This document shows positions 1 to 64,000 of a DNA stretch of 64,000 bases, one piece after another. The number at the start of each line of letters is the position of its first letter. Positions within the stretch are counted from its first letter, which is position 1. The position numbers and the translations under genes were made by a program. Under the pieces are notes generated by a model. The model worked only from the letters and a program-made list of their open reading frames with translations. It was not told where the DNA came from and did no database searches. The DNA is from an uncultured Pseudomonadales bacterium (GTDB lineage Bacteria > Patescibacteriota > Microgenomatia > UBA1400 > UBA1449): positions 5,880 to 69,879 of the forward strand of contig CAYLQQ010000003.1 in NCBI GenBank assembly GCA_964386355.1. The letters are read 5' to 3'.

Positions 1-624
1 GTTATTTAGTAGTTGCCCTACCCTACCAGCTATAAGTCCCATAAACTTACGAAACAGAGCCAAATTGCCAATATTCTTTATCTCTCTTACATCCCGCTCA
101 ATATAGGTAGCGATGTACTGTTCATAATACTGAGGTGGGGGTATTTTACGATCATAAATTGCCGGATAGAAACCGTACCATGCTTGAGAAGGAAATGTTT
201 TTACTGTTAATCCGTTTGTATCCATTTCGGATAAACTGAGAGGGTAAACTGAGTAGTAGGCCGCTCTTCCCGATAGAGTTTGAGATATTTTATCTGATAT
301 TAACAGATTTTGCGAGCCACTAACTATCACTTTCCCCATCTTTTTGTGTTCGTCTACAAAGGCTTGGATATAGGACAACATCTCAGGGTACCTTTGGATT
401 TCGTCAATAAAAATACCTTTAGTGCTATTGTTTAGCATGGCGATGGGATCTGCCATTGCTAGTTGCAAAGTCGAAGGGTTCTCGAGGTTATAATACGCAA
501 ACTCTGGAAAATGATTTTTTATTAAAGTAGTCTTTCCTGATTGTCGGGAGCCTATTACTGCAATTACCGGGAAGTATTTGGAGCCTTGTTTAATTTGAGA
601 TAGAATATCGCGCTGGTATATCAT
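1..624 (-). CDS. AAA+ ATPase of the DUF4143/AAA_14 type (C-terminal part truncated by window edge)
   Basis: Manual reverse translation from ATG (complement of 622-624) gives MIYQRDILSQIKQGSKYFPVIAVIGSRQSGKTTLIKNHFPEF...KGIFIDEIQRYPEMLSYIQAFVDEHKKMGKVIVSGSQNLL. It shows a Walker A (GSRQSGKTT) and Walker B (IFIDEIQ) typical of this family. Absent from the ORF track because it runs off the window. Confidence 0.7.
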   Translation of the reverse strand, partial: MIYQRDILSQIKQGSKYFPVIAVIGSRQSGKTTLIKNHFPEFAYYNLENPSTLQLAMADPIAMLNNSTKGIFIDEIQRYPEMLSYIQAFVDEHKKMGKVIVSGSQNLLISDKISQTLSGRAAYYSVYPLSLSEMDTNGLTVKTFPSQAWYGFYPAIYDRKIPPPQYYEQYIATYIERDVREIKNIGNLALFRKFMGLIAGRVGQLLNN

Positions 625-1003
625 GAAAAGATTATAACTAAATATATGCATTTATGCAAATCGGAAGTAGTAGTACATATTTACATAAATATTAAAAACT
701 GTTAGCCCTTATTTTAGTAGTAAAAGAAGTAACTGGTGAGTCTTAAGATAATACAAAAATTAGTGCTCAAGGGGTTCCAAAATAGCCCTGCCATCTCTGA
801 TAATATTACGCCAGTATACCACTCCCTTCCTTATGGATTACTTTGCAAATATTTCAACATAATACCAGATAGCTTATTACATTGATTATCGAGTTTGGAA
901 TTAAGCGTTTTTAACTTGGTCATCAGTTAGATTTTCTGGTAATTTGTGGAGTAATTATCGACTATGTAAGATACAAAATTATCGCAATAAAAAGGAATGA
1001 ATT

Positions 1004-1399
1004 TCACACCGTTTTTCCCTGCTTTTGTAGGTACTGTTTTACGAAATTGGCTATCTGGCTCGGGGTGTAGTTTGACTTGATCAAGTATTCGACTACTCCA
1101 AGTTCTTTTGCCTTGTGAATCATTGATTGATCTTGCAAATTCGTCAGAATGAGTACAGGAAGATTAGATAGGTCTGGGTTTTCTCTGATTTGCTCGAGCA
1201 CCTGCACTCCGGAAAGCTTGGGCATCATCATGTCCATAATTACAAAATCAGGCGGCAGCTCAGATTTGATTTGCATCAGTGCAGCTTCTCCATCTGAGGC
1301 AACAACCACATCAAAACCTTCGGCTACAAACTTAGTCGAATACATTTTAGCAAGTAGAATATCGTCCTCAACTATAACAAGACGTGGTTTCTCGCTCAT
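1004..1399 (-). CDS. Single-domain response regulator (CheY-like receiver, no output domain)
   Basis: 131 aa with receiver hallmarks (LVIVEDD..., phospho-acceptor D in FVIMDMMMP, conserved T/K region). Stop is TGA, 3 nt downstream of the HK gene. Confidence 0.85.
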   Translation of the reverse strand: MSEKPRLVIVEDDILLAKMYSTKFVAEGFDVVVASDGEAALMQIKSELPPDFVIMDMMMPKLSGVQVLEQIRENPDLSNLPVLILTNLQDQSMIHKAKELGVVEYLIKSNYTPSQIANFVKQYLQKQGKTV

Positions 1400-1402
1400 A
1401 TT

Positions 1403-3529
1403 TTATTTTTTAATTGGTAGTTCAAACCAGAAATTACTTCCCTTACCAAACTCAGATTCAATCCCAATTGTACCACCAAATTTTTCTACTAATAATTTAG
1501 TAATATACAAACCTAATCCAGTCCCCAATGTAGTGCCAGCACTTGATTGTGCCCTATAAAACTTGGTAAACAGTTTGTCTCGCTCATCATCAGCCATACC
1601 TCTGCCTGTATCAGTGATGCTGAATAGAATATAACCCGCTCTGTGGTTTGATAATCTCACTGTAACAGATCCGACATCAGTATACTTAATGGAGTTGCTA
1701 ATCAGATTGGCAACAACCTCATGGATCCTATCTCTATCGACATGCACACTATCCTGAATTCCTTTTTCAATTTCGAGTGAGTACTCCAAAAGCTTGTCTT
1801 TTGCTACAGTAATAAACTCATTGAAACCCTCCTTCACTACCCCAGCAAGATTTATAGTTCCCATTTCAAATACCAGCCGGTTTTCCTCGATCCTACTAAC
1901 ATTGAGCATGTTATTGACCAGCCGTATCTCCCGCTCTGTCCCCTCTAGAGCTCCTTGGATAAATTCCTCCGCTTTTTTAGGAAGTTTACCTGCATCTCCC
2001 TCCATTATCATAGATAAGTAGCCTTTTACGGCGGTTAAGGGCGCCCGCAAGTCATGGGCAGCGACAGAGATAAACTCGTCTTTACGTTTGTCAATATCTT
2101 TAAGTTTGTCATTGGCTTGTTGCAAACGCTCAGTTGCCTCATCTACCTTCTCTTTCAATTCTTCACTAAATTGTTGGATTTTTCGGTAAGCCAGTGTATT
2201 CTCTATGGCTACTGAAACCTGTTGCCCAAATACAGTCATTAGATTTAAGTCTTCGTGATTATATATCTCACCTGAATTTTTCTGTCCAAGTAATAGTATT
2301 CCCAGTTTGCCGGAATCCTTAGTAAACAGGGGAATAATAAGTGAATAATCAGTTTTGTGAAGTATAGAAACCACTCTCTCATCTTTAGCGTCTTCCAAAA
2401 TGATTGGATTTTTTTTATCTAATATATATTTGATATCGCTATACTCAAGATCTGCAGCTGATCCTCCGATCATATTAGTCTTATCATCAAATGGAATTAT
2501 AAAACTTACTTTCTGAATCTTGATTGCACGGACGATAGTTCTGGAGAGTCTATTTGTAAGTTCCTGTAGTTCAATTGTTGAAGCCATGATACGGGTTAGT
2601 TCGTGCAATACTTCATTTGCATTATACGTATGCCTAAAAAATACTCGATCAGTAAGTGATGCAACTCCACTTCTAAGGGATGGAAAGGAAAAAGCAACTA
2701 ATAGCGCCATGAGCGCGGAAATACTAATGCTGGTTTGATTAAATGCCCCGGGAAACAACAGATTACCAACCCCAAATAGAAACAAAACGTACAAAACTGC
2801 TACGAGTAATACTAAAAGTGTATACATGACTGATCTGGCTACCAGCGTTCTAAACTCCAACAGTCTGTGTCGTATGATAGCGTAGGAAACAATGCTGAGA
2901 AATATAGCAATGTAAATGGGTAATAGTGGTACAAAAGTGCCGTTTTTAAATACAACTGGAAAAATAAAATTAAAGACTAGAATAAGAGTGAAAAGAACAA
3001 AAAAAGCAAAAAATACATATAAGATCCTACTCCTATCTAATCCCTTTAAACGCTTAAATTTAAGCAATATAGATAGAAGCCCTGCAAATACCAAACCGAT
3101 GGTATGCAAACCAAATAGAGGCATGAGTGGTCCAGCCTCAGGAGTAACTACGTTCTGAGCTCCGATTTGTATGGAAACAAATATGGCTGGAGTAAATGCG
3201 ATCACAAACAGAGCTGATGTTATGCTTGTTAAAACATAGACAAGCCAAGGTTTTACCTTTACTTCACGGTCAGGAAATACTGATAAAAATAGGAAAACAA
3301 GCAGATTAATAATAGCGGCGTTAGCCATGATAAAACGGGCAAAAAAGAGCCGCAGTTCATAAGTAGGTAAGACATATACTTGAGAGTTAATGACTAGGTA
3401 GCTGGTTAAAAAAATGATCAGGAGGGCAAACAGGCGGTTCGTCCACGATTTTGGGTTATTTTTATATACCCATATGGCTAGTGGTATATTGATAGTGGTA
3501 AAAATTGCCAGAATAAGATTTGGATCCAT
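1403..3529 (-). CDS. Sensor histidine kinase: ~8 predicted TM helices, GAF-like domain, HisKA, HATPase_c
   Basis: 708 aa. The N-terminal ~290 aa are very hydrophobic with multiple TM segments. H-box FISVAAHDLRAPLT, N/G boxes (SNSIKYT, DTGRGM, GTGLGL). Confidence 0.85.
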   Translation of the reverse strand: MDPNLILAIFTTINIPLAIWVYKNNPKSWTNRLFALLIIFLTSYLVINSQVYVLPTYELRLFFARFIMANAAIINLLVFLFLSVFPDREVKVKPWLVYVLTSITSALFVIAFTPAIFVSIQIGAQNVVTPEAGPLMPLFGLHTIGLVFAGLLSILLKFKRLKGLDRSRILYVFFAFFVLFTLILVFNFIFPVVFKNGTFVPLLPIYIAIFLSIVSYAIIRHRLLEFRTLVARSVMYTLLVLLVAVLYVLFLFGVGNLLFPGAFNQTSISISALMALLVAFSFPSLRSGVASLTDRVFFRHTYNANEVLHELTRIMASTIELQELTNRLSRTIVRAIKIQKVSFIIPFDDKTNMIGGSAADLEYSDIKYILDKKNPIILEDAKDERVVSILHKTDYSLIIPLFTKDSGKLGILLLGQKNSGEIYNHEDLNLMTVFGQQVSVAIENTLAYRKIQQFSEELKEKVDEATERLQQANDKLKDIDKRKDEFISVAAHDLRAPLTAVKGYLSMIMEGDAGKLPKKAEEFIQGALEGTEREIRLVNNMLNVSRIEENRLVFEMGTINLAGVVKEGFNEFITVAKDKLLEYSLEIEKGIQDSVHVDRDRIHEVVANLISNSIKYTDVGSVTVRLSNHRAGYILFSITDTGRGMADDERDKLFTKFYRAQSSAGTTLGTGLGLYITKLLVEKFGGTIGIESEFGKGSNFWFELPIKK

Positions 3530-3580
3530 AAAAACAGTGTAGCAAGCTCGCCTATATGCTGCAACGACAGAGTCTTATCT

Positions 3581-4639
3581 TTATCTCAAAATCTGTTCAA
3601 GGTTAATAAAACTTCTCATGGATTTGTTATGTTTTCCACGTAAAACATCAGATGCAACCTTTGTAATGGCAGCCGAAAAAAGTTGTGTGGCTGTGATAAG
3701 TTGCGGATACCCTGTTAGGTTTGTACCTACATCCAAAACGCTCTCAAGCATTTGCGGGCTATGGTATTCTCGACCAATAATGTTTATGAATACATTGGTT
3801 TTATCCTCAGGTTTAGTAACCGGCTTGCTCAATACGTTTTCATCAAACCCATTAAGGTAATACCTTGAATTAAGATCGGGCTCTATATCATATCGCTCGA
3901 CAATTACTAAACAGCCATTTGCAATATCAAAACCAGATAACACCGGTTTTTTAAACTGCTTAGCTATATGTCTCAAAGCTAATTTGATCTTAAAATTATC
4001 AAAACAGTCAATGATTATGTTCGTATTCTGAACAAAATCACTTAGACTTTCCTCATCAAGTCCCGCATTCCAGCATTCGATCTCAAGATATGGATCGACT
4101 CTGAGCATCTGATTGGCAATTAGTTCAGTTTTTTTCGTCCCGATATCTTTTAAAAAGTACTGTGCCCTATTGAGGTTGTGCGGATCAACAGTATCCATAT
4201 CGGCAATTTTAAATCTGTTGCCGATTCCAAACCGCACAAAAGCCATAGCTACATTACTACCAACACTTAAACCCGCAATGGCTATGTTCGCATGGTATAG
4301 CTGCTCTTGCTCTTCTCTATCTATAAGATTACGGTTCCTAACAGAACGGAGATGAAGTAAATCGAGCTGTTTAGGGAGATGATATACCTCTTGTAGCTCA
4401 TCAAGTACAAGCCATACTCCCATTTGAAAATCCTTCTTCTTGCCCAGGTGCTTTTGATATTTCATTTCACAGCGTTTTTGTCTGTCATTTGCAAAATACA
4501 CTGCAGGATCACCAACCGCAAAACGCTCCAGCATGAGCTGATGATAGAGATCGAAGATACTATAGTTCTGCTTGGTATAATGGGTAATAAAGTCCTGATA
4601 TTGTTTTTGGCTTGACAGGTTTTGAATGTGTTTTTTCAT
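3581..4639 (-). CDS. ThiF/MoeB/E1-like adenylyltransferase-fold protein with ~110-aa N-terminal extension
   Basis: Rossmann nucleotide motif IAGLSVGSNVAMAFVRFGIGN and E1 signature DMDTVDPHNLNRAQYF. Start abuts the stop of the upstream ligase gene (4640). Confidence 0.7.
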   Translation of the reverse strand: MKKHIQNLSSQKQYQDFITHYTKQNYSIFDLYHQLMLERFAVGDPAVYFANDRQKRCEMKYQKHLGKKKDFQMGVWLVLDELQEVYHLPKQLDLLHLRSVRNRNLIDREEQEQLYHANIAIAGLSVGSNVAMAFVRFGIGNRFKIADMDTVDPHNLNRAQYFLKDIGTKKTELIANQMLRVDPYLEIECWNAGLDEESLSDFVQNTNIIIDCFDNFKIKLALRHIAKQFKKPVLSGFDIANGCLVIVERYDIEPDLNSRYYLNGFDENVLSKPVTKPEDKTNVFINIIGREYHSPQMLESVLDVGTNLTGYPQLITATQLFSAAITKVASDVLRGKHNKSMRSFINLEQILR

Positions 4640-6019
4640 TTAGATAAAATGCCTGAACTTACCCAGTTTGACCCAATTAGGATCTTCAATGGGAAATTCG
4701 ACGCGAAAGCGTTCGATCTTTATGCCTTTTTGAACCATACGAAAATCCGGATTTACTTTCATTAGATGTTTATAAAATTCCCTGATAAACTGCCTGCTCT
4801 CTAATTTAGTCATCTCATACCCGTCTTTTAGGTATACTACTAGATTAAGCCTGTTTTTTAGGCCTTTATCTTCCAGTCCATACTGAAAATTACCAGAGAA
4901 CCGGTTCGCAAAGACTGACATTTCCAGACAATACTGCACGTCATCTACATAAATATTATTAAGCAGCCTGACTGCATCTGCCCTGCCATGTACATAGACG
5001 TAGTGTTTACCATTAAGCTCTGAAATTTCTTTTTCACCATGTTCCTTGAGTATATGATTGATCGTTGTCCCGCTTAGCAGGCCTCCCCGATCATTCATAT
5101 CATAACGGATTAGAGGTACTGGTTGCTTGGCCGTCACAATAATATGGTTATCTATCTCCTCAAGAAATTTCACCTCCGGATTATATTCAACCAGGGTGGG
5201 AGGATTTGGGTCCTTAAATAGAGCTTCACAGAGATTTTTACTTCGATACGCTTTTTCTAGAACATCAACAATTTCCCTGGTTTCAATCCCGATAATACCC
5301 GTCTCCGAACAGGCATAAAACCCCATCACATCATACCTAGATCTGGTACCACTTACACGCCTAACCAGGCTATTGCGCTGTTTCTCAGATACCCGAGCGC
5401 TAGTATAGTGAATCTTGGTATTAATTTCAGAAAAATCAAATTTATGTAGGGACCCATACTCGAGTAGATCAACAATAAACGGCGGATAGCCGGTAATGAT
5501 CGTCTGATCATAGTGCTTACCCAAAGCCTTAATGACATTGAATGCCACAACTTTATCAAGTCCGGGAGTGACAACGGAAAGTTTATGTCCTGGTGATGTT
5601 TCCCAGCATAGTTTTGAGGTAAACATCCCAGCTGTCCAAGCTCCCAACCCAAAGGTAACCACCACCAATGTCTTTTTGCTTTCAATATCAAAAAGTCTTT
5701 GATACATAGCTTTATTGAGTTCAGTAACTCGCTTATCAGCTTCAAAATCTCGAGGCCAGCTTGTCGGTTCACCCGTGCTGCCGGAACTAAAACACACCAT
5801 ATAGTAATCAGCAATCTCCTTATCGCTATACAGCCGATCTTCAATGGCATACGTTTCGAGATAATTGTGTTTATTCGTCAGGGGAAGATCTGTAAAATTC
5901 TCTGTAGTGCTGATTTGTGAAGGCATGATATGTTGCTCATACAAGAACTTTTTATATGCTTTGCAACTGCTGCATACAGTGGAGTAGAGTTCAAATGCTT
6001 TTTGTAATCCTGCCTGCAT
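4640..6019 (-). CDS. Adenylate-forming enzyme of the phenylacetate-CoA ligase / CapK / coenzyme F390 synthetase-like family
   Basis: ANL-superfamily phosphate-binding motif FSSGSTGEPT and an IRYDMNDRG motif resembling the YRTGD box. 459 aa, the size of PaaK-like enzymes. 3-nt gap to the upstream MIO gene. Confidence 0.65.
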   Translation of the reverse strand: MQAGLQKAFELYSTVCSSCKAYKKFLYEQHIMPSQISTTENFTDLPLTNKHNYLETYAIEDRLYSDKEIADYYMVCFSSGSTGEPTSWPRDFEADKRVTELNKAMYQRLFDIESKKTLVVVTFGLGAWTAGMFTSKLCWETSPGHKLSVVTPGLDKVVAFNVIKALGKHYDQTIITGYPPFIVDLLEYGSLHKFDFSEINTKIHYTSARVSEKQRNSLVRRVSGTRSRYDVMGFYACSETGIIGIETREIVDVLEKAYRSKNLCEALFKDPNPPTLVEYNPEVKFLEEIDNHIIVTAKQPVPLIRYDMNDRGGLLSGTTINHILKEHGEKEISELNGKHYVYVHGRADAVRLLNNIYVDDVQYCLEMSVFANRFSGNFQYGLEDKGLKNRLNLVVYLKDGYEMTKLESRQFIREFYKHLMKVNPDFRMVQKGIKIERFRVEFPIEDPNWVKLGKFRHFI

Positions 6020-6022
6020 ACC

Positions 6023-7699
6023 TTAATCAAGTAATGAAATTAGTAATGTTCTAAATGTATCAGTTTTTAGTTTTTCTGCTACCAATTCAATGTAGGGTCC
6101 CAAAGGCATTTCTTTTTTTATAAAGGGAACCTCTTTACGGATCTGTTCATATACCTGTTTAGTTACGGGAGACAGTTTTTTGGGACCATCGCGAAGATCA
6201 ATAGCCTGCATCAAGGCAATCAGAAGTTGGGCCAGTGAGTACCAGGTTACTTGTAAGTTTTCCCTGCCTAAGATACCAGATGTCATAGCATGAGAAGTCA
6301 CGTCCTGATTGTTTTGTTCGTGAACACCAAAAAGTGTAGAAACTGGTGTTGCCAACACCATAGAATAAACATCAAACATACCTGCTTGTGCCTGAATACC
6401 TTTAAAAGTGCACTGTGAAATTGCATCCTGGTGTGAAAGATTAGCAGGTAGACCGTTATTTTCATGAGGGTCAATGAGTTTTGACAGATGTCTGTCATTA
6501 ATTTTAACTACATGAGTTAATATTTTTCGCAACGTATCAGTAACTTCAACCATATACTCAGCCAGGAAATTTCCTCCGCTAACCCATTGCCCAGCTGTTT
6601 CACCTGCCAAAGCATACTCTTCAGTAACCCATAAAGGATTATCAGAGGCTCCGTTAGCATTTGTTTCAATCACGTCTAGTGCCCACTTAACACGCTCCCA
6701 CGAAATACCCAAAAATTGGGCTTGGCAACGCAAACTGTATACATCCTGAACTTTACGTCCTTCAACATGAGGTAAAAGTTCCTGCAATTCATCTCTCACA
6801 TATTTGCTGCCCCCAAGCACTCGTCTCAGTATTGCTGAAACTTCAATTTGCCCACTATGTGCCCGAACTTGAGACAACATGGGGTGTAATGATCTATTAG
6901 TACCCTCAAGAGCCTCTATAACCATAGATCCGGTTATCACCTGAGTTAAGAGTACAAAAACTGTTTCGCGAGCTAAATGAAAAGCACTTGCAGTTGAAAA
7001 ATTATCTCCATTGACCAATCCCAATCCCGTTTTGGGGTCAAGTACAAGGGTTTTAAATTTGTGATTTTTAAGTGCGGTTGGACCATCTTCAAAACCATAC
7101 TTTCCCCAAACCTTGGTGCCTGGCAGCTGCCGCATCAAACTGAGAACTCTCCCGTTTTGAGGTAGATCTCCTGAGGCTCCTAAGCCTCCATAACTACCAA
7201 CCACAGGAATAATGTCATGGTTTAATAACTGACAAAACATATCAATATCGGCAATCTTAACTGCACTAACTCCCTTTAACAGCATGTTTGCCCTGATTCC
7301 CATTGCAGCCCGAGTTATTTCTTTAGGTACGGCTGGACCTGTGGACACATCTACATGAACGATGCTTTCAGAAATACGTCTAGCCTGATCCAAACGCTGT
7401 GTTTTTGTACCTTTATTTAGAACCAAATTAGCCTGACCACCATAGCCCGTATTAATACCATACATGGGAATTCCCCGAAAAACATGGTCCATCATATGCT
7501 CATAACAATCCATGACTCGTTTCAAAACATTACTGTCTTCTGTGACCCTAACTGTAGAAGAATTACGAGCGATACTATTTATTTCTTGTAATTTCAGGTG
7601 AGATCCGTCAAGTATTACCTCTTTGGTGCGTTCCTGTAGCTGTTTAGCACACTCAGAAAGAGTGTAATTTTGATAAGTAGACTTATTTTGGAATTTCAT
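6023..7699 (-). CDS. MIO-dependent aromatic amino-acid ammonia-lyase/aminomutase (HAL/PAL/TAL family)
   Basis: 558 aa. Ala-Ser-Gly MIO-forming triad in GGLGASGDLPQNGRV, and N-terminal MYGINTGYGG motif matching YGxxTGFG of HAL/PAL. First gene of the 5-gene operon. A promoter region and upstream terminator lie at 7700-7880. Confidence 0.8.
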   Translation of the reverse strand: MKFQNKSTYQNYTLSECAKQLQERTKEVILDGSHLKLQEINSIARNSSTVRVTEDSNVLKRVMDCYEHMMDHVFRGIPMYGINTGYGGQANLVLNKGTKTQRLDQARRISESIVHVDVSTGPAVPKEITRAAMGIRANMLLKGVSAVKIADIDMFCQLLNHDIIPVVGSYGGLGASGDLPQNGRVLSLMRQLPGTKVWGKYGFEDGPTALKNHKFKTLVLDPKTGLGLVNGDNFSTASAFHLARETVFVLLTQVITGSMVIEALEGTNRSLHPMLSQVRAHSGQIEVSAILRRVLGGSKYVRDELQELLPHVEGRKVQDVYSLRCQAQFLGISWERVKWALDVIETNANGASDNPLWVTEEYALAGETAGQWVSGGNFLAEYMVEVTDTLRKILTHVVKINDRHLSKLIDPHENNGLPANLSHQDAISQCTFKGIQAQAGMFDVYSMVLATPVSTLFGVHEQNNQDVTSHAMTSGILGRENLQVTWYSLAQLLIALMQAIDLRDGPKKLSPVTKQVYEQIRKEVPFIKKEMPLGPYIELVAEKLKTDTFRTLLISLLD

Positions 7700-7842
7700 A
7701 GCTGTAGTTTTGTTCTATATGACTTATTAAGAAACACCTTTTAGCTTATAGGATTTGATTCTAAACTTCAACAGATACAAACTGGCATAGTTTGATAATA
7801 ATGCAGCTTTTACTACTAACTAAGTATTTATTGGTATACACA

Positions 7843-7878
7843 AAAAAAATAGCCTCCCACAAATTGAGAGGCTATTTT
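7843..7878. terminator. Bidirectional rho-independent terminator hairpin (tagcctc...gaggcta) with A-run on one side and T-run on the other
   Basis: aaaaaaaa TAGCCTC ccacaaattga GAGGCTA tttt. On the minus strand it terminates the rpsA/small-ORF transcript upstream of the MIO operon promoter. Confidence 0.6.
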
Positions 7879-7900
7879 AATTGATTACATATGTTACCGG

Positions 7901-8050
7901 TTACTCTTCATCCGTTTTCATCGATTCCCAGTTAGCTTCCAGTTCCTGTTCCACCTTTTCCCAATTGCCCTCCTCTTGCCTAATAGCTTTGAACACTAGT
8001 CTAAAGTCGATGAGGATGGTTTTATCAGTTACAATCATTTTTTGACTCAT
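7901..8050 (-). CDS. Small 49-aa acidic protein, translationally coupled to rpsA
   Basis: Encodes MSQKMIVTDKTILIDFRLVFKAIRQEEGNWEKVEQELEANWESMKTDEE. AGGAGA Shine-Dalgarno sits 5 nt upstream, overlapping the rpsA stop. Below the ORF-track size cutoff. Confidence 0.35.
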   Translation of the reverse strand: MSQKMIVTDKTILIDFRLVFKAIRQEEGNWEKVEQELEANWESMKTDEE

Positions 8051-8059
8051 ATCGTCTCC

Positions 8060-9523
8060 TTACTTGTAACCTACTGGTTTAGCAGATAAAACTACACCAA
8101 GGCTGATACGGTGATTCTCTTTATCTAAAGATTCGATATACACATCAACATTGTCACCGATTTTAATATCCATATCCGATGGGAACTTGGATACGTGGAT
8201 CAATCCCTCAATTCCTTTTTCTATCTCGACAAAAGCACCGAATGCTGCCAGTCTGGTAACTTTCCCTTTAACCTTAGCGTCCACAGGGAACCTGGTCGCA
8301 ATCTCATCCCATGGATCAGATGACAAACGTTTGATAGAAAGATTGAGCTTACCGGTCTTGCGGTCTACTTCAATAACCTGGACGGTTACCATATCTCCCA
8401 CTTTATAAAGCCTGGTAACATCGTTGACCTTTTCCCATGACAGCTCAGAAATATGTACCAAACCATCCAAGAAGGCGCCTATTTCCTGATCGTCTTCTAA
8501 AAAGACACGCACAAATATACCAAAAGCCATCACACCAGATACCTGTCCCTTGTACTTGTTACCCACCTTAACGGTAGTCAACATATCCTGCTGGTGACTG
8601 ATAACTTCTGATTCAGATACAGCTTTCTCTGAAAAAATAAGCCGGTTCTTCTCACGGTCAACTTCGATCACTTTTACTGGAAATACCTTGTTGTACAGTT
8701 GATCGAGTTTACCCATCCACTGGCGACCGAACTGGGATACGGGAATAAACCCACGCACATTCATGAGCCGTGCAATCATACCGCCACGGTTGATATCCAA
8801 ACCACGTACCTCAACTGTTTCTCCCATATCCATATACTTTTGGAACAAGGACCATTTCCAATCATTGGCAGCCCTGGCCAACGATATAAGAATCTGGCCT
8901 TTTTCATTTTCAGGAGATACAACAGTTGCTTTTACAATATCTCCTACTTCCAAAAAGCGGATATAGTCTTCGACAAGCTCCATCTCTTTTTCAAGCAGAA
9001 TACCTTCAGTCTTAGCACCAATATCAAAAAACAGCGTTTTCTTGTTTTTATCAGTGATTGTTGCCTTGACTTCCTGACCTTTTTTAAGTCCCTGCAACTC
9101 ATATCCGGTCATAGAAAACAGTTCTTCCATTGAATTGGGAAGTTCGGTCAGGTCTTTCAACTCATGATTGACGGTTTTTTCAACCAGGGTCTCTTTAATG
9201 ACCTGAAGCGCTAAGCTCTCATCAAGATTATTTTCTGTTGGTGCTTGAGTTTTCTTTTCTGTTGGTTTTGATTCCGTTTTCTTTGCCTTTTTCTCGACTT
9301 TTATACGCTTCTCTTCAGAAACTACATCATCTGCCTTGACGACTTGTTCAACGGTTTCCATAACTGTTTTCTTTGTCTTTTTTGCAGATTTTGTTTCAGC
9401 ATTTTTAGCTGTTTTGACTTCCTTCTTTACTGCTGTTTTCTTTGGAGATTTTTTTACTACCTCCTCTGTATCAGATTTTTTTATTTTTTTTGTTTTTGCT
9501 ATTGCTGGCATAATAAAATCCAC
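8060..9523 (-). CDS. rpsA: 30S ribosomal protein S1 (four S1 domains) with ~110-aa lysine/alanine-rich N-terminal extension
   Basis: Repeated S1-domain motifs (GxV.G.V..I...G.FV.L..G..G..H.S). N-terminus KKxK-rich and low-complexity. Confidence 0.8.
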   Translation of the reverse strand: MDFIMPAIAKTKKIKKSDTEEVVKKSPKKTAVKKEVKTAKNAETKSAKKTKKTVMETVEQVVKADDVVSEEKRIKVEKKAKKTESKPTEKKTQAPTENNLDESLALQVIKETLVEKTVNHELKDLTELPNSMEELFSMTGYELQGLKKGQEVKATITDKNKKTLFFDIGAKTEGILLEKEMELVEDYIRFLEVGDIVKATVVSPENEKGQILISLARAANDWKWSLFQKYMDMGETVEVRGLDINRGGMIARLMNVRGFIPVSQFGRQWMGKLDQLYNKVFPVKVIEVDREKNRLIFSEKAVSESEVISHQQDMLTTVKVGNKYKGQVSGVMAFGIFVRVFLEDDQEIGAFLDGLVHISELSWEKVNDVTRLYKVGDMVTVQVIEVDRKTGKLNLSIKRLSSDPWDEIATRFPVDAKVKGKVTRLAAFGAFVEIEKGIEGLIHVSKFPSDMDIKIGDNVDVYIESLDKENHRISLGVVLSAKPVGYK

Positions 9524-9641
9524 CTTTCTTTAGAGTTACTACTGCTCCCAACTTCAATAATTACATTGTCGGGTATGGCAATAGTACTTGGGTATTATAG
9601 CAGAAAAATAAAGAAGCAGGCTTAATAATTTACGCACCAAA

Positions 9642-10019
9642 CTAAATAAGGTATTCCAAAAAAGTGATAAAGCCATTAAAAATAGAACGAAGAATGGGAA
9701 TAGATGCTGGAAGCAAAATAATAAGTAATATCAACCATAGTATATTACGTTTTATAAGGTCCAAAAACCAAAACACAAGCGTTAAAAACAGGATCAGGGA
9801 AATAATCCACTGGACTCCCGGTGGAAATATACTAATAAAATTGTCATATATGGAAATAAGTTGGTCAAAGAGTGCCATAAGTACAACAGAAACAAAATGT
9901 AATACTGATACCCGAAATGGTATTGTACTCAGTATATCACGCCAATTTAAAAACACATGAGGTTTGGGTAATATCCGTATGAAAAAACCTATTTCGCGTA
10001 GCTCTCCAGATACCCACAA
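9642..10019 (-). CDS. Small hydrophobic membrane protein, hypothetical
   Basis: 125 aa, 3-4 predicted TM segments. No recognisable motif. Confidence 0.35.
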   Translation of the reverse strand: MWVSGELREIGFFIRILPKPHVFLNWRDILSTIPFRVSVLHFVSVVLMALFDQLISIYDNFISIFPPGVQWIISLILFLTLVFWFLDLIKRNILWLILLIILLPASIPILRSIFNGFITFLEYLI

Positions 10020-10266
10020 GTTTTACACCTTAGGGTTATAATTTTTTTCTCGTTTTCCATATTTCCAAACAGTAATCCCATCTTTGTTCCCCATATCTGG
10101 GTTCCGCAATGCGTGCCAGAGCTTTTTGTTACCCCCCCTCCATCTCTCCTCCACACTTTGGACATTTTAATATATCTACCATATGTTCTCCTTTAACATG
10201 TGATTGTAATTTTTTGCAACTTATAACCTATTACTTATAACTATCCCATTATATCCTTTTTGCCAT

Positions 10267-10288
10267 CAAAAAACCCGCTCGTGGCGGG
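10267..10288 (-). terminator. Rho-independent terminator downstream of 5S rRNA
   Basis: Minus strand reads CCCGCCACGAGCGGG followed by UUUUUU. Confidence 0.55.
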
Positions 10289-10377
10289 TCATCAGATAAT
10301 TAAGATTTATCTTAGCTATCTTTTCCTTAAATTCTTATCTTCCTAAATTCGTTGATTCTTGTTTTTTGATTTCCCTG

Positions 10378-10497
10378 TTCCGGTCTCGGCTTATTTTCAC
10401 AAAAGCTTGTGCTATCACTATCGTCAGCGCTGGAGCGTTTCAAGACTCTGTTCGGAATGGGAAGAGTTGGTACCACCCCGCTTCAGAAACCGGAACA
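10378..10497 (-). rRNA. rrf: 5S rRNA
   Basis: Reverse complement contains CCCATTCCGAACAGAGTCTTGAAACGCTCCAGCGCTGACGATAGTG, matching the 5S consensus CCCATGCCGAACTCAGAAGTGAAACGCCGTAGCGCCGATGGTAGTG. Helix I pairing between the termini (UGUUCCGGU / ACCGGAAC). Confidence 0.75.
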
Positions 10498-10998
10498 CGA
10501 AAATCAAAATGACAAAGTGCGTTCTACTTTGTCATCCTGAAACCGACGCAATAGCAGTCGATATTCAGGATCTATAGAAATAACTACTATAGATTCCGGA
10601 TAAGGCTAAGGCCTTTACCGGAATGACATTTCAACTTTTAGTCCTTCAAAAAGTGAATAGAAGTTTTTTCATAATTGCTTTAAAAAGATCACAAGCAATT
10701 TCTTTCATCGATCGATACGTATCTGCTTAGCTTAATGCATTACTGCACGTACACCCGCAGTCGTTATACCTGGTGTTCTACCAGGGATCTCTCTCCCGAT
10801 AAATCGGGAATGGATTCCTCATCTTGGGATCGGCTTCCCGCTTCAGATGCTTTCAGCGGTTATCCGTTGGCAATGTAGCTATCCAGCCATGCCGCTGACG
10901 CGACAACTGGCGTACTAGGGATTGCCTCACCCCGGTCCTCTCGTACTAGGGGCAACTTCCCTCAAGAATCCTGCGCATACACCGGATAGAGACCGACA

Positions 10999-11823
10999 TT
11001 ATTGTTATTTCAAAAATTTGAAAGTAAGCTACTTTGGTGCTTACTCCTCACATCACTATGAGGGTCCGACCATATCTTTACCAATTTATATTGATATCTG
11101 ACGTATGGCCTGTGAGGATTCTAAGGTATATGATTTCACAATTTCGTTCTTTGAAAATTTACGTTTACCTGTATTCATCGCTAAACTTATATCTATAATT
11201 TGTTCAATTCCTGCTCTAGTTAAATGTTTTTTGACACTCACCAGATTAAGAACTTGTTCAAACTGTTCACAAGCTTTGCGCTTAATGATAAGTTTATCCT
11301 TTACAAAAGGTAAAACTTTGGTTTGTAAACTTTTCAAATCCCGAACTACAAATGCAAGTGATTTATCTGAAAAATAATCTTTCTTGTGGTTTAGTTTTAC
11401 ATAACCGCAGTCAAGCCGCTTCTGTAAATAATCTAATACCATTTTACCTTGAGGGTTCTGAGATACTTTAAAAAAATAAATAACTTGCCAACCTGTTTTA
11501 GTTTCTTTGGCTGGCACAATACTTACATAAAACATCCCTTCCCCTTCAATAAAACCTCTCAGATACTCATCACTTATCTGTAGACTCATATACTCTAGTC
11601 TTTCCTGCTGATTGTCTTGCTCGCATATCCGAAGCGAACCAGCATACATTTTTACTAGTATATAAAATATATACTAAGTAGTCTGCTGTTATCAAGATGT
11701 TCCAGCATATAGTCAGATTTATATCCCTAAATTCTAATATTTGGACAAAAAGAAAAAAATTAAACGAGACATCGATAGGGAGAGACAGTTCGAATGTCAC
11801 CACCAAATGTTAAAGGTGGTCAG
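10999..11823 (-). mobile_element. Group-I-type intron inserted in 23S rRNA domain V (near E. coli position ~2593) carrying a homing endonuclease ORF
   Basis: Exon sequence ...GUGAGACAG | insertion | (U)GUCGGUCUCUAUCC..., where E. coli has GAGACAGUUCGGUCCCUAUC. The insertion contains a LAGLIDADG ORF. Boundaries approximate to within +/-5 nt. Confidence 0.65.
11086..11649 (-). CDS. Single-motif LAGLIDADG homing endonuclease (I-CreI-like), intron-encoded
   Basis: 187 aa with the motif LRGFIEGEGMFYV (LAGLIDADG class). Located wholly inside the 23S insertion. Confidence 0.85.
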   Translation of the reverse strand: MYAGSLRICEQDNQQERLEYMSLQISDEYLRGFIEGEGMFYVSIVPAKETKTGWQVIYFFKVSQNPQGKMVLDYLQKRLDCGYVKLNHKKDYFSDKSLAFVVRDLKSLQTKVLPFVKDKLIIKRKACEQFEQVLNLVSVKKHLTRAGIEQIIDISLAMNTGKRKFSKNEIVKSYTLESSQAIRQISI

Positions 11824-11969
11824 CTGTCTCACGACGCTCTGAACCCAGCTCACGTAGCGTTTTAATGGGCGAACAGACCAACCCTTGGGACCTTCTACAG
11901 CCCCAGGATACGCTGAGCCGACATCGTGGTGCCAAACCGCGCCGTCGCTGTGGACGCTTGGGCGCGATC

Positions 11970-12000
<31 letters not shown>

Positions 12001-14609
12001 ATAAGCTCCGTGTGTTCCATGCCACAACGGAGGATCACTATGACCGACTTTCGTCCCTGCTCCACTTGTAAGTGTCACAGTCAAGCATGCTTCATGCCAT
12101 TATACATACACTGCGATTTCCATCCGCAGCAAGCATACCTTTGTACGTTTGCGGTACAATTTAGCAAACCAGCGCCCCACTGAAACTGCCCATCAAACAC
12201 TGTCCCTTTTGCGGTTAGCAAATAGGTGAGAATTATTTAATTCCAAGAGCGGTATTCCACTGACCGATTCCGATAAATCGGAACCGTCCCGCCTATTCTC
12301 GACAATAAAACTAAATAATTCAATGCCAGACTGCAGTAAAGCTCCACGGGGTCTTTTTGTCCAGGTGTATGTAGGCCGCATCTTCACAGCCATTGCAATC
12401 TTCGCCGAGTCGATGGTCAAGACAGTTCTCAAGTCATTACACCTTTCGTGCGCGTCGGAACTTACCCGACAAGGTACTTCGCTACCATAGAACAGTTATA
12501 GTTACTGCTGCCGTTCACCGGGGCTTCGATGAGAAGCAAGATGGACCTTACGGCCCAACCACTCCCGCACTTAACCTTCCGGCACTGGGCAGGCCTCAGC
12601 CCGTATACATCAGCTTTCGCTTTAGCACAGACCTGTGTTTTTGTTAAACAGTTGCTTGAGATTCGTTTGTTGCAGCCCCTATTGCTAGAGGCAGGACATC
12701 TACCGAAGGTACGTCCAGCTAATTTGCCTAGTTCCTTAACCATCGTTCTCTCGCTCGTCTTGGTCTACTCGACCTTCCCACCTGTGTCGGTTTTAGTACG
12801 GATAGAAAACGTACGTTTTAGAGGTTTTTCTTGGAAATATAAAAGTTCAAGGTTAATCCCGACAAGTCGGGACTTCCCCATACAGCTCGTGTAAACGCCA
12901 TGGCGGATTTACCTACCACGACTGCCTCGCTGTCCGGACCGCAATTCAATAAGCGGCCTTGGCTCTCACGTTTCGTCACCCCATCAACATAGTACGTCTC
13001 CCAGTACAGGAATATTAACCTGTTGTCCATCAGCTACGCCAATTGGCCTCGCCTTAGGGCCGACTCACCCGTTCTCGACGACCGTTGGAACGGAAACCTT
13101 GGGATTTCGACGGAAAAGATTCTCACTTTTCTTTCGCTACTCATACTAGCATTCTCACTTGATGCCGCTCCAGCCAGCCTTACAGCCAACCTTCACTGCT
13201 GACATCAACGCTCCCCTACCACTCCTCATCTTGCGATAAGAAATCTCTAATTTCGGTATACTGCTTAACTCTCGTGAAATTTTCGGTGCCTTCCATCCAA
13301 ATCGACTAGTAAGCTGTTACGCTATTTTTAAAGGATGGCTGCTTCTAAGCCGACCTCCTAGCTGTTTAAGATGAAAAACTCCCTTCCTGTATTAACAGTA
13401 ATTTTGAGACCTTAATTGAGAGTCTGGGATGTTTCCCTTTTGCCCATGGAGCTTAGCCCCCACAGACTAACTCTTTATAGTTGTCATCGGTATTCGGAGT
13501 TTGGTTGAGTACCAGGCCACAAGGACCAAGCACCCATCCAGTAGCTCTACCTCCAATGACACAAGATTAAAAGGCTATGCCTAAACATATTTCGGGGAGA
13601 ACCAGCTATCTCCAGGTACGATAAGTATTTTGCTCCGACCCACAAGTCATCCAAAAAGTTTTCAGCCTTAACTGGTGCGGGCCTCCCTCCGATATTACTC
13701 GAAGTTCACCCTGCTCATGGGTAGCTCACCTGGTTTCGGGTCTGCCACATACTGCTGATTCGGGCTATTCACCCTCGCTTTCACTACGCCTTCCCCTTAT
13801 AAAGGGTTAGACTTGCAATATATGAGCAACTCGCTAGTTCATTCTTCAATAGGCACGCGATCATCCCGATTTGCATCGGGACTCTCACTGTTTGTTAGCA
13901 GACAATTTCAGGTTCTATTTCACTGGGTCTCTCACCCTTCTTTTCACCTTTCCCTCACGGTACTTGTACGCTATCGGTAGTTTCAAGTATTTAGCCTTAC
14001 CCCATGGTCGGGGTAGATTCCTCCCGAAGTTTACCGTCTTCTGGAGTACTCAGGATACTTCTAGGGTCATCTCGTCTTTAAAATACAGGGCTGTCACCTT
14101 CTATGGCTCGCCGTTCCAGGCTATTCTTCTAGATTTGATAATCCCATATTGAAGTCCTACAACCTCCTGCATAAATGCAGAATTTGGGCTGTTTCCTATT
14201 CGCTCGTCGCTACTAAGGAAATCTCATTCGATTTATATTCCTCTGGTTACTTAGATATTTCAGTTCACCAGGTTACCATCATCAATCACAAGGATTGACG
14301 ATCATCCCACTTGCGTAGGATGGGGTTTCCCCATTCGGAGACCACCGGGTTATAGGTTGTTGGTACCTAACCGGTGCGTTTCGCCACCAACCGCGTCCTT
14401 CTTCGGCTTGAAACTCCAAGGCATCTGTTGTCTGCTTGAGTAAAAGAAATTGTTCATGAATCTTTTCAAAGCGTTATATGAACGATTGCATATACATACA
14501 TATATACACTTTACTTCTATTCACTTTTTAAAGAACCAAATTGTGCTGTTTCACAGCTTCAGGACAAGTCCGTTCGACTCACCCTGTTCTGAGAACCAAC
14601 AGTATTTAG

Positions 14610-14682
14610 TGGACCTGAGGAGGCTCGAACTCCTTGCCTCTACATTGCAAATGTAGCGCTCTACCAGGTGAGCTACAGGCCC
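14610..14682 (-). tRNA. tRNA-Ala (anticodon UGC)
   Basis: RC = GGGCCTGTAGCTCACCTGGTAGAGCGCTACATTTGCAATGTAGAGGCAAGGAGTTCGAGCCTCCTCAGGTCCA. Full cloverleaf, anticodon loop TTTGCAA, G3:U70 Ala identity pair. Confidence 0.9.
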
Positions 14683-14900
14683 AAAGTTCAAACCATTCCT
14701 AAGCACTTCATAAGGCTAAAAAGAGCTATTAACTAAAAAAGTCTCCCTGAGGAGACTTTGAAACAAACCACTAATACACAGTTTTACCTTATGAAAAATT
14801 TCTGTGTATAAAAATGGATGTCTTTATTCAAAATCATTTTCCTCATGAAATAACTGCCTTTTATGGCAAATGGTATTTTAACAGAGACTTACCTCCCGCG

Positions 14901-15200
14901 TCAAATGGTATTTATAGTTGATGCGAAGATAATTAATACCACTCCTAATAACAACTCAATACCCAATATAACAAATGATGCTTGATTTAACCATTTAGCT
15001 GTTGTGGGGTATATCTTTTTTAGGGAGTAATAGTATATTGCACCCGCCAATACAGGAGAGAATATCATCGTCACTATTGCCCATGCTTTCTGTCCGCGAT
15101 TTAGCACTCCGTTTTGCTTTTTTATTTTTGATAAAAGGAAAAAAGCAGATAAAGTAAAAAATAGACCAATAGTGCGGATTAAAACACTATAATCTTCCAT
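14901..15200 (-). CDS. Small membrane protein, hypothetical (2-3 TM)
   Basis: Track ORF 14901-15230 begins with a TTG that abuts the tRNA-like sequence. The first ATG (15198-15200, MEDYSVLIRT...) is the more plausible start. The protein is hydrophobic. Confidence 0.4.
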   Translation of the reverse strand: MEDYSVLIRTIGLFFTLSAFFLLSKIKKQNGVLNRGQKAWAIVTMIFSPVLAGAIYYYSLKKIYPTTAKWLNQASFVILGIELLLGVVLIIFASTINTI

Positions 15201-15230
15201 GCTGATTATTTTGAAGTAATATTTTGACAA

Positions 15231-15308
15231 TGGGTGACCATGGTTTGTAAACCAAGTACCCCAAGGCTTACCAAACCGCAGTGCTCTACCAATTGAACCG
15301 CTCTGTCA
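15231..15308 (-). pseudogene. Degenerate tRNA-like sequence (partial duplicate of the adjacent tRNA-Ile; acceptor and T-arm do not fold canonically)
   Basis: Shares tgggtgaccatggttt...gctctaccaattga with tRNA-Ile 20 nt away. The 5' acceptor strand (TGACAGAG) cannot pair with the 3' GGTCACCC, and the T-loop is mutated (CTTGGTTTACAAACCATG). Confidence 0.3.
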
Positions 15309-15326
15309 ATCAAGACTATTATTAAG

Positions 15327-15399
15327 TGGGTGACCATGGTTTCGAACCATGTACCTCAGTCTTATCAGGACTGCGCTCTACCAATTGAGCTAGTCACCC
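15327..15399 (-). tRNA. tRNA-Ile (anticodon GAU)
   Basis: RC = GGGTGACTAGCTCAATTGGTAGAGCGCAGTCCTGATAAGACTGAGGTACATGGTTCGAAACCATGGTCACCCA. Canonical cloverleaf, anticodon loop CTGATAA. Confidence 0.9.
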
Positions 15400-15785
15400 A
15401 TAAATACATTTTGTTATATAACAAAGAGCGTCTTTATTATCCTAGTTTTTCTTACCTTTACAATTGATACTTAACTCTTTGAGTTAAGTACGTCCTCACA
15501 GTCCAGGCTATTCACCCAACACAACCACGTATTTTACCAAATTTCCCATCATTTTGTATTCACAAGTTTTAAGGCCTATACACTCTTTTAAATACATAAG
15601 AGTATTTTTCTTTAGACAGGTAAATCAGAGATGCCTTAATGTTTATGTAAGTTTGATAAGAAATTGATATATCTGTTCTTTTAACAATCTAACTATCCGT
15701 ATTCTCTTTTTCATCCTCTTTTCATACTCTTGGGTTAAAGTAATACATATACTATTACATTATTTATATAAGTTAGGAGAACAGT

Positions 15786-16388
15786 ATGCCATTTACCATT
15801 GACCCCCTTCCATACTCATCAGATGCACTAGAGCCCTTTATTGATAAAGAAACTATGCTCCTACATCACGACAAACACCACCAAACATATGCTGATAAAC
15901 TAAATTTAGCTTTGGAAAAATACCCTAAATTATATGAACAGTCACTGGAAAGTCTACTTTCTAATCTGGAAACGGTTCCAACTGATATCCGCACGTCTGT
16001 GAAAAACCATGGTGGTGGCGTTCACAACCACAACCTGTTTTGGAAGATGCTTGCACCAAAGCAGGAAGCAAGCGAAACAATCAAACAAGCTTTGTCTCAA
16101 TCATTTGGAAGTTTTGAGCAGTTTAAAGATCAGTTTGCCCAATCGGCTTTAAACCATTTTGGAAGCGGGTGGGCTTGGCTTGTCAAAGATACCGCTGGAA
16201 AACTTAAAATCTATTCACTTCCCAATCAAGACAGTCCTCTAAGCCAAGGTGATATACCCATTTTGGCTTTGGATGTCTGGGAACATGCCTACTATCTAAA
16301 ATATCAAAATAGAAGAGTTGAATATATCCAAACTTGGTGGAACGTAGTAAATTGGATTACTGTTGAGATAAGACTTAGGGAAGGATAA
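15786..16388 (+). CDS. sodA: Fe/Mn superoxide dismutase
   Basis: 200 aa. LPYSSDALEPFIDKETMLLHHDKHHQTY and DVWEHAYYLKYQNRR are signature SOD_Fe motifs. Lies between 16S and 23S on the opposite strand. Confidence 0.9.
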   Translation: MPFTIDPLPYSSDALEPFIDKETMLLHHDKHHQTYADKLNLALEKYPKLYEQSLESLLSNLETVPTDIRTSVKNHGGGVHNHNLFWKMLAPKQEASETIKQALSQSFGSFEQFKDQFAQSALNHFGSGWAWLVKDTAGKLKIYSLPNQDSPLSQGDIPILALDVWEHAYYLKYQNRRVEYIQTWWNVVNWITVEIRLREG

Positions 16389-16414
16389 AATCATGTCTGA
16401 GCTGGTTCTAAATC

Positions 16415-16744
16415 CTACAGATCGCTAATCCAGGGTGGATCATCATCATAACCAATCAGCTGCCCATTTTTTAAAACCCAATTAGTATCCCCTTTCGGGC
16501 CATAGATAAGCCTTCCGTCTTCATTGTCTAACTTACTATCCTCATCAAGAATGTAATAGCCGGTATATCCATTGGGGCCATAAATGTATTTCTCATCTTT
16601 AATATATGTATTGGTATACCCCTTACCAGCTCCATAAATATAACTTCCACGGATTGTATAATCATCATTCGCCATTAGGGTAACGTAGTTCATAATAAAG
16701 ATAAATAGGTAAACATATATTAAGAAAACCAACAAAAAAACCAC
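16415..16744 (-). CDS. Small Tyr/Gly-repeat protein, hypothetical (start uncertain; an internal ATG is more likely than the listed start)
   Basis: Repeated YIYGxxGYT / YGPxG motifs. The listed start overlaps a terminator hairpin, so the true start is probably MANDDY... or MNYV.... Confidence 0.35.
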   Translation of the reverse strand: MVFLLVFLIYVYLFIFIMNYVTLMANDDYTIRGSYIYGAGKGYTNTYIKDEKYIYGPNGYTGYYILDEDSKLDNEDGRLIYGPKGDTNWVLKNGQLIGYDDDPPWISDL

Positions 16745-16763
16745 CCTTATGAGGTGGTTTTTT
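16734..16763. terminator. Bidirectional terminator hairpin (ccacc-cttatga-ggtgg) flanked by an A-run and a T-run
   Basis: aaaaaaa CCACC cttatga GGTGG tttttt, downstream of 16S on the minus strand. Confidence 0.5.
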
Positions 16764-16856
16764 AATTTGAAATACCCAAGACGTGGAAGAAAACTATTTC
16801 CGCTGATTTCTAGAGTTTGATTCTAGATATTTTTTCTACGCATTACTTTGTAGAGG

Positions 16857-16877
16857 AAAAACCCCGCGTGAGTGGGG
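16857..16877 (-). terminator. Terminator-like hairpin immediately 3' of 16S rRNA (CCCCACUCACGCGGGG + UUUUU on the minus strand)
   Basis: Seen 15 nt after the 16S 3' end. Could also be a processing stem. Confidence 0.4.
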
Positions 16878-16887
16878 AAACCAAACT

Positions 16888-18421
<1,534 letters not shown>

Positions 18422-18634
18422 AATTATGTGCTTACGCACCTAATTACTGAGTAAAAAAAAGAAATCAACAGAGTTAACCATTCCCTAGACCCGACAAGTC
18501 GGGTTGTAGAATGATCGTTTTCTTCCACATCTTGAGATTCAAAATGTGGATTGAGTATTGTATTCAATTTTCAAAGAACAAGTGTCTCTCTTTTTGGGTT
18601 CTCAGTCTGCACGGCCGGGATCCCTTAAGATAAA

Positions 18635-18659
18635 CAAAAAACCCACCAGAGTGGGCTTT
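18635..18659 (-). terminator. Rho-independent terminator downstream of mnmA
   Basis: Minus strand reads GCCCACUCUGGUGGGUUUUUUG. Confidence 0.55.
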
Positions 18660-18780
18660 AGCTAACATCACTTCTGGTTAAGGGCTTTATGACATAATCA
18701 AAATTACTTTTTTCAAAGCAATGGGTATTTTAACAAAACCGTTTGCCTAAATCAAGCCTCAAACAAGCGAGATTACGTCC

Positions 18781-20007
18781 CTATACGATTATCCCTCCCC
18801 CAACGACAATATAATCAGATATTGTCGTTTTTTCTGCATCATTTAAGACTTTTTGATATAAAACTGCACTCTGTCCCGGGCTAACCCCAAACTCAGGTTT
18901 TCTCAATATCGCCTGCCACGAATTTTGATCAAGTTGAACTAAGTCAACTGGTAAAAGCTCGCCGGTATTCCGTATACGAACATACATTTCTGCCGATTCA
19001 GCTTGTGTTACCCTCTCACGTACCTTCATGTGTGTAATTTTAAATGCTAGCTTTTCTGCTTCTTTTCTCTCTCCCACCACCACCACATTCTCTTTTGGTC
19101 TAATTTCAATCACATACAACTTGGGCATATTGGTAAGGTCAAAACGTTCTCTAATTTTGACTTTTGACTCCTCATTTTGCTTCGCTTCGGGAACTATAGT
19201 TTGACTTTTGACGATCCATCTCCAGCTTCCCCTTTTACCCACGGTAAACAGGTAGTATCCATCGTGCTCCCCAACCACCGTTCCGTCACAGAGCTGTACC
19301 TCCCCCTTCATCACCCCAAACTGTTCTTTGAGAAACTGGGGTACATTTATATCACCGACAAAACATATCCCCATCGAATCTTTTTTTTCTGCTACAGGCA
19401 AATTTTGTTCTCTAGCTATCTCTCTCACTTCTGATTTTAAGTAGTTACTCAAGGGAAATAGGACATGTTCCAACCTCTTACTCGACACCTGGTATAAAAA
19501 GTATGTCTGATCCTTTTTAAGGTCTCTAGGGGTATGAAGTATGTAGTATGAAGTGTGGTTTTTTTCATCAGTATTCTGTACTTGTTTCTCCCCATTGTTC
19601 TTTCTTCTTACTTCATACTTCTTGATCCCCGCATAATGTCCCGTTGCCACATATTCATAGCCCTGTTTTCTAGCCCAATCGTAAAACAAACCAAATTTAA
19701 TCACGTTGTTACATAAAATATCAGGATTTGGTGCCCTCCCAGCTTTATATTCTTCAAAAAAGTAGGTAAGTACTTGGTCCTTATACTCTTTTCTAAAATC
19801 TAAAACCTGAAATGGTATACCCAGATGCAGTGCAACTTTTAGCGCGTCTTCCCTGTCCTGCTCAGCTCTGCAGCCCGTTTCACCCCAGCACTGGATATAG
19901 GCAGCAGAAACATCATACCCTTGTTTTTTTAACAGATATGCACAAACCGCCGAATCAACACCGCCTGACAAACCTAGTATCACTTTATTTTTACTATGGG
20001 TCTTCAT
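18781..20007 (-). CDS. mnmA: tRNA-specific 2-thiouridylase MnmA (with ~40-aa insertion)
   Basis: PP-loop LGLSGGVDSAV and YKAGRAPNPDILCNNVIKF, matching the E. coli MnmA motif YKAGRTPNPDILCNKEIKF. Confidence 0.88.
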   Translation of the reverse strand: MKTHSKNKVILGLSGGVDSAVCAYLLKKQGYDVSAAYIQCWGETGCRAEQDREDALKVALHLGIPFQVLDFRKEYKDQVLTYFFEEYKAGRAPNPDILCNNVIKFGLFYDWARKQGYEYVATGHYAGIKKYEVRRKNNGEKQVQNTDEKNHTSYYILHTPRDLKKDQTYFLYQVSSKRLEHVLFPLSNYLKSEVREIAREQNLPVAEKKDSMGICFVGDINVPQFLKEQFGVMKGEVQLCDGTVVGEHDGYYLFTVGKRGSWRWIVKSQTIVPEAKQNEESKVKIRERFDLTNMPKLYVIEIRPKENVVVVGERKEAEKLAFKITHMKVRERVTQAESAEMYVRIRNTGELLPVDLVQLDQNSWQAILRKPEFGVSPGQSAVLYQKVLNDAEKTTISDYIVVGGGIIV

Positions 20008-20242
20008 ATTATATGCTATAGGTCTTATATAGTATTATTTATTGATAATATATTATATTATAACCTGTACATGAAATGTGGATAAGTCTATAAATATTCA
20101 AATCTATAAACTTTAAATATCAAAGATTTTTAATTTTGACTATTAAACATTTGAGTTTTATTTTAAATATATTATCTGTTATTGCTCTTCCAACACACTT
20201 CCTTATATACTTAATACATTATACTAAATACTATTCTGACCT

Positions 20243-21298
20243 ATGAACTTTGACGAAATCGTTTCCCTCTTAGGTGACCAAGCCGAGTATCTCATGGCTC
20301 ACGAGTGCCATACTATAGAGAAGGATAGACTTACTCTTCCTGGCCCCGACTTCATTGATCGGGTATTTACCCACAGTGACCGCAGCAACAAGGTACTGAG
20401 AAGCCTCTCAGAGCTTTTTATGGCTGGCAGATTAGCAGGTACGGGCTACAGTTCGATACTTCCCATAGACCAAGGAATTGAACATAGTGCTGGAGCTGTT
20501 TTTTCAGATAACCCTGACTATTTTGATCCTGAAAACATTGTCAAGTTAGCTATAGAAGGCGGCTGTAATGCCGTAACTTCATCATTGGGAGTCCTGGGTT
20601 TAACTTCACGCAAATACGCCCACAAGATTCCGTTTATACTCAAAATTAACCATAATGAACTTTTGACTTACCCAAATAAGCATGATGAGATCCTCTTTGG
20701 TTCAGTTGACCAGGCATGGAACATGGGAGCAATTGGAGTTGGTGCCACTGTCTACTTTGGCTCACAAGAGTCAAACAGGCAGCTGCAAGAAATATCTAAG
20801 GTATTCCATCAAGCCCACGAAAGGGGTATGTTCACTATTCTCTGGTGCTATTTACGGAACCCTGAGTTCGTCAGGGATGGCACCGATTACCACACAAGCA
20901 CCGATACCACAGCCCAGGCTCTCCACCTTGCTGCATCGATAGAGGCAGACATCGTCAAGCAAAAACTGCCTACCAATAACCGTGCATTTCAAAACCTTAA
21001 TTTTGGCAAGTGGGATGAACGCATGTATACAGACCTATGTTCTGACCATCCGATTGATATGGTTCGCTACCAGGTTGCTAACGCTTATATGGGTAAAATT
21101 GGTCTCATTAACTCAGGCGGAGAGTCGGGTGATAACGACCTATTTGATGCCGTACGTGCAGCAGTAATAAATAAGAGAGCTGGGGGCATGGGTTTAATAT
21201 TAGGTCGCAAAGCTTTTAAGAAACCACTATCTGAGGGGATTGATATTCTCCATGCTGTGCAAGATGTATACCTGGAAAAGAAGGTGACTATCGCTTAG
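20243..21298 (+). CDS. fbaB: Class I fructose-bisphosphate aldolase (FbaB/DhnA type)
   Basis: Near-colinear similarity to E. coli FbaB from memory ([70 protein letters not shown]). Confidence 0.85.
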
Positions 21299-21310
21299 TG
21301 TCACTTGGTG

Positions 21311-22609
21311 CTAATAGTTCTCTACCCTACTCGGGTCAACCATAAAGTCCTGAAGATATTTTCGACCAATGAGAATTTCAGAACGCAAATGCTTTCGGTT
21401 TGAAATATTGGCCAAAGCCCGCACTTTTTGTCCTTGAATCCATAAATCTACCTCTATAACTGGACGGACTTCCTTTCCGAGAGCTGACTTGAATGTTTCC
21501 TCATATAAAATGTTTTTAGTACCCAAGAGCCCCAAATCCTCAGCTAATGTTCTATCAATGCTGACTGAGTAAGCTCCTGTATCCATCTTAGCAATAATCT
21601 CATGCTTGTTACTCTGCCCGTCCTTGATTATTATTTTTTCAAAAATGCCCACAATCTTTCTGCCTTTCTCAGTTTTAACTTTGTCTGAAAAATGTTCAGC
21701 AAAAAGCACTTGAGCTATTTGAATCCCTTTGTTGGGGTCTTGAATATCCAGTTCTTCAATGCGTTTAAGCCTAGCTAAAAGCCCCGCCTGATTAGCCATT
21801 TGGATCTGAAGTCCTGGTTGATCATTGAGCTCAATAACTAACGGACCTTTTTCTTCATCGATAACAATATCCACTCCTATATAGCCCAATTTTGTTGCTT
21901 GTTGACAAGCTACTGCAATCTTGAGTATCTGCTCCCAATACGGAATTACTAGGCCGTTTACTTTCTTACTTGTATTGGGAATATGGCTAATTATCGAGTC
22001 GTAATGTACTCCATGTGTTGTAATACCAGTAGCCATATCAATTCCGAGGGCTACCGCCCCTTGGTGAATATTTGCTTTACCATTACTCTCCTTGGTAGGT
22101 AAACGCAACATAGCCATAACCGGAACACTGTTAAAAACGATCACCCGAACATCGGGCGTGCCTTGGTAGGCATACTTTCGAAATTTGGGGTGTATTTTTA
22201 CCCGTTGTTCTATAAATGCTTGGTCAGGTGTTCTATTTCTTGAATATGAACCTTCGACTATATCCATAGCATGAAGTTGCAGATCTTCCTCATTCACTGT
22301 TCCCCCGTTCATTAGCAGCCACCTTCCTTCCTGTTCAGTTACCTTCTTAATTACCAGAATACCCTCACCCCCATACCCTTCACTAGGCTTAACAACAAAG
22401 CCTTCTTTTAATGCAATCCAGTTGAATGACCGTATATCACTATAGGAACGCAGCACTTTGATGAGCTTAGGATGAGGTATAGAGTTCCGTTTCAGGATTT
22501 TCTTAGTTAAAAGTTTAGAGTCCGCTATCTTACGAGCACTGTGGGAATTGAGTCCGAGATAGTTAAGATTTCGGGCATTCATGCCCAAAATATGATGCAG
22601 TTTGGCCAT
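21311..22609 (-). CDS. RimK-related ATP-grasp (alpha-L-glutamate ligase-like) fused to a C-terminal retropepsin-like/DUF785 'ATP-dependent zinc protease'-type domain
   Basis: N-terminal ATP-grasp motifs (VVKPSEGYGGEGILV, IELNDQPG). C-terminal IIAKMDTGAYSVSID...VRALANISNR resembles the retropepsin-like DUF785 domain. Confidence 0.6.
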   Translation of the reverse strand: MAKLHHILGMNARNLNYLGLNSHSARKIADSKLLTKKILKRNSIPHPKLIKVLRSYSDIRSFNWIALKEGFVVKPSEGYGGEGILVIKKVTEQEGRWLLMNGGTVNEEDLQLHAMDIVEGSYSRNRTPDQAFIEQRVKIHPKFRKYAYQGTPDVRVIVFNSVPVMAMLRLPTKESNGKANIHQGAVALGIDMATGITTHGVHYDSIISHIPNTSKKVNGLVIPYWEQILKIAVACQQATKLGYIGVDIVIDEEKGPLVIELNDQPGLQIQMANQAGLLARLKRIEELDIQDPNKGIQIAQVLFAEHFSDKVKTEKGRKIVGIFEKIIIKDGQSNKHEIIAKMDTGAYSVSIDRTLAEDLGLLGTKNILYEETFKSALGKEVRPVIEVDLWIQGQKVRALANISNRKHLRSEILIGRKYLQDFMVDPSRVENY

Positions 22610-22611
22610 AC

Positions 22612-23520
22612 TTATTTCAGTAGTTTTCTAAACCGCCATATTTCTAGAAGTCTCAATCCAGAATATTGCTCAATGAGCAATATCGATCCAAGAACAATAA
22701 CTATAAAAAGCTCGGGATTAACCAAAACAAACTTCTGAAGTATTTCTAAATTCATAATATAAAAACAAGCTATCGCTAGGATAAGAGTTTCTCCGGTAAT
22801 AATGAGCGCTTGAGTAAGATTTCGTGTAATCTGCAAATCTAAGAAATCCTCAACAAGTAATATAAGAATAAGGAGTGGAAAAATACCAATTGTAATCAGA
22901 GAGGTATTCCCTATAGCTGGTGATATTAATAGTATACTAAATATACTCAATGATACTAAAAGCATAAATAGAGCCATCCTTGGTAAATACTGAAATCGTA
23001 TTTTTTTGAGTAACATACGTACCATAGTAGCTACTGCAAGTATAAACGCAAATAACCCTATTCCTGTAACAAGTCCAGTCGCTAAAAATGCCACAGACAA
23101 TAGAGCTGGTGTAAATATTCCTGAGCTTTTGAGACCAATTATATGGCGAGCAAACACAACTACCGTTGCTACCAAAGGAAATAACATAATAAGTACTATT
23201 GTATTTGCTGGAACTCCCTGAGAGACAGCATACCGGATAGCATGTTGTACAACCGTAAACAAACTCATCTCTCCTACCGGATTCTGGTCGATATATCGTT
23301 CTAGTTTACCTTTTACCTCTGGTTTTGGTTCTGTGATATCAGGCTCCCGTTCAATGACTTTTCTGACAACTGGGCTGGCTGACTGGCTAGCTTCTGCAGA
23401 CTCTGAGGCCTCGATAGTTGACTGAGGACTAATGTTTGGCTCTTGTGCCCGAATACTCTGCCCAGGAAGCATGATTAGCGTGATTAATAATAGTAGTATT
23501 AAAGATATTTTTATATTCAT
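22612..23520 (-). CDS. Signal-peptide plus polytopic (about 7 TM) membrane protein, probable partner of the ATP-grasp/protease gene
   Basis: 302 aa with an N-terminal signal sequence, then an acidic/Ser-rich linker and seven hydrophobic helices. 2-nt gap to the downstream gene. Confidence 0.5.
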   Translation of the reverse strand: MNIKISLILLLLITLIMLPGQSIRAQEPNISPQSTIEASESAEASQSASPVVRKVIEREPDITEPKPEVKGKLERYIDQNPVGEMSLFTVVQHAIRYAVSQGVPANTIVLIMLFPLVATVVVFARHIIGLKSSGIFTPALLSVAFLATGLVTGIGLFAFILAVATMVRMLLKKIRFQYLPRMALFMLLVSLSIFSILLISPAIGNTSLITIGIFPLLILILLVEDFLDLQITRNLTQALIITGETLILAIACFYIMNLEILQKFVLVNPELFIVIVLGSILLIEQYSGLRLLEIWRFRKLLK

Positions 23521-25936
23521 ACCGTGTATTATACCATTATATACAATTTGTACTGATTTTGTTCAATTTACTAATAATACTTTTTTTACTCATTTTATTA
23601 TTGTTATATCCTTTTGTTATGTACTTTTATCATTTCTTTTTATTTAATATATATTTCCCCATGTTTTTATTCGTTTAAGTATATTTTAACTGTTTTGTAA
23701 GTTTTCCACATTATGTGGATCTTTTTATATTATTCTGTCATTCTGTTCTTGTTTTTGCTAGCTAACTTATTATTTGATTTGCTAGCATATGTTTATACTA
23801 TATATATTTTTTCACTACTTATGATTTTTGTTTCACCATATTACGTATTTACTGCAACTAATGCGTTACATTATTAGTTTTACTTGTGTCATTTATTCTG
23901 GTGACATTATACTCTGCTAATATTATTTATTCTTACTGGTGATGTTTTTAGTCACTGATTTAATATATTAGTCATCAGTTGCAATATACGTATCAATCAC
24001 TATATATAGATGAAGCTTCCAAATTATCAGTTTTAAGATCGCTGTAATACAAATAAGATGCTAAATTGAGATAAAGGACTTTTTAAAATGCTACAGATAT
24101 TACTTAATAAAATCCATGTGTCTAGAAATGAGTTATTACCGATGTTGAAATCTATAATAACAAGTCGTTGATTGAGAGAGCTGATTATTTATTAGGCCAT
24201 CACTATAAGTGGAACAATATTGAGCAGTGATTAACTGATGAAGGGTATATATCGTAGTGGTATCGGCTCTATACATGCACACACCAACTCTAAGTAGCTT
24301 AGACCATAAGTTATTAGTTTAACTCGTTTCTGTTATTACTATTTCTATATAGCTATATTAAGGATTACAATCTAGATGAAGCTCGGTATATGTAAATGTA
24401 TATTACACTTTTTATAAACCTAAGTTAAAATAGACATGATGCGTTTTAATTGGACATATTTTAACATTTACTCACTACTATCGACAATCACTGCACTGCT
24501 GACGAATATCTGCACTTTAACACTTATCAATCATGATTTGTAAATAAACAGAATTAACTTTATTCTAACTCCAATGTTTGATTTAAAACCATACATTTTC
24601 TAATAAAAAGTAATTTACTGTAATTTTTATAGCTATTATTATATGAGGTATAATCTTTCTGAGCTTCTACAAGGCATCCTATTGTACTAGCCACACATTT
24701 ATTCATTAAATTACATTATATTTAACCTACGCTGAGCTAGTATATATACTAACATTGGCTCTTTTTTTAGTAATTAATTACTTTTACTCTAATAACTAAA
24801 ATTATGCTCTAATATTTATAATTATTTTTATAATTTGTATTTTTCCGAATTATTCTGCGTTTAATGCATGCAATGTTTATATACCTTTCACATAACCGCT
24901 CTATATATTACTTATTACATTTTTTCTTTCCTATTTTTTACTTATATCTCATTTTTCATTAATATTGTTTATTTTTTATGTTCTTCTATTTGTTATCACT
25001 CTTTTTTCTTTACTGCTATTTTCGTTTGAATTTCATCTTTTTTTATATATATCTTTATTAGAATCTTTTACCGCATTCTTACTTTTTACTTATAATATTT
25101 ATTACTAATTTTCTCTAATTAAGTAATTTATTTTTTGCATATTATAATCTGATATTTGTTTTCAGTCTTTATATCTAATGTTATTGAAGTTTTATCTGTT
25201 AATTCTCTAATGATTTATTCTATCTACTACTACAGTTAGCTTCTATTTGATAATTTAGCAAACTTTATGTTTATTTGCTTATCCTTACCTATTCTATTTT
25301 TTACTTATATTATGGTATTTTTATATATTTATTACTTAATACTTATTACTTTATCTAATAAACGTTATTTATACAAATCATTTTTAATACTATTTTAGTT
25401 TTCTATTTATCTTAATAACAACTTTGTCTAAATATATTATTACTTTTACAAGTCTTTTTTGTATTTCCTAATCTGTTATTTTTATTCTCATACTATTTTA
25501 TTCTTTATTACTTCGTTTTATACCATAGTTAATAACAATAATATCCTATTCACTAGTTATATTACAGTTATATTTACTTATATTATTTGCCATATAATGT
25601 TTTTGTCCTTTAGTATTAATAACGCTATCATTATTAATATTATTTTATTTATTAAATATATAATTATATAACGCATAATTAATATATATTTAATTATTAT
25701 TTATACACTATAATGGTATTATATACATCAACAAAAATAGTTATAAGGGCAAAGAAAAATATTAGGTTAATAATACTAATATAATATACGAAGTATAAAC
25801 CGAATATGGTAATTAGAGGAAAAAGATTAAGTAATTATATATATATGTAACAATATATAACAACTAAAGTATTATTGACATCTCAACCTTCTAATCATAT
25901 ATTGTAATCGTATAATAACCTTACATATGTAAACTT
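23521..25936. other. 2.4-kb ORF-free, extremely AT-rich (roughly 80-85% A+T) intergenic block
   Basis: No ORF >60 aa apart from a low-complexity artefact at 25459-25671. Recurring TTATTACTT-like words. A palindrome ccacattatgtggat lies at 23707-23722. Confidence 0.8.
25875..25916 (+). promoter_or_regulatory. Sigma-70-like promoter for the giant gene: TTGACA-17nt-TATATT, plus a perfect TATAAT 8 nt further downstream
   Basis: ttgaca (25875-80), 17-nt spacer, tatatt (25898-903). tataat at 25911-16. ATG at 25937. Confidence 0.4.
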
Positions 25937-28900
25937 ATGCACACCGTGCAAGAACCTCAAGATACTAACCTACTATCAATTTCTCAAGCAGCACAATTCC
26001 TCGGAATATCCGAAGATACATTACGGAGATGGGATAAATTGGGTAAGCTAGTTCCAAACAGGACTCTTGGTAACTCTAGAAGGTATGAATTAAGTATCTT
26101 GCAACAAATTAAAGAAAGTAAAGATGGTTTCGAAACGCAAAATAACTATTTTCAAATAAGAAAAGAATTACAGAATATAAGAGATATATTACAGAATAAT
26201 AAGAAAAATGTAACTAAATTAAACCTAAGCAATCCTTCAGATACAGCGCTAATTAAGATACAAGCAAAGAATATAGAAGGATTACCTCAAACGATAGTTA
26301 TGGATAAGAAAGATACTAATCAAGTTACAAAACATAACATAATAAAACTTAATAGTATAAAAGATAACATTATTCATAAACTTACTTTACGAACAGGCAT
26401 AGATCTTATTGCAATAGCTTTATCCTTTGGGATAGTTATTCTTCTACTTATTTTAATATATACAGCTGTTACAAAAGGCTTACACAAAATTGAAAAGAAT
26501 CTAAGCAATGCTCAACAATTCAATCAAGACATTTTACTTGAACAAGATAGTTCGCAACCACTACTAGGAAGTGGACTGATTATTGGTGAAGATAAAGTAC
26601 TTATTGACGAACGTGGAAATATCCAACTTAGCGGAGCAGTATCCGGAGGTTATATCGATTCAGATAGTCGTAACTTTATAACAAATTCAGGCTTTGAGCA
26701 AAATGCATCAGGAAAGGCTTTATACTATATTTATGCTGAGGATGCCTCAGAAGCCAATACTTTTGTAACACAAGATTCTAGTTTAGATGGTCAAAATGCC
26801 CTTAAAGTAATTTTAGAACCAAATAACATGATCAAGATTCAACCCACATATGCTGACCTATTTCCAGGAAAAACCTATACTTTTTCACTCTATGTAAAAG
26901 GGTTGGGCACTACTGATGCAGATCTTACTGTCGGCTATGGAACTACCATGAGGAGTTATACAATAGCTGGTGACAGTTCGTGGCAACTAATTTCAGTCTC
27001 AAAACATTTTGAACCAGAAGAAAGTCCTACCCTTGATTCATTTAGTATTCTAATACAAAGTCGAGATGGTGTTGGCACTTTATATGTTGATAATATTCAG
27101 CTTGAAGGTGGTTCAACAGTCACTGCTTATAAACCTTCACATCTTACAACTGACGGAATCATCCATTTTTCTGCAGATGCCCTATTTCCTGCTGTAGCTG
27201 ACACAGTATCGATTGGTACAATAGTAAAACCATTTCAAGAAATAGTGGTAAATGAACAGATTATTAACAACTCATTGGAAGTATACGGTGACGCCACTAT
27301 AGATGGTAATCTAGTCGTTAGTGGTGACATTGAATTCCCTACTGTAATAGCCAAGGATAAGATTATTATCCAAACTGACGGTTTATATACTGGTAGTGGT
27401 ATCGGCACCAAGCGACTTGACAGTAACGGAAATCTACAAAATATTACTAGCCTGGGATTAGTCTATGGTACACTGACTTCTACAACTGATTATCTCACCT
27501 CTTCTGTCGGATTATCTGTTGGTGGGAATGCTTCATACTATTTTAATAAAAATGGCTATATAAAAGCTGCTCAGCTGAATTCATTGTCTGACATAAAAAT
27601 TGGTGATCCTAATGGAGAAACAGATAGTCTTGGAATATATTTTAGTGGTGTCAGTGGACACAGCAATGAGGCAGGCATGAGATTTAATACCAGTTCCGGC
27701 AAACTTGAGTATAGGGATGATAATAACACTAGCTGGACTACATTCGACAGCTTATCAGAGAGTAGCAGTACTACTGATTACAGTGCTAGCAATGGCTTGA
27801 CAATGGATGGAACAGATATCTTACTGGGCGGTAGCTTTACCCAGGACACTACTACCGTACTGGGAGCATATGACCTCATCTACAACCTGAATAGCACGGG
27901 TGATATAGAGATCCAGGACAATGGTTCTGCCCTGCTATACATCAGTGATACCGGCAATATCGGCATAGGCACCAATAGCCCTGCTGCCAAGCTGGATGTA
28001 GCGTCCTATGCCAACTTCGGCTCTTCCGTTAATATTGCCTCTACCCTGACCACAGTAGCCCTAAAAATAAGTGGTGGCGCTCATGATGGGTATGTCCTGA
28101 CTTCTGATGCTAACGGTAATACGGTTTGGGAAGCTGTTAGTTCGGGAGCTACGTATACGGCTGGAAATGGACTTACGCTGGCCTCCTCTACATTTACTCT
28201 TGGTGGAACATTAACGGAATCTACCGCCATCAACCAAGATAGTTTTGGGTTTACATTAGAAAACCCGGGAACTGCAGATACGATAATTAACTTAGGCTCT
28301 GAGGGTGACCTGCTTATACAGGACAACGGGACCACTTTTGCTACTTTTGCTGATAACGGTTCGTTTACTTTGGAAAATATTACCTTTGATAATACTCAGC
28401 TAACCGCGGCTGGTGACTTAGGTCTTGGACTCTATGACAATGCTAGCAATGGTATTTTTGTTAAAGATGGAGGTAACGTTGGTATTGGCACCACAACTCC
28501 CGGATCTCAACTGACAGTCAATGGCGTAGGATCCTTTACCCTTGGCACTGTTGCCTTGCCTGGAATCACCTTTGGCACTGACACCAATACTGGTATGTGG
28601 TCGTCAGACCCTGATACGGTCAACTTATCTACAAATGGATTAGAAAGGTTAAGAGTTGATAGTAATGGGAATGTAGGAATTGGAACCACAAGCCCGACAG
28701 AGAATCTACATGTGATTGGAAATGCTATCTTTCCTCAGGGCAGCATTGGGGTTGGTGCTCATTGGACCGCTAAAGACCCTTCCGGTAGATCATTACTATA
28801 TATTAGAGATGATACTGATCAACCTAAGTTAGTAGTCGAACAAGATAATATAAATAATAGTGCGGCTATTTTTTACGGACAAGGTACATCAAACGACGTG

Positions 28901-31900
28901 AGCATTGCTGAGTTTTGGGGTAATAATGGTTCAACTTATGGTTTGTATGTTCAAAATTCTGGAAATGTTGGAATTGGCGACAACAGTCCGGCTGCACTCT
29001 TCAGCGTTGGTTTTGGTGACTTGTTTACCATCAATAATCTAGGAAACCTCAATGGAATATCCGGGAATTTCTCTGGTTCATTGACTATAGGTGAAAACTT
29101 TTCTGCTACTTCCGGCTCCTATACTTTGGATAACATAACTTTCGATGATGCGCAGATCACTGCAGCTGGTGATCTAGGATTGGGGATATATGATAATTCT
29201 GGAAATGGTTTAACTATTGGTGATGGTGGAAATATTGGTATTGGCACCACCTCTCCCTTTCAAAAAATGCACCTAGTAAATGGAAGTATGCTGATAGATT
29301 CACCCAATCCTAGTCTAGTAGGTAACTTTATTACAGGCGGAAGTGCTTTTGGTGTGTATGTGTCGGGTAAGTATGCATATGTAGCAGACTATACTGAAGG
29401 ATTGAAGATAATGGATATAAGTAACCCGAATTCCCCGGTATTAGTATCATCCTATGATACTAATGCTCTTACAACAGAAGTTGTTGTTGCTGGGAAGTAT
29501 GCTTACCTTGCAGATGGATTAACTGGCGGGGTAAAAATAGTAGATGTAAGTAATCCAAAATCTCCAACACTTATAGGCACATATAACCCTGTTGATAGTG
29601 GTGGTATTAAAAATATATATCTTACTGGTAAATACATATATGCAACAGATTGGTTTTTAGGTTTACTTATAATTGATGTTAGCAACCCGGCCTCACCAAT
29701 ACTTGTAGGTTCATATGCTTCTATGGATGCCCACGGTGTGTATGTGTCGGGTAAATATGCATATGTAGCAAACGGTTTAGATGGTTTGCAAGTGATTGAT
29801 GTAAGCAACCCTACCTCCCCTTCTTTAGCTGGTACGTATGACACTAGTGGGGATGCTTTGGGTGTGTATGTGTCGGGTAAATATGCATATGTAGCAAACG
29901 GTTTAGATGGTTTGCAAGTGATTGATGTAAGCAACCCTACCTCCCCTTCTTTAGCTGGTACGTATGACACTAGTGGGGATGCGTTGGGTGTGTATGTGTC
30001 GGGTAAATATGCATATATAGCAGATGGTTCGTATGGGTTGCAGGTGATTGATGTAAGCAACCCGGCTACACCTTCCTTAGCTGGTATGTATAGAACTATT
30101 CATAATGCCATGAAGATTTATGTGTCGGGTAAATATGCATATGTTGGCAATGCATTAAGTGGTTTGCAGGTTATCGATGTGGGGGGAGCTGATATTCATG
30201 CATTAAATGCTGGGAATGTTGAAACGAATAGTATTACAATTACTGATAATGGGGACATTGGTAATAACTTATACATAAGAAATGGAATCAATGTTGGTAC
30301 AGGCGGATTATTTACTGATGGTCTAATTTCTTCAGCAGGTTCAGGTATTAACTACTTTGCAGGCAACGTTGGAATCGGCGTTTTAGCACCGGCTGAGAAA
30401 ATGGAGGTAGCTGGTAATATTCGAGTCACAGGTGGCTCTTTTATCGATGACGGTACTACACTAGCTGTTCCTGATTACGTTTTTGAAAGCGATTATAACC
30501 TGATGAACCTAACCGACCTTGGATCCTACATAGAATTGAATAAGCATCTGCCGGGCGTACCTGACATGAACGATACCAAGGGCTGGGCAGCGCTTTCATT
30601 GCAGGACAGGGATATGAAGCTTCTGGAAAAAATCGAAGAGAATATTATATATACCCTTGAGCTAAACTCAAAACTCGCTGATACCAGATTGGAGCTAAGC
30701 AATTCTAACCATGCAACCATGTATCCCTCCAACCAGGAGTTTCTCTCAAGTTCCGGGGATCTCTTTATCCAGTCCCAGATATACGACGGAATCCTCGGGG
30801 AAGCTACACCTGACACTCTTGCAAACCTCACCTCAACCGTTACAGATAGCTTAGGTAATGCCAAAGTGGCTGTAGCGGGTTTTGGCAGCGTATTTAGTGC
30901 CAAACTAACAGTCGGCATAGCTGATATCAAAAACCTGATTACTGATACCGTGGTAGTCAGGCAGGTAAAAGTTGAAGACAAGCTCCTTTCCCCCGTTGTT
31001 GAAGCAAGCCAGATCCTGACTGACCAGCTCTACACTCAAAATCTGACAGCTGTGGATGCTTCCATTTCTGGCACCTTATCAGCTAGACAAGCTGTGTTTG
31101 GTGATCCAGCAATGAAACAATCCAGCAATGAAACAATTGCTGTTCAGATTCTCGGTGATGCCTCAGTGTCTGGAACTCTCAAGACAAAAGATGCCAGTGT
31201 CAGTGGAGAGCTCTTTGCCAACTCAGCCCGCATCAGGACACTTATAGCTGAAAGGATCAAAGCTGATTCCATTGAAGGTTTGGAAGCCAGGATTGAAAAT
31301 ATAGTCAATTCCTCTATGTCAGCCCAAATGATGGAGTTGTATACACTAAACACCCCATACCCCTCTCCCGTTGCAGTTACCAACAACTTACCCTCCCTTC
31401 CCTCTGACTGGGAGCAGAGCCTAAACAATCTCATGACTAGGCTCGACAATGTGGAGTCAGCCACTAGCTCTGCTACCTGGCAAGCCAACTCAAACCTGGC
31501 TTACGACTCCCAAATCATAGCGGGTACAGTGGATACGGATTTGGCTACGGTCAATACTTTCCTGGCAGTTCTAGGAAATGCTTCTATGGTCAATGCTGAA
31601 GTGACCAATAGCCTCAGTGTCCAAACTGACCTGAATCTTACTAGAAATTCTATAGCTACCCTTTCCGATACTCTCTACATCCAGCCCACCGGCCTAGGTA
31701 AGATAGATATCCTAGCCGGTGCTATATCTGTAGAAAGTAATGGAAATCTATATGTTAACGGAGACCTATACTTAAAGGGGTCTTTATATGCTTATAGGTT
31801 ATTTTCTGATACATTAGAAACGAAAACCGCCACTGTATCCGGAACCTTATTTACAAACTTAATCAAACCAAAAGACACTACAATAGCCATAGATCTTAGC

Positions 31901-32332
31901 TCTGTTAACCAAAACCTTAAAGCATCAGAGTCTGCCCTGCTCAGTTCCAAATTTCAGGTTCTAAATTCAGGTTCCGAAGTAGCTTCGATAGATGCCAGCG
32001 GTTCAGCCAGGTTTAAAGCGGTTACTGCATCTAAATTATATTTACCATATACCTATGATACTTTAGATAACCCTATAGATAGCTCTATATCAGCTGATGA
32101 GCTAAACAATACTGCCGATTCTATCGGGATTGGAACTATCAAAGCAGGACAAACAAGCATCTTTATGCAGGCTCCCATTGTGACCAAAGAGTCGCTCATG
32201 TTTGTAACTCCCACTACTACAACAAACATTCCCTTAGCTGTTACCGCTAAAGAGGTTGGCAAAGGGTTTATTGTTTCTATCACCAAACCCCAAACCACCA
32301 ACATAAACTTCAACTGGTGGATAATAAACTAA
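25937..32332 (+). CDS. Giant (2131 aa) membrane-anchored surface protein with an N-terminal cytoplasmic HTH fused to a single TM helix and a huge ectodomain
   Basis: Residues ~12-60 (LLSISQAAQFLGISEDTLRRWDKLGKLVPNRTLGNSRRYELSIL) match the HTH_17 excisionase/MerR-type consensus. TM helix LIAIALSFGIVILLLILIYTAV at ~155-178. CBM4/9-like jelly-roll domain (NFITNSGFEQNASGKALYY...). Tail-fibre-like beta-helical repeats (GNVGIGTTTP). LVIVD-type beta-propeller repeats (YAYVA..GLQVIDVSNP). Tail-fibre chaperone (Peptidase_S74)-like segment DYVFESDYNLMNLTDLGSYIELNKHLPGV. Confidence 0.85.
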   Translation: MHTVQEPQDTNLLSISQAAQFLGISEDTLRRWDKLGKLVPNRTLGNSRRYELSILQQIKESKDGFETQNNYFQIRKELQNIRDILQNNKKNVTKLNLSNPSDTALIKIQAKNIEGLPQTIVMDKKDTNQVTKHNIIKLNSIKDNIIHKLTLRTGIDLIAIALSFGIVILLLILIYTAVTKGLHKIEKNLSNAQQFNQDILLEQDSSQPLLGSGLIIGEDKVLIDERGNIQLSGAVSGGYIDSDSRNFITNSGFEQNASGKALYYIYAEDASEANTFVTQDSSLDGQNALKVILEPNNMIKIQPTYADLFPGKTYTFSLYVKGLGTTDADLTVGYGTTMRSYTIAGDSSWQLISVSKHFEPEESPTLDSFSILIQSRDGVGTLYVDNIQLEGGSTVTAYKPSHLTTDGIIHFSADALFPAVADTVSIGTIVKPFQEIVVNEQIINNSLEVYGDATIDGNLVVSGDIEFPTVIAKDKIIIQTDGLYTGSGIGTKRLDSNGNLQNITSLGLVYGTLTSTTDYLTSSVGLSVGGNASYYFNKNGYIKAAQLNSLSDIKIGDPNGETDSLGIYFSGVSGHSNEAGMRFNTSSGKLEYRDDNNTSWTTFDSLSESSSTTDYSASNGLTMDGTDILLGGSFTQDTTTVLGAYDLIYNLNSTGDIEIQDNGSALLYISDTGNIGIGTNSPAAKLDVASYANFGSSVNIASTLTTVALKISGGAHDGYVLTSDANGNTVWEAVSSGATYTAGNGLTLASSTFTLGGTLTESTAINQDSFGFTLENPGTADTIINLGSEGDLLIQDNGTTFATFADNGSFTLENITFDNTQLTAAGDLGLGLYDNASNGIFVKDGGNVGIGTTTPGSQLTVNGVGSFTLGTVALPGITFGTDTNTGMWSSDPDTVNLSTNGLERLRVDSNGNVGIGTTSPTENLHVIGNAIFPQGSIGVGAHWTAKDPSGRSLLYIRDDTDQPKLVVEQDNINNSAAIFYGQGTSNDVSIAEFWGNNGSTYGLYVQNSGNVGIGDNSPAALFSVGFGDLFTINNLGNLNGISGNFSGSLTIGENFSATSGSYTLDNITFDDAQITAAGDLGLGIYDNSGNGLTIGDGGNIGIGTTSPFQKMHLVNGSMLIDSPNPSLVGNFITGGSAFGVYVSGKYAYVADYTEGLKIMDISNPNSPVLVSSYDTNALTTEVVVAGKYAYLADGLTGGVKIVDVSNPKSPTLIGTYNPVDSGGIKNIYLTGKYIYATDWFLGLLIIDVSNPASPILVGSYASMDAHGVYVSGKYAYVANGLDGLQVIDVSNPTSPSLAGTYDTSGDALGVYVSGKYAYVANGLDGLQVIDVSNPTSPSLAGTYDTSGDALGVYVSGKYAYIADGSYGLQVIDVSNPATPSLAGMYRTIHNAMKIYVSGKYAYVGNALSGLQVIDVGGADIHALNAGNVETNSITITDNGDIGNNLYIRNGINVGTGGLFTDGLISSAGSGINYFAGNVGIGVLAPAEKMEVAGNIRVTGGSFIDDGTTLAVPDYVFESDYNLMNLTDLGSYIELNKHLPGVPDMNDTKGWAALSLQDRDMKLLEKIEENIIYTLELNSKLADTRLELSNSNHATMYPSNQEFLSSSGDLFIQSQIYDGILGEATPDTLANLTSTVTDSLGNAKVAVAGFGSVFSAKLTVGIADIKNLITDTVVVRQVKVEDKLLSPVVEASQILTDQLYTQNLTAVDASISGTLSARQAVFGDPAMKQSSNETIAVQILGDASVSGTLKTKDASVSGELFANSARIRTLIAERIKADSIEGLEARIENIVNSSMSAQMMELYTLNTPYPSPVAVTNNLPSLPSDWEQSLNNLMTRLDNVESATSSATWQANSNLAYDSQIIAGTVDTDLATVNTFLAVLGNASMVNAEVTNSLSVQTDLNLTRNSIATLSDTLYIQPTGLGKIDILAGAISVESNGNLYVNGDLYLKGSLYAYRLFSDTLETKTATVSGTLFTNLIKPKDTTIAIDLSSVNQNLKASESALLSSKFQVLNSGSEVASIDASGSARFKAVTASKLYLPYTYDTLDNPIDSSISADELNNTADSIGIGTIKAGQTSIFMQAPIVTKESLMFVTPTTTTNIPLAVTAKEVGKGFIVSITKPQTTNINFNWWIIN
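29735..30112 (+). repeat. Tandem 126-bp (42-aa) repeats inside the giant gene, two copies differing by 1 nt
   Basis: Copies start at 29735, 29861 and 29987 (ggtgtgtatgtgtcgggtaaatatgcatat...). Copies 1 and 2 differ only at gctttg/gcgttg. Further diverged copies lie at ~29347 and ~30118. Confidence 0.85.
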
Positions 32333-32555
32333 AGATGTTTTTGTCATCACCCTTCATGGTCTTTGCTACTGAAAAGTTCTAATAATGATTAAGTTTAGGT
32401 AGTGGTGGAAAACACATGTTAAAAGTATCATGGCAATCATATCGTAAGATGTTTTACCCAATATTCACAAATCTACATTCTAAGCCAAATCAACTTCCTA
32501 CCCTCTTCATCCCACTTAGTGGGACGAAGTCACGGAAGATGAAAATTCTCCCAAA

Positions 32556-32585
32556 TTAAAAACCCCGCCTTAACAGCGGGGTTTA
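32556..32585. terminator. Bidirectional rho-independent terminator between the convergent giant gene and ferredoxin gene
   Basis: aaaaa CCCCGC cttaaca GCGGGG ttt. Confidence 0.7.
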
Positions 32586-32608
32586 AATTCAAGCTAATGG
32601 TCTAACCT

Positions 32609-32842
32609 TTAGACAGTCGGAGCAGAAGTAGTGGTGGCATCTTGAACGATTTCCTCCCAGGAAATAGCTGCTACCGGACAGGCATCAATTGCTCCCTGAA
32701 TCTCCGATTCACTGTGTCCATTAGGATCTGTTATGTGTGATTTGCCATCATCACCCATCGCAAATGTTTTGGGACACAAAGACACGCAGGTGCCGCAACC
32801 AATACATATATTTGGATCTACTTTTGGTTTTTTAGTTGCCAT
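32609..32842 (-). CDS. 4Fe-4S ferredoxin
   Basis: 77 aa with CIGCGTCVSLCP and a second Cys cluster motif CP. Confidence 0.75.
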   Translation of the reverse strand: MATKKPKVDPNICIGCGTCVSLCPKTFAMGDDGKSHITDPNGHSESEIQGAIDACPVAAISWEEIVQDATTTSAPTV

Positions 32843-33493
32843 ATAATTTTTACTTAAACTTTATTACCTACTATTTGTACCATATCTATGCTGGTTTACA
32901 AACCGGCAGTTTTCAAATTCGCTACCTTTTAGCGGGTAAATTTATATGGAAAAATAGTGATGCTAACTGAGGTAAAAGAAATGATAGCCCCTCATACACT
33001 CACTATCTTTGCCAACCAACATCTATCATAATCAAAATCAGAATAAATTGGATTGAAAATGATTTTGTAACATATTAAATACCGGGGGTTTATGCTGAGT
33101 TCCCTTACTTTACACAAAATTATACTAGATATATCTGGCGCTCTTCTTGGGTATCTGATTACTTTACGCACTATTTCCCTATCGTTCAACACCAATACTT
33201 GCTAATGCAAATTATAATTAAAATTATTAAAAAAATGTTAAATTCCCAGATGAACGTGTAAATATTAAAAAAATAAATAGTAAACACATATTGTATGTTT
33301 AATAGTTTTAAGTCTTGTTTTGATTATAATGTTTTATTATTTTGAGTTATTAAAAATATTTCGATGAGGTCTTCTGTTTACCCGGATGCTTTATTTGCAA
33401 TCATAAAGAGGATATATACAAAGGAGATTAATAATCAAAATATTGAACATTTATGTTCTTTATTGAAACTGTTCCACTATTTGAGGGTAATTA

Positions 33494-34462
33494 TTACTCA
33501 TTATGACTCAGCCACTTTTCTATATCCAGAGCAGCCATGGTTCCCATCCCGGCAGAAGTAATTGCCTGCCTGTACCGGTAGTCAACCACATCTCCGGCAG
33601 CAAAAACACCCTCAATTGAAGTCATGGTTGGGTACTTTTCCAGCCAGACTTGGTCAACACTACCGTGTGTGGTCAAGCCGTTTAATGAGGTTAATATGTA
33701 CCCGCTTTCAGTCATTTGTAACTGATCTTTATATAATTCTACATTGGGCTTATGGCCTATAGCATAGAAGAGTCCATCAGCTTTTATGGTTTGTTCTTCT
33801 CCGGTTTTATTATTTTTAAGTTTGAGCTGCTCGAGTTTCTCATCGCCAATCAGTTCAGTCACCTCGGTATTCCAGTGGATAGAAACCTTAGGATTATTTT
33901 TGACCCGATCCTGCATGATCTGAGAAGCCCGCAAAGTATCACGTCTAACTACCAGATTTACATTAGAGGTAAATTTCGTAAGAGCCAGCGTATCTTCCAC
34001 AGCAGAGTCTCCTCCGCCAACCACATACACTGTTCGCTCACGATAAAACGCAGCGTCGCATACAGCACAGGTCGAAACACCTCTACCATACAATTCTTTC
34101 TCCCGAGGAAGATTCAGAGTGAGCGCATCTGCACCTGTAGCGATCAAAATGCTTTTTGCCTGATACGTTTCTAACCCTACTGTGACAGTAAATGGTTGTT
34201 TGGAAAAGTCAACCGAATCAACGACTGAATCAACTATTGTGGCCCCAAAGCGCTCTGCTTGCTCGCGCATACTCATCATCAGCTTAGGCCCCATGATCCC
34301 TTGAGGAAAGCCAGGGAAATTCTCAACTTCAGTGGTAAACATGAGCTGTCCACCGATTGTTATACCTGAGAATACGAGTGGTTTGAGGGCTGCCCTGGCT
34401 GCATAGATAGCTGCACTGTAGCCTGCTGGTCCTGAGCCGATAATGATTAGATTATGGATCAT
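33494..34462 (-). CDS. trxB: Thioredoxin reductase
   Basis: FAD motif IIGSGPAGYSAAIYAARA, redox-active CAVCDA, NADPH motif VVGGGDSAVE. Confidence 0.88.
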   Translation of the reverse strand: MIHNLIIIGSGPAGYSAAIYAARAALKPLVFSGITIGGQLMFTTEVENFPGFPQGIMGPKLMMSMREQAERFGATIVDSVVDSVDFSKQPFTVTVGLETYQAKSILIATGADALTLNLPREKELYGRGVSTCAVCDAAFYRERTVYVVGGGDSAVEDTLALTKFTSNVNLVVRRDTLRASQIMQDRVKNNPKVSIHWNTEVTELIGDEKLEQLKLKNNKTGEEQTIKADGLFYAIGHKPNVELYKDQLQMTESGYILTSLNGLTTHGSVDQVWLEKYPTMTSIEGVFAAGDVVDYRYRQAITSAGMGTMAALDIEKWLSHNE

Positions 34463-34595
34463 TTTCTGTGAATCATTCCGAGCGCTCTTGATATTAGAAT
34501 CAAAAGCGTTAGAATCGTATGAATTTTATCTAGACCGGAACGTTTTTATATATTACTTAACACATGACTTACGTCATAAAATGTTAGTAATACAT

Positions 34596-34916
34596 TTATT
34601 TAATACTTTCAATCATATTCCTTAACCCTGACTCTCCTGGAAACCCAACTTTACGCTCAACCTCTTTGCCACCCTTAAAAACAATCATTGTTGGAATACT
34701 CATTACCCCATACTTCTGGGCAATATCCGAATTTTCATCCACATCCAGCTTACCGATAGTAACTTTTTCTCCCATCTCATCTGCCAATTTATCAATAATG
34801 GGTGAAGCCATCATGCAAGGACCGCACCAGGTCGCAAAAAAATCAACCACGACCGGCTTATCTGATTGTAAAACTTTGTTGTCAAAATCTGAGCTTGTAA
34901 AATAAACTGCTGCCAT
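34596..34916 (-). CDS. trxA: Thioredoxin (start probably the internal Met; track start 34961 would translate an upstream promoter motif)
   Basis: WCGPCMM active site. N-terminal 15 codons of the track ORF overlap a 17-nt motif shared with the tRNA-Met upstream region. Confidence 0.8.
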   Translation of the reverse strand: MAAVYFTSSDFDNKVLQSDKPVVVDFFATWCGPCMMASPIIDKLADEMGEKVTIGKLDVDENSDIAQKYGVMSIPTMIVFKGGKEVERKVGFPGESGLRNMIESIK

Positions 34917-35014
34917 GTGATTAGTAGTAAGTAGCAAGTAGTAAGAAGCGGATTCTGTCAATCTGATTTTTATTCAGATTATCTATCTTTTTCGTACATA
35001 CTTAAGCACTTATA

Positions 35015-35326
35015 TTAATGAAATTTTAATAACTGATTTAATAACTGTTCTAACTTTGTTTGATCTTTCCTATTACTAGCAGCGCATGAAGCTTCTGTTA
35101 GCAATTTTACTGCCACAGCACCAAGTGCTGACCTGGCAGCCATTATCTGGTGAATAACTAAATAACATTCTTTACCTTGCCCTATCATATCTTCTACTCC
35201 CTCAATTTGTCCCTTCACTCGATGTAAACGTTTAGTAATTTCTTGTTTGTCTGAGCCTATTTTTGACTTTTGTATTTTATGTTTCGAGTTCTCTAACATA
35301 CCCCCATAGGGTATATTAATTACCAT
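35015..35326 (-). CDS. CsoR/RcnR/FrmR-family metal-sensing transcriptional repressor
   Basis: 103 aa. RLHRVKGQIEGVEDMI...CYLVIHQIMAARSAL matches the DUF156 consensus. The metal-ligand Cys/His positions are present. Confidence 0.7.
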   Translation of the reverse strand: MVINIPYGGMLENSKHKIQKSKIGSDKQEITKRLHRVKGQIEGVEDMIGQGKECYLVIHQIMAARSALGAVAVKLLTEASCAASNRKDQTKLEQLLNQLLKFH

Positions 35327-35356
35327 AATTTGTCAAGCAAGACAAATCAGATGATT

Positions 35357-36094
35357 TTAGGCATAAAACTCATCTTCCACCGAACCGACCATTGTCCCCA
35401 TTTTTTCTCCCCCTAATACCTTTCCAAGATCTTCAGCTTTAAAAACCAGAATGGGAATGTTTTCATTTTGGCAAATGGCAAAGGCATTGCTATCCATTAC
35501 CTCCAGATGTTGTTCCAAAGCTGTTTGGTAATTAAGATACTGATAGCGACGAGCGTTAGCATCTTTTCGTGGATCAGCGGTATATACTCCATCTGTTGTG
35601 CTCCCTTTTAGAACTACATCACAATTGAGCTCTGCAGCCCTCAGAGCAGCTGCCGAATCTGTGGTAAAAAATGGGCTGCCGGTACCTCCAGCCAATATGA
35701 CAATCCGATCTTTTTCAAGTCTGGCTAATGCCTTTTTACGATAAAAAGGTTCTGCTATTGCGTTCATCTGGACTGCTGTCATCAAATAAGACATGCGCAA
35801 ACCTGCTAAACGGTTAATAGATTCCTCAAGCGCCAAGCCATTCATGATAGTGGAGAGCATCCCTATGTAGTCTGCTGTAGCTTTATCTACCTGAGTAGCC
35901 GCCTCCCTACCTCTATACAAGTTACCGCCCCCAATCACAATTGCCATCTGATGCTGTGTTCTCTCCTTCATCTCAAGCAAACCCCGGGCTACTGAGTCTA
36001 CAACATCAAAATTGATACCTTTTTGTCCGGGTAATGAAAGATATTCTCCCGTTAATTTGACCATGACGCGTTTAAAAGAAAATTCGTGGGGCAT
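35357..36094 (-). CDS. pyrH: UMP kinase
   Basis: KRVMVKLTGE..., GGGNLYRG, amino-acid kinase fold motifs. Confidence 0.88.
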   Translation of the reverse strand: MPHEFSFKRVMVKLTGEYLSLPGQKGINFDVVDSVARGLLEMKERTQHQMAIVIGGGNLYRGREAATQVDKATADYIGMLSTIMNGLALEESINRLAGLRMSYLMTAVQMNAIAEPFYRKKALARLEKDRIVILAGGTGSPFFTTDSAAALRAAELNCDVVLKGSTTDGVYTADPRKDANARRYQYLNYQTALEQHLEVMDSNAFAICQNENIPILVFKAEDLGKVLGGEKMGTMVGSVEDEFYA

Positions 36095-36353
36095 AATATG
36101 GTAGCTAGTATTAAGTAGTAATAGTATAAAAACTACATTCTACCTAGTAATAAAGTATTGGTATTTATAACGAAACGTGACAAAAAGTGCGATTCCTTAG
36201 ACCAGGAACTCTAAGGATACAAAGAGCTTAACAATATCTAATTAACAGGCTTGAACATACCTTTCCAACAAGCATGTTTATTGGCATGTAAATTAATACT
36301 CTACTGTGATTCTAGCAAAAGCACTAAACCAAGCATAGCGAAGAATTGTTGCT

Positions 36354-37109
36354 TTAAAGCTCTGCTGCTCGTTTACTACTTCTAATAAATAGGTATGTGC
36401 CAAAAAGTACCAGCAGGCAGCTTATCCACTGTGCTGTTGTTAAGATGCCGATCCTCCAGGGGTCTATGCGTAAATAATCCAGCAAAAACCTGATTATCCC
36501 ATATCCGGTTAGGTATACCGCAAAGAATACCCCTGGGTTCTTCTTTTTTTGCAATATTCTCCACATTACACCAAAAAGCGCTAAATTCAAAATCGCTTCA
36601 TATGCAAATAGAGGATGAAAGTGGGAAGCTGATACATATGTCCCGGATCGATTACTTGGCTCTATCCAAATGCCCCAGGGTAAGTTTGTTGGTAATCCAA
36701 ATAGTTCCTGATTAAAAAAGTTGCCCATTCTTCCAATTGCTTGAGCTACCGGTAAGGCAAAGGCAATTATGTCCAAAACGTGGGTTAGCTTTGATCTATT
36801 CTTTGAAACGTTTAAATATATTAATAGACCAACCAAGCCTCCAGCTAATCCTCCATAAATCCCCAAGCCCCCCTTCCATAGCATCAAGGCTTCTACTGGG
36901 CTTACTATGTAGTAACTCCACAAATCGATTACATGATATAAACGCGCTCCGATAATCCCAGGTACAAGCACCCAAAGAAGCACATTATCAAGATCTATTT
37001 TAAGATAATCTTTATCATACTTAGCTAACCGTTTTTGAGCTTTGCCAGCCAAGAACAGCCCAACCCAGATTCCGATACCGATACATAGTCCGTACAGATG
37101 AAATATCAA
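36354..37109 (-). CDS. lgt: Prolipoprotein diacylglyceryl transferase
   Basis: 251 aa polytopic. Lgt signature region including the Y..G.R.G motif and GNFFNQE. Confidence 0.75.
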   Translation of the reverse strand: MIFHLYGLCIGIGIWVGLFLAGKAQKRLAKYDKDYLKIDLDNVLLWVLVPGIIGARLYHVIDLWSYYIVSPVEALMLWKGGLGIYGGLAGGLVGLLIYLNVSKNRSKLTHVLDIIAFALPVAQAIGRMGNFFNQELFGLPTNLPWGIWIEPSNRSGTYVSASHFHPLFAYEAILNLALFGVMWRILQKKKNPGVFFAVYLTGYGIIRFLLDYLRIDPWRIGILTTAQWISCLLVLFGTYLFIRSSKRAAEL

Positions 37110-37215
37110 GGAATTTTATTATTGACCTAATTTCTTATTAACGTAGTTGATCTCAACAAATCCCAAGATGAAAAGATCTCAATTAGCAATTTTTTAATTA
37201 GAGAATGTAAGTCAA

Positions 37216-37794
37216 TTATTGTATATTTACAGTCAAAACAAGTACTATTACTATTCCAGTCATTGCCACCAAATACCATCTTAGTTCTTCCTGATTTACT
37301 TCCCGTTTTATTTGCCAAAACAACCATTGCCGTAATAACCCCCTGTTCGATACATAGTACTTCCACTGTTCCAAAAGCAAGCGCACCCCAATACCCAACA
37401 CAAATCCTTTTCCAAACATCGAGCTTGTTGAGGTAAAGGTAAAAATGGCCAGTACAACCCATACCATCTGAAACAGCGCAGATCTGAAGGTAAGGCGAGG
37501 TTGCAAGTGCTTATTTGCTTCTAATAAACGTAGTCCATACTGAATATGGTGTTCCTTAAAGTAACTTTTGACAGTCATTGCCAGGTTTGTTTTTGGATTG
37601 GTGAGGAAAATATCCAAGAGCTGATCAAGTTGCAGCACTAGATAGCCTACCATAGTTCCCGCAATCCATAATAAGACCGGTACCCAAACCGCTAATTCAA
37701 GCCACAGCCGATTTTCAATAATTTGTACCAATGGGGTTATAAGAGGTATGCTGATGCTAATAAGAAGCACTGGAAACTGTGGCAGTTGTTTCAT
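37216..37794 (-). CDS. Membrane protein, hypothetical (4-5 TM)
   Basis: 192 aa hydrophobic. Chosen over the overlapping ORF 37127-37462. Confidence 0.4.
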   Translation of the reverse strand: MKQLPQFPVLLISISIPLITPLVQIIENRLWLELAVWVPVLLWIAGTMVGYLVLQLDQLLDIFLTNPKTNLAMTVKSYFKEHHIQYGLRLLEANKHLQPRLTFRSALFQMVWVVLAIFTFTSTSSMFGKGFVLGIGVRLLLEQWKYYVSNRGLLRQWLFWQIKREVNQEELRWYLVAMTGIVIVLVLTVNIQ

Positions 37795-37840
37795 ACTTTT
37801 AGTATAGCATCAGCTATTTAGGATGAAATACATAATTCCA

Positions 37841-38101
37841 TTATTTTGACTTGAGTTGTTTGAGTTTCCACATAAATAACCTGCCTTTACTCTTGGCTGT
37901 TCCCGCATCAAGCACAAAACTTCGCGCCTGCTCCAGTAAGTGTCTGTCAGTCGTTTTCGCCAGCTTGATATACAAACTGACATGATCACGGTCCCCCAAC
38001 TCCATCGCCAACCTATAACCATAGTCCTGAAATTCACGAGTCACATACCCTTTGCTTTCTTTCGGCTGGTAGTCTTGTAGCAGCGAAGCAATTTTTTTCA
38101 T
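37841..38101 (-). CDS. Small basic hypothetical protein
   Basis: 86 aa, no motif recognised. Stands alone between two membrane-protein genes on the same strand. Confidence 0.35.
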   Translation of the reverse strand: MKKIASLLQDYQPKESKGYVTREFQDYGYRLAMELGDRDHVSLYIKLAKTTDRHLLEQARSFVLDAGTAKSKGRLFMWKLKQLKSK

Positions 38102-38185
38102 AAAAACGTCAAAACAAGTAAATAAACTATGAAACCAAAATAGGTATTAATCTGTATACTAGATTTTTATTAAGAGCCTATGTAT

Positions 38186-39385
38186 CTACCCATATTTCTT
38201 AATATATTCCCTATATACAAGGGGTAACACAAGCGAGAGACTAAATACCAGCATGGTTGCTAAAATGATATGTTCCAGACTTACCCAAAGCAGCAAAGCA
38301 GCAACCACAGACATACTACTTAGTAATAAGAAACTGTGAGCAATAATGTGATGTACTAGCCAGAACTCCATAGTATACTTTTGAGTCACCGAATGTTTAT
38401 AGAGCAAGCTCCACACCGGTACCCACAGAAAAGATGTTCCAGTGATATAACCAATATTTGCAAGCGTTAATCCCGCAAAACTTCCACCATAGATCCTACC
38501 CAACCAGGAGAGTACGATCAGGAGTGCCCCCACTGTCATTACCCAGTATTTTTTAGCTTTTATAAATAACTTGACTCCATACAAAGTAACAATGCCAACA
38601 AGGAGTGAAATCGTTTCCAGACTACCTGTCTTTTCATACGATTCCATTGCCGTAAACAGAAAGACTGGCCAAATCATCATGCTGATTAAGCCTTCAAAAT
38701 TTTCCAGGCCAATTACCAACAGGTGCTTTGGCATGCCCGGATCTGTCAACCGTTGCCAGATCTCGGAACCTGATACGTGCATACCAGTTTTTTCAAATTT
38801 ATCCAAAAACGGCACAATAGCAGCCACCAGGATCAAAAAGCCTGCACATGCATACAGCACCGGAAAGCCAAACCAGACAATGATCATACCACCTAATAAT
38901 GGACCGAGAGTGGAACCTAACCTGGTTACTGTTTTAGATAAACTTGCAATGGAGCTAAACTGCCTTCCCGTCTGTGCCATTTTTGCTAAGCTGTAGTGGT
39001 AGGGCAACCAGTCAAAAGGCTGGGTCAGCCCGAAAAAAAAAGCTGAAACCCAAAAAAAGGGGTGGTATTTTTCTGCAAAGATCAAACTATAGAGAAATAG
39101 AGCCCGAAACAGCGAACCCACAGCCAAAGCCCTGTCTATTCCGATCCGTTTGATTATTAGAGTGGAAGGATAATCACTTATCAATGCAAAAAGGGCGTAA
39201 ATACTAAAGTAGATAGGTATCGAAACCAGTTCTCCTGTTTGCTGGTATATGTAGATCGGAATAAACAATCCAACCATGCTGGTAGAGATACGGCGCAACA
39301 GTTCATTTATGTATATACCCCATGATTCGGGCACTACTAAAGATAATATGGACTGGCGAATTGCCTGATGGGGAGAGCTGAGCAT
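38186..39385 (-). CDS. MFS-type transporter (12 TM)
   Basis: 399 aa, 12 hydrophobic helices, G-x-L-x-D-R/K-x-G-R-like motif regions. Confidence 0.6.
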   Translation of the reverse strand: MLSSPHQAIRQSILSLVVPESWGIYINELLRRISTSMVGLFIPIYIYQQTGELVSIPIYFSIYALFALISDYPSTLIIKRIGIDRALAVGSLFRALFLYSLIFAEKYHPFFWVSAFFFGLTQPFDWLPYHYSLAKMAQTGRQFSSIASLSKTVTRLGSTLGPLLGGMIIVWFGFPVLYACAGFLILVAAIVPFLDKFEKTGMHVSGSEIWQRLTDPGMPKHLLVIGLENFEGLISMMIWPVFLFTAMESYEKTGSLETISLLVGIVTLYGVKLFIKAKKYWVMTVGALLIVLSWLGRIYGGSFAGLTLANIGYITGTSFLWVPVWSLLYKHSVTQKYTMEFWLVHHIIAHSFLLLSSMSVVAALLLWVSLEHIILATMLVFSLSLVLPLVYREYIKKYG

Positions 39386-39479
39386 GGCTTGATTGTGACA
39401 AGATTTTCCGATCTTGTCATCACCCGTGTGATTTTAAGCAATTGAAAGTAGAAATTGTGTGAGATTATTATTTAAATTA

Positions 39480-40055
39480 TTATAATGTAAATTGATTTAG
39501 GTCTATCAGAGCATTATTGAATATCTTTGGCAACACCTCCTGCTCGCTCTGGGAAAAGTCATCCAATACAAAATCATCAGCCACCGAACCTGCCCGTGAT
39601 TTAACTAACGGCAACCAATCATTGGCAATTCCAATCCTTAGGCGTATAAAATCTTCTGTTCCGACTGCTGCAACTACCGAATTAACACCATTATGCATTT
39701 TAGGTCCTTTACCGCGAGATATCTTGTAGTCACCAAATTGCAGATCCAGGTCATCGTGGATCAAAAACAGTTCTTTTTGAGAATCAAGTCTATAAAAATC
39801 TAGAACTTTACGCACCGACATGCCGGAATGGTTCATAAAAGTTGTAGGTTTGTGCAATAGAAACTTTCTGTCTGGTAGCGTAACTTCGCAAACTTGAGCT
39901 TGAAATTTGGGCTTAGTTTCAAAAGCTGTGGATTTACCTTCAAAAAAAACCTGACAATAATCAAGAAACAACCACCCTGCGTTATGGCGAGTCAACTGGT
40001 ATTCATGGCCTGGATTACCTAAACCAACGAAAAGAAACATGTAAATCAGAAGCAC
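39480..40055 (-). CDS. pth: Peptidyl-tRNA hydrolase
   Basis: LFVGLGNPGHEYQLTRHNAGWLFLD matches the Pth signature. Confidence 0.88.
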   Translation of the reverse strand: MLLIYMFLFVGLGNPGHEYQLTRHNAGWLFLDYCQVFFEGKSTAFETKPKFQAQVCEVTLPDRKFLLHKPTTFMNHSGMSVRKVLDFYRLDSQKELFLIHDDLDLQFGDYKISRGKGPKMHNGVNSVVAAVGTEDFIRLRIGIANDWLPLVKSRAGSVADDFVLDDFSQSEQEVLPKIFNNALIDLNQFTL

Positions 40056-40098
40056 GTGATTGGAAATTAATTAAATATCTATACTAATAGTATTTATA

Positions 40099-40755
40099 TT
40101 AATTTCGTATTTCGTGATTCGTATGTAATAATTCTATTACTGCCTCATCTCCAACCTGATTAAAATCTGTATAAAACTGTCCAACTGCAAAAAAATCATC
40201 AGGAACTTCCAAAGTTATTACCATATCTACCTCTTTTTCCAAAATATGTAATGTAGTCCTAGAACATACGGGAAGTGCGATTATAACTTGTTTTGGTTCC
40301 CGGTTCCACACCTCCCGCGCTGCTGCTATCATTGTTGCCCCAGTAGCAGCACCATCATCCACCAAAATTATCCTTTTACCTTGTAGCTGAATCTCTGGTT
40401 TCCCTGCTCGGTACAGTTCTTCTTTGCGTGTAATCTCGGATTGTTTTACTGCTATTTCCGTTTCGATATAAGACAGAGGGACATGAAGTTCAGTGACAAT
40501 TCTCGTATCTATATAGAGAGAACCCGGAGTTTGCCCAACGGCACCCAGAGCAAGCTCTATTTGGCTTTTGTCTGTGATTTTTTTAGTAACAATAACATCC
40601 AAAGCTGTGCCTAATGTGCTTGAAACTTGTGCGCCCACAATCACTCCACCTCTGGGAATAGCCAATACAAGTGTCTGCTTGGGATCAACAAGCCCAAGCT
40701 CTTCTTTCAATTTTTTACCCAGTAGCTTCCCTGCTTCTTGCCTATTTAGATACAT
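40099..40755 (-). CDS. Type I phosphoribosyltransferase-domain protein (putative PRTase, substrate unknown)
   Basis: PRPP-binding motif RIILVDDGAATGATM. Confidence 0.65.
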   Translation of the reverse strand: MYLNRQEAGKLLGKKLKEELGLVDPKQTLVLAIPRGGVIVGAQVSSTLGTALDVIVTKKITDKSQIELALGAVGQTPGSLYIDTRIVTELHVPLSYIETEIAVKQSEITRKEELYRAGKPEIQLQGKRIILVDDGAATGATMIAAAREVWNREPKQVIIALPVCSRTTLHILEKEVDMVITLEVPDDFFAVGQFYTDFNQVGDEAVIELLHTNHEIRN

Positions 40756-40825
40756 GCGAGTATTTTATTATAAAAACCAGGCTTGGTGCCCCAATACCTG
40801 GTTTTTATAATATGTAAGTTCCGAA

Positions 40826-41185
40826 TTACTTTCCAACTTGCTTTTTTACTAAATCCGTCACTATGGGAAGGTTGACTGTTTTACCTTGATAGGTTTGTAC
40901 AATCATAACAAGCCACAAAACAAAACTAGCTAATCCAAAAAAGGGTAAAATCACAAGCCCTAAAAGTGGAATAAGCCCGATAACAATAGATGCAATATGA
41001 AGCAAGCCAAAAAGAATTAAGCTCTGCCAGGCATGGTATTTGACTACCTTACTTTCCTTATTGAGTAATAGTAATATCAATCCACTCACCCACCCAAGCA
41101 CATAGGCAAGCGCTGCTTCTGTATTTTCCGGAAGACCGGTCGCAGTTGTAGGTGTATTGGTTTCGTCTGCCATAAAATTTGACAA
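40826..41185 (-). CDS. DUF4870-like small membrane protein
   Basis: YHAWQSLILFGLL motif, 3 TM. Confidence 0.45.
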   Translation of the reverse strand: MSNFMADETNTPTTATGLPENTEAALAYVLGWVSGLILLLLNKESKVVKYHAWQSLILFGLLHIASIVIGLIPLLGLVILPFFGLASFVLWLVMIVQTYQGKTVNLPIVTDLVKKQVGK

Positions 41186-41253
41186 AAGCGCCGGATGTAA
41201 TATTACTATTTAGTACGGTGCTTCTATCTAGTAATTTAGTACTACAATATACA

Positions 41254-41943
41254 TTAGCTTGACTGCTGGGCAAGGTACTCAACTTGTTGTGGCGGTTCTT
41301 GTGTCGAATTTGAGCTTTCAGTGTTTTCGTTTAATAACTGCATATAAATTGAAAGACTCGCTAACCATATGGCAGGTAAGACGGCAATCAAGCCTATCAA
41401 TAGAGCAAGGGTGCCGGCAATTACCAATCCTATTTGGACAAACCCATATCCTATCAACTTCAATTTCACCCCATTAGTCATGAGAGCACTTTGCTTCATA
41501 GCCTCACCAATCTTAAGGTTTTTATCAGCTATCAAATAGGGTACGTACATGTATTTGAGCGCCCAGTATACTCCGGGTACGATCAATAAGATCAACCCAG
41601 CTATTACGATTAGTCCCACCAAAAGGCTGCCTAGAAAATAGGATAATAAACGGTCAGTACCTCTCAGTAAATCCTCGTACTCTGCCGTTTCGCCTCTGAG
41701 AAGTTTCAGTCCGATTCGTACCCAACCGATACCTATCAGTGATCCAATCACCATACTAATAACTATTGGTATAATAACCATGGGTGACTCCTGTTCCTGC
41801 AAATACGACTGTATGCCACTTAAAATCCCGCTAATGAGCATGTACAAAATGAAAGTAACAAATAAAAATCCGAAGTTTGCTTTGTATGTAGCCCAGCCCT
41901 GAGATAGAGCTAGTTTGATTGAAAATGATGGTTTTGGTTCCAT
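41254..41943 (-). CDS. DUF975-like polytopic membrane protein
   Basis: N-terminal ...GWATYKANFGFLFV typical of the family, 5-6 TM. Confidence 0.45.
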   Translation of the reverse strand: MEPKPSFSIKLALSQGWATYKANFGFLFVTFILYMLISGILSGIQSYLQEQESPMVIIPIVISMVIGSLIGIGWVRIGLKLLRGETAEYEDLLRGTDRLLSYFLGSLLVGLIVIAGLILLIVPGVYWALKYMYVPYLIADKNLKIGEAMKQSALMTNGVKLKLIGYGFVQIGLVIAGTLALLIGLIAVLPAIWLASLSIYMQLLNENTESSNSTQEPPQQVEYLAQQSS

Positions 41944-42355
41944 ATATGTGTTAAATTTAATTACTACTCTCTTCTGTAATAAACTCTATGCCGCCACTCA
42001 ATCTTAAGCCCAGGTTTATTACCACTCCCGCTAAAAGACCTGCTAAAAATCCAAAGATTCCATATAAGATAGGGATTACAATTACTGCAAATATACCGAT
42101 TCAACCCATAATATCCCCTTGCTCACCACTAAGAGGGGCTAGAAGTGACATAATTCCAATTATCAAACCAGCAATTAATCCAAAAACTGCTAAGATAAGG
42201 CCATAAAACTTAGCAAAAGATACAACACCAATTTTTTTTAAATATTTCATATAAGAATAAATAGTAAAATTTATTACTATTCCATGATATCAACAATATT
42301 TTAGCAATTCAATTGGAAGAGATTATAAAGTGATTATTGAGATTATAGACGAGTT

Positions 42356-43339
42356 TTACAATTTGATCTCAACTCTATACAACTGCTCGTTCACTGCTCC
42401 CAAATCATATTTATACCGCTCAGAACCTCTCATAAAATCATATATCTTATACTCTCTCCCCATATACTTTTGCATGATCAAAGCGTGGTTAAGCAAACCG
42501 ACGCTGTAATACCCATACTCTGGATCAAAACCGGAGTTGTACATAAGTAATCTATCATCCGACACAAATCCAATGGCTGATGCTGCCCGCTTACCATTGA
42601 CTTCCAAAAACCATAATTTAGTATGCCAACAGTTATACGAAAGCTGGGATACCTGCCAGAAAAAGTTTGCCATTTGTTCTGACATAAATTTTTCCTTGGC
42701 ACTATCAGATAGTCGATGTTGTCTAATAAACTCATCAAAATCTTCTTTATATATAGTATCCAACTCAATCAGTTTGCAGGGCATGGTTTCTAGCCGTTTT
42801 AGCTTCCGCCTGAGCTCTTTTCGGTCAACTCTAGCTAAATTAGAAAGATACTCATCCCAGGTTTGATCAAGCCTTATCCAGGGGGCTACTTCATCCGGAA
42901 TAATGTTTGCATACTGCTTCTGGTGAAAGTGCTTGTATATTGGACTATCTTCTCTCACGTAATCAAGCACTAGCTTGACAATGCCTTCGGTTTTTAAAAA
43001 GGCAAGAATCTGGATCCATATGTCTGCGTATATATGCGAGCTACTGTCAACACTTTGATCAACAACAATATCACCATAATCAGTGATCTCTTCTTTACCT
43101 AATACTGGCTTCATGCCCACAAACACCGCAAAATCTCCCATTTTTTCAAAGGTTGCCAATGCTAGAGTTTTACTGTTATGAATTACCTTAAGAAGCAACA
43201 AGCTGTTTTTTGGAATAAACTGCTGGGTAAATAACTGTGTATAAAGGTAAGACTGGAAAGGCGACAAATCTGACCGGCAAAATAATTTGTACCAGTCGTC
43301 TTTAACAGCAGATAGGTCTGTAATTTGAGTAATTTGCAC
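42356..43339 (-). CDS. GNAT-fold acetyltransferase of the FemAB/BioF2-like (Acetyltransf_6) type
   Basis: 327 aa, tandem GNAT-like halves. Weak family-level call. Confidence 0.45.
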   Translation of the reverse strand: MQITQITDLSAVKDDWYKLFCRSDLSPFQSYLYTQLFTQQFIPKNSLLLLKVIHNSKTLALATFEKMGDFAVFVGMKPVLGKEEITDYGDIVVDQSVDSSSHIYADIWIQILAFLKTEGIVKLVLDYVREDSPIYKHFHQKQYANIIPDEVAPWIRLDQTWDEYLSNLARVDRKELRRKLKRLETMPCKLIELDTIYKEDFDEFIRQHRLSDSAKEKFMSEQMANFFWQVSQLSYNCWHTKLWFLEVNGKRAASAIGFVSDDRLLMYNSGFDPEYGYYSVGLLNHALIMQKYMGREYKIYDFMRGSERYKYDLGAVNEQLYRVEIKL

Positions 43340-43384
43340 AGCGTTTAATAATGAAACTTAAAAAAACTTTGGAACAATGTACGT

Positions 43385-44736
43385 TTAAAACAATGTTCCC
43401 TGTTCAGTTTCATTTTGTGTAGTAACCATATCTGATTCTTGAGGAAAAATTCGTACCTTTCCAAACTCGCCATCAAACCCAGGCGAAACAAATATCTTTC
43501 CCTCCCTTGCCATTTGTATTGCCTCAGCCAAACGTTCTCCACCAGCTTTTTCAATCTCCTCTATTGTAATCTGAGAAAGTATCCTGAGTTCGCTGCCAAG
43601 TGTATAAATTAAGGTATCATAGGCAGCTTTAACCTTTTTACTTTTTTCTCCGGTTTTATACACTTCACTCAAAATTGCTGAGAGCGGAACCAGCATGCTA
43701 TACGGTTTTCTAAATATGCCTTTAGCTGTATATTCTAGCACACCATAGGCATTTTTTCTTTTTTCTACAGTCACATTATTATCTGCCAGTTGTTCTACTC
43801 TACCCAACACTCCGGGCGTCAATGACTTGCCACAGATAGGGCAGGTGTTGCCAAATTTGGCAATTTCCGCAGGCTCTCGTTTGATACCACAGTTACGGTG
43901 ACCATTGATATGGTACTTCCCTTCCTCGGGATAAAATTCTATCGTTTTTTCAATTTCCCAATCACCCTTATCCTGCAGGGCTAACCATAAATCCTTATAT
44001 GAAAATTTCTGATTTATTATTTTATTTTTATATATGTTATTTATTTTCTGAGTAAATAGGGTTAGTTCCCTCCCTATTTTTCAGGACTATGTGCATCAGA
44101 AAATGACACTATTGACCTGTTATCAAGTTCATTTATTTTCCAGTTCATCTCGGGATTTGAAGATAATCCGGTTTCTACTGCAAAGATATTCTCCGCGTAT
44201 TCTCCGTAACATTCCCGCAGACTATCAAATCCCGATTTAGCCCCCAGCACACCAAACCATGGCGTCCAGATGTGTGCAGGTATAACTAAAATACTGGGAT
44301 CTATGGTAAAAAGAAGTTCACATAATTGCCTAATAGATAAACTAATGATGGGACGTCCGTCCGAGCGGAGATTGCAGCCCCGCCTCTCCATCTCTTGTCT
44401 AACTTTACTTGCAATCTCTAAACTTGGCAGCAGCACAATGACATGTATTCTCCTTCCCTTTCCATACTGAGTGAAGATGCACGAAATCTCTCCGCCCACT
44501 ATGTAGCGGACAACATCGGTACCTTCTTGATTTTTTACCATATATACACCCTCATTTTGCTCAATGAGTTGATCCTGTAAGTTCAAAAACCACTCAGGAT
44601 TTGTAAAATCTCCGGTAGCAAGAAAGTTGATACCTTTGATTACCGCCATCTTTGCCATGACCGACAAATCCATTTGAGGCGATACTGCACGGGAATATTT
44701 GGAGTGCAGGTGAAGGTCGGCGACAATTGAATACAT
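43385..44736 (-). pseudogene. PHP-domain / endonuclease-Q-like gene (N-terminal PHP, zinc ribbon, C-terminal domain) split into two ORFs (44074-44736 and 43385-44080) by a +/-1 frame change at a GAAAAAUAG site
   Basis: Upstream ORF has the PHP signature ADLHLHSKYS. The downstream frame opens at 44080 and encodes a zinc ribbon (H..CG...CPICG) with no canonical start until a TTG at 43822. The two frames overlap by 7 nt at an A5 run next to the TAG stop. Confidence 0.5.
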
Positions 44737-44745
44737 ATCTAAATG

Positions 44746-45537
44746 TTAGTTTCTTGCGCAATGACTTGTAATATAGTTAAAGATCAAGCGCGATACTTGT
44801 TCACGAGCGTTAATGATTGATATATGATTTGTGTCGATAAACTCAAGCAGGGCATTTGGTAAATGTATTGCCAAATCTATTTGACTTTCTCGAGGATAAA
44901 TTATGTCGTATTTTCCTCCAATAACCAAAGTAGGAATAGTAATATATTTAAGTTTTTCTTTGAAATTACATCTTGTTAAAGCTGTAAAAATTGTAATGTA
45001 ATAGCGCAAACCAACGTGTCCTATATCCGAAACCAGTCTGCGTATACTAATGTCTGTTGTACCAATAAACGTATCATGTATTATATGTCTGTTGATGTGA
45101 TTGGTCGGCACAAATGGAATCAAAAATTTAAATATTTTAATCAGTTGTGCAGCCTCGGCCAGTTTATATCCACTATTTATTAGCACCAAAGCTAATACAG
45201 AGTTTTGAAACCTGTAAGCATAGGCTAGCGCAACCAAACCACCCATACAATGTCCGACTATAATGGGATTATTTATTTTCAGCTTTTCTAATATCAAAGA
45301 AAGTACTTCAATATTTTCATTAAAATTGAACTTGCTGTTTGGGCGGTATGATAACCCATGTCCCGGCAAATCAATTGCAACATAGTTATATCCGACATCT
45401 ACCGTAGCTTGTTTCATAAACACCCAAGCCTTACAGTCACCACCTAATCCATGCAAATACAGCACATCACCTTTAGACTTTGCCTTGGTTGTATAATGGT
45501 CAACATAAACCATTCCTTCTGGTGTTTTTAGATACAT
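44746..45537 (-). CDS. Alpha/beta-hydrolase with GxCxG nucleophile elbow
   Basis: HGLGGD oxyanion region and IVGHCMGG elbow (Cys in place of Ser). Confidence 0.6.
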   Translation of the reverse strand: MYLKTPEGMVYVDHYTTKAKSKGDVLYLHGLGGDCKAWVFMKQATVDVGYNYVAIDLPGHGLSYRPNSKFNFNENIEVLSLILEKLKINNPIIVGHCMGGLVALAYAYRFQNSVLALVLINSGYKLAEAAQLIKIFKFLIPFVPTNHINRHIIHDTFIGTTDISIRRLVSDIGHVGLRYYITIFTALTRCNFKEKLKYITIPTLVIGGKYDIIYPRESQIDLAIHLPNALLEFIDTNHISIINAREQVSRLIFNYITSHCARN

Positions 45538-45569
45538 ACTGACATTATACCAAGTTAAGGTTTTGCAAT

Positions 45570-46421
45570 ATGTTACAACCCTATTTTTCTATTATCATCC
45601 CGTGTTTAAACGAAGAAAAAACATTACCTTTTCTACTTAAAGATATCCGTAAGCAATTCTGGAAGGATTATGAACTGATTGTTGTTGATGGTATGTCCAC
45701 TGATAAAACCCGGGAAATCGTTGTTTCCAGTTCCAATATAAAACTGCTAGAAAGTACTGTCCGCAACGTGTCCATTCAAAGAAACATGGGAGCAGCTAAA
45801 GCCACTGGTAAATATCTTATCTTTTTTGATGCAGACACCAGAATTCCTGCTTACTTTTTGACTGGGCTAGCGTATCAAATACAATATTCTAGGGCAGATA
45901 TGTTCACCTGTTGGGCTACGGTTGCTGAAAACAAACGCCAAAATAAAATGGTTGCATCACTGCTTAACATGGGAATGGAACTAGGTAAGTTTGTAGACAA
46001 CCCAGAAGTAGTAGGAGCTATGATGGGATTTAAGAGAAAGGTATTTAAGGCATTAAAAGGGTTTAATGCCGATATCACCTTTGCTGAAGATGTTGAATTA
46101 TGTAAAAGAGGATTTGAGCGGGGGTTTCGGTTTGAACTGTTTAGAAATCCCCGTTATATATATTCACTGCGCCGTTATCATGCTGAAGGGACTATCGCCA
46201 TGCTTCAAACTTACGCAAAACTGCATTCACGCATTTTACTTAGAGGATTCCCTACTAATGACCTAGACAATGTGTATCCTATGATGGGTGGCAGCTTGTA
46301 TATGGCGCAAAAGTATAAGGATGGGTTTTTAGCTCGAATGGAACGCAATATAGATAAAGCCCGATCCCTGGTTAATGTAAAAAAGTGGCCAACATTCTGG
46401 AAACGTATCCAACAAGATTGA
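45570..46421 (+). CDS. Family-2 glycosyltransferase
   Basis: FSIIIPCLNEE, DxD-containing GT-A fold. Paralogue of the next gene. Confidence 0.75.
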   Translation: MLQPYFSIIIPCLNEEKTLPFLLKDIRKQFWKDYELIVVDGMSTDKTREIVVSSSNIKLLESTVRNVSIQRNMGAAKATGKYLIFFDADTRIPAYFLTGLAYQIQYSRADMFTCWATVAENKRQNKMVASLLNMGMELGKFVDNPEVVGAMMGFKRKVFKALKGFNADITFAEDVELCKRGFERGFRFELFRNPRYIYSLRRYHAEGTIAMLQTYAKLHSRILLRGFPTNDLDNVYPMMGGSLYMAQKYKDGFLARMERNIDKARSLVNVKKWPTFWKRIQQD

Positions 46422-46483
46422 AATAGTCTTATTCTTCTTATATTATCTTGTAAAATGCATACATACACTTTACACTAACAGTC

Positions 46484-47272
46484 ATGCCACCCTTTTTTTC
46501 TATAATTATTCCCACTCTTAACGAAGAAGAATACCTTCCTAAGCTGTTGACTGATATTTCTAACCAGTCTTTTCAAGATGTAGAAATTTTTGTGGTAGAC
46601 GGCAGATCAGAAGACAAAACTCGTCAACGTGCGCGTCAATACACCAAAGTTGCAATTATTGATTGTCACGAGCGCCATGTTTCAGTACAACGTAACATGG
46701 GAGCTTGGCAATCAAAAGGCGATTTTCTGCTCTTTTTTGATGCTGATACGCGTATCGGGTCCGACTTTTTACAGGCACTTAAAAACCAGCTAAAAAAACA
46801 CCCATCAGACGTAAGTGTTTGCTGGACTAAAGAGCTAGGTAAGCAAACTACCAACTCCCTTATCCATACTGTAGTTAATATTGGTGTTGAGCTAAGCAAG
46901 GCTATGGATAAGCCAACCGCCCAAGGCAGTCAAATGTGTTTTAATCGAGAAGTATTCAATAAAATCAAAGGTTTTAGTGAAACCATCAATTATGCCGAGG
47001 ATACTGAAATTGTCAGGCGTGCTGTCAACATGGGATACCACTTCGAAGTTTATAAAACCCCCCAGTTTGAGTATAGTCTGCGACGCATCAAAACCAATGG
47101 CTTAGGCAAAAGTCTTGAAAATTATATCAAACTTGGCTCACAAGTAATGAAAAACGAGTACCCCACTAAAAAGGTTACAGAGTACCCAATGGATGGTGGT
47201 AAAATGTACCCCAAACGTAAAAAACAAAAAACTATCAAATTGCGTGATGTGCTTCAGAAAATCGTGAGTTAA
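46484..47272 (+). CDS. Family-2 glycosyltransferase (tandem paralogue)
   Basis: FSIIIPTLNEEEYL, FFDADTRI. Colinear with the preceding gene. Confidence 0.75.
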   Translation: MPPFFSIIIPTLNEEEYLPKLLTDISNQSFQDVEIFVVDGRSEDKTRQRARQYTKVAIIDCHERHVSVQRNMGAWQSKGDFLLFFDADTRIGSDFLQALKNQLKKHPSDVSVCWTKELGKQTTNSLIHTVVNIGVELSKAMDKPTAQGSQMCFNREVFNKIKGFSETINYAEDTEIVRRAVNMGYHFEVYKTPQFEYSLRRIKTNGLGKSLENYIKLGSQVMKNEYPTKKVTEYPMDGGKMYPKRKKQKTIKLRDVLQKIVS

Positions 47273-48377
47273 TAATATCCGTAATTTTTTTCTTAAATAT
47301 ATCCTCATCAAACCTCCTCGCATTCTCCCACAAATCTTTCTTATTAAATTTCATCTTCTCAAACCTCCCCATTGCCTCAATCAAACTTTCAAGCGTGTAT
47401 TCTCTAAAGAACAACCCTGTCTTTCCATCAACAACCGTTTCCTTATATCCACCTCCATAGTAAGCCAATACCGGAGTCCCTGCAGCCTGTGCCTCTACTA
47501 CTGTCATTCCAAAATCCTCATCCAAGGCAAGGGCTAAAAATCCCTTGGCCCCGCTGTAATACTGACACAATTTTTCATCCTCAACTCTACCTACAAACTC
47601 TACCGTACTGCCTTTGAGCTTTTGCAGTTTCTCTTCCTCCCACCTCAAACCCGCGGTTTCGCCCACGATCTTAAGGTTCACCCCTAGCGTATTGGCAGCC
47701 TCAATCGCCATATCAATCCCCTTCGCCCCCACCACTCGCGAGACTATTAAATAATATTCTTTATTGTTTTGAGTTTTGAGTTTTGAGTTTTGAGTTTGGT
47801 CAATTATTTTATTGACCATAATCGGCGGATACACAATAGTACTATCTCTCCCATATATGCGTTTTACCCGCTCAGCCACATTTGCAGAGTTAACTACCAG
47901 AAGATCCGGCCTTTGGGCTGCATGCCAATCATACCTGCGTAAAAAATTGTTGACTACTTTTGCATAGAGCTTGATCAAAGGATACCGTTGCCATTCAATA
48001 GCAGTTGGATAACCATACAAATATCTGGGGGGGGTATGGATATAGCTTATATGGGTGCATTCAGGTGGAACAATAATACCTTTGGTTATGTACCACGAGG
48101 CTGATGAGATTACCACATCGAATTTTCTAAAATCAAAGCCTTCCCAAACCCAGGGAGCTAAAAAACGTAATGGACTATATAGTTTTTTGAATTTCAGGAT
48201 CGGAGCTGGTTCTGATTCAACAATTTTCTTATCTTTGAATTGCTTCCAGGCAGTACTACCTTTAATGATAAATGCTGTATATATGGGAGCATCAGGAAAC
48301 ATCTCACACAGCGTTTGTAAAACCCGTTCCGCCCCACCATATTCGGCCAGATAATCGTGTACAAGTGCAACCCGCAT
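47235..48377 (-). CDS. Family-4 (GT-B) glycosyltransferase containing a (ttttgag)x4 heptanucleotide repeat
   Basis: MRVALVHDYLAEYGGAERV N-terminus and EDFGMTVVEAQAAGTPV C-terminal GT4 motif. The 3' end overlaps the convergent GT2 gene by 38 nt. Confidence 0.75.
   Translation of the reverse strand: MRVALVHDYLAEYGGAERVLQTLCEMFPDAPIYTAFIIKGSTAWKQFKDKKIVESEPAPILKFKKLYSPLRFLAPWVWEGFDFRKFDVVISSASWYITKGIIVPPECTHISYIHTPPRYLYGYPTAIEWQRYPLIKLYAKVVNNFLRRYDWHAAQRPDLLVVNSANVAERVKRIYGRDSTIVYPPIMVNKIIDQTQNSKLKTQNNKEYYLIVSRVVGAKGIDMAIEAANTLGVNLKIVGETAGLRWEEEKLQKLKGSTVEFVGRVEDEKLCQYYSGAKGFLALALDEDFGMTVVEAQAAGTPVLAYYGGGYKETVVDGKTGLFFREYTLESLIEAMGRFEKMKFNKKDLWENARRFDEDIFKKKITDIINSRFSEAHHAI
47767..47794. repeat. 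Heptanucleotide tandem repeat (ttttgag)x4 inside the GT4 coding sequence
   Basis: gttttgagttttgagttttgagttttgagtttggtc. Encodes QTQNSKLKTQN in the inter-domain linker. Confidence 0.85.
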
Positions 48378-48575
48378 AGTATTTTATTACTGCTACTTTA
48401 AACCTTAAGCAGACTAGATTAAACAAAAAAGCTTGAATGAAAGCCCAATCTTAAAAAAGAAATTTGGGAGGATTCATAGCTTTTAAGCGATAATTTACTG
48501 GCTAAGATTTAACGAGCTGTCTTTTCTTTTCTTATTTATCGTTTCTTAAGACAAACAAAGAAAAGGTATATTGTA

Positions 48576-49532
48576 TTAAAACAAACTCATTTGATCTTCG
48601 GCTTCTTTTTCTTTTTTCTTCTTTTCCTGCGGACTTAAAAAAATATCTTCAATATAATCTTTAGGTAGTCTTTTTATTAGAGATAGAAATTCTAACTTGG
48701 TAAACAGATCAACTACAGCAGCTTGGTCATAGTCACATAGTTTTGCCTTTTCAAGATTAAAATCTAAAGGAACTGTCCTATGTATTGTTGCCAGCTGCTT
48801 TGATAAGAAAGCGCTTTCCTTGTCTTTTTGAAGTTTCTCTTTAATACTTCCTTTGATTTGGTCAATATGTTCATAGATCATTTCAACTGATCCATACCTT
48901 TTAATAAGCTCTGTGGCTGTCTTAGGACCTATGCCCGTAACTCCCGGGATTTCATCGCTACTATCGCCTGCCAGGGCTTTGTAGTCAATCATCTGCAGTG
49001 GTAAAAATCCATACTCAGCTTCAAACGCTTCTGGATCAAATACCTTCTCTGCCTGCCTGCCACGGGCAGGGAACAGCACTCTCGTTTTGTAAGAAAGTAG
49101 TTGCAATAAGTCCCTGTCACCGGTAATGATATATGTCTGATCAACACAACATTCAGCCTCTCTTGAGATTGTGCCGATAATATCATCTGCCTCAAAACCG
49201 CTCATATTAAAACGAGGAATATTTAGCGTATCAACAACTTCTCTAGTTCGTTCTATTTGACTAACCAGACTATCATCCATTTTTGGCCGATGAGCTTTGT
49301 ACTCTGCAAACTTCTCATGCCGGAAAGTAGGCCCTTTTTCGTCAAAAGCCACTACTGCGTGTGTAGGTTTGAGTTGTTTAAACAGAGTCAGCAAAGTAGA
49401 GGTAAATCCATATGTAGCATTGGTTAACTCACCGTCTTTTGTTTGTAAAGTTGGAGGATACGCGTGGTAGGCACGATGTAAAAGCGCATTCCCGTCAAAG
49501 AGAATGATAGTAACTGGAGATTTCTTTTCCAT
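48576..49532 (-). CDS. Stand-alone 5'-3' exonuclease (Pol I N-terminal / FEN-like)
   Basis: ILFDGNALLHRAYHA, acidic metal-binding clusters and an H3TH region (GVTGIGPKTA). Confidence 0.8.
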   Translation of the reverse strand: MEKKSPVTIILFDGNALLHRAYHAYPPTLQTKDGELTNATYGFTSTLLTLFKQLKPTHAVVAFDEKGPTFRHEKFAEYKAHRPKMDDSLVSQIERTREVVDTLNIPRFNMSGFEADDIIGTISREAECCVDQTYIITGDRDLLQLLSYKTRVLFPARGRQAEKVFDPEAFEAEYGFLPLQMIDYKALAGDSSDEIPGVTGIGPKTATELIKRYGSVEMIYEHIDQIKGSIKEKLQKDKESAFLSKQLATIHRTVPLDFNLEKAKLCDYDQAAVVDLFTKLEFLSLIKRLPKDYIEDIFLSPQEKKKKEKEAEDQMSLF

Positions 49533-49684
49533 ACTACCATTATATCAGGAAGTGTAAAACCGTCTGATTAGTAAATTGTGCTGCATAGAATGTATGATAG
49601 CTACATTACTACATATCATTTTCCGATTACTATGTAAGTTTAGAGGTGCAAGACATTGTTACGCTACGTGTGCTAAATATAATA

Positions 49685-50041
49685 CTAGCTAACGTCATTA
49701 GAATTTTTCTTTATTAAATACTCAATCTTTTTTTCAGTTCGGTCAAATCTTGCCTGCAAATCATCTAATTGCTGATTTATTTTTTTCCAATCTCTTTGCG
49801 TCCTCCTATGGGCATAATAGGACGCAATTAGCGTTATTGTAGTTGATAAAAACACCAAGCCTCCCAACATGAGCGTTGTAGCCACCACTCTTCCTCCTAA
49901 AGTAACTGGATAATAATCACCATAACCGACAGCAGCTACCGTCACCAGCGACCACCATAAACTCTCACCAAACGAATTGATGTTTGATCCGCTCTGTCCC
50001 CGTTCATACATGGGCACCACCACAGCAGCGGTCAGTATCAT
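49685..50041 (-). CDS. Miniature K+ channel subunit (pore helix, GYGD filter, TM2, C-terminal coiled coil); TM1 appears truncated at the annotated ATG
   Basis: SFGESLWWSLVTVAAVGYGDYYPVT selectivity-filter region. The in-frame upstream 40 codons (50042-50161) would supply TM1 (KFILALAVMILTAAVVV) but contain no ATG/GTG/TTG. Confidence 0.55.
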   Translation of the reverse strand: MILTAAVVVPMYERGQSGSNINSFGESLWWSLVTVAAVGYGDYYPVTLGGRVVATTLMLGGLVFLSTTITLIASYYAHRRTQRDWKKINQQLDDLQARFDRTEKKIEYLIKKNSNDVS

Positions 50042-50314
50042 GACCGCAAGCGCTAATATAAACTTATGTATCCGGTAGGTGTGGAATAGTTCTTTAAAAA
50101 GGAGTGAGGGTTTCAGATTAGTTATAGGTTGTAGGTTGTAAGAAAATAGGTCTTTACTGTTTTATACCTACAACTTACCACTTATATCTATTTCCATTAT
50201 GGCAGATACAACAAAAAAATAGAACAAGTATAAAATCTATACTATCAAACAATAGATTATTATTGCGTTACTTTTAAATAGGAGTAACTAGACTGCTACG
50301 ACACGAAGTGGGTT

Positions 50315-52207
50315 TTAAACCTTTTCCTTCATCAATTCCTCAAACTCATCTCTCTCAAGCGTTTCTTTCTTCATGAGATGGGTGGAGATCAGATCCAGCT
50401 TGTCTTTGTGTTCTTTGAGGATCTTCTGAGCTGTTTTATAGGCATTATCAATAAACATTCTAATCTCATTATCTACCTTAGCCTTCATTTCTTCAGACAA
50501 CTCAGATGGGGGAAGATAGGCTGCTGAGTATTTACTCTGGTCTACTTGAGCAGTCAAGCTCACAGGTCCCAGCTCTGACATACCATAGTCAACTACCATA
50601 CGCCTGGCCACCATGGTTACCTGCTCAATGTCTGATGCAGCACCCCCTGTCATTTCTTTAAACTGTAACATCTCAGCCGCCCTGCCTCCAAGCATCATTG
50701 CCATCATATCCATCAGTTCTGACCGAGTTTCATGGTATTTATCTTTTTCAGGCGGTACCTGAGTAAACCCTAGCGCATGACCCCGGGCAACTATGGAAAT
50801 ACGGTGCACCGGATCGACGTTTTTAAGGTAATAGGCACACAGAGCATGACCAGCCTCATGATAGGCAGTAATTAGCCGTTCCTCATCTGACTGCATCCGT
50901 TTCTTTTCAGGGCCTAACTTGACCTTAGTAGCTGCCTCTTCGATATCGGCCATTTCAATCTTATTTTTCTCCTCGCGCGCTGCCTTAATTGCCGCTTCAT
51001 TAAGCATATTTTCTAGATCGGCACCTGAAAAGCCAACTGTCCTACGGGCTACCCGATCCCAATTGATCGATTCATCAAAAGGCTTGCCTTTGGCATGAAT
51101 AGATAAGATATGCTTACGGCCTTCAATATCCGGCAATCCCAACACCACTCGCCTGTCAAAACGTCCGGGACGCAATAGTGCAGGGTCTAAGAGATCTCCA
51201 CGGTTAGTGGCAGCTAAAACAATTACGTTATCCCGCTGGGTAAACCCATCCATTTCTACCAAAATCTGGTTTAGAGTCTGTTCACGCTCATCATGACCAC
51301 CCGAAATAGAAGTTCCCCGCTGACGACCAATAGCATCAATTTCATCAATGAAAATAATTGCCGGATTCATTTTCTTGGCTGTGCCAAACAAATCACGGAC
51401 CCGGGAAGCACCAACACCAACCAGCATCTCCATAAACTCAGAACCAGCCATGGAAAAGTAAGGCACATCAGCTTCACCGGCTACCGCCCGAGCTAGTAGT
51501 GTTTTTCCAGTACCGGCAGGTCCAACCAAAAGGACTCCCTTAGGGGTCTTGGCTCCTAATCTCTGGTATTTTTTAGGATGTTTTAGAAAGTCTACAATCT
51601 CCTCAAGTTCCTGCTTAACTTCATCAACACCACCCACATCCTTAAATCTGACGTTTTGCTTACCCTTGATAAACAGTTTGGCTCGATTTTTACCAAATGA
51701 AAAGACACTATCCTGAGCTCCCCGCATTTGACGGAACACAAATATTGCCACAACTGAAATAATTATCAGAGGTAAAACAAGTTCTAAGATACTGGCAAAG
51801 GCACGTGAAGTAGACAAATCTTTGATATCTACCGTCACACCCTCCAGGTTGAGTTGGTTATCGGCAACCAGGTCGTAAAATGAGTTCTGGGGTTCCTTGC
51901 GAGTGGAGGCAACTTCATCACTATTTTTATAGTCAAGCTCTATTGTGTCCCCGCTGACCTCAATTTTTTCTACCCTACCCTCTTTAATTTCATTTATCGC
52001 CTGAGAAAGGCTGATGCTTTTGGGAGCCTGTGGCATGAACAGAGGTAGGAGGAAAAAGAGAGCTGCCAGTATGATTAACCACGTCTTAACACGCTGGCTA
52101 TTGAGATTAAATTTTAACTCAACTTTTCTAACTTTGACGTTGGGGTCTTTACTGATGCCATTACCGTTTTTAGTTCCGTTTTTGGATATATCTTTTTTTT
52201 CTGCCAT
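50315..52207 (-). CDS. ftsH: ATP-dependent zinc metalloprotease FtsH
   Basis: Walker A GPAGTGKT, SRH region, HEAGHA zinc motif. Confidence 0.92.
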   Translation of the reverse strand: MAEKKDISKNGTKNGNGISKDPNVKVRKVELKFNLNSQRVKTWLIILAALFFLLPLFMPQAPKSISLSQAINEIKEGRVEKIEVSGDTIELDYKNSDEVASTRKEPQNSFYDLVADNQLNLEGVTVDIKDLSTSRAFASILELVLPLIIISVVAIFVFRQMRGAQDSVFSFGKNRAKLFIKGKQNVRFKDVGGVDEVKQELEEIVDFLKHPKKYQRLGAKTPKGVLLVGPAGTGKTLLARAVAGEADVPYFSMAGSEFMEMLVGVGASRVRDLFGTAKKMNPAIIFIDEIDAIGRQRGTSISGGHDEREQTLNQILVEMDGFTQRDNVIVLAATNRGDLLDPALLRPGRFDRRVVLGLPDIEGRKHILSIHAKGKPFDESINWDRVARRTVGFSGADLENMLNEAAIKAAREEKNKIEMADIEEAATKVKLGPEKKRMQSDEERLITAYHEAGHALCAYYLKNVDPVHRISIVARGHALGFTQVPPEKDKYHETRSELMDMMAMMLGGRAAEMLQFKEMTGGAASDIEQVTMVARRMVVDYGMSELGPVSLTAQVDQSKYSAAYLPPSELSEEMKAKVDNEIRMFIDNAYKTAQKILKEHKDKLDLISTHLMKKETLERDEFEELMKEKV

Positions 52208-52261
52208 GATAGTGTCAAATTAAGTAACAGGGTATTTTATCAGTAAAAGATGAAGAGAAAA

Positions 52262-52612
52262 TTAACGCACTACCGTTCCGTTTGGTAGGGGCTTATCAGG
52301 ACTCAAAAGGGCAATAGTCTCATCTCCAGCTGCAAGTAACATGCCGTTTGACTCCATTCCCATCATCTTTTTTGCCTGCAAATTAACGATGCCTACCACC
52401 TGGCGCTCTACCAGATCAGGCGCGTTGTACTGCAAGGATATGCCGGCAATGATCTGCTGTGTACCAACTTCTTCACCAAAATCCACTTCCAGCTTAACCA
52501 ATCGTTCTGATCCTAAAACTGCTTCGGCAAAGGTGATAGTGCCAACCCGTAAGTCGAGTTTAACAAAGTCTGGAAAGGCAATAGGGTCTTTGAGCATACA
52601 ATACCTCAACAC
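52262..52612 (-). CDS. tRNA-binding domain protein (CsaA/Trbp111-like OB fold)
   Basis: LDLRVGTITFAE...KLEVDFGEE matches the MetRS C-terminal-like tRNA-binding domain. Confidence 0.7.
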   Translation of the reverse strand: MLRYCMLKDPIAFPDFVKLDLRVGTITFAEAVLGSERLVKLEVDFGEEVGTQQIIAGISLQYNAPDLVERQVVGIVNLQAKKMMGMESNGMLLAAGDETIALLSPDKPLPNGTVVR

Positions 52613-52726
52613 TGTAATTTTAAAATATGAGGTATTATATCAATAGATTAATCCAAAGGCAATCGAAGCGGGGTAATGATGAGGTAATGATGGCGTAAGA
52701 ATTGGGGTATTTGCAATCTGTTTACC

Positions 52727-53731
52727 CTAAAACCCCATTCTTATTTTAACTTCTTGAACAGTTTGCGTGGCTATGAATCTAGCTTTTTCTGCCCCTTCTC
52801 TAATCACTTTGTCTACATATTCCGAGTCTTTCACTAGCTCAAACCTTTTTACCTGAATTGGTTCAAGTTCTTTATACATTGCTAATGCCAGTTCTTTTTT
52901 AACGTCACCATACCGAATACCGGTATTTGTGTACAACTGTTCCAGCTCTTGCCGCCTGTCTTTCCCCATAAACAACTCAATGAACGTGAGAAGGTTAGCC
53001 ACTCCACCAGTTTTTGGCACCTCATCACCTTTGCCTGAATCAGTTGGAATTCTTGCCACCTTACTCTCTATTGCTTTTAGGTCATCAGTAATATTGATAA
53101 AACTACCTTCAACTGACTTGCTCATTTTACCCTCACCCGACAGACTAGGTACATATGAACCTGTAGTTGCAAACCGGACAGGCTCCGGAAAATCTAAACC
53201 ATATTTTTCATTCATCTTGCGGGCAACCTCGCGGGCAACTTCCAGATGTGGCTCCTGGTCCAAGCCAACCGGCACCAAACCGGCTTTGTATACCAGAATA
53301 TCGGCAGCCATGAGAACCGGATAATTTAGCAGAGCCATGGTGACATTATCTGGATGTTGTTTTATCTTGTCTTTAAATGTCGGCAGGTGCTGCATGCGGG
53401 CAATACTCATAACAGATGAAAACAGAAATGCCAGTTCACTGTGCTGGGGTACCATAGACTGCTTACTGATGATTGCCTTCTCAGGATCAAGACCGGCTGC
53501 CAGGTAGTCAATAATAATATCTCGTGATTGTTTGACTAGCGTTTTATGGTCATATGGTGTAGTGATGGTGTGCAGATCCATAACCATATAGATACACTGC
53601 AGATCGCTCCTCTCCTGCAGCTGTAAATATCCCTTAACTGCCCCCAGGTAATTACCAAGGTGTAATCTACCTGTTGCTCTAGTACCGGAAAATACGCGCT
53701 GTATGTTCATATAAAGTATTTTATCAGGCAA
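52727..53731 (-). CDS. trpS: Tryptophanyl-tRNA synthetase
   Basis: HIGH-class motif HLGNYLGA and KMSKS (GKMSKSVEG). 334 aa. Confidence 0.85.
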   Translation of the reverse strand: MPDKILYMNIQRVFSGTRATGRLHLGNYLGAVKGYLQLQERSDLQCIYMVMDLHTITTPYDHKTLVKQSRDIIIDYLAAGLDPEKAIISKQSMVPQHSELAFLFSSVMSIARMQHLPTFKDKIKQHPDNVTMALLNYPVLMAADILVYKAGLVPVGLDQEPHLEVAREVARKMNEKYGLDFPEPVRFATTGSYVPSLSGEGKMSKSVEGSFINITDDLKAIESKVARIPTDSGKGDEVPKTGGVANLLTFIELFMGKDRRQELEQLYTNTGIRYGDVKKELALAMYKELEPIQVKRFELVKDSEYVDKVIREGAEKARFIATQTVQEVKIRMGF

Positions 53732-53749
53732 ACATGCTAAAATATAGCT

Positions 53750-54382
53750 GTGAAAAATTCACTTTTTTTAATAACCATTTTCATGGTCATGCTCATTTCC
53801 GGATTTTTTCTGGTACAAAAAATTGGAAAAGTGAATGCCAGTCCCTACGTATCTCAATTTACCAAAGCTGTGACTGATATTGTCACATATCTTGAAAATT
53901 CCCAAAAAACCGCCCCCAGACCCCAGTCACAAAATCCTCAAAGCGTCAAGGAACCACTGCCTCAGGTAACGTTTAAAAACCTACCCACATCAAAGACCAC
54001 CCCCAAAGTTACCAGTCAATCCCGCACCACTGTGAATATTAATGGCAAAACTATCTATGATAGTCAAGATCAAAACGAACAACCAACAGTCAAAAACAAT
54101 AAAACAAATTCCTGTTACCAATTCACTGTCCCCCACCTGGACGGTAGTTCATCCAATCTCTGCTATAACCAGTCAGATTATAACCAGCTTGTATCGCTTT
54201 ACTCCCAATACACCAGCGCTCAAGCCAACTACAAATTCGAGCTTCGCGTGGCCGACATGTATGTGGATTCTGATCATTTTAAACACTTAAGCGATGAGGC
54301 TAAACGTAAAGCACAAGAATGGAAAGATAAGATGGGACAAATTGCTCTGCAGATGTATAATATAGAAAAGAAAGGCTGGTAA
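53750..54382 (+). CDS. Membrane-anchored extracytoplasmic protein, hypothetical (Gln/Thr/Pro-rich linker)
   Basis: N-terminal TM, low-complexity linker, C-terminal domain with two Cys. Confidence 0.4.
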   Translation: MKNSLFLITIFMVMLISGFFLVQKIGKVNASPYVSQFTKAVTDIVTYLENSQKTAPRPQSQNPQSVKEPLPQVTFKNLPTSKTTPKVTSQSRTTVNINGKTIYDSQDQNEQPTVKNNKTNSCYQFTVPHLDGSSSNLCYNQSDYNQLVSLYSQYTSAQANYKFELRVADMYVDSDHFKHLSDEAKRKAQEWKDKMGQIALQMYNIEKKGW

Positions 54383-54384
54383 AT

Positions 54385-54822
54385 ATGATTTTTACTCTCA
54401 ACGAATTCTTTATCCTGGCCGGAATACTTTTTATTGCCTCTGAACTGTTTATTGGAATTGAGACTGGTTTTGATTTGGTTATAGTTGGAGCTTCACTAGT
54501 TTTAGGTGGCGGAGCGGGCATACTCACACAAAACCCCTATGTAACCGTCATTGTCAGTACGCTTTTGTTTTCTGCCTACATTTTTTTCGGCCGCTCAACC
54601 ATCAAACGCAAGCTCGTGGTTATGACCCACTCAACAAATATTGATAAACTGATTGGTAAAAAAGGTATGGTTATTAGATCTATTACCCCCAATACGCCTG
54701 GTATGGTTAGAGTAGATGATGAGGATTGGCGGGCAATATCAGATGAAGTTCTCTACGAAAAGGATCAAGTTGAAGTTGAAGTAATATCCGGAGTGTCATT
54801 AAAAGTCACAAAATTAAAGTAG
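54385..54822 (+). CDS. NfeD-family membrane protein (OB-fold C-terminus)
   Basis: Three TM, then a beta-rich C-terminal domain. Immediately upstream of an SPFH gene, the classic pairing. Confidence 0.65.
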   Translation: MIFTLNEFFILAGILFIASELFIGIETGFDLVIVGASLVLGGGAGILTQNPYVTVIVSTLLFSAYIFFGRSTIKRKLVVMTHSTNIDKLIGKKGMVIRSITPNTPGMVRVDDEDWRAISDEVLYEKDQVEVEVISGVSLKVTKLK

Positions 54823-54863
54823 TCTTAATTACCTTTTCTTCATTGAAAACTGAAAATTGGTAA

Positions 54864-55721
54864 TTGAAAATTAAATCTATGGATTTTACCACCTTCATGC
54901 TCGCTCTAGTTTTCGGTACCGCTCTAATAGCCTTACTTAAGAGTGTCCGAATCGTCAAACAGTACGAAAAGGGCTTGATTGTCAGGCTTGGCCGATATGC
55001 TTCCACTGCAGATTCAGGCATTGTGATTCTGGTCCCTTTTATTGATAGTATTATTACGGTTGATATGCGAGAGCAGGTCATGAACGTCATGCCCCAGCAG
55101 GTCATCACCCAGGATAACGTCGTGGTTACTGTAGATGCGGTCATTTATTACAAAGTTGTTGACCCCGTAAAAGCAGAATTTGAGATCCAGAATTTTAGCT
55201 ACGCAGTAACTACGCTAGCACAAACCAATCTTCGTAACCTTATCGGAGATAAAACGCTTGACGAATCCCTAACCGCCAGAGACAGCATCAACACCAGCTT
55301 ACGTCAGGTTTTGGACGAAGCCACCAATCCATGGGGTGTTAAAATTACCAAAGTAGAGCTACAGAAAATTGACCCTCCGGCAAACATTACTGAAGCCATG
55401 AGCAAACAGATGAAGGCAGAGCGGGAAAAAAGAGCAACTGTTTTGGAAGCCCAGGGACAAAAAGAGGCAGAGATCCTCAAAGCTCAAGGAGATGCCCAAG
55501 CCAGACTTTTACGGGCTGAAGCTGAGGCCAAATCAGTCCAGATGGTAGCAGAAGCTGCCGAGAAAAACTTTACCCCAAGGGCTGCTCAGCTTAAACAGCT
55601 CGATGTCGCCCGTGAGGTTTTGGGTGGAACTTCTACCAAGTTTGTCCTACCGACTAATGGAAGCCTGGTAAGTGTTTTGAATTTGGATGGGAAAGGGGAG
55701 AATTTTATACCCGTAAAGTAA
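54864..55721 (+). CDS. SPFH/band-7 (stomatin-like) protein
   Basis: N-terminal TM, band-7 core (IVKQYEKGLIVRLGRY..., QDNVVVTVDAVIYYKV), C-terminal coiled coil. Confidence 0.85.
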   Translation: MKIKSMDFTTFMLALVFGTALIALLKSVRIVKQYEKGLIVRLGRYASTADSGIVILVPFIDSIITVDMREQVMNVMPQQVITQDNVVVTVDAVIYYKVVDPVKAEFEIQNFSYAVTTLAQTNLRNLIGDKTLDESLTARDSINTSLRQVLDEATNPWGVKITKVELQKIDPPANITEAMSKQMKAEREKRATVLEAQGQKEAEILKAQGDAQARLLRAEAEAKSVQMVAEAAEKNFTPRAAQLKQLDVAREVLGGTSTKFVLPTNGSLVSVLNLDGKGENFIPVK

Positions 55722-55744
55722 GTAATTGGAATTATTAGAATTTA

Positions 55745-55774
55745 AAACGCTCTCAGCAAGAGAGCGTTTTTTTA
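55745..55774 (+). terminator. Rho-independent terminator after the NfeD/SPFH operon
   Basis: AAACGCTCTC agcaa GAGAGCGTTT tttt. Confidence 0.7.
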
Positions 55775-55798
55775 TGAGAACATTATTCATTGTTTCTG

Positions 55799-55872
55799 TG
55801 TCAGGGGCGGGACTTGAACCCGCGACCTCAGCGTTATGAATGCTGTGCTCTAACCAGCTGAGCTACCCTGAC
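55799..55872 (-). tRNA. tRNA with CAU anticodon (elongator Met or Ile2-lysidine; not initiator-like)
   Basis: RC = GTCAGGGTAGCTCAGCTGGTTAGAGCACAGCATTCATAACGCTGAGGTCGCGGGTTCAAGTCCCGCCCCTGACA. Full cloverleaf, anticodon loop TTCATAA, no GGG/CCC in the anticodon stem. Confidence 0.85.
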
Positions 55873-55976
55873 ATGGAAAAAGAAGCAAGAATAAAGTAGC
55901 AAGTAGTAAGGAAATCAAATTGTTTTTGCATTCTCCCTTAAATCTTACTTCTTAATTCTTGCTTCTTGTCTTTGTA

Positions 55977-56047
55977 GCGGGTCCCCGGTAACGCTCCAGA
56001 GGTTAGGCGAGGTTATGAGCCTCGCGGGATACTTACCCCCCACCCGC
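55977..56047. ncRNA. Candidate structured RNA element (GC-rich nested hairpins) between the ftsB-like gene and the tRNA-Met promoter; function unknown
   Basis: Outer stem GCGGGU...ACCCGC, inner stem GCGAGG-uuaugag-CCUCGC, flanking G6/C6 tracts. Stands out against AT-rich flanks. Confidence 0.25.
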
Positions 56048-56102
56048 TATAACGCTAGCTATCATACCAAAATTTCACCAACAAGGCAAAGCCAATGGTT
56101 AA

Positions 56103-56474
56103 TTACAGAATTAAACGTATCCACTCATGTATCGGTCTGCTCAATTTTTGCTCTTTTTCATCCTTTGGAGAATACTTATAGACAGACTCTTCTTCGTTTT
56201 GCTTGAGTGTTGATGGGATTACCACTAAAACCTCCCCAGGTTTAACCAGTTTTAAATTATTACGTATTTGGCTTTCAATATAATAATCTGATGTCTGCTG
56301 GGTCTTTTCATGGATCAGTCGCTGCTGCTCTTTTTCAAGGGTTTCAACTTTTTTCTGTGCCATATACAGGCGTTTTTGAGAATTAAACATTTGTATCGTA
56401 TTAGTAATTATTGATATAATGAGAAATACGATACACAGCACCAAAAACCATGGGAGTAGCGATTTAGTTTCCAT
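56103..56474 (-). CDS. FtsB/DivIC-like septum formation initiator (TM + coiled coil)
   Basis: N-terminal TM LPWFLVLCIVFLIISIIT followed by a heptad-rich segment and a conserved C-terminal LVKPGE motif. Confidence 0.6.
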   Translation of the reverse strand: METKSLLPWFLVLCIVFLIISIITNTIQMFNSQKRLYMAQKKVETLEKEQQRLIHEKTQQTSDYYIESQIRNNLKLVKPGEVLVVIPSTLKQNEEESVYKYSPKDEKEQKLSRPIHEWIRLIL

Positions 56475-56550
56475 TGACTTTTATCTCTTTCCGAGTTATT
56501 ATAAGCTATTAAATTGTTTGTACATCCTACTGCCAGATAAATTTTAATTT

Positions 56551-57414
56551 ATGCCTATTACGCTAGATAAAAGCCAACAGGATTTTATTTCTTTTCTTAA
56601 AAGCAAGGGTAAGGCACACGCCACTATTTTAGCATATGGGAATGATATCCTCCAATTTACCCAGTATCTAACCGAACATGGCCTTGCAACAATCGACCAG
56701 ATAAGTAGTGAAGATATTGAGGCATTCAAAAAAGATTTGTTAAACAAAAAATACACAACAAAATCCGTTGCCCGAAAACTAAACTCAATCAAAACATATT
56801 TTCGGTATCTTATTACTCAAAACCAGCTCGAAAACAATCCAAGTACAACAGTTGCTCATCCAAAATACACGCTTACACCACCACGAATCCTGACCAAAAT
56901 GGAATACAGAAGTCTTCGCGATGCTTGCAGAAATGATCCCAGAATGTATGCCATTGTTGAGCTGTTTTTGCAAACCGGTATCCGTATTAGTGAGCTTGCC
57001 CGCCTAACCATTGCAGATATTATTGATGGGGATAAGCTTAGGATTGAGGCATATGAATCCCACGAAACCCGCACCATACCCCTAAATAAGCCGGCAAAAA
57101 ATGCCCTCGATACCTGGCTTGATGTTCGCCCAAGAGTAAATAACACATCTCTGTTTATTACCAAAACTGGTAAACAGTTTCAGGTCCGCAATATCCGCAC
57201 AGCGCTTGACCGGTATTTTAGAATTGCGGATATCAAAGGTGCCACCGTCAATGATCTACGGCACACATTTATCGCTCATCAGCTCAAGGCTGGTACTCCA
57301 ATGACTCTGGTTTCCAAATTGGCTGGACACAAACGCCTCTCAACAACCGAAAAGTATCTGGAATTTATCAAAGAAAAACCTCAAATAAACGTAGCTCATC
57401 TGGAAGAGTTGTAA
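56551..57414 (+). CDS. Tyrosine recombinase (XerC/XerD-like)
   Basis: N-terminal SAM-like domain. Catalytic R...HxxR (LRHTFIAHQL) and Y (STTEKYLEF). Confidence 0.8.
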   Translation: MPITLDKSQQDFISFLKSKGKAHATILAYGNDILQFTQYLTEHGLATIDQISSEDIEAFKKDLLNKKYTTKSVARKLNSIKTYFRYLITQNQLENNPSTTVAHPKYTLTPPRILTKMEYRSLRDACRNDPRMYAIVELFLQTGIRISELARLTIADIIDGDKLRIEAYESHETRTIPLNKPAKNALDTWLDVRPRVNNTSLFITKTGKQFQVRNIRTALDRYFRIADIKGATVNDLRHTFIAHQLKAGTPMTLVSKLAGHKRLSTTEKYLEFIKEKPQINVAHLEEL

Positions 57415-58412
57415 TTTCCACTTTCAAACAACCATATTTTTCTAGAAACTTGAGGTATTACTTCACGGGCTTCTTGCTCTGCTACACCATCGGTCATAAC
57501 ACATATAGCATATGGATTTTGCCCAAACACAATTCCACAGTCACTCCACACCTGCACCTGCCACCCAATCTTGTGAGACACGGGGATTTCTGACGGGATA
57601 CCCTCTGGTATGAGATCTTCCTCGTATTCTGTATCCCTCAAGGCTGTATAAAATAGATTAATGAGATTGTCTTCAGATAGCACCTGCTTTTGATAGATGT
57701 TTTTTAGAAACGTAACCATATCTTTTGGGGAACTTGTGTTTTTGGGAATGCTGGTTTGTAACAGTTTATAGTTTTGAACTAGTTTTTGAGCTGAACCAAA
57801 TCCAGCCAACCGGTGCATGGCATTGATGGCTGTATTATCACTGTAATGCCCCGCAAACTCGACCAGCTGTCGGTATTTCCACAAGCTATCCAATTTCTGG
57901 TATTGCAACGTACCCGAACCTTCTTCAATATCCCGACTCTCTAATTTATAATCATCATTTAAACTGTATGTGTCATCTTCGATGCGCTGCAAAAAAGCCA
58001 TCATAATTGGGATCTTATTTATTGAGGCCGCAGTAAAACTAAAGTCATAATTGCTGCCATATCCTTTATCTTCTGTCATTGACAAAACATACCAACCATA
58101 GCTGCCTCGCTTATCCATAAACAGATTGTCTATTTCTTGTTGTATCTCTGTTTGGAATTGGGTTCTGGGTTGTGGAGTTGCTTGCTTGGCTGTAAGTGCT
58201 ATCGGTGTTGGTGGTGGTGTATTACTATGTAAGTTATCTGCTTGTATTGAATCTGTTATTACTGGACTAAGCACCTCTTCATTAGAGGGTAAAAATGCAC
58301 GTAAGACAAAAAACAGAAACAAGACCACAAAAACAATTATCGGCCATGGTTTATTGGCAGATCTGTGTCTGCGTAAAGGCGACCTGGTTACTACTCCACC
58401 ATAATCATACAT
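57396..58412 (-). CDS. Membrane-anchored class-A beta-lactamase-like serine hydrolase
   Basis: N-terminal TM, low-complexity linker, then SxxK (SINK), SDN (YSDNTAINAM) and KTG-like (HKIGW) motifs. Confidence 0.6.
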   Translation of the reverse strand: MYDYGGVVTRSPLRRHRSANKPWPIIVFVVLFLFFVLRAFLPSNEEVLSPVITDSIQADNLHSNTPPPTPIALTAKQATPQPRTQFQTEIQQEIDNLFMDKRGSYGWYVLSMTEDKGYGSNYDFSFTAASINKIPIMMAFLQRIEDDTYSLNDDYKLESRDIEEGSGTLQYQKLDSLWKYRQLVEFAGHYSDNTAINAMHRLAGFGSAQKLVQNYKLLQTSIPKNTSSPKDMVTFLKNIYQKQVLSEDNLINLFYTALRDTEYEEDLIPEGIPSEIPVSHKIGWQVQVWSDCGIVFGQNPYAICVMTDGVAEQEAREVIPQVSRKIWLFESGNYNSSR

Positions 58413-58482
58413 AAACCATACTATGGGTTTTTAATACTACTGTTACTGTAGGCAACTATACAAAATTTGCAAGCGAAGATAC

Positions 58483-59424
58483 TTATACTTTAAGCAGTTT
58501 TTTTAGCTCCGGCCAGAACAACAATCCGGCTTTGGGTCCGATGTGTTCAACCACCGAAGATGAATTGTAAGCTGCAGTCTCAAGAGCTTTTTCTATCTTT
58601 AAACCATTTATCAATCCAGCCACAAATCCGGAACCAAATGCGTCTCCTGCCCCGGTTACCTCTACAGCTTTTGCAATAATTGCATTTTGATGTATGTGGT
58701 TTTTATCTTTAGTGTACGCATGCGCTCCCTTTTGCCCATCTGTCACCACTACTATTTCCGATCCACAACTATAAAACCAAGCAGCTCTAAGATCACTCTC
58801 TCCTGTAAGTTGCATAGCTTCTTGCTTGTTAACCAGTAAAATCTCAAAATATGGCAAGATCTTCCATAAACGCTCTTTCTCCCTTAGTTCAGAACCGCCT
58901 GGGTTAAAAGCAAGTTTAACCCCCTTATCTTTTGACCACTGTAGTATTTTCTCAAGCAGTGTGAAGTCTCCCCCTAAGCTGGAAATGTATGCCCACCTGC
59001 CATCTAACCTGTCCCAGTCGACCCCCCGCCAAGATAGGTAGTTACTTGCCCCTCTGTGTACCAAGATGGTTCTGTCACCGTCTAGACCAACTAACGCGGT
59101 AGAACTGCTGGTCTTATGTTTTTTGTTGGTCTGTAGATACAGCAAGCTTACTCCCTCCTCTTCAAGTTGCTCTCTGACCATGCGTCCCCAAAAGTCCCTG
59201 CCAACACAGGACACTAAAGCCGATTGTAATCCCATACGCTCAAAACATACTGCCGCGTTGGTGGCTCCCCCGCCGGTAGTAACCACAATGTCTTTAATTT
59301 CAATTTTTTTACCGTACAGCTCGCACAACATTACCCCCTCATTGGTGTGTTTAACCTTAAATTCATCAGAGGTTATATATGTATCGTAAAAAGAGGAGCC
59401 AAAAACAACTACGTCAAAAGGCAT
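58483..59424 (-). CDS. PfkB-family carbohydrate kinase (ribokinase/fructokinase-like)
   Basis: GGGATNAA and VTGAGDAFGSGF motifs. Confidence 0.8.
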   Translation of the reverse strand: MPFDVVVFGSSFYDTYITSDEFKVKHTNEGVMLCELYGKKIEIKDIVVTTGGGATNAAVCFERMGLQSALVSCVGRDFWGRMVREQLEEEGVSLLYLQTNKKHKTSSSTALVGLDGDRTILVHRGASNYLSWRGVDWDRLDGRWAYISSLGGDFTLLEKILQWSKDKGVKLAFNPGGSELREKERLWKILPYFEILLVNKQEAMQLTGESDLRAAWFYSCGSEIVVVTDGQKGAHAYTKDKNHIHQNAIIAKAVEVTGAGDAFGSGFVAGLINGLKIEKALETAAYNSSSVVEHIGPKAGLLFWPELKKLLKV

Positions 59425-59570
59425 GAGGTTACAAAGGAATGGAAGAATTAAGGAATGGAAGAATTAAAGGAAAAACAATACCCTTTATTCTTAATTCATT
59501 GATTCTTAAATTCCTGATTTCATTATGACAGACAATGAATGGAAGAAGAAGGTGGTTTTTCATCACAGCA

Positions 59571-60488
59571 CTAAGACATGAAACTATCAATTCTTTTAAT
59601 TAGATTATTTTTATCCAAACCATAATATTTTACCAACTCTTCTATGTCCCCAGATCTTCCAAATGTATCATTCATCCCTAATCTTAATACTGGAACAGGA
59701 TACTTTTCAGACAACAACTCACAAATAGCAGAACCTAAGCCTCCAACCACTTGATGATCCTCAACCACCACCACCCTCCCTGTTTTCCTCACTGATTTTA
59801 ATATTATTTTTTCATCAAGGGGTTTTACTTCCACAACATTGACCATTTCAATGTCTCCCATTTCTTGAGCAATTTCCAGACAACTATGTACAAAATATCC
59901 CGAACTGATAATGGTTAGTTTTTCTCCTTTAACCAAAAGTCCACCCACCCCAGAATCATGTGTGGTAATTTGTTCAATTCTTGGCTCTGGGTATTTTCCT
60001 ATCCTTACATACACTGGCCCATGTTGTGCGTACGCACTCGCAGCACAATGCTTGGCTTGGGTAAAACAACATGGCTGAATAATTGATACATTAGGCAAGC
60101 AACGCATTATTGCTAAGTCTTCGAATGCCTCATGAGTAGCTCCATCCGGACCATCGGAAAATCCACAGTGATGACCAATTATTTTGACTGGTAAATTTGA
60201 ATAACATACAGATACTCGTAATTGTTCCCAATTGCGCCCAGGGCTAAATACCGCAAATGAGCTTACAAAGGGAATAAGGCCTTCTTTAGCCAAACCAGCT
60301 GCTACACCCATCATATTCTGCTCAGATACACCACACTCAATGAATTGATCTGGAAAGTCCTGGGCAATTTTGGCTACTCTAGTACTTTTAGATAAATCTG
60401 CTGTCAAAACAATAACATCCCTATGAGCCTTAACCAGGTCATATAGCCCTTCGCCAAACCCATCTCGAGCTGATAACGCGTTAGTCAT
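59571..60488 (-). CDS. tktB: Transketolase, C-terminal subunit (split tkt)
   Basis: Pyrimidine-binding and C-terminal domains as a separate 305-aa ORF immediately after the N-terminal subunit. Confidence 0.85.
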   Translation of the reverse strand: MTNALSARDGFGEGLYDLVKAHRDVIVLTADLSKSTRVAKIAQDFPDQFIECGVSEQNMMGVAAGLAKEGLIPFVSSFAVFSPGRNWEQLRVSVCYSNLPVKIIGHHCGFSDGPDGATHEAFEDLAIMRCLPNVSIIQPCCFTQAKHCAASAYAQHGPVYVRIGKYPEPRIEQITTHDSGVGGLLVKGEKLTIISSGYFVHSCLEIAQEMGDIEMVNVVEVKPLDEKIILKSVRKTGRVVVVEDHQVVGGLGSAICELLSEKYPVPVLRLGMNDTFGRSGDIEELVKYYGLDKNNLIKRIDSFMS

Positions 60489-60494
60489 ACATTT

Positions 60495-61322
60495 TTAATC
60501 TGTTTGTAACTCCTGTAGCGCACATACAACCTCTTCCTTGTTTGGTACCTTACCATGCCACCGATAATCGCCCTCCATAAACAAAACCCCTTTTCCTGGA
60601 ATTGTGTGAGCAATTATTGCGCTTGGTCTTTTTTTTATAGTCAGTGTTTTATAGTACGCGTCCTCAATTTCTTCAAAACTATGCCCATCTATTTCCAATA
60701 CATATAAGCCAAAGCTCTCCAGCTTGGCTTTAAGAGGTTCTAGTGGCATCACAGACTCAGTATTGCCACCAATCTGAATTTTGTTGCGATCCAAAATAAA
60801 AGTAATATTATCCAATTTGTATTTTGAGGCAAACAAGTATGCTTCCCAAATCTGCCCCTCCTGTTGTTCCCCATCTGACATAACACACACCGTGCGCCAT
60901 GATTTGTTTTGAATTTTAGCTGCCAGCGCCATACCCACAGCAAATGATACCCCTTGACCAAGGGGTCCGGACGAATTTTCAACACCCGGGATTGATGATA
61001 TGTGCGGGTGCCCTTGTAAGCCAGAAATTTTGCGTAAACTACGCAATCTCTGCAGTGGAAAATAACCCGATCGAGCAAGCGCGGCATACCATACTGGACA
61101 AATGTGGCCACTTGATAAAATAACCCGATCCCGATCCCCCCAATCTGGCTTATTCGGTTTGTGGTGCAAGAGATTAAAGTATAGAGAAGCAAAAATATCA
61201 GCCATCCCAAGTGACCCAGCGCTATGCCCGGAGCCTGCTTGCTCAAGCATTATAACCACGTCTTGACGCATTACATCAGCTAGTTTTTCAAGCTCTCTAT
61301 GTGTGAGTGGCATAAATCCCAT
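60495..61322 (-). CDS. tktA: Transketolase, N-terminal (TPP-binding) subunit
   Basis: TPP-binding GDG...N motif (MSDGEQQEGQIWEA). 275 aa. Confidence 0.85.
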   Translation of the reverse strand: MGFMPLTHRELEKLADVMRQDVVIMLEQAGSGHSAGSLGMADIFASLYFNLLHHKPNKPDWGDRDRVILSSGHICPVWYAALARSGYFPLQRLRSLRKISGLQGHPHISSIPGVENSSGPLGQGVSFAVGMALAAKIQNKSWRTVCVMSDGEQQEGQIWEAYLFASKYKLDNITFILDRNKIQIGGNTESVMPLEPLKAKLESFGLYVLEIDGHSFEEIEDAYYKTLTIKKRPSAIIAHTIPGKGVLFMEGDYRWHGKVPNKEEVVCALQELQTD

Positions 61323-61947
61323 CAGTGTTACTTAGTAAACTATAGTTCTCTTCAGGCTTTTTCCACAAAAATGAATTTACAGCAAGTACATCAGCCCCTG
61401 CCTTAATACACTTGGTGGCGCTCACATCGTCAATTCCTCCATCCACAATAATTTCCGCAGAATATCCGACGATTTGACGCACGGCTTCAATTTTAGGCAA
61501 AACCGCCTCATCAAACTCTTGTCCTGCATACCCAGTTTTTATTGCCATTAACACCACAGCTGAAAGATCCGGTAACATCCAATCATTAATGATAGTAACC
61601 GGTGTATCAATGTCCAGGGCTAACCCCACTTTTTTACCCACATCTTTTGTATTCTCAAAAAATACCTGCATATTGGAAATTCCTTCATATTGTCCAATAA
61701 TCATATCAACTTGATGGATTTTCAGCCGATCCAACCAGGTTTCCGGATATTGCACCATCAGATGAACATCAACTGAAAGATTTGAGGGAAGCTCAGGCCA
61801 CTCCTCTGGAAGCAATGTGTGATTATCTACAAACTTTCCATCAATCACATCAATTTGAATACGGTTACACAGCTCCCGAACCTTGAGCAGTTTTTCATCA
61901 AAATCAAGCAGATTAGATTCTAGAATTGTCGGTGTAACAATTACCAT
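61297..61947 (-). CDS. rpe: Ribulose-phosphate 3-epimerase
   Basis: 216 aa TIM barrel. IDVIDGKFVDNHTL and VDGGID motifs. 26-nt overlap with tktA. Confidence 0.75.
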   Translation of the reverse strand: MVIVTPTILESNLLDFDEKLLKVRELCNRIQIDVIDGKFVDNHTLLPEEWPELPSNLSVDVHLMVQYPETWLDRLKIHQVDMIIGQYEGISNMQVFFENTKDVGKKVGLALDIDTPVTIINDWMLPDLSAVVLMAIKTGYAGQEFDEAVLPKIEAVRQIVGYSAEIIVDGGIDDVSATKCIKAGADVLAVNSFLWKKPEENYSLLSNTDGIYATHT

Positions 61948-61950
61948 AAA

Positions 61951-63150
61951 CTAGCTTTTATTTTCTAAGACCTCTATTGCTGGTAATGTGTCTTTTTCAA
62001 TAAGCTCAAGCATAGCTCCACCTCCAGTAGAAACATGTGAAATTGCCTTGGTGTCTTCATTACTCTCTATAGCAGAAAGAGTTTCTCCGCCCCCCACCAC
62101 ACTAACAGCCTCTTTGTTTCTTGCTACAGCATGTAATATGGCGTTATTTCCTGTAACAAAAGCATCTTTTTCAATAGCCCCCATGGGACCATTCCAGATG
62201 ATAGTTTTAGCCTGTGCGATAATTTCGCAATAGTCGGTAATCGTCTTTGGACCAATATCTAATGCCTGTAGCTGCATTGGAATAGCCTCTTTTTCAACCA
62301 CACCTTCGCTTTTGCCGGTCTCAAACCTTCCAACTACTACATCAGATGGCAATAATAGTCTTGTTTTTGCCCTCGTTGCCCGCCAAATCAGATTTTGGCA
62401 TAAACGCATGCTTTCTGGGGAATGAATCGATTGGCCAATACCATATCCCAGGGCCTTAAGAAATGTATTAGCCACACCACCACCCAATAGTACATAATCG
62501 GCTTTGATAAATAGTTTTTCAAGGACGGGAATTTTTGTTGTTGCTTTGGCTCCACCAATAATTACCACCAATGGGCTTTGGGGGGCTTCAATGGCATTTC
62601 CAATCATATCCAGCTCTTTTTCTAGGCAAAAACCAGCCACAACAGGACCGTAATGAGCTATACCAACCATAGAAGCGTGTGCCCTATGGCAGTTGCTAAA
62701 AGCCTCATTGACATACACATCTCCAAAACTGGCAAGTGTTTTTGCAAATCCCTCGCCATTAGTTTCTTCATCTGCGTAGTATCGGAGATTCTCAAGAAGC
62801 ACTATTTGGCCATCCACTAAAGACTGTACTTTTGTCACAATTTCTGGTTGAGTATAGTTCTCAACAAAATCCACCCCTACACCCAACAATTCGGAAAGTT
62901 TTACAGCCACGGGCTTAAGGGAATATTGGGGATCAACCTTTCCATCTGGACGACCCAGATGTGACATGAGCACTAAGCGGCTTGGTTTTTGCGCAAGAAT
63001 GTATTGTATGGTTTGCAAGGACTCATGTATTCTAATATCACTTCCCACCACGAAATTTTCTCCGTTTTTTTCGATTGGAACATTATAATCAACACGTACC
63101 AAAACTGATTTACCTTTTAAATCAATATCTTTTACGGTTTTTTTGTTCAT
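61951..63150 (-). CDS. pgk: Phosphoglycerate kinase
   Basis: LVRVDYNVP N-terminal signature, GGGA...LE hinge motifs. 399 aa. Confidence 0.9.
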   Translation of the reverse strand: MNKKTVKDIDLKGKSVLVRVDYNVPIEKNGENFVVGSDIRIHESLQTIQYILAQKPSRLVLMSHLGRPDGKVDPQYSLKPVAVKLSELLGVGVDFVENYTQPEIVTKVQSLVDGQIVLLENLRYYADEETNGEGFAKTLASFGDVYVNEAFSNCHRAHASMVGIAHYGPVVAGFCLEKELDMIGNAIEAPQSPLVVIIGGAKATTKIPVLEKLFIKADYVLLGGGVANTFLKALGYGIGQSIHSPESMRLCQNLIWRATRAKTRLLLPSDVVVGRFETGKSEGVVEKEAIPMQLQALDIGPKTITDYCEIIAQAKTIIWNGPMGAIEKDAFVTGNNAILHAVARNKEAVSVVGGGETLSAIESNEDTKAISHVSTGGGAMLELIEKDTLPAIEVLENKS

Positions 63151-63259
63151 AGGCAGCTAAAATTTATTTACACCATCATTATACCTATAGATATCACCGT
63201 TCTTCCATAGCTGTTTCAACCACTGTTTGGCAGTGGCAGACCAATGGTATACTAATGAC

Positions 63260-64000
63260 ATGGAACAACACGCCATCCCTCAAAATGTGACCCAGTATCA
63301 ATTTCGCCTCATTGGGAACCTAACACTCAAACAATTTGCTATGCTTGGTGCTTGTATATTGGCTGCGTTTTTACTAAGCAAAACAACTATTTTACCTGTA
63401 ATTTTTCGATATCCCCTCATTGGCCTTTTTGTAGCACTTGGTCTTGGGTTGGCATTTTTACCCTTTGAAGAGCGCTCTCTAGATGTGTGGTTGATTAATT
63501 TTATCAAGTCAATCTATAGCCCCACGCAATATTTATGGAGAACATCTGGAGAGATCCCAGACTATCTCTCACAAGACACGTCAAATGGGCATATTGTCAA
63601 TCACCCTGCAGTAGCTCTTTCCAAAAACAGGCTTCAGCCTTATTTGCAATCAATACAAAAACAACCACAAAACCCAATTGACACATATGAGCAAGATCGG
63701 GTTGGGAAAATATATAACCTGTTTTATGATTCACAACCCAATCAACCCTCCCAACAGGCAAATAGACCAGTGCAAACCAATAACGCACCAACTCAGTTTT
63801 CACCGGCTCCATTTCAAAACCAACCCCAGACAAACAAACCAGAATCGCCACAAAACAAGCCAATCGCCACACGACACCCAATTATTGGTAATTCCCAGCA
63901 AATAATTTCCAACCAATCAACCGAAACATCACCAATTGGTAATATGGTTTCAGCAACTACCCAAACCAATCCACCTATTCAGATTATGTCTGCCCCACCC
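63260..64000 (+). CDS. PrgI-family membrane protein (type IV secretion/conjugation-associated), 3'-truncated by window edge
   Basis: Manual translation gives MEQHAIPQNVTQYQFRLIGNLTLKQFAMLGACILAAFLL... followed by a Gln/Pro/Asn-rich low-complexity tail. The family N-terminus (TQYQF.LIG.LT..QF) is recognisable. Absent from the ORF track because no stop occurs before the edge. Confidence 0.55.
   Translation, partial: MEQHAIPQNVTQYQFRLIGNLTLKQFAMLGACILAAFLLSKTTILPVIFRYPLIGLFVALGLGLAFLPFEERSLDVWLINFIKSIYSPTQYLWRTSGEIPDYLSQDTSNGHIVNHPAVALSKNRLQPYLQSIQKQPQNPIDTYEQDRVGKIYNLFYDSQPNQPSQQANRPVQTNNAPTQFSPAPFQNQPQTNKPESPQNKPIATRHPIIGNSQQIISNQSTETSPIGNMVSATTQTNPPIQIMSAPP

Follow-up and report, generated by a model that had tools for sequence, protein, structure and literature searches.

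A recurrent five-gene locus of Patescibacteria-type bacteria as a possible module for making and sensing a small molecule from an aromatic amino acid

Introduction

Among the known systems closest to the genes described here are the N-acyl oxazolone (azlactone) pathways OxzAB of Pseudoalteromonas rubra, TyzACB, and TrzAS (Rv1356c-Rv1355c) of Mycobacterium tuberculosis. The Rv1355c/TrzS family cyclizes N-acyl aromatic amino acids to oxazolones, and this ATP-dependent cyclization has been demonstrated experimentally for TrzS (Rv1355c), TyzB and OxzB (PMC12856293, PMC10404671, PMC12596934). Authors working on oxazolones regard a signaling role for them as plausible but unproven. Flexirubin biosynthesis in Chitinophaga pinensis provides a second precedent. 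Its opening two steps are biochemically established: FlxA is a tyrosine ammonia-lyase, and FlxY, a ligase of the non-plant-4CL type, activates the resulting p-coumarate (PMC3992019). In the biosynthesis of closoxazole, a benzoxazole, the PaaK-family enzyme ClxA acts as an amide/ester ligase, adenylating and condensing an aromatic acid. Finally, CqsA/CqsS, LuxM/LuxN and AgrBD/AgrC are circuits that pair an autoinducer synthase with a multi-pass membrane histidine kinase (HK).

Here we analyze an operon that contains parts reminiscent of each of these systems, within a 64,000-nucleotide stretch of DNA (the window) from a small-genome bacterium of the CPR/Patescibacteria type. An initial annotation could name no described pathway for this gene set. 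Our literature search likewise found no description of the set or module, but its parts do have precedents in the oxazolone synthetases, FlxA/FlxY and ClxA.

Results

Organization of the operon

The ORF list of the window contains five co-oriented, closely spaced ORFs on the minus strand, all found at the following coordinates together with the flanking elements:

6023..7699, minus strand: MIO enzyme, 558 aa
4640..6019, minus strand: PaaK-fold ligase, 459 aa
3581..4639, minus strand: E1-like protein, 352 aa
1403..3529, minus strand: histidine kinase (HK), 708 aa
1004..1399, minus strand: receiver (RR), 131 aa
7700..7845, minus strand: putative operon leader with the promoter region
7846..7878, minus strand: strong intrinsic terminator belonging to the S1 gene upstream (14-bp stem with 5 G-C pairs, then a T run)

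From the MIO gene to the RR gene the intergenic gaps are 3, 0, 51 and 3 nt, confirming the five-gene operon with 0–51 nt gaps that had been proposed. The S1 ORF lies upstream at 8060–9523, and because its gene ends in the terminator at 7878–7846, the operon should start between 7845 and 7700. No sigma-70-like site was called in this leader, and its sole ORF is a 33-aa TTG ORF that overlaps the terminator; the leader is too small for a credible precursor-peptide gene. Terminator-like sites within the operon are weak, and the 10 found in the scanned region are close to the 6.8 expected from shuffling, in agreement with the earlier reading that internal terminators are lacking. On the 3' side of the RR gene, ∼350 nt of non-coding DNA precede an unrelated AAA_14 gene at 1–651.

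The usual partners of such enzymes had been reported as missing, which also held. Pfam scans of 30 further window ORFs of at least 210 aa revealed no hutU/hutI, paa, YcaO or nitroreductase gene, and tBLASTn of the window with nitroreductase, Trp-dehydrogenase and aminotransferase queries gave no match. Neither ThiS or MoaD genes nor a small ORF ending in Gly-Gly were found in the window. Neither the operon nor its flanks contain a precursor gene or a conserved small ORF, the E1-like gene is not accompanied by an E2, JAB or Ubl partner, and the cluster has no conserved exporter.

The MIO enzyme

The MIO enzyme matches PF00221 (350 bits, Pfam profile search) and carries the expected motifs, MYGINTGYGG (with Tyr80) and G-A175-S176-G177-D, as well as Arg324; the ASG triad and YGINTGYG motif noted previously are thus both present. 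Its scores fall under all NCBIfam equivalog cut-offs (243 for HutH against a cut-off of 539). The HAL and PAL models outscore the FlxA model (203 bits), and aminomutase models also match, more weakly. The nearest solved structures are cyanobacterial PALs. Positions Phe107-Leu108 of AvPAL correspond to His115-Val116, which are invariant in five orthologues, and the Watts selectivity position is His. Clade-specific insertions of 6–8 residues lie near the active-site loops. Judged from its sequence, the protein is an aromatic amino acid ammonia-lyase or aminomutase from a divergent clade, with tyrosine as the probable substrate. Substrate specificity is not reliably legible from sequence in this family: FlxA is a tyrosine ammonia-lyase despite HAL-like switch residues (PMC3992019), and the MIO enzyme of one related locus, L125, scores as an aminomutase, clearing the tyrosine 2,3-aminomutase cut-off (562.8 > 501). 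The remaining MIO enzymes from related clusters most resemble the tyrosine ammonia-lyase FlxA.

The two adenylating enzymes

The ligase carries the motif SSGSTGEPT at residues 78–86, as well as GYPPF, DRGG, GRxD and an invariant Lys454. It was sub-threshold in every profile model, reaching 18 bits for AMP-binding and 24.7 bits for PaaK TIGR02155 (cut-off 646), and the NCBIfam FlxY model matches it weakly. In contrast to these profile scores, the AF2 model (pLDDT 87) displays a PaaK fold whose best Foldseek matches are BT_0428, PaaK1/2, 2-HIB-CoA ligase and ClxA. ClxA is also the sole PDB sequence match (E 0.0018), with 14–16% identity in the structural alignment. The window ligase is predicted to be a PaaK-fold adenylate-forming enzyme. 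Its family is distinct and small, counting 310 clusters at E≤1e-30, and we propose a role in activating and condensing an aryl acid.

The E1-like protein matches PF00899 (95.7 bits, residues 101–236) and has an extension of ∼100 aa N-terminal to this core. Both features had been noted and were taken as MccB-like. However, extension and core together correspond to the ThiF portion of the Rv1355c/TrzS model. Rv1355c is the best family model (179.5 bits, below the curated cut-off of 476), as it is for the CPR relatives (256–281 bits, model positions 8–350), among which the window protein forms the most divergent branch. Scores for ThiF (105, cut-off 159) and MoeB (71, cut-off 266) are below their equivalog cut-offs. 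The residues for ATP binding and catalysis are invariant, and no Cys is conserved. PaaA and MccB are among the structural neighbors, the best structural match being AclA; the extension cannot be superposed on the peptide clamp of MccB, and just 223 residues align. The protein is not an MccB-, ThiF- or MoeB-type enzyme. Its best family match, the ThiF-like cyclase half of Rv1355c/TrzS, suggests a ThiF/E1-like adenylating enzyme of the oxazolone-cyclase type lacking the flavin-oxidase half. The Rv1355c/TrzS cyclases act on N-acyl amino acids, which argues against the conjugation to a peptide or protein carboxylate envisaged earlier; a small-molecule pathway with two adenylating enzymes is supported.

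The histidine kinase and receiver

Pfam profile searches identified HisKA_7TM, GAF, HisKA and HATPase_c domains in the HK. The HisKA_7TM sensor is followed by an insertion (two TM segments plus the GAF domain), HisKA (His492) and HATPase_c; a crude hydropathy scan gave ∼9 hydrophobic segments, rather than the eight first counted. The GAF domain had been put forward as the sensor. It is instead an insertion restricted to particular lineages and occurs in roughly a third of the kinases; the 7TM region, by contrast, shows the same degree of conservation as the catalytic core. The only conserved sensory part is an intramembrane 7TM domain with short loops, an architecture suited to lipophilic ligands. 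The RR is a stand-alone CheY-like receiver domain, as described before, with Asp12/13, Asp56, Thr86 and Lys108 and no output domain. Type IV pilus genes adjoin the module in four relatives.

Recurrence in related genomes

The five-gene set recurs in at least six other contigs at 40–60% protein identity. In four of these loci (L001, L002, L003 and L004) the gene order is identical to that of the window, and two from Ca. Roizmanbacteria (L169/L170) keep all five genes with the RR shifted upstream.

To describe the wider module, we counted genes around 24 non-redundant related E1 loci, each flanked on either side by 4 kb or more. The PaaK-fold ligase is present in 22/24 and an Acg-type flavin oxidase in 15/24; the 7TM kinase accompanies the enzymes in 20/24, supporting the functional tie between regulators and enzymes that had been suspected. 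An amino-acid-deaminating enzyme was found in 19 loci: a ScyB-like Trp dehydrogenase (9), an MIO lyase (7) or an aminotransferase (3). These three kinds are interchangeable just upstream of the ligase, and MIO and dehydrogenase share that slot but are never found in one locus together. The neighboring flavin oxidase clears the Acg-family cut-off (223 > 199) and fits the C-terminal half of the Rv1355c model. Both this oxidase and the GNAT N-acyltransferase, which define known oxazolone clusters, are absent from the window's clade. Across Patescibacteria lineages the conserved core comprises four genes, for the PaaK-fold ligase, the Rv1355c/TrzS-type ThiF-like enzyme, the 7TM HK and the RR. Dozens of related uncultured bacteria carry the same combination of enzymes and sensor, so it may represent an undescribed chemical signaling system.

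Discussion

We consider it possible, at somewhat less than an even chance, that the operon is a self-contained module that both makes a small molecule from an aromatic amino acid and senses it. Each chemical step of this scheme is suggested by family resemblance. Together, the three enzymes probably convert the amino acid to a small, activated compound. The MIO enzyme would form an aryl-acrylate, for instance p-coumarate, by deaminating an aromatic amino acid, of which tyrosine is the most likely. The ligase would adenylate this acid and, either directly, like the amide ligase ClxA, or via CoA, join it to an amine. In the simplest case an amino acid would supply the amino group, giving an N-aroyl amino acid. 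The E1-like enzyme would then adenylate the free carboxylate of the conjugate, and attack by the amide oxygen would close a 5(4H)-oxazolone, as with OxzB, TyzB and TrzS. In most related clusters the Acg-type oxidase would desaturate the ring substituent; since the window's clade lacks it, an azlactone that is saturated and more reactive, or a derivative of it, would be expected here. The 7TM domain of the HK would detect this lipophilic product, and the HK would phosphorylate the RR, which would act by protein-protein contact. Gene adjacency is no proof of product sensing, and the HK could regulate the pathway on another cue.

The strongest competitor, although unlikely, is that the three enzymes produce a non-signaling metabolite (for instance a pigment, an antioxidant, an antimicrobial or an envelope-modifying acyl donor), with the HK and RR merely turning on the pathway or a linked response when an external cue arrives. 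Regulators are common in biosynthetic clusters, an example being the two-component system beside the scytonemin cluster of Nostoc, and the dehydrogenase of related clusters resembles ScyB, a sunscreen pathway enzyme. Additionally, antibiotics induce oxazolone production in proteobacteria, and N-acyl tyrosine derivatives can be antimicrobial, according to a passage of PMC12856293 that cites this. Yet the RR lacks a DNA-binding domain, which rules it out as a conventional transcriptional switch, the sensory part that the kinase conserves suits lipophilic ligands, and the HK remains linked to the enzymes even though the oxidase and the type of deaminating enzyme vary among loci. Less probable again is a 2,3-aminomutase, with the ligase and E1-like protein building a β-tyrosine or β-phenylalanine conjugate (for instance an N-acyl β-amino acid or a six-membered oxazinone) in place of an aryl-acrylate azlactone. 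The L125 score, the weaker aminomutase matches of the window enzyme and its insertions near the active-site loops all point this way. However, the dehydrogenase and aminotransferase that alternate in the MIO slot both remove the amino group, which argues for a deaminated acid as the common output, and the FlxA-like affinity of the other MIO enzymes also speaks for a lyase.

We regard C-terminal modification of a ribosomal peptide or a protein by the E1-like protein and ligase, whether as in MccB/PaaA-type RiPPs or in Ubl-like conjugation, as very unlikely. Most characterized ThiF-like enzymes outside primary metabolism do act on peptides (PMC12596934), and PaaA and MccB are structural neighbors, but the locus has neither a precursor nor a Gly-Gly-ending ORF nor an E2, JAB or Ubl partner, the extension does not fit onto the clamp, and the family-level match is to small-molecule cyclases. 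Chance adjacency of ordinary housekeeping or catabolic genes (histidine utilization, phenylacetate catabolism, a thiamin or molybdopterin E1) is effectively refuted. Homologues are auto-annotated as "phenylacetate-CoA ligase" and "molybdopterin/thiamine biosynthesis adenylyltransferase", but the HutH, PaaK, ThiF and MoeB scores lie far under their cut-offs, hutU/I, paa, ThiS and MoaD genes are missing, and synteny with the HK is conserved. The operon is no hut, paa or housekeeping ThiF/MoeB locus.

Among known systems, the oxazolone pathways are one of the closest to the locus. It shares with them a ThiF-like ATP-dependent cyclase of the same family, matched across its N-terminal extension, and most CPR relatives have next to it an oxidase corresponding to the other half of Rv1355c; precursors would likewise be aromatic amino acids and products small and lipophilic. 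It differs in that a PaaK-fold adenylating ligase replaces the GNAT N-acyltransferase, a dedicated deaminating enzyme (MIO in the window) is added, the window's clade lacks the flavin oxidase, the module is coupled to a 7TM HK and RR, and the taxon is Patescibacteria rather than Proteobacteria or Actinomycetota. The MIO-ligase pairing recalls FlxA/FlxY, with the MIO enzymes of related CPR clusters closest to the FlxA model and a weak FlxY match for the ligase. In contrast, FlxY serves a polyene assembly that is type II PKS/FAS-like, whereas the operon has no PKS, its next enzyme is a ThiF-like cyclase and its own MIO enzyme is not FlxA-like. ClxA shares the PaaK fold and is the one solved structure detectable by sequence, but the similarity is very low, and ClxA uses 3-amino-4-hydroxybenzoate and has an amidohydrolase partner. 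MccB and PaaA, E1-like modifiers of RiPP C-termini, have in common with the window protein the adenylating core, an N-terminal extension of ∼100 aa and no requirement for a catalytic cysteine, but the extension, the lack of a precursor peptide and the family-level affinity set it apart. Lastly, as in CqsA/CqsS, LuxM/LuxN and AgrBD/AgrC, genes for a hydrophobic or amphipathic molecule would lie beside a sensor kinase whose input is a TM bundle only, together with a receiver; the window differs from these circuits in having no sequence relationship to them, other enzymes and chemistry, an RR without an output domain, and sensing that is putative.

Organization of the operon and its surroundings

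All five genes lie on the minus strand, exactly where the initial annotation had placed them, and are separated by intergenic gaps of 3, 0, 51 and 3 nt.

Operon genes and upstream terminator
7878-7846, minus strand, strong intrinsic terminator (14-pair stem) ending the upstream ribosomal protein S1 gene
6023-7699, minus strand, MIO enzyme (558 aa)
4640-6019, minus strand, ligase (459 aa)
3581-4639, minus strand, E1-like protein (352 aa)
1403-3529, minus strand, histidine kinase (708 aa)
1004-1399, minus strand, receiver (131 aa)

Because the strong terminator closes the S1 gene upstream, the operon must start within the 146 nt preceding the MIO start codon. Within the operon, only weak terminator-like matches turned up, and the scanned region holds about as many of them as shuffled sequence would. 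On the 3' side of the receiver, ∼350 nt of non-coding DNA precede an AAA_14 ATPase gene cut off by the window edge; we rejected this gene as an operon member, as it is unrelated and lies beyond the 350-nt gap. The remaining content is ordinary for CPR/Patescibacteria: an rRNA operon, a split transketolase, PGK, FtsH, glycosyltransferases and a PrgI-like protein. Among the ORFs scanned in the 64-kb window we found no hutU or hutI, paa genes, YcaO or nitroreductase, and the window contains no small ORF with a Gly-Gly end.

Other features of the window
10378-18421, minus strand, rRNA operon (16S, tRNA-Ile, tRNA-Ala, 23S, 5S)
11086-11649, 187-aa ORF flanked by the 23S match, which ends at 11727, and the 5S gene
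21311-23520, minus strand, ATP-grasp 'sugar-transfer associated' protein with a weak zinc-protease-like C-terminus, adjoining a 7TM_transglut membrane protein
24001-26000, very low GC (0.234, against ∼0.40 elsewhere)
25937-32332, plus strand, giant ORF (2131 aa) with an N-terminal MerR-type HTH and six LVIVD repeats, directly following the low-GC stretch
55798-55872, tRNA-Met
56551-57414, plus strand, tyrosine recombinase (phage-integrase family), ∼700 nt from the tRNA-Met

The 23S match covers only 2725 nt of a 2925-position model, and the 187-aa ORF may, as a guess, encode a homing endonuclease. The ATP-grasp and 7TM_transglut genes may form a second small conjugation or modification system, and the recombinase near tRNA-Met may mark the edge of an integrated element.

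The MIO enzyme

The MIO enzyme matches PF00221 over its full length (350.5 bits, cut-off 27.3, profile positions 1-466). The MIO-forming triad A175-S176-G177, the catalytic Tyr80 (equivalent to AvPAL Tyr78) and the carboxylate-binding Arg324 in YSLRC are all present. The enzyme scored far under every NCBIfam equivalog cut-off, reaching 243–277 bits with the HAL models, 264 with PAL and 143–223 with the aminomutases. A HutH identity (TIGR01225) was rejected at 243 bits versus a cut-off of 539, with no hutU or hutI in the scanned window ORFs or the syntenic loci. The closest solved structures are cyanobacterial PALs.

The selectivity position described by Watts and Louie is His89 in RsTAL and Phe in PALs, and Watts et al. 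in 2006 are said to have found that a His-type signature at this position marks tyrosine enzymes. In the window enzyme, His115-Val116 line up with AvPAL Phe107-Leu108, and five orthologues share the pair without exception; the FlxA paper cautions that this motif is an unreliable predictor of substrate (PMC3992019). MIO enzymes from distant related clusters are either nearest the FlxA tyrosine ammonia-lyase or above the tyrosine 2,3-aminomutase cut-off. For the MIO enzymes of the related clusters that carry a flavin-dependent oxidase (FDO type), a HAL-like reading based on Ser-His switch residues was dropped because the nearest NCBIfam model is the FlxA tyrosine lyase, which itself has HAL-like residues.

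The PaaK-fold ligase

No family model reaches its threshold for the ligase (AMP-binding, 18 bits). An assignment as phenylacetate-CoA ligase PaaK (TIGR02155) was rejected at 24.7 bits versus a cut-off of 646.3, and paa genes are absent from the scanned ORFs. When an AF2 model of the ligase (pLDDT 87) was searched with Foldseek, the top 28 matches were all PaaK-family ligases (best TM 0.64–0.68), led by BT_0428, PaaK1/2, 2-hydroxyisobutyryl-CoA ligase and ClxA. The ANL motifs, including the P-loop SSGSTGxPT and the C-terminal catalytic Lys454, are invariant in 17 ligase orthologues. Judged by its modelled fold and these motifs, the ligase belongs to the PaaK-fold subfamily of ANL adenylate-forming enzymes. 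ClxA, described as an amide and ester ligase, is the sole solved structure detectable from the ligase sequence. The family defined here is a small one, with 310 clusters at E<=1e-30 in a set of 1.84 billion representatives; no characterised member was found in it, and its enzymes may serve as amide-forming biocatalysts.

Outside CPR, a GTDB scan with the ligase alignment recovered at least 597 loci at ∼30% identity, mainly from Nostocales, Methylococcales and Sorangium. These relatives are uninformative about the pathway, since no MIO or E1 gene lies within 10 kb of any of them. At 44 non-CPR loci, mostly of Nostocales (L011-L083), the ligase adjoins Hanks-type Ser/Thr protein kinases; locus L012 (5224-12868) holds the ligase, two such kinases (576 and 748 aa) and a nitronate-monooxygenase-like gene. 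The Nostocales pairing is another instance of this ligase beside sensor kinases.

The E1-like protein resembles oxazolone-forming cyclases

The best model for the E1-like protein is NF005901, 'Rv1355c family' (179.5 bits, residues 59-351 on model positions 50-339), and the match spans part of the N-terminal extension; ThiF follows at ∼105 bits. The window protein is under the Rv1355c cut-off of 476 bits, which is set for a two-domain protein, and its CPR relatives match the N-terminal half of the model at 256–281 bits. Its closest structural neighbour is AclA (PDB 9egb). The ATP-binding residues G123/S125/G127, D149, R158, K170 and D214 are conserved, and none of its four Cys is. A role as a ThiF/MoeB sulfur-carrier activator was rejected on scores of 105.5 bits versus 159 (ThiF) and 70.9 versus 266 (MoeB), together with the lack of a conserved Cys and of any window ORF with a Gly-Gly end that could be a ThiS/MoaD partner; no Ubl E1 model is the best match either. 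The initial annotation had likened the protein to MccB-type peptide-activating E1s. That analogy is unsupported: the best family model is that of Rv1355c, and the N-terminal peptide-clamp domain plus precursor peptide gene that mark MccB/PaaA-type RiPP E1s were not found for this protein.

Rv1355c is TrzS, which converts N-acyl tryptophan to N-acyl tryptazolone; TyzB/TyzC and OxzB perform the same conversion on N-acyl tyrosine (PMC12856293, PMC10404671, PMC12596934). By family resemblance, the E1-like protein would use ATP to cyclodehydrate an N-acyl amino acid, yielding an oxazolone. A nitroreductase-superfamily flavin oxidase is absent from the operon, the 64-kb window and five related loci (L001-L004 and L169). 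No amino acid N-acyltransferase (OxzA/TyzA/TrzA) occurs in the operon or related loci, where a PaaK-fold ligase adjoins instead (22 of 24 loci); the one GNAT in the window (Acetyltransf_6, 42356-43339) lies 35 kb from the operon. Full-text literature searches returned no paper combining oxazolone, ThiF and histidine kinase, and no description of this gene cluster in Patescibacteria.

The cluster is conserved while its first enzyme varies

The five-gene set occurs in the same order at four related loci (L001, L002, L003 and L004), with 42–61% identity for the three enzymes. L004 is contig CAZVTT010000001.1 (953,690 bp) and carries the complete cluster; its record label, 'uncultured Gammaproteobacteria bacterium', may be wrong, as both the size of the contig, below 1 Mb, and its gene content look more Patescibacteria-like. 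The receiver has shifted to the front of the cluster in L169/L170, two Ca. Roizmanbacteria assemblies. Distant E1 homologues (28–38% identity) also keep the neighbourhood. A Saccharimonadales genome has the order receiver, ligase, E1, 7TM kinase. At another related locus, L086, two receivers, a nitroreductase-like protein, a Glu/Leu/Phe/Val-type dehydrogenase, the ligase and the E1 are followed by a second nitroreductase-like ORF (so assigned by clustering; an alpha/beta hydrolase in the source gene table) and the 7TM kinase.

For a census, JGI metagenomes were scanned with the E1 alignment, yielding 80 loci whose neighbouring ORFs were clustered. Collapsing near-identical E1 proteins left 75 groups, 24 of which had at least 4 kb on both sides and form the census set.

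Gene neighbours in the 24-locus census
Ligase, 22/24 loci
7TM kinase, 20/24 loci
Ligase and kinase together, 20/24 loci
Deaminating enzyme adjoining the ligase, 19/24 loci
Nitroreductase-superfamily protein, 15/24 loci

The deaminating enzyme is a ScyB-like tryptophan dehydrogenase at nine loci, an MIO enzyme at seven and a class I/II aminotransferase at three; an MIO enzyme and a dehydrogenase never share a locus in the census. The C-terminal half of the Rv1355c model also hits the nitroreductase-like protein, which exceeds the Acg-family FMN oxidoreductase cut-off (223 versus 199). From these profile matches, the CPR E1 and the nitroreductase-like protein would jointly represent TrzS in split form. 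A profile search showed a large E1 family of at least 567 proteins; where a source is named, it is Roizmanbacteria, Saccharimonadales, Parcubacteria, Berkelbacteria or 'Patescibacteria group'.

The sensor kinase and receiver

The kinase matches HisKA_7TM (PF16927) at 34.8 bits (cut-off 28.6), also contains GAF, HisKA and HATPase_c domains and has roughly nine hydrophobic segments. Its phospho-acceptor His492 and N/G boxes are conserved, and the receiver has the acidic pocket, Thr and Lys residues D12, D13, D56, T86 and K108. By these sequence features, the pair is assigned as a HisKA_7TM sensor histidine kinase and its cognate receiver. The 7TM region is conserved about as well as the catalytic core (mean top-residue frequency 0.44 versus 0.48). 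The emphasis that the initial annotation placed on the GAF domain is not borne out, as this domain and two extra helices form an insertion carried by only roughly a third of the family. Since a profile scan found no output domain in the receiver, the response must run through a protein partner.

Four relatives carry type IV pilus genes (PilM, N_methyl pilins) immediately upstream of the cluster, and three of these relatives have an extra gene between kinase and receiver, where the window has nothing.

Additional genes in related loci
L001, 1-1756, type IV pilus genes
L002, 3194-6217, type IV pilus genes
L003, 1223-6146, type IV pilus genes
L169, 1942-2409, type IV pilus genes
L001, 12245-13069, extra gene (Bro-N domain protein)
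L002, 12068-12673, extra gene (opposite-strand ORF)
L003, 12070-12696, extra gene (opposite-strand ORF)

The window differs from the pilus-gene relatives in having the S1 gene and rRNA operon upstream, and the pilus adjacency may be mere inherited gene order. In L002 and L003 the extra gene is a 201–208-aa ORF on the opposite strand, whose N-terminus resembles a signal peptide and whose C-terminus has a TM helix; L001 has such an ORF slightly further on.

Proposed pathway and alternative explanations

From the observed operon anatomy and its conservation we infer the following route. Whichever enzyme fills the swappable first position, it strips the alpha-amino group from an amino acid that is apparently aromatic, so that the common output would be an aryl-pyruvate or aryl-acrylate. 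These acids would be of the type activated by PaaK-fold ligases; a tyrosine lyase followed by a p-coumarate-specific ligase, not of the plant 4CL type, was demonstrated for FlxA/FlxY (PMC3992019). A TrzS-type cyclase would require an N-acyl amino acid, and the acyltransferase is absent. On the simplest reading, the ligase itself would make the amide in a ClxA-like manner, and the E1 would then adenylate the leftover carboxylate and close the oxazolone ring. Because the window clade has no oxidase, its product would be a saturated, more reactive azlactone or a derivative, which is the weakest part of the model.

The kinase accompanies the ligase and E1 while the deaminase and oxidase vary, and the general idea of a small-molecule pathway with a co-transcribed sensor, already raised by the initial annotation, is strengthened. 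We tentatively suggest a widespread, unrecognised CPR system for cell-cell or cell-host signalling. A deaminase, a PaaK-fold amide ligase and a TrzS-type cyclase would turn aromatic amino acids into azlactone/oxazolone-type autoinducers, to be read by dedicated 7TM histidine kinases, with the output-less receiver steering surface machinery such as type IV pili; we regard this as possible but less likely than not. Both groups that discovered the oxazolones left their physiological role unresolved and mentioned signalling as a possibility. The same genes could make a non-signal metabolite with the two-component system as its regulator, a serious candidate that we nevertheless think rather unlikely.

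An aminomutase route would give a beta-amino-acid product; we judge this unlikely. Modification of a peptide or protein C-terminus, the kind of reaction that an MccB-type E1 would imply, is improbable, weakened by the lack of a precursor or Ubl gene and by contrary structural and family data. That these are housekeeping or catabolic genes is very improbable given the poor HutH, PaaK and ThiF/MoeB scores. Anti-phage defence was also rejected: in PADLOC the E1 showed just generic similarity to E1-E2 models, and the MIO enzyme, ligase and kinase had no hits.

CPR/Patescibacteria combine very small genomes with a presumed host-attached lifestyle. A conserved small-molecule pathway wired to its own sensor kinase in several of their named groups (Roizmanbacteria, Saccharimonadales, Parcubacteria, Berkelbacteria) would therefore offer a rare handle on how these bacteria perceive partners or population density. 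The signalling proposal is a testable hypothesis in which the module offers a candidate receptor for oxazolone-type compounds and which, if true, would for the first time assign oxazolone natural products a physiological role and a receptor. The module would also extend oxazolone-type biosynthesis to a new logic, with a deaminating enzyme and an ATP-dependent ligase replacing the acyl-CoA N-acyltransferase. Because the window lacks both defining context features of the oxazolone pathways, the flavin oxidase and the N-acyltransferase, we do not class the operon as a member, although the module would work similarly. With an intramembrane sensor and the enzymes for a presumed lipophilic small molecule in one operon, the arrangement recalls the CqsA/CqsS or LuxM/LuxN circuits.

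Follow-up and report, generated by a model that had tools for sequence, protein, structure and literature searches.

Long AT-rich regulatory or silenced regions in bacteria are known as targets of H-NS-, Lsr2- and Rok-type proteins and as 'promoter islands'. In the mer, cue and sox systems, a MerR-type regulator is encoded divergently from its target operon, and a dyad operator lies in the promoter. Junk spacers and pseudogene relics reportedly occur in the reduced genomes of Rickettsia, Mycobacterium leprae and insect endosymbionts. We know of no silencer protein in the Patescibacteria, and our literature search returned nothing relevant on giant genes or long stretches of non-coding DNA from this phylum. 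Here, we analyze a gene-free tract in a 64,000-nt stretch of DNA, referred to as the window, from a Microgenomates/Beckwithbacteria-like member of the Patescibacteria. The tract carries no coding or RNA signals, has the rate and composition of neutral DNA, and is conserved in position and at both ends. We put at about an even chance the reading that it is an ancient relic spacer of unconstrained DNA with functional ends.

Results

The tract (23521-25936, 2416 bp) is bounded exactly by the start codon of a 7TM_transglut-family membrane protein gene (22612-23520, minus strand; PF14402, 4e-31) and the ATG of a 2131-aa gene (25937-32332, plus strand), referred to here as the giant gene. The 7TM gene is the first of an operon on the minus strand that also contains an ATP-grasp gene (21311-22609; PF14397, 5e-71). 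The GC content of the tract is 23.0% compared to 40.4% in the remaining window, and its plus strand contains 31.5% A, 13.5% C, 9.6% G, and 45.4% T. The initial annotation had described an AT-rich desert of 2.4 kb with no credible open-reading frame, and this observation was confirmed, as ORF lengths are at chance level. The 80-85% AT reported there applies to positions ~ 24,900-25,720, while the tract as a whole is 77% AT. The accompanying statement that spacers elsewhere are shorter than 400 bp was slightly too strong, since gaps of 591 and 651 bp exist; a further 1161-bp gap actually contains a 77-aa ferredoxin gene. The tract is by far the largest gap in a window of otherwise high coding density, and nothing else there is similar.

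All related lineages with a readable upstream region have an equivalent ORF-free tract upstream of the 7TM/ATP-grasp operon, with no case of loss. The nine complete tracts, including the positional equivalents in lineages L003, L005, L024, L025, L028, L029, L031, and L033, measure 2.09-3.13 kb and have a GC content of 18-28%, with one at 37%. The 7TM proteins of the lineages bearing the tract are 55-100% identical, and 16S identity is 83-91% between the four of them that have a 16S sequence. Orthologues of the giant gene occur in L025, L003, L005, and L033, with position and orientation unchanged from the 55% to the 100% lineages, and the gene is absent from the locus in four of the eight other complete lineages. 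L024, L029, and L031 have the tract but no giant gene beside it. In L028, two genes, encoding a glycosyltransferase and a Wzx-like flippase, lie between the tract and the 7TM gene, and the tract is retained between convergent genes; it is also kept beside co-directional neighbors.

Over 11,378 bp, the window matches a Logan assembly contig without any difference, and equivalent tracts were found in more than 10 other assemblies. Since an equivalent tract is present in relatives, including lineages that lack the giant gene, the tract is not an assembly artefact, nor is it a recent pseudogene. Both possibilities had been raised in the initial annotation; no intact genes are found across the tract in relatives, and it recurs in independent assemblies.

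Three conserved patches are colinear between the window and L005. P1 (25650-25706) shares 77% identity over 57 nt with L005. P2 (24966-25030) contains the core TTGTTATCACTCTT at 24990-25003 followed by TGCTAT, is shared by the window only with the L002/L005/L006 lineage, and has no predicted structure on either strand. P3 (23685-23825, minus strand) is described below. Because P1 is colinear with P2 and P3, the tracts of the window and L005 are homologous, and the colinearity of all three patches argues for vertical inheritance. The 651-bp gap in the window is likewise ORF-free, with a GC content of 28%, and occupies the exact site of a glutamate dehydrogenase gene in relatives, thus providing a second example of the relic-spacer pattern; no relic of the glutamate dehydrogenase gene was found in the tract.

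The body of the tract (23830-25860, ~ 2 kb), in which constraint was not detectable, was searched for coding potential. The longest ORF in the tract is 71 aa and overlaps the end of the 7TM gene, the longest stop-free run is 79 codons compared to 84 ± 16 in local shuffles, and ORF lengths are at shuffle level in all 11 tracts. The 3-nt periodicity is absent from the window tract (z 1.2, compared to z 24 for the giant gene). Alternative genetic codes were considered and discarded, as removing any one or two stop codons opened no frame above chance. An all-against-all comparison of 660 stop-free segments from the 11 tracts, covering hidden small proteins and ATP-grasp precursor peptides, found nothing conserved, and tblastx returned low-complexity noise only. 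In distant relatives, a DsbA-like gene adjoins the 7TM gene upstream. Neither tblastn nor profile searches against six-frame translations found a trace of a DsbA-like gene in the tract, and a relic of the giant gene was not found there either.

Searches for structured RNA gave a similar result. The window tract had no match in Rfam at E ≤ 1, nine related loci had none that reached the gathering score, and no tRNA was found in the tract. Sliding-window folding gave a mean z value of -0.2 for one strand and -0.05 for the other (31 windows per strand), indicating no excess of structure, and no compensatory changes were seen in P3. The suggestion that the tract is a reservoir of small RNAs is not supported, given the Rfam and folding results and the near-neutral divergence described below.

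Mobile-element remnants of prophage, plasmid, or island type were also not found: blastn against 50,697 phage and 72,556 plasmid records gave no match, and no integrase and no terminal or direct repeats were found at the locus. An 18-nt inverted repeat (23524-23541 and 25709-25726) was rejected as a terminal repeat, such pairs being abundant in AT-rich DNA and not conserved in L005 or L003. Inverted repeats in the tract are numerous, chance-like, and not conserved. Of the earlier proposal of a decayed prophage or island, the specific origin found no support in phage or plasmid similarity, a tRNA, or conserved terminal repeats, while generic old decayed DNA fits best.

Repeated words in the body are local. 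The word TTATTACTT, noted in the initial annotation, occurs four times, all within 25329-25513, and close to these copies lie three of a T-rich word, TT(C/A)(C/T)TA(T/C)TTTTTACTTATA (plus strand, starting at 24928, 25076, and 25291, spanning 24928-25309). Both words exceed dinucleotide shuffles but were picked post hoc, and they were not seen conserved in other lineages; we read them as local micro-duplication in drifting DNA. The commonest 9-mer of the tract is no commoner than in shuffles. The tract has 31 promoter-like sites compared to 24.5 ± 5.2 expected and is not enriched in them, and motif enrichment in the body was not found. AA/TT phasing at 10-11 bp, which the curved DNA suggested earlier would show, is absent from the window tract. 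A weak ~ 10-bp periodicity in G/C placement was seen across the 11 tracts (Fisher p about 1e-4), and flanking coding DNA used as a control shows a similar excess.

The divergence and composition of the tract were compared to neutral proxies. The rate comparison comes from a single close pair, L005 and L006, in which the tract is 88.4% identical and four-fold sites are 85.2% identical. In the body, A/T sites are 90.2% identical in this pair, equal to A/T four-fold sites, and overall identity is 87.8% compared to 85.9% expected. G/C sites are 77.9% identical in the tract and G/C four-fold sites 68.1%, a difference of ~ 2 standard errors. Between genera the comparison is saturated, with a global identity of 56% between the window and L005 and 50-52% in shuffled controls, and similarity between tract bodies is not detectable for most lineages. 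The GC content of the tract tracks that of four-fold sites over 11 lineages (r = 0.66), averaging 4 points lower, and in the window, L025, and L026 it is 9-13 points lower. The 7TM-sense strand has more G than C in most tracts, as in the surrounding leading strand, the bias being weak in L024, L026, and L027. In the subclade of the window, this strand is A-rich, not T-rich (A 42-45%, G > C), which is not predicted by pure leading-strand mutation bias, and the strand asymmetry is reversed in L027, L028, L029, L031, and L033.

Between L005 and L006, six indel events totaling 14 bp were counted alongside 189 substitutions over the whole tract. This amounts to a turnover of ~ 0.07 bp per substitution and, by our own arithmetic, a half-life of ~ 9 substitutions per site if every indel is taken as a deletion, indicating that persistence of the tract needs no selection. 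Rate, as judged from the one close pair, and composition are at the level of neutral proxies, with no functional signal in the body, and constraint is found at the ends.

At the left end, ~ 15 nt separate a predicted sigma-70-like core promoter for the 7TM/ATP-grasp operon (23536-23565, minus strand; TGAACA-18-TATAAT, 10/12 consensus matches) from the downstream ATG at 23520, which would leave a very short leader. Beyond this promoter lies P3, a conserved cis module defined by an alignment of seven sequences. In P3, the direct repeat (A/C)TAGCAA occurs twice at a distance of 24 nt (23779-23784 and 23755-23760), followed ~ 45 nt further on by CACA-N3-TGTGGAAA. It was detected by nhmmer with E-values from 1e-9 to 1e-29 in L005, L006, L025, L003, and L024, the last of which has no giant gene at the locus. 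The paired-TAGCAA pattern occurs only once in the window and is in the same place in L005, L024, L025, and L027, and TGTGGAAA is present in the sense orientation in six lineages compared to 0.01-0.08 occurrences expected per strand. The 18 nt at 23694-23711 are identical in L003. The palindrome TCCACAT-T-ATGTGGA (TCCACATTATGTGGA), which the initial annotation had pointed out, maps to 23705-23719 as part of box C of P3; only one half of it, TTTTCCACA / TGTGGAAAA, is conserved in all lineages, while L005 has an imperfect dyad and L003 has none. The minus strand of P3 folds with a z of -4.3, the sole locally stable spot in the tract. P3 was rejected as an RNA element, the consensus energy of the alignment being -0.7 kcal/mol with 0 compensatory pairs, and because such pairs are absent, we read it as a putative DNA site rather than an RNA.

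At the right end, the near-consensus promoter noted earlier was found upstream of the giant gene (25875-25903, plus strand; TTGACA-17-TATATT, 11/12 matches). Its TATTGAC -35 block and TATAGT/TATATT -10 block align in L025, L003, and L033. Between the -10 block and the coding start lies a direct repeat, TATG(T/C)A-AACT-TATGCA (25926-25941, plus strand), which overlaps the ATG in the window. This TATGCA-N4-TATGCA repeat is nearly identical in L025, L003, and L033 (the 55% lineage), where it is part of the 5′ leader, and it probably has an operator or leader role. The giant gene encodes an N-terminal MerR-type HTH (residues 12-61; PF00376, 4.7e-10), a CBM_4_9 domain, and LVIVD repeats by Pfam, with one predicted TM helix at residues ~ 163-186; a search with the N-terminal 240 residues returned no homologues. 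Judged from their conservation, the blocks at both ends are candidate operator and promoter sites. The earlier proposal of a regulatory or silencing region for the giant gene is, thus, supported at the edges, where conserved promoter- and operator-like blocks are found, but not for the tract as a whole, which persists without the giant gene and lacks A-tract phasing.

A replication origin or terminus, with the tract as an AT-rich unwinding region, had also been proposed, together with a check for a GC-skew switch. The tract is AT-rich and ORF-free, one DnaA-box-like word, TTTTCCACA at 23702-23710, is conserved in several lineages, and the cumulative skew has a local minimum near 26 kb, all of which would suit an origin. 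However, cumulative GC skew falls equally steeply (about -0.12 per kb) up to 23 kb and from 31 kb onward, and it rises locally only where the plus-strand giant gene lies. ORFs of at least 120 aa in the 64-kb window are mostly on the minus strand on both sides of the tract, with no switch in orientation. The motif TTWTNCACA occurs 9 times in the whole window compared to 8.9 expected, with two occurrences touching the tract, and DnaA-box-like words with at most one mismatch number 1-2 per tract in the window, L005, L006, and L003, with no TTATCCACA-like cluster. A parS site was not found, and Pfam identified no dnaA, dnaN, or parAB among the 26 window ORFs scanned on either side of the tract, a set that stops short of ~ 20 ORFs of at least 120 aa beyond 45.5 kb. 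Skew and orientation give no sign of a terminus either; the comparison with the 28-bp XerCD dif consensus was by eye only. Relatives have co-directional flanks, with skews (G > C, T > A) that keep their sign in L031 and change only sporadically in L028. The skew check, which covered the 64-kb window, revealed no switch at the tract, and we regard an origin or terminus as close to negligible in probability.

Discussion

Under the relic-spacer reading, the spacer would have been inherited at a fixed position, downstream of a ferredoxin/thioredoxin block and upstream of the 7TM/ATP-grasp operon, and would be common to a family-level clade of Patescibacteria. Sequence-specific action would be limited to the two ends, namely the left 300 bp, with the 7TM operon promoter and a conserved, presumably protein-binding module (two TAGCAA repeats and CACA-N3-TGTGGAAA), and the right 100 bp, with the giant gene promoter and the TATGCA-N4-TATGCA repeat. 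The ~ 2 kb between them would specify neither a protein nor a structured RNA and would drift at a neutral rate, AT-biased mutation having relaxed it to the AT-rich composition of unselected DNA, and small indels would have been too slow to erase it. We infer that the body is without function and began as a decayed gene or as acquired DNA.

Several observations sit uneasily with this reading. All nine complete tracts measure 2.09-3.13 kb, without a case of loss, which is tidier than pure drift suggests, and the tract has outlasted the loss of the 6-kb giant gene (L024, L029, and L031) and the gain of other genes beside it (L028). Bacterial genomes are said to have a deletion bias and pseudogenes are usually short-lived, which counts against a relic, as does the high coding density elsewhere, which indicates that this genome is not generally tolerant of junk. 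The GC content 9-13 points below that of four-fold sites in the window, L025, and L026, the A-rich 7TM-sense strand of the window's subclade, and the somewhat better conservation of G/C sites in the tract than of G/C four-fold sites point the same way, and the rate test is that of one close pair.

These observations bear on the possibility that the body is kept by selection on its length and AT-richness and not on its exact sequence, which we consider possible although rather unlikely. Such a body could serve as a platform for coating or silencing by nucleoid proteins, as a meltable supercoil sink or insulator, or as a stretch held loosely at the envelope by the membrane-tethered HTH of the giant protein. 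The narrow length range without loss in readable lineages at 83-91% 16S identity (four lineages), survival of both the giant gene loss and the glycosyltransferase/flippase insertion, and a GC content below that of four-fold sites in the window's subclade favor selection, together with the weak ~ 10-bp G/C periodicity and a divergent MerR-type HTH gene adjoining the tract in five lineages. Against it, the same ~ 10-bp excess occurs in flanking coding DNA, the window tract shows no AA/TT phasing, and the body is enriched neither in promoter-like sites nor in any motif; it persists between the convergent genes of L028, where there is nothing to insulate or regulate, and without the giant gene in three lineages, and its rate and composition are those of unselected DNA. 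That the body is a maintained element without fixed sequence, in which length and meltability matter for organizing the nucleoid, insulating, or being held at the membrane by the HTH, seems to us unlikely. A locus acting as a hotspot for insertion and loss of foreign surface-related genes, with the AT-rich DNA as debris of successive cassettes, would account for the variable neighbors (the giant surface protein in the window, L025, L005, L003, and L033, the glycosyltransferase and flippase in L028, and nothing in L024, L029, and L031), for bodies that are dissimilar between most lineages with a flipping A/T skew, and for the many metagenome contigs that terminate in or at the tract. However, low coverage of AT-rich DNA explains these contig breaks equally well, loss of similarity is expected at saturation anyway, and integrase, tRNA, direct or terminal repeats, and phage or plasmid similarity were all not found; with the giant gene orthologous and fixed in position and orientation from the 55% to the 100% lineages, the locus is stable, and the colinear P1-P3 speak for vertical inheritance between the window and L005. 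A hotspot is, in our view, quite improbable.

The remaining explanations give the tract a product. Transcription as a long, unstructured, fast-evolving RNA, either as a leader of the 7TM operon or the giant gene or as bulk A/U-rich RNA, for example a sponge, would fit the mRNA-like purine richness of the 7TM-sense strand in the window's subclade, the promoter-like sites on both strands (such as TTGCTA-18-TATATT at 23779-23808, whose TTGCTA -35 block is conserved in L005), and the conservation of P2, which has no obvious role. It is very unlikely given that the strand asymmetry flips in five lineages, that structure signals and Rfam matches are absent, that divergence is neutral and promoter-like matches are not above shuffles, and that strong promoters predicted directly beside both flanking genes make a long leader unneeded. 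Hidden small genes, encoding short hydrophobic peptides or precursors for the ATP-grasp enzyme, are suggested by T-rich plus-strand ORFs of 39-71 aa that would give hydrophobic peptides, and ATP-grasp ligases modify ribosomal peptides in some systems (graspetides). Since ORF lengths match shuffles, no peptide is conserved between lineages, and codon periodicity is absent with neutral divergence, and since the identical Logan contig and the equivalents in other assemblies speak against a misassembly, we attach only the slightest probability to small genes or an artefact.

If the body simply drifts, it cautions against taking every large AT-rich gap in these small genomes for an origin, an RNA gene, or an overlooked gene, and its composition would be a direct read-out of mutational equilibrium, here at or below four-fold-site GC. 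Survival of 2-3 kb across a family-level clade is unusual, as bacteria are thought to delete useless DNA, and this makes the locus a natural test of deletion bias in Patescibacteria. If the body is instead maintained, it would represent a kind of non-coding element in bacteria whose identity lies in position and composition, not sequence. The end modules are concrete candidate regulatory sites for two poorly understood systems, the 7TM/ATP-grasp peptide-ligase operon and a giant surface protein with a predicted membrane-tethered DNA-binding domain.

Compared to a bacterial oriC, the tract is similarly AT-rich and non-coding with one DnaA-box-like word, but it has no box cluster, skew switch, or dnaA/dnaN neighborhood and is ~ 5-10 times longer than typical origins. 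As in MerR systems, a MerR-family HTH gene is divergent from the 7TM/ATP-grasp operon, and the dyad TCCACAT-T-ATGTGGA lies upstream of that operon. Unlike in those systems, the HTH forms the N-terminal part of a 2131-aa protein that has a predicted TM helix and lacks a MerR effector domain, and regulator and target are 2.4 kb apart with no single common promoter region. The symmetry of the dyad is not conserved, the dyad does not lie inside a 19-20-bp promoter spacer, a long-spacer promoter around it was not found, and P3 is conserved in L024 without the giant gene at the locus. The tract shares with H-NS-, Lsr2- and Rok-type regions a GC content far under that of the genome and, in the window, a place between divergent surface-related genes with many promoter-like words. 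It differs from them in that its promoter-like sites are not above shuffles, A-tract phasing is absent, it is not horizontally acquired as far as is visible, and it persists with co-directional or convergent flanks. From the junk spacers of reduced genomes it differs in that a recognizable gene remnant is present in none of 11 lineages, no relative in the clade has intact genes across the tract, and the tract has been kept at 2-3 kb over family-level divergence, far beyond the usual traceability of relics. Like those spacers, it is long, AT-enriched, and ORF-free in a compact small genome, it has the rate and composition of unselected DNA, and it is accompanied in the window by a second, shorter spacer where relatives keep a gene.

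Extent and coding content of the tract

The largest uncovered gap of the window is a tract of 2416 bp (23521-25936) between the start codon of a minus-strand 7TM gene (22612-23520) and the ATG of a plus-strand gene for a giant protein of 2131 amino acids (25937-32332), with a GC content of 23.0% compared to 40.4% in the remaining window and a T-rich plus strand (45% T, 31.5% A). The initial annotation had described a gap without a credible open-reading frame, and the longest stop-free run, 79 codons compared to 84 ± 16 in local shuffles, bears this out; its figure of 80-85% AT holds for ~24.9-25.7 kb only, the tract as a whole being 77% AT. Reading through any one or two stop codons, as in alternative codes, opened no tract frame beyond chance, and 3-nt periodicity was not found in the tract (z of 1.2 versus 24 in the adjacent giant gene). 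A tRNA search of the tract returned none, an Rfam search gave no match even at E <= 1, and no conserved small open-reading frames were present among 660 segments from 11 tracts. The next gap candidate in the window, 32333-33493, holds a 77-aa ferredoxin gene.

The rRNA operon, flanking proteins and best relatives place the window in the Patescibacteria, and its named matches are Patescibacteria-group MAGs and Candidatus Beckwithbacteria. The rRNA operon (10378-18421, minus strand) is interrupted by protein genes, with an Fe/Mn superoxide dismutase gene (15786-16388, opposite strand) between 16S and tRNA-Ile and a LAGLIDADG endonuclease reading frame (11086-11649) between 23S and 5S; the whole 23S model (length 2925) is matched within only 2725 nt. 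A Logan assembly contig (SRR11845627), from a sample that may share the window's source, shares 11,378 bp with the window without a mismatch, the whole tract included.

Occurrence in related lineages

Using the 7TM protein as an anchor, related loci were fetched from genome, metagenome and read-assembly collections. An ORF-free tract was present in every lineage of 55-100% 7TM identity with a readable upstream region, at 18-29% GC save in locus L029 (37%), and ORF lengths match shuffles in all these tracts. The giant gene is the far-side neighbour in the window, in L025 (2270 bp), L005 (2113 bp) and L003 (3128 bp), and in the 55% lineage, L033 (3108 bp), as an orthologue 34% identical over the first 500 aa. 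There is no giant gene in L024 (2092 bp), L029 (2432 bp) and L031 (2949 bp), where a ferredoxin gene lies on the far side and the genes are all co-directional, and in L028 the tract (2663 bp) has ferredoxin on one side and an inserted glycosyltransferase/flippase pair on the other. Contig ends cut off the tracts of L026 and L027, of which >= 1.3 kb and >= 1.8 kb, respectively, remain. The four lineages having a 16S sequence share 83-91% identity, which by the usual thresholds corresponds to different genera of roughly one family. Within the L029 tract, ~400 nt (L029:4670-5080) are unlike all else in the tracts, with 41-60% GC and a GC skew of up to +0.68, an extreme excess of G over C; this segment has no Rfam match, and its sole reading frame, proline-rich and antisense, looks spurious.

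Two outcomes had been named that would refute the observation, intact genes in relatives and an assembly artefact. The relatives are without intact genes at this position and the tract recurs across related lineages, and this comparative evidence settles the artefact question. Short-read metagenome contigs L002, L006, L007, L008, L026, L027, L030 and L032 end in the tract or within ~150 bp of it, which poor sequencing depth over AT-rich DNA or differences between strains at this locus could explain. In the distant relatives examined (7TM identity <= 52%), the 7TM operon is in another context. In L010, L011, L012 and L015 (47-52%), a co-directional DsbA-like thioredoxin gene lies directly upstream of 7TM without a tract, which suggests that this pair is an older operon arrangement lost in the tract-bearing clade.

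Tests of proposed functions

The tract failed the defining tests for an oriC, a structured RNA, a coding gene or recent pseudogene, and a mobile-element remnant. For the origin or terminus proposed in the initial annotation, cumulative GC skew showed no switch, falling by ~-0.12 per kb on both sides of the tract with its sole rise at the plus-strand giant gene; reading frames of at least 120 aa are mostly on the minus strand on either side. DnaA-box words were at chance level, parS was not found, and dnaA, dnaN and par genes were not among the 26 reading frames scanned. Relatives have co-directional flanks, with a skew sign constant in L031 and changing only sporadically in L028. The suggested reservoir of small RNAs fared no better, as the window tract has neither an Rfam match nor excess folding energy (mean z-scores of -0.2 and -0.05 per strand, none below -3), and nine related loci gave nothing in Rfam either. 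For a prophage or island, neither similarity to phages or plasmids nor terminal repeats with conservation were found, and the tract held no trace of the DsbA-like gene, of the giant gene or of the glutamate dehydrogenase (GDH) gene present close by in relatives. Phased A-tracts, expected of curved DNA, were not found. A weak spectral excess of G/C placement at 9.4-11.2 bp (Fisher p ~1e-4), absent at 6-8 bp, was seen across all 11 tracts; since the flanking coding DNA used as a control shows a comparable ~10-bp G/C excess, it is not taken as tract-specific.

Conserved ends and flanking genes

A conserved patch, P3 (23685-23825, read on the minus strand), lies ~170-300 bp upstream of the 7TM start and is alignable in the window, L005, L006, L025, L024, L003 and L027. 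It contains two direct (A/C)TAGCAA repeats 24 nt apart and, ~45 nt on, CACA-N3-TGTGGAAA, which includes a palindrome already noted in the initial annotation and present at 23705-23719. Paired TAGCAA has one site in the window, at P3, and recurs at the equivalent spot in relatives, while TGTGGAAA, expected 0.01-0.08 times per strand, occurs in six lineages, always in one orientation. Because none of its pairs covaries and its hairpin, as a structure, is not conserved, P3 is read, from sequence, as a putative protein-binding regulatory DNA site of the 7TM/ATP-grasp operon, whose predicted core promoter is at 23536-23565. A perfect ~35-nt palindrome that the window lacks, ATATTTACTCTTTAT-ACTAA-ATAAAGAGTAAATAT with the extension GTATGAAT/ATTCATAC, lies just before the 7TM start in L005 (2597-2660) and L006 (1587-1621).

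At the right end, the TTGACA-17-TATATT promoter is present as annotated (25875-25903), and the -35 and -10 blocks of the giant gene are conserved. Just downstream of the -10, a TATGCA-N4-TATGCA repeat is almost invariant from the 55% to the 100% lineage (window 25926-25941, plus strand; TATG(T/C)A-AACT-TATGCA in the right-end alignment of the window, L025, L003 and L033), overlapping the start codon in the window and belonging to the leader of L003 and L033. This is a candidate operator or leader element, possibly autoregulatory. Two interior patches, P2 (24966-25030) and P1 (25650-25706), are shared by the window with the L002/L005/L006 lineage only and prove the tracts of the two homologous.

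The giant protein carries a MerR-type HTH (residues 12-61), ~100 charged residues and one predicted transmembrane helix (~163-186), beyond which ~1,940 residues with CBM_4_9 and six LVIVD repeats are presumably extracellular; going by this helix, it would be a giant surface protein with a membrane-tethered DNA-binding domain. Orthologues with the same N-terminus are present in L025, L003, L005 and L033, and no homologue was returned when its residues 1-240 served as the query. The ATP-grasp protein (ATPgrasp_ST; 21311-22609, minus strand) ends in a retropepsin/Zn_protease-like (RimB-like) domain, the 7TM protein is without the inactive transglutaminase domain of its Pfam family name, and the operons of L024, L026, L027, L030 and L032 have one to four extra RimK-like ATP-grasp genes, with none in the window.

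Divergence and composition

Between genera, tract divergence is at saturation; the window and L005 tracts are 56% identical in global alignment versus 50-52% for shuffled controls. L005 and L006 are closely related, with 92% identity across 6.4 kb; between them, all sites of the whole tract (1023-2599) are 88.4% identical compared to 85.2% (436/512) for four-fold sites of the flanking genes. In the tract body (1023-2399), identity at A/T sites was 90.2%, the same as at four-fold sites, identity at G/C sites was 77.9% versus 68.1%, and the overall value was 87.8%, where four-fold rates predict 85.9%. In 11 lineages, tract GC and four-fold-site GC are correlated (r = 0.66), the tract lying 4 points lower on average, as would follow from AT-biased mutation with synonymous sites above equilibrium. 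On the 7TM-sense strand, G exceeds C in most tracts, as in the surrounding leading strand, weakly so in L024, L026 and L027, and the A/T asymmetry flips between subclades. L005 and L006 differ by 6 indel events, 14 bp in all, and 189 substitutions over the whole tract; if all indels were deletions, this small sample gives ~0.07 bp lost per substitution and a half-life of ~9 substitutions per site. Since indels are rare and small, 2-3 kb can last through the divergence of the clade without selection, if large deletions are rare.

An ORF-free spacer of 651 bp and 28% GC (32843-33493), between the ferredoxin and thioredoxin-reductase genes, occupies the exact position of a 427-aa GDH gene in L024, L028, L029 and L031, and no GDH remnant is detectable in it. 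It resembles the main tract on a smaller scale, and its location indicates that gene loss in this genome can leave AT-rich spacer DNA.

Discussion

The simplest account, to which we give about an even chance, is that the tract is an old, vertically inherited spacer with an unselected body and functional ends. The body would be DNA at mutational equilibrium and the ends would act as control regions of both adjacent transcription units, an account that the 651-bp spacer supports as a parallel case. Selection on length and AT-richness themselves is rather unlikely, and it stays alive because five points resist explanation by drift: tract lengths fall within a narrow range, no lineage is without a tract, the tract outlived the loss of the adjacent 6-kb gene, its GC is 9-13 points below that of four-fold sites in the window's subclade, and the 7TM-sense strand is purine-rich there. 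A structural DNA element defined by its composition is doubtful. Cassette turnover at a hotspot is improbable, weakened by the stable orthologous giant gene and by the colinear patches, and a long unstructured transcript is quite improbable. We give very little credence to hidden peptides and an assembly artefact taken jointly, and next to none to an origin or terminus.

In its behaviour, the tract is comparable to the degraded non-coding DNA of Rickettsia and similar reduced genomes, and it passes the tests applied for unconstrained DNA. The divergent MerR-type HTH gene beside it recalls MerR regulator/operator pairs. Three differences keep the tract out of that class: the HTH forms the cytoplasmic tip of a giant protein for which a membrane-spanning helix is predicted, its target lies 2.4 kb away, and the dyad is not conserved. 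The gap flagged in the initial annotation is real and unusual; it would represent an ordinary kind of DNA, a drifting spacer whose ends are functional, that has persisted to an unusual degree.

What the first reader, a model, noticed from the sequence alone, without database searches (positions are those of the whole stretch)
25937..32332. Giant surface protein whose cytoplasmic N-terminus is an excisionase/MerR-type HTH DNA-binding domain
One uninterrupted 2131-codon ORF carries, in order:
- an HTH_17-like domain (residues ~12-60)
- a single TM helix (~155-178)
- a ~1950-aa ectodomain: a CBM4/9-like sugar-binding jelly roll, phage-tail-fibre-like GNVGIGTTSP repeats, an LVIVD beta-propeller, and a tail-fibre chaperone-like DYVF...NKHLPGVP segment

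Membrane-tethered one-component regulators (ToxR, CadC) have small sensor domains. Here a DNA-binding domain is physically coupled to what looks like a host- or glycan-binding adhesin, like those episymbiotic CPR bacteria are proposed to use for attachment. This would let surface binding, or cleavage of the ectodomain at the autoproteolytic chaperone-like module, signal directly to DNA. DNA-binding activity of the N-terminal domain is inferred only. The 2.4-kb AT-rich tract immediately upstream is an obvious candidate binding target.
Basis: partly seen in the sequence, partly recalled or inferred. Interest (0 to 1): 0.8.

Follow-up and report, generated by a model that had tools for sequence, protein, structure and literature searches.

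The report
Surface fibre with cytoplasmic DNA-binding head
A real 2131-residue gene of an ultra-small (CPR/Patescibacteria) bacterium joins a BldC/MerR-type DNA-binding domain inside the cell, through one membrane helix, to a phage-tail-fibre-like surface fibre, and it belongs to a large, apparently undescribed family built the same way that could link host contact directly to DNA.

Summary
The ORF at 25937-32332 is intact and matches an NCBI protein exactly. Syntenic orthologues from independent assemblies keep the same N-terminus, so this is not a frameshift or assembly join.

- **Cytoplasmic head:** residues 12-61 pass Pfam MerR and match DNA-bound BldC (profile E 4e-8, 1.6 Å). BldC's backbone-contact, base-reading Arg and wing Arg residues are kept.
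- **Membrane anchor:** there is one TM helix (155-178). Charge distribution favours N-in.
- **Ectodomain:** it resembles a trimeric tail fibre. It has repeats shared with Bdellovibrio MAT fibres, a seven-blade LVIVD propeller, a weak CBM-like module and a tailspike-type C-terminal domain.

**Not supported:** the "autoproteolytic chaperone" module. It has no S74 profile hit and no SDxxxK motif, and it lies about 1300 residues outside the membrane.

**New finding:** this is a large family. In an exhaustive search, 92 of the 155 best representatives have one or two N-terminal HTHs followed by one TM. Their ectodomains range from under 300 to about 5000 residues and include collagen, S74 and lectin-like modules. 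Named records are mostly Microgenomates-group Patescibacteria.

**Likely function:** probably membrane-tethered DNA binding coupled to a surface fibre. Whether it signals or simply tethers DNA is untested. The upstream 2.4-kb AT-rich tract is conserved in length in orthologues and remains unexplained.

The parts
23521..25936 (.). Gene-less AT-rich tract (GC 0.23) between the divergent 7TM_transglut/ATP-grasp operon and the giant gene. Its role is unknown.
   Evidence: Composition. No ORF of 90 aa or more. No Rfam hit. No conserved coding potential. Orthologous loci L068, L069 and L070 have equivalent tracts of 2.27-2.32 kb at GC 0.19-0.22, with only patchy sequence similarity.
25875..25903 (+). 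Sigma-70-type promoter candidate: TTGACA, 17-nt spacer, TATATT, about 34 nt upstream of the ATG.
   Evidence: Best match in the region, 11 of 12 positions. A TTGAC-type -35 element sits at the same distance in the orthologous upstream regions. This is a consensus match only.
25937..32332 (+). Giant ORF of 2131 codons plus stop.
   Evidence: Identical to NCBI protein P0001; orthologues P0002-P0004.
25970..26119 (+). Cytoplasmic winged helix-turn-helix (residues 12-61), MerR superfamily, BldC/TnrA-like.
   Evidence: Pfam MerR 39.6 bits, above the 28.2 cut-off. Orthologue profile vs PDB: BldC 6ama E 4e-8, TnrA E 2e-6. AlphaFold2 pLDDT above 80 for residues 11-60. Foldseek: BldC-DNA at 1.6 Å, plus RacA, GlnR, CarH and Xis.
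26120..26398 (+). Cytoplasmic linker (residues 62-154): a helix continuing from the HTH to about residue 90, then a K/N-rich segment predicted to be disordered.
   Evidence: AlphaFold2 predicts a helix at 52-90 (pLDDT 58-71) and pLDDT below 50 for 89-139. Residues 1-154 have net charge +8.
26399..26470 (+). Single transmembrane helix (residues 155-178), a type II (N-in) anchor.
   Evidence: Hydropathy analysis. Family-wide positive-inside bias, p = 1e-4.
26672..27136 (+). Membrane-proximal CBM_4_9-like jelly-roll candidate (residues 246-400).
   Evidence: Pfam 20.7 bits, below the 25.9 cut-off. Four-orthologue profile hits GH10-associated CBM 4mgq at E 3e-4. Weak evidence.
27254..29296 (+). 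Tail-fibre/MAT-type fibre region (residues 440-1120) with GN(V/I)GIGTxxP repeats.
   Evidence: PDB 8ond (Bd2133) E 2e-9 and 8ojn E 2e-4. PHROG tail-fibre families at E 1e-13 and 4e-12. Motif positions.
29309..30346 (+). Seven LVIVD repeats (residues 1125-1470), presumed to form a beta-propeller. Repeats 4 and 5 are identical.
   Evidence: Pfam LVIVD 266.8 bits, 7 stretches. 126-nt tandem repeat at 29735-30144. Repeat units.
30362..30736 (+). Last fibre repeat plus the PDYVF...NKHLPGVP...LLEKIEE segment (residues 1476-1600). It occupies the position where relatives carry Peptidase_S74 but has no catalytic motif.
   Evidence: Only the fibre repeat hits PDB (Bd2133); no S74 structure is hit. No Pfam S74 hit. 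Relatives carry SDSRLK or SDIRIK where the window and its orthologues have ESDYNLM, EENYKLM and DSNYQIL. The AlphaFold2 model was too poor to use.
30737..32071 (+). Distal stalk (residues 1601-2045) of unassigned fold, Ser/Thr-rich and repetitive.
   Evidence: Local similarity to the pre-C-terminal region of relatives.
32072..32329 (+). Conserved C-terminal domain ending FNWWIIN (residues 2046-2131), of tailspike/K1-lyase_C/H-lectin type.
   Evidence: Of 26 aligned members, 13 hit Pfam K1-lyase_C (best E 3e-8) and 3 hit H_lectin; the window's own copy is below threshold. The family profile hits the C-terminus of cyanophage tailspike 7eea at E 1e-3.

Best explanation
The gene encodes a type II membrane protein of a Microgenomates-group Patescibacterium.

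**Outside the cell (homology shown; trimer and adhesion inferred).** About 1950 residues form a phage-tail-fibre-like fibre, most likely trimeric. It comprises MAT/tail-fibre repeats, an LVIVD propeller, a non-catalytic segment where relatives have an S74 chaperone, a stalk, and a tailspike-type C-terminal domain. It plausibly binds a host-cell or glycan surface.

**Inside the cell (fold and conserved contact residues shown; DNA binding inferred).** Each chain ends in a BldC/TnrA-like MerR-superfamily winged HTH on a flexible, basic linker of about 90 residues.

**Proposed mechanism (inferred).** BldC-type heads bind DNA only as cooperative head-to-tail multimers. Trimerisation of the fibre, and clustering of fibres at a contact site, would hold three or more heads together under the membrane (six per trimer in relatives with tandem HTHs). 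That would set their occupancy on repeat-containing, probably AT-rich, DNA. The fibre's assembly or engagement state would thus be read out at the chromosome from the membrane, without release, as in ToxR/CadC-type transmembrane regulators.

The protein is one member of a large family sharing the layout: one or two HTHs, one TM, a variable fibre, and a conserved C-terminal domain.
For: **The fusion is real.**
- It is identical to an NCBI protein, and orthologues at 47-56% identity from other assemblies keep the HTH-linker-TM fusion.
- Synteny is conserved: MnmA, DeoC, ATP-grasp, 7TM_transglut, AT-rich tract, giant gene.

**The HTH looks DNA-binding.**
- Pfam MerR is above the gathering cut-off. 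The profile hits BldC at E 4e-8. All top Foldseek hits are DNA-binding MerR-type wHTHs, with BldC at 1.6 Å and 36-38% identity.
- BldC's DNA-contact residues are T27, T29, R30, W31, K33, R47 and R48, plus the dimer-interface residue G44 (PMC5859096). They correspond to window T28, R30, R31, W32, K34, R48, R49 and G45. R31, W32, G45, R48 and R49 are invariant among the orthologues.
- Across 337 HTH copies from 151 family proteins, backbone-contact positions are conserved (T 93%, R 89%, W 87%, wing R 92%). Base-reading positions vary (R 68% / N 18%; D/K/S/E). This is the pattern expected for DNA binders with diversified specificity.
- The HTH core is about 79% identical between the window protein and P0003, against about 49% overall.
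- Most relatives carry two tandem HTHs.

**Topology.**
- One TM; basic N-terminal part; acidic remainder.
- Across the family the N-flank has more K+R than the C-flank (Wilcoxon p = 1e-4), and the N-terminal part is net positive in 95 of 99 proteins.

**Fibre.**
- Homology to the crystallised trimeric Bd2133/MAT fibres (PMC10769870) and to PHROG tail fibres.
- Relatives carry collagen triple helix and S74 trimerisation chaperones.

**Family size.**
- 12,653 representatives at E ≤ 1e-3. Of the 155 analysed, 48 have HTH(s) + 1 TM + an ectodomain of at least 300 aa (total length up to 5310 aa), and 44 have HTH + TM with a shorter remainder.
- Free-standing HTH-TM proteins of about 100 aa also exist. 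The HTH-TM unit therefore occurs as a module on its own.
Against: - No experiment or DNA motif links the HTH to any target.
- I found no conserved operator in the orthologous promoter regions.
- No signalling, SEA-like or protease-site domain was identified between the TM and the fibre. The juxtamembrane model has low confidence.
- Two BldC base or minor-groove positions are changed (K26 to D27, H46 to S47).
- A trimer is an odd partner for a domain family that usually works as dimers or head-to-tail arrays.
- The trimeric state, adhesion and clustering are all inferred by homology.
- TM calls rest on hydropathy only.
- The conservation statistics come from the best hits to a profile that already contains those residues, so they are biased upward.
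- HTH-TM proteins with no ectodomain argue that no extracellular input is needed for whatever the head does.
Confidence: 0.4

Rival explanations
1. **Static tether or anchor.** The HTH binds nucleoid DNA with low specificity, perhaps favouring AT-rich DNA. It acts like RacA, physically tying chromosome and envelope together, or serving as a cytoplasmic 'knot' that stops a fibre under load from being pulled out of the membrane. No information is transmitted.
For: - RacA, a MerR-like chromosome-anchoring protein, is among the structural matches.
- BldC-type wings read narrow AT-rich minor grooves (PMC5859096), and the genome is AT-rich.
- HTH-TM mini-proteins without any ectodomain exist.
- The same head is attached to very different ectodomains, as expected for a generic anchor.
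- No signalling domain was found.
Against: - Base-reading positions vary among family members, which suggests sequence-specific readers rather than one generic binder.
- A single TM with a small folded head is a weak mechanical anchor.
- Nothing shows nucleoid association.
Confidence: 0.25
2. **Notch/RsgI-like release.** Load on the fibre, or shedding of it, exposes the stub to a site-2 protease. The HTH is freed from the membrane and then acts as a soluble BldC-like regulator.
For: - RsgI anti-sigma factors provide a bacterial precedent. They have a cytoplasmic regulatory head, one TM, an autoproteolytic SEAL domain, CBM-type sensors, and proposed force-dependent release (PMC10556640).
- MYRF shows that an S74 domain can release a DNA-binding domain (PMC3742443).
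- Some relatives have genuine S74 domains.
Against: - The window protein has no S74 motif.
- In relatives the S74 domain is extracellular and far from the membrane, so it would shed only the distal module.
- No SEAL-like juxtamembrane domain was detected (low confidence).
- I did not look for a site-2 protease in the window.
Confidence: 0.1
3. **The HTH is not a DNA binder here.** It is a protein-interaction or assembly module: it docks a cytoskeletal, secretion or assembly partner, as RodZ's HTH binds MreB, or it simply fixes N-in topology.
For: - RodZ has the same gross layout of a cytoplasmic HTH, one TM and an outside domain. HTH_25-type proteins are the second most common class in the transmembrane-regulator survey.
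- A second, unrelated HTH class (transposase-type) is fused to giant membrane glycosyltransferases in related loci. HTH heads may therefore serve a general envelope-protein role in these bacteria.
Against: - The residues that contact DNA in BldC are precisely the conserved ones, including the wing arginines and the YpG-reading Arg.
- All structural neighbours are DNA-bound proteins.
- Tandem duplication is typical of DNA readers.
Confidence: 0.15
4. **Artefact.** An independent small HTH gene is joined to the fibre gene by a frameshift, sequencing error or mis-assembly.
For: Exact look-ups of the encoding contig returned nothing, so read-level support could not be inspected.
Against: - The same continuous fusion occurs in at least six other assemblies (P0002, P0003, P0004, P0009, L001, L002) and in dozens of more distant family members.
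- The HTH-to-TM linker is in frame and alignable among the orthologues.
Confidence: 0.02

Closest known systems
Transmembrane transcription regulators (ToxR, TcpP, CadC; survey by Demey et al. 2023, PMC10269533)
   Same: Both have a cytoplasmic N-terminal DNA-binding domain, a flexible linker, a single TM and an extracytoplasmic domain in one polypeptide. They are proposed to act on DNA from the membrane. The survey lists MerR (386), MerR_1 (350) and HTH_17 (151) among 50,302 such proteins.
   Different: ToxR and CadC use an OmpR-type winged helix and small periplasmic sensor domains. Here the head is BldC/MerR-type, usually duplicated in relatives, and the outside part is a fibre of 300 to about 5000 residues. 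The terms Patescibacteria, collagen and LVIVD do not occur in that paper's text or held supplements.
BldC (Streptomyces; PDB 6ama, 6amk)
   Same: It is the best sequence and structure match to residues 12-60 (E 4e-8; 1.6 Å; 36-38% identity). The topology is the same (alpha1-alpha2-hairpin-alpha3), and most DNA-contact residues plus the G44 interface glycine are conserved.
   Different: BldC is a free 68-residue cytoplasmic protein. The window domain is the head of a 2131-residue membrane protein and is followed by a longer helix. K26 and H46 equivalents differ.
RacA (B. subtilis chromosome-anchoring protein; PDB 5i44)
   Same: It has a MerR-like wHTH whose job is to tie DNA to the cell envelope rather than regulate through an effector domain. 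It is a structural match at 2.7 Å.
   Different: RacA is soluble and reaches the membrane through DivIVA. It has no TM and no ectodomain. Sequence similarity is weak (E 0.02).
Bdellovibrio MAT (mosaic adhesive trimer) fibres and phage tail fibres (PMC10769870; PDB 8ond, 8ojn)
   Same: They share GNxGIGTxxPxxKLxV beta-helix fibre repeats. Both come in S74 and non-S74 versions with swappable tip domains, and both are surface fibres of a bacterium that lives on other bacteria.
   Different: [quoted passage not shown] This family instead starts with HTH(s) and a TM anchor, and it has a conserved FDWW-type C-terminal domain.
RsgI anti-sigma factors (PMC10556640, PMC10328401)
   Same: They have a cytoplasmic transcription-controlling head, one TM, and a long extracytoplasmic part ending in carbohydrate-binding modules. 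Signalling is proposed to be force-dependent.
   Different: The RsgI head binds a sigma factor, not DNA. Signalling needs a juxtamembrane autoproteolytic SEAL domain and a site-2 protease, and neither was found here.
MYRF (PMC3742443)
   Same: It is a membrane-bound transcription factor that combines a DNA-binding domain with a phage tailspike-derived S74 trimerisation and cleavage domain.
   Different: In MYRF the order is DBD, then S74, then TM, all on the cytoplasmic side, so cleavage frees the DBD. Here the order is DBD, TM, fibre, then the S74-position segment outside the cell, and the catalytic motif is absent in the window protein.
RodZ
   Same: It has an N-terminal cytoplasmic HTH, a single TM and an extracytoplasmic domain. 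(Layout stated from general knowledge; HTH_25/DUF4115 entries appear.)
   Different: RodZ uses an XRE-type HTH that binds MreB, and it has a small conserved periplasmic domain. There is no homology to the MerR-type head or to the fibre.

Membership tests
MerR superfamily winged HTH (Pfam PF00376 / PF13411) | N-terminal HTH matches the family profile above the curated cut-off | tested here: met
   MerR 39.6 bits vs 28.2; MerR_1 25.1 vs 21.6. All top structural neighbours are MerR-type wHTHs.
Classical MerR regulators (MerR, CueR, SoxR, BmrR) | Long antiparallel coiled-coil dimerisation helix followed by a C-terminal effector-binding domain | tested here: not met
   No effector domain is present. 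After the wHTH come a helix (52-90, pLDDT 58-71), a disordered linker and a TM. NCBIfam equivalogs for MerR, SoxR and CueR-type regulators score far below their cut-offs.
BldC family | Minimal MerR-like wHTH with BldC's DNA-contact and head-to-tail interface residues | tested here: met
   Profile E 4e-8 to 6ama. T28, R30, R31, W32, K34, G45, R48 and R49 align with BldC T27, T29, R30, W31, K33, G44, R47 and R48. NCBIfam HTH_BldC scores only 20.7-26.3 bits against a 77-bit cut-off, so this is BldC-like rather than a BldC orthologue.
BldC family | Small free-standing protein that binds direct repeats as cooperative head-to-tail multimers | not testable with these tools
   The domain is part of a 2131-aa membrane protein. 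DNA binding cannot be assayed here.
Excisionase / HTH_17 (PF12728, TIGR01764) | Profile match above the cut-off | tested here: inconclusive
   HTH_17 scores 26.2 bits (cut-off 27) on the whole protein but 32.2 bits on residues 1-100. TIGR01764 scores 16.7-22.5 bits against 28.8. No recombinase gene is nearby.
Transmembrane transcription regulators (one-component, ToxR/CadC-like) | DNA-binding domain and at least one TM in the same polypeptide, with the DBD cytoplasmic | tested here: met
   HTH at 12-61 and one TM at 155-178. N-in is supported by charge bias. This is the operational definition used in PMC10269533.
Transmembrane transcription regulators (one-component, ToxR/CadC-like) | Binds promoter DNA and changes transcription in response to an extracytoplasmic signal | not testable with these tools
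   No target motif was found. Experiments are required.
MAT / phage tail-fibre-like trimeric fibres | Beta-helix fibre repeats homologous to solved MAT or tail-fibre structures | tested here: met
   8ond at E 2e-9 and 8ojn at E 2e-4. The repeat aligns three times within Bd2133. PHROG tail-fibre families hit at E 1e-13 and 4e-12.
MAT / phage tail-fibre-like trimeric fibres | Signal peptide followed by the conserved ~130-aa beta-rich N-terminal domain of MAT proteins | tested here: not met
   The N-terminus is an HTH, a linker and a TM. PDB matches to MAT chains cover only the fibre repeats. MAT features are taken from PMC10769870.
Peptidase_S74 intramolecular chaperone (autoproteolytic) | Profile match and the catalytic SDxxxK Ser-Lys motif | tested here: not met
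   No PF13884 hit even at E ≤ 1. The profile of residues 1476-1600 hits no S74 structure. The sequences are ESDYNLM, EENYKLM and DSNYQIL where relatives have SDSRLK or SDIRIK. The structure model was unusable (pLDDT 45.8).
LVIVD repeat proteins (PF08309) | Multiple LVIVD repeats above the cut-off | tested here: met
   Seven repeats, 266.8 bits against a 20.2-bit cut-off.
CBM_4_9 carbohydrate-binding module (PF02018) | Profile match above the cut-off | tested here: inconclusive
   20.7 bits against 25.9. The orthologue profile hits 4mgq at E 3e-4. Sugar binding was not tested.

The most novel reading that the evidence does not exclude
Patescibacteria may possess a phylum-wide class of 'fibre-tethered DNA readers'. 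These would be trimeric, phage-tail-fibre-derived host-binding fibres whose cytoplasmic ends are BldC-like HTHs, one or two per chain. Engagement or clustering of the fibres on a host cell would then be converted directly into cooperative DNA binding. That could provide the currently unknown switch between free or swarmer and host-attached states, without two-component systems or sigma/anti-sigma pairs.
Probability: 0.25. Interest if true: 0.85.

Novelty: new variant of a known kind. Interest (0 to 1): 0.7.

Why it matters
Patescibacteria make up a large share of bacterial diversity and live attached to other microbes. A 2024 perspective states that how they regulate the switch between unattached and host-attached states is completely unknown (PMC11665869).

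This gene, and the family uncovered around it, puts a DNA-binding head with intact DNA-contact residues on the inner end of the kind of surface fibre that predatory bacteria and phages use to recognise cells. If the head does bind DNA, it would be the shortest possible path from host contact to the chromosome. It is directly testable, because Saccharibacteria-labelled loci also contain family members (L021, 2492 aa) and cultivable, genetically tractable Saccharibacteria exist.

Even if the head is only a tether, it would reveal a nucleoid-envelope link peculiar to ultra-small cells. It also extends the catalogue of transmembrane transcription regulators to giant fibrous ectodomains, and it identifies a reusable HTH-TM module together with a conserved C-terminal domain.

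Tried and rejected
**Searches and models that gave nothing**
- Exact look-ups of the window protein and of P0001 in the contig index returned nothing. Read or contig support for this exact gene could not be inspected.
- A word-index homology search with residues 1-200 alone found nothing, not even the protein itself. This is a tool limitation. The exhaustive profile search replaced it.
- The last word-index search, using a tandem-HTH alignment, returned mostly short fragments and added only taxon names.
- The AlphaFold2 model of the S74-position segment (residues 1476-1595) had mean pLDDT 45.8, so I ran no fold search on it.
- The C-terminal domain profile of four sequences had no PDB hit. A 26-sequence profile was needed.

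**The AT-rich tract**
- No significant repeat family or tandem array.
- No Rfam match, even at E ≤ 1.
- No ORFs conserved between orthologous tracts.
- Promoter-like matches are not enriched over shuffles: 31 found vs 24.5 ± 5.2 expected.
- A replication origin is unlikely, because cumulative GC skew keeps falling across the window and rises only within the giant + strand gene. A hairpin at 23705-23719 resembles two imperfect DnaA boxes (TCCACATTATGTGGA). This resemblance is my reading, not a tool result.
- No conserved operator emerged from aligning five orthologous promoter regions.

**Other ideas rejected**
- Prophage or mobile-element origin of the gene: the neighbours are housekeeping genes in conserved synteny.
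- A second HTH of this type in the window: none was found.

**Literature**
- Searches for this architecture in Patescibacteria found no description.

Full report
**1. What is in the sequence**

The ORF at 25937-32332 (+) is uninterrupted and encodes 2131 residues. The window is a chromosomal stretch of a CPR-type bacterium with about 40% GC. It contains an rRNA operon and housekeeping genes.

The neighbours of the giant gene are:
- MnmA, DeoC, an ATP-grasp protein and a 7TM_transglut protein on one side.
- Thioredoxin reductase, thioredoxin, UMP kinase and Lgt on the other.

A protein 100% identical to the ORF exists at NCBI on a 134-kb contig (P0001). The closest named relative is a partial protein from Candidatus Beckwithbacteria (P0004, 47% identity).

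**2. The fusion is real**

P0002 (1576 aa), P0003 (1744 aa), P0004 (1351 aa, partial) and the more distant P0009 (1261 aa, with a collagen-repeat ectodomain) all begin with the same HTH, a linker and one hydrophobic helix. The loci encoding P0002 and P0003 share the gene order MnmA, DeoC, ATP-grasp, 7TM_transglut, gap, giant gene.

**3. The cytoplasmic head**

- Pfam MerR matches residues 14-50 at 39.6 bits (cut-off 28.2). MerR_1 also passes. HTH_17 is borderline.
- NCBIfam gives only sub-threshold similarity to HspR, BldC, IS607 transposase, TnrA and excisionase models.
- A profile of five orthologous N-termini hits BldC (6ama) at E 4e-8 and TnrA at E 2e-6 in the PDB.
- An AlphaFold2 model has pLDDT above 80 for residues 11-60. 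Its order is strand, helix 15-22, helix 26-35, hairpin 42-51, and then a helix running to about residue 90. Residues 89-139 are predicted to be disordered, and a long helix covers the TM.
- Every top Foldseek match is a DNA-binding MerR-type winged HTH: BldC (1.6 Å over 45-47 residues, 36-38% identity), RacA, GlnR/TnrA, CarH, phage Xis, BmrR and MtaN.

The BldC-DNA structures name the contacts (PMC5859096):
- T27, T29, K33 and W31 contact phosphates.
- R30 (a YpG contact) and K26 contact bases.
- H46, R47 and R48 lie in the AT-rich minor groove.
- G44 lies at the head-to-tail interface.

By the HMMER alignment, the corresponding window residues are T28, R30, K34, W32, R31, D27, S47, R48, R49 and G45. 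Eight of ten positions are basic, identical or conservative. R31, W32, G45, R48 and R49 are invariant in the orthologues.

Across 337 HTH copies from 151 family proteins, backbone-contact positions are strongly conserved. The base-reading positions vary. The hit list is selected by a profile that already contains those residues, which biases these figures upward.

Classical MerR features are absent: there is no effector domain and no confident coiled coil. The head is best described as BldC/TnrA-like.

**4. Membrane anchor and topology**

Only one segment is strongly hydrophobic, at about residues 155-178. Residues 1-154 carry net charge +8, and everything after the TM is net acidic. In 99 family proteins the N-flank of the TM has more Lys+Arg than the C-flank (2.9 vs 2.2, Wilcoxon p = 1e-4). 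The part before the TM is net positive in 95 of 99. There is no N-terminal signal peptide, and a folded 150-residue domain precedes the helix. N-in/C-out is therefore the consistent topology. It is inferred, because no dedicated topology predictor was available.

**5. The ectodomain**

| Region (residues) | Assignment | Evidence |
|---|---|---|
| 246-400 | CBM_4_9-like module, weak | Pfam below cut-off; orthologue profile vs 4mgq E 3e-4 |
| 440-1120 | GN(V/I)GIGT fibre repeats | Bd2133 and other Bdellovibrio MAT fibres; PHROG tail-fibre families |
| 1125-1470 | Seven LVIVD repeats | Pfam 266.8 bits; two repeats identical |
| 1476-1600 | Last fibre repeat, then PDYVF...NKHLPGVP...LLEKIEE segment | |
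| 1601-2045 | Ser/Thr-rich stalk | |
| 2046-2131 | Conserved C-terminal domain ending FNWWIIN | |

- By position the idea is reasonable. In relatives P0045, P0023 and L008 a genuine Peptidase_S74 domain with SDSRLK or SDIRIK follows the last fibre repeat.
- The window protein and its orthologues have no S74 profile or structure hit and no Ser-Lys motif.
- My structure model of the segment was too poor to use.
- Self-cleavage here is therefore unsupported. In any case it would occur about 1300 residues outside the membrane.

The C-terminal domain recurs in 52 of the sequences retrieved. Of 26 aligned copies, 13 hit Pfam K1-lyase_C (a phage tailspike C-terminal domain) and 3 hit H_lectin. The profile also hits the C-terminus of a cyanophage tailspike. 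The window's own copy is below threshold but aligns with the family.

**6. It is a family, not a singleton**

A scan of one genome per species with the N-terminal alignment returned 67 loci. In many records labelled Patescibacteria, the matched ORF has the HTH at its start, one TM about 90-300 residues in, and a very long remainder. Examples:
- L004, Daviesbacteria, at least 1946 aa.
- L019, Gottesmanbacteria, at least 1264 aa.
- L021, Saccharibacteria, 2492 aa.
- L018, WWE3, at least 727 aa.
- L026, 1276 aa; L008, 2063 aa; L012, at least 3393 aa.

Pfam shows that most carry two tandem MerR HTHs. Their ectodomains are diverse: collagen, Peptidase_S74, Kelch, H-lectin.

An exhaustive profile search of 1.84 billion representatives found 12,653 proteins at E ≤ 1e-3 and 1193 at E ≤ 1e-10. 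The classification below covers 151 of the 155 sequences in the set:

| Class | Count |
|---|---|
| HTH(s) + one TM + at least 300 residues beyond | 48 (total length up to 5310 aa) |
| HTH + TM with a shorter remainder | 44 |
| No TM (many are fragments) | 49 |
| Other | 10 |

Free-standing proteins of about 100 residues, with just the HTH and a C-terminal TM, also exist.

Source names attached to hits are 'MerR family transcriptional regulator', 'excisionase family DNA binding protein' or 'hypothetical'. The named taxa are mostly Microgenomates-group CPR. Several loci are labelled 'uncultured Gammaproteobacteria' or 'Pseudomonadales'. I could not verify those labels.

**7. Mechanism**

*Shown:*
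- The architecture.
- The fold class of the head and conservation of its DNA-contact residues.
- Homology of the fibre to solved trimeric fibres.
- The breadth of the family.

*Inferred:* DNA binding, the trimeric state, adhesion, and any coupling between the two ends.

*Preferred model (confidence 0.4).* BldC-type heads bind DNA only as cooperative head-to-tail arrays; G44E abolishes binding. A trimeric fibre would hold three heads together on flexible basic linkers of about 90 residues, or six in the tandem-HTH relatives. Fibre assembly, or clustering at a contact site, would then set DNA occupancy from the membrane, as proposed for ToxR/CadC-type regulators.

*Rivals:*
- A RacA-like static DNA-envelope tether or anchor (0.25).
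- An HTH used for protein contacts, as in RodZ (0.15).
- Notch/RsgI-like proteolytic release (0.10).
- Artefact (0.02).

The ectodomain-less mini-proteins, and the use of one head on many different fibres, favour a generic role. The variable base-reading residues favour specific DNA reading. I cannot decide between these computationally.

**8. The AT-rich tract**

The tract 23521-25936 has GC 0.23. It contains no ORF of 90 aa or more, no Rfam match, no notable repeats and no coding potential conserved across orthologous loci.

The orthologous loci have an equivalent gene-less tract of nearly the same length (2270, 2317 and 2301 nt) and composition (GC 0.19-0.22), but with only short patches of sequence similarity. 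Contigs L001 and L002 end inside the equivalent AT-rich DNA.

More distant family members have ordinary short upstream gaps. The tract is therefore a feature of this orthologue group, not of the family.

The best promoter candidate (TTGACA, 17 nt, TATATT at 25875-25903) lies at the tract's 3' edge, and its position is conserved.

In a streamlined genome, a length-conserved 2.3-kb non-coding tract is itself unexplained.

**9. Comparison with what is known**

As a class, DBD-plus-TM proteins are known and common. MerR-type examples have been counted (PMC10269533). Tail-fibre-like surface fibres of a bacterium that attacks bacteria are known from Bdellovibrio (PMC10769870). A DBD combined with a tailspike S74 domain is known from MYRF. 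Force-sensitive single-pass regulators with carbohydrate-binding ectodomains are known from RsgI.

I found no description of the following in the searchable literature:
- The combination of a BldC-like head, usually duplicated, on a giant phage-fibre-like ectodomain with a conserved tailspike-type C-terminus.
- Its wide distribution in Patescibacteria.

The absence of a paper in that library is not proof of novelty. I rate the finding as a new variant of a known kind.

**10. Verdict**

- The HTH, the topology and the adhesin-like fibre are supported.
- The autoproteolytic switch is not supported.
- DNA binding, signalling and the AT-tract target remain open.

Interest is 0.7.

Noticed in passing
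window 23521-25936; L068 7341-9610; L069 6815-9131; L070 7700-10000: A gene-less AT-rich tract of 2.3-2.4 kb (GC 0.19-0.23) lies upstream of the giant gene. Its length and composition are conserved across orthologous loci, but its sequence is barely conserved. It has no Rfam hit and no conserved ORFs. Contigs L001 and L002 end inside the equivalent tract. This is unusual for a streamlined CPR genome and remains unexplained.
   Followed up: partly
window 15786-16388 (+), between 16S rRNA (16894-18421, -) and tRNA-Ile (15327-15399, -): An Fe/Mn superoxide dismutase gene sits inside the rRNA operon on the opposite strand. In addition, the 5S gene (10378-10494) lies 1.2 kb beyond the 23S end (11727), with a 187-aa ORF (11086-11649, -) in between.
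   Followed up: no
window 29735-30144: A 126-nt tandem repeat (3.3 copies, 89% matches) makes LVIVD repeats 4 and 5 identical at protein level (residues 1270-1311 equal 1312-1353). This reflects either a very recent duplication or repeat collapse or expansion during assembly.
   Followed up: no
L027 4314-9494 and 12803-17719; L035 5446-9636; L047 5086-8538 and 14130-18626 (all - strand): Giant (1150-1726 aa) multi-TM proteins in Patescibacteria loci begin with transposase-like HTH sequence. Pfam run on two of them (L027 4314-9494; L047 14130-18626) found family-2 glycosyltransferase domains in both and transposase-type HTHs (HTH_Tnp_1/HTH_28) in the L047 one. Four of the five end in a 'PEN / hydrophobic / RKRK' tail resembling a sorting signal. 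This may be a second, unrelated class of HTH fused to envelope proteins in these bacteria.
   Followed up: partly
L007 4049-4354; L011 1129-1467; L027 9980-10282; L035 9971-10273; L047 8789-9127; L006 9995-10294: These loci encode tail-anchored proteins of about 100 aa, consisting only of the MerR-type HTH and a C-terminal TM. In five of the six loci, a conserved 450-560-aa membrane protein (M[YF]P.QTS.IP...YPYWYLG) is encoded adjacent or within about 3 kb; the one copy scanned (L027) had no Pfam hit.
   Followed up: partly
window 21311-23520 (-): An operon encodes a 7TM_transglut protein and an ATP-grasp protein (RimK-like, with a RimB-like protease tail). It diverges from the giant gene across the AT-rich tract, and this arrangement is kept in all the orthologous loci examined.
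   Followed up: no
window 23705-23719: A perfect 6-bp hairpin, TCCACATTATGTGGA, is followed by a T-run. The scan flagged it as terminator-like. Its arms resemble imperfect DnaA boxes, but the GC skew shows no origin-like switch here.
   Followed up: no
P0012 (623 aa), P0014 (1015 aa), P0015 (1511 aa): Some representatives contain 8-10 copies of this HTH in one polypeptide. By hydropathy, P0014 and P0015 have no TM and P0012 has only one weak late segment. This is a different, highly iterated architecture built from the same domain.
   Followed up: no
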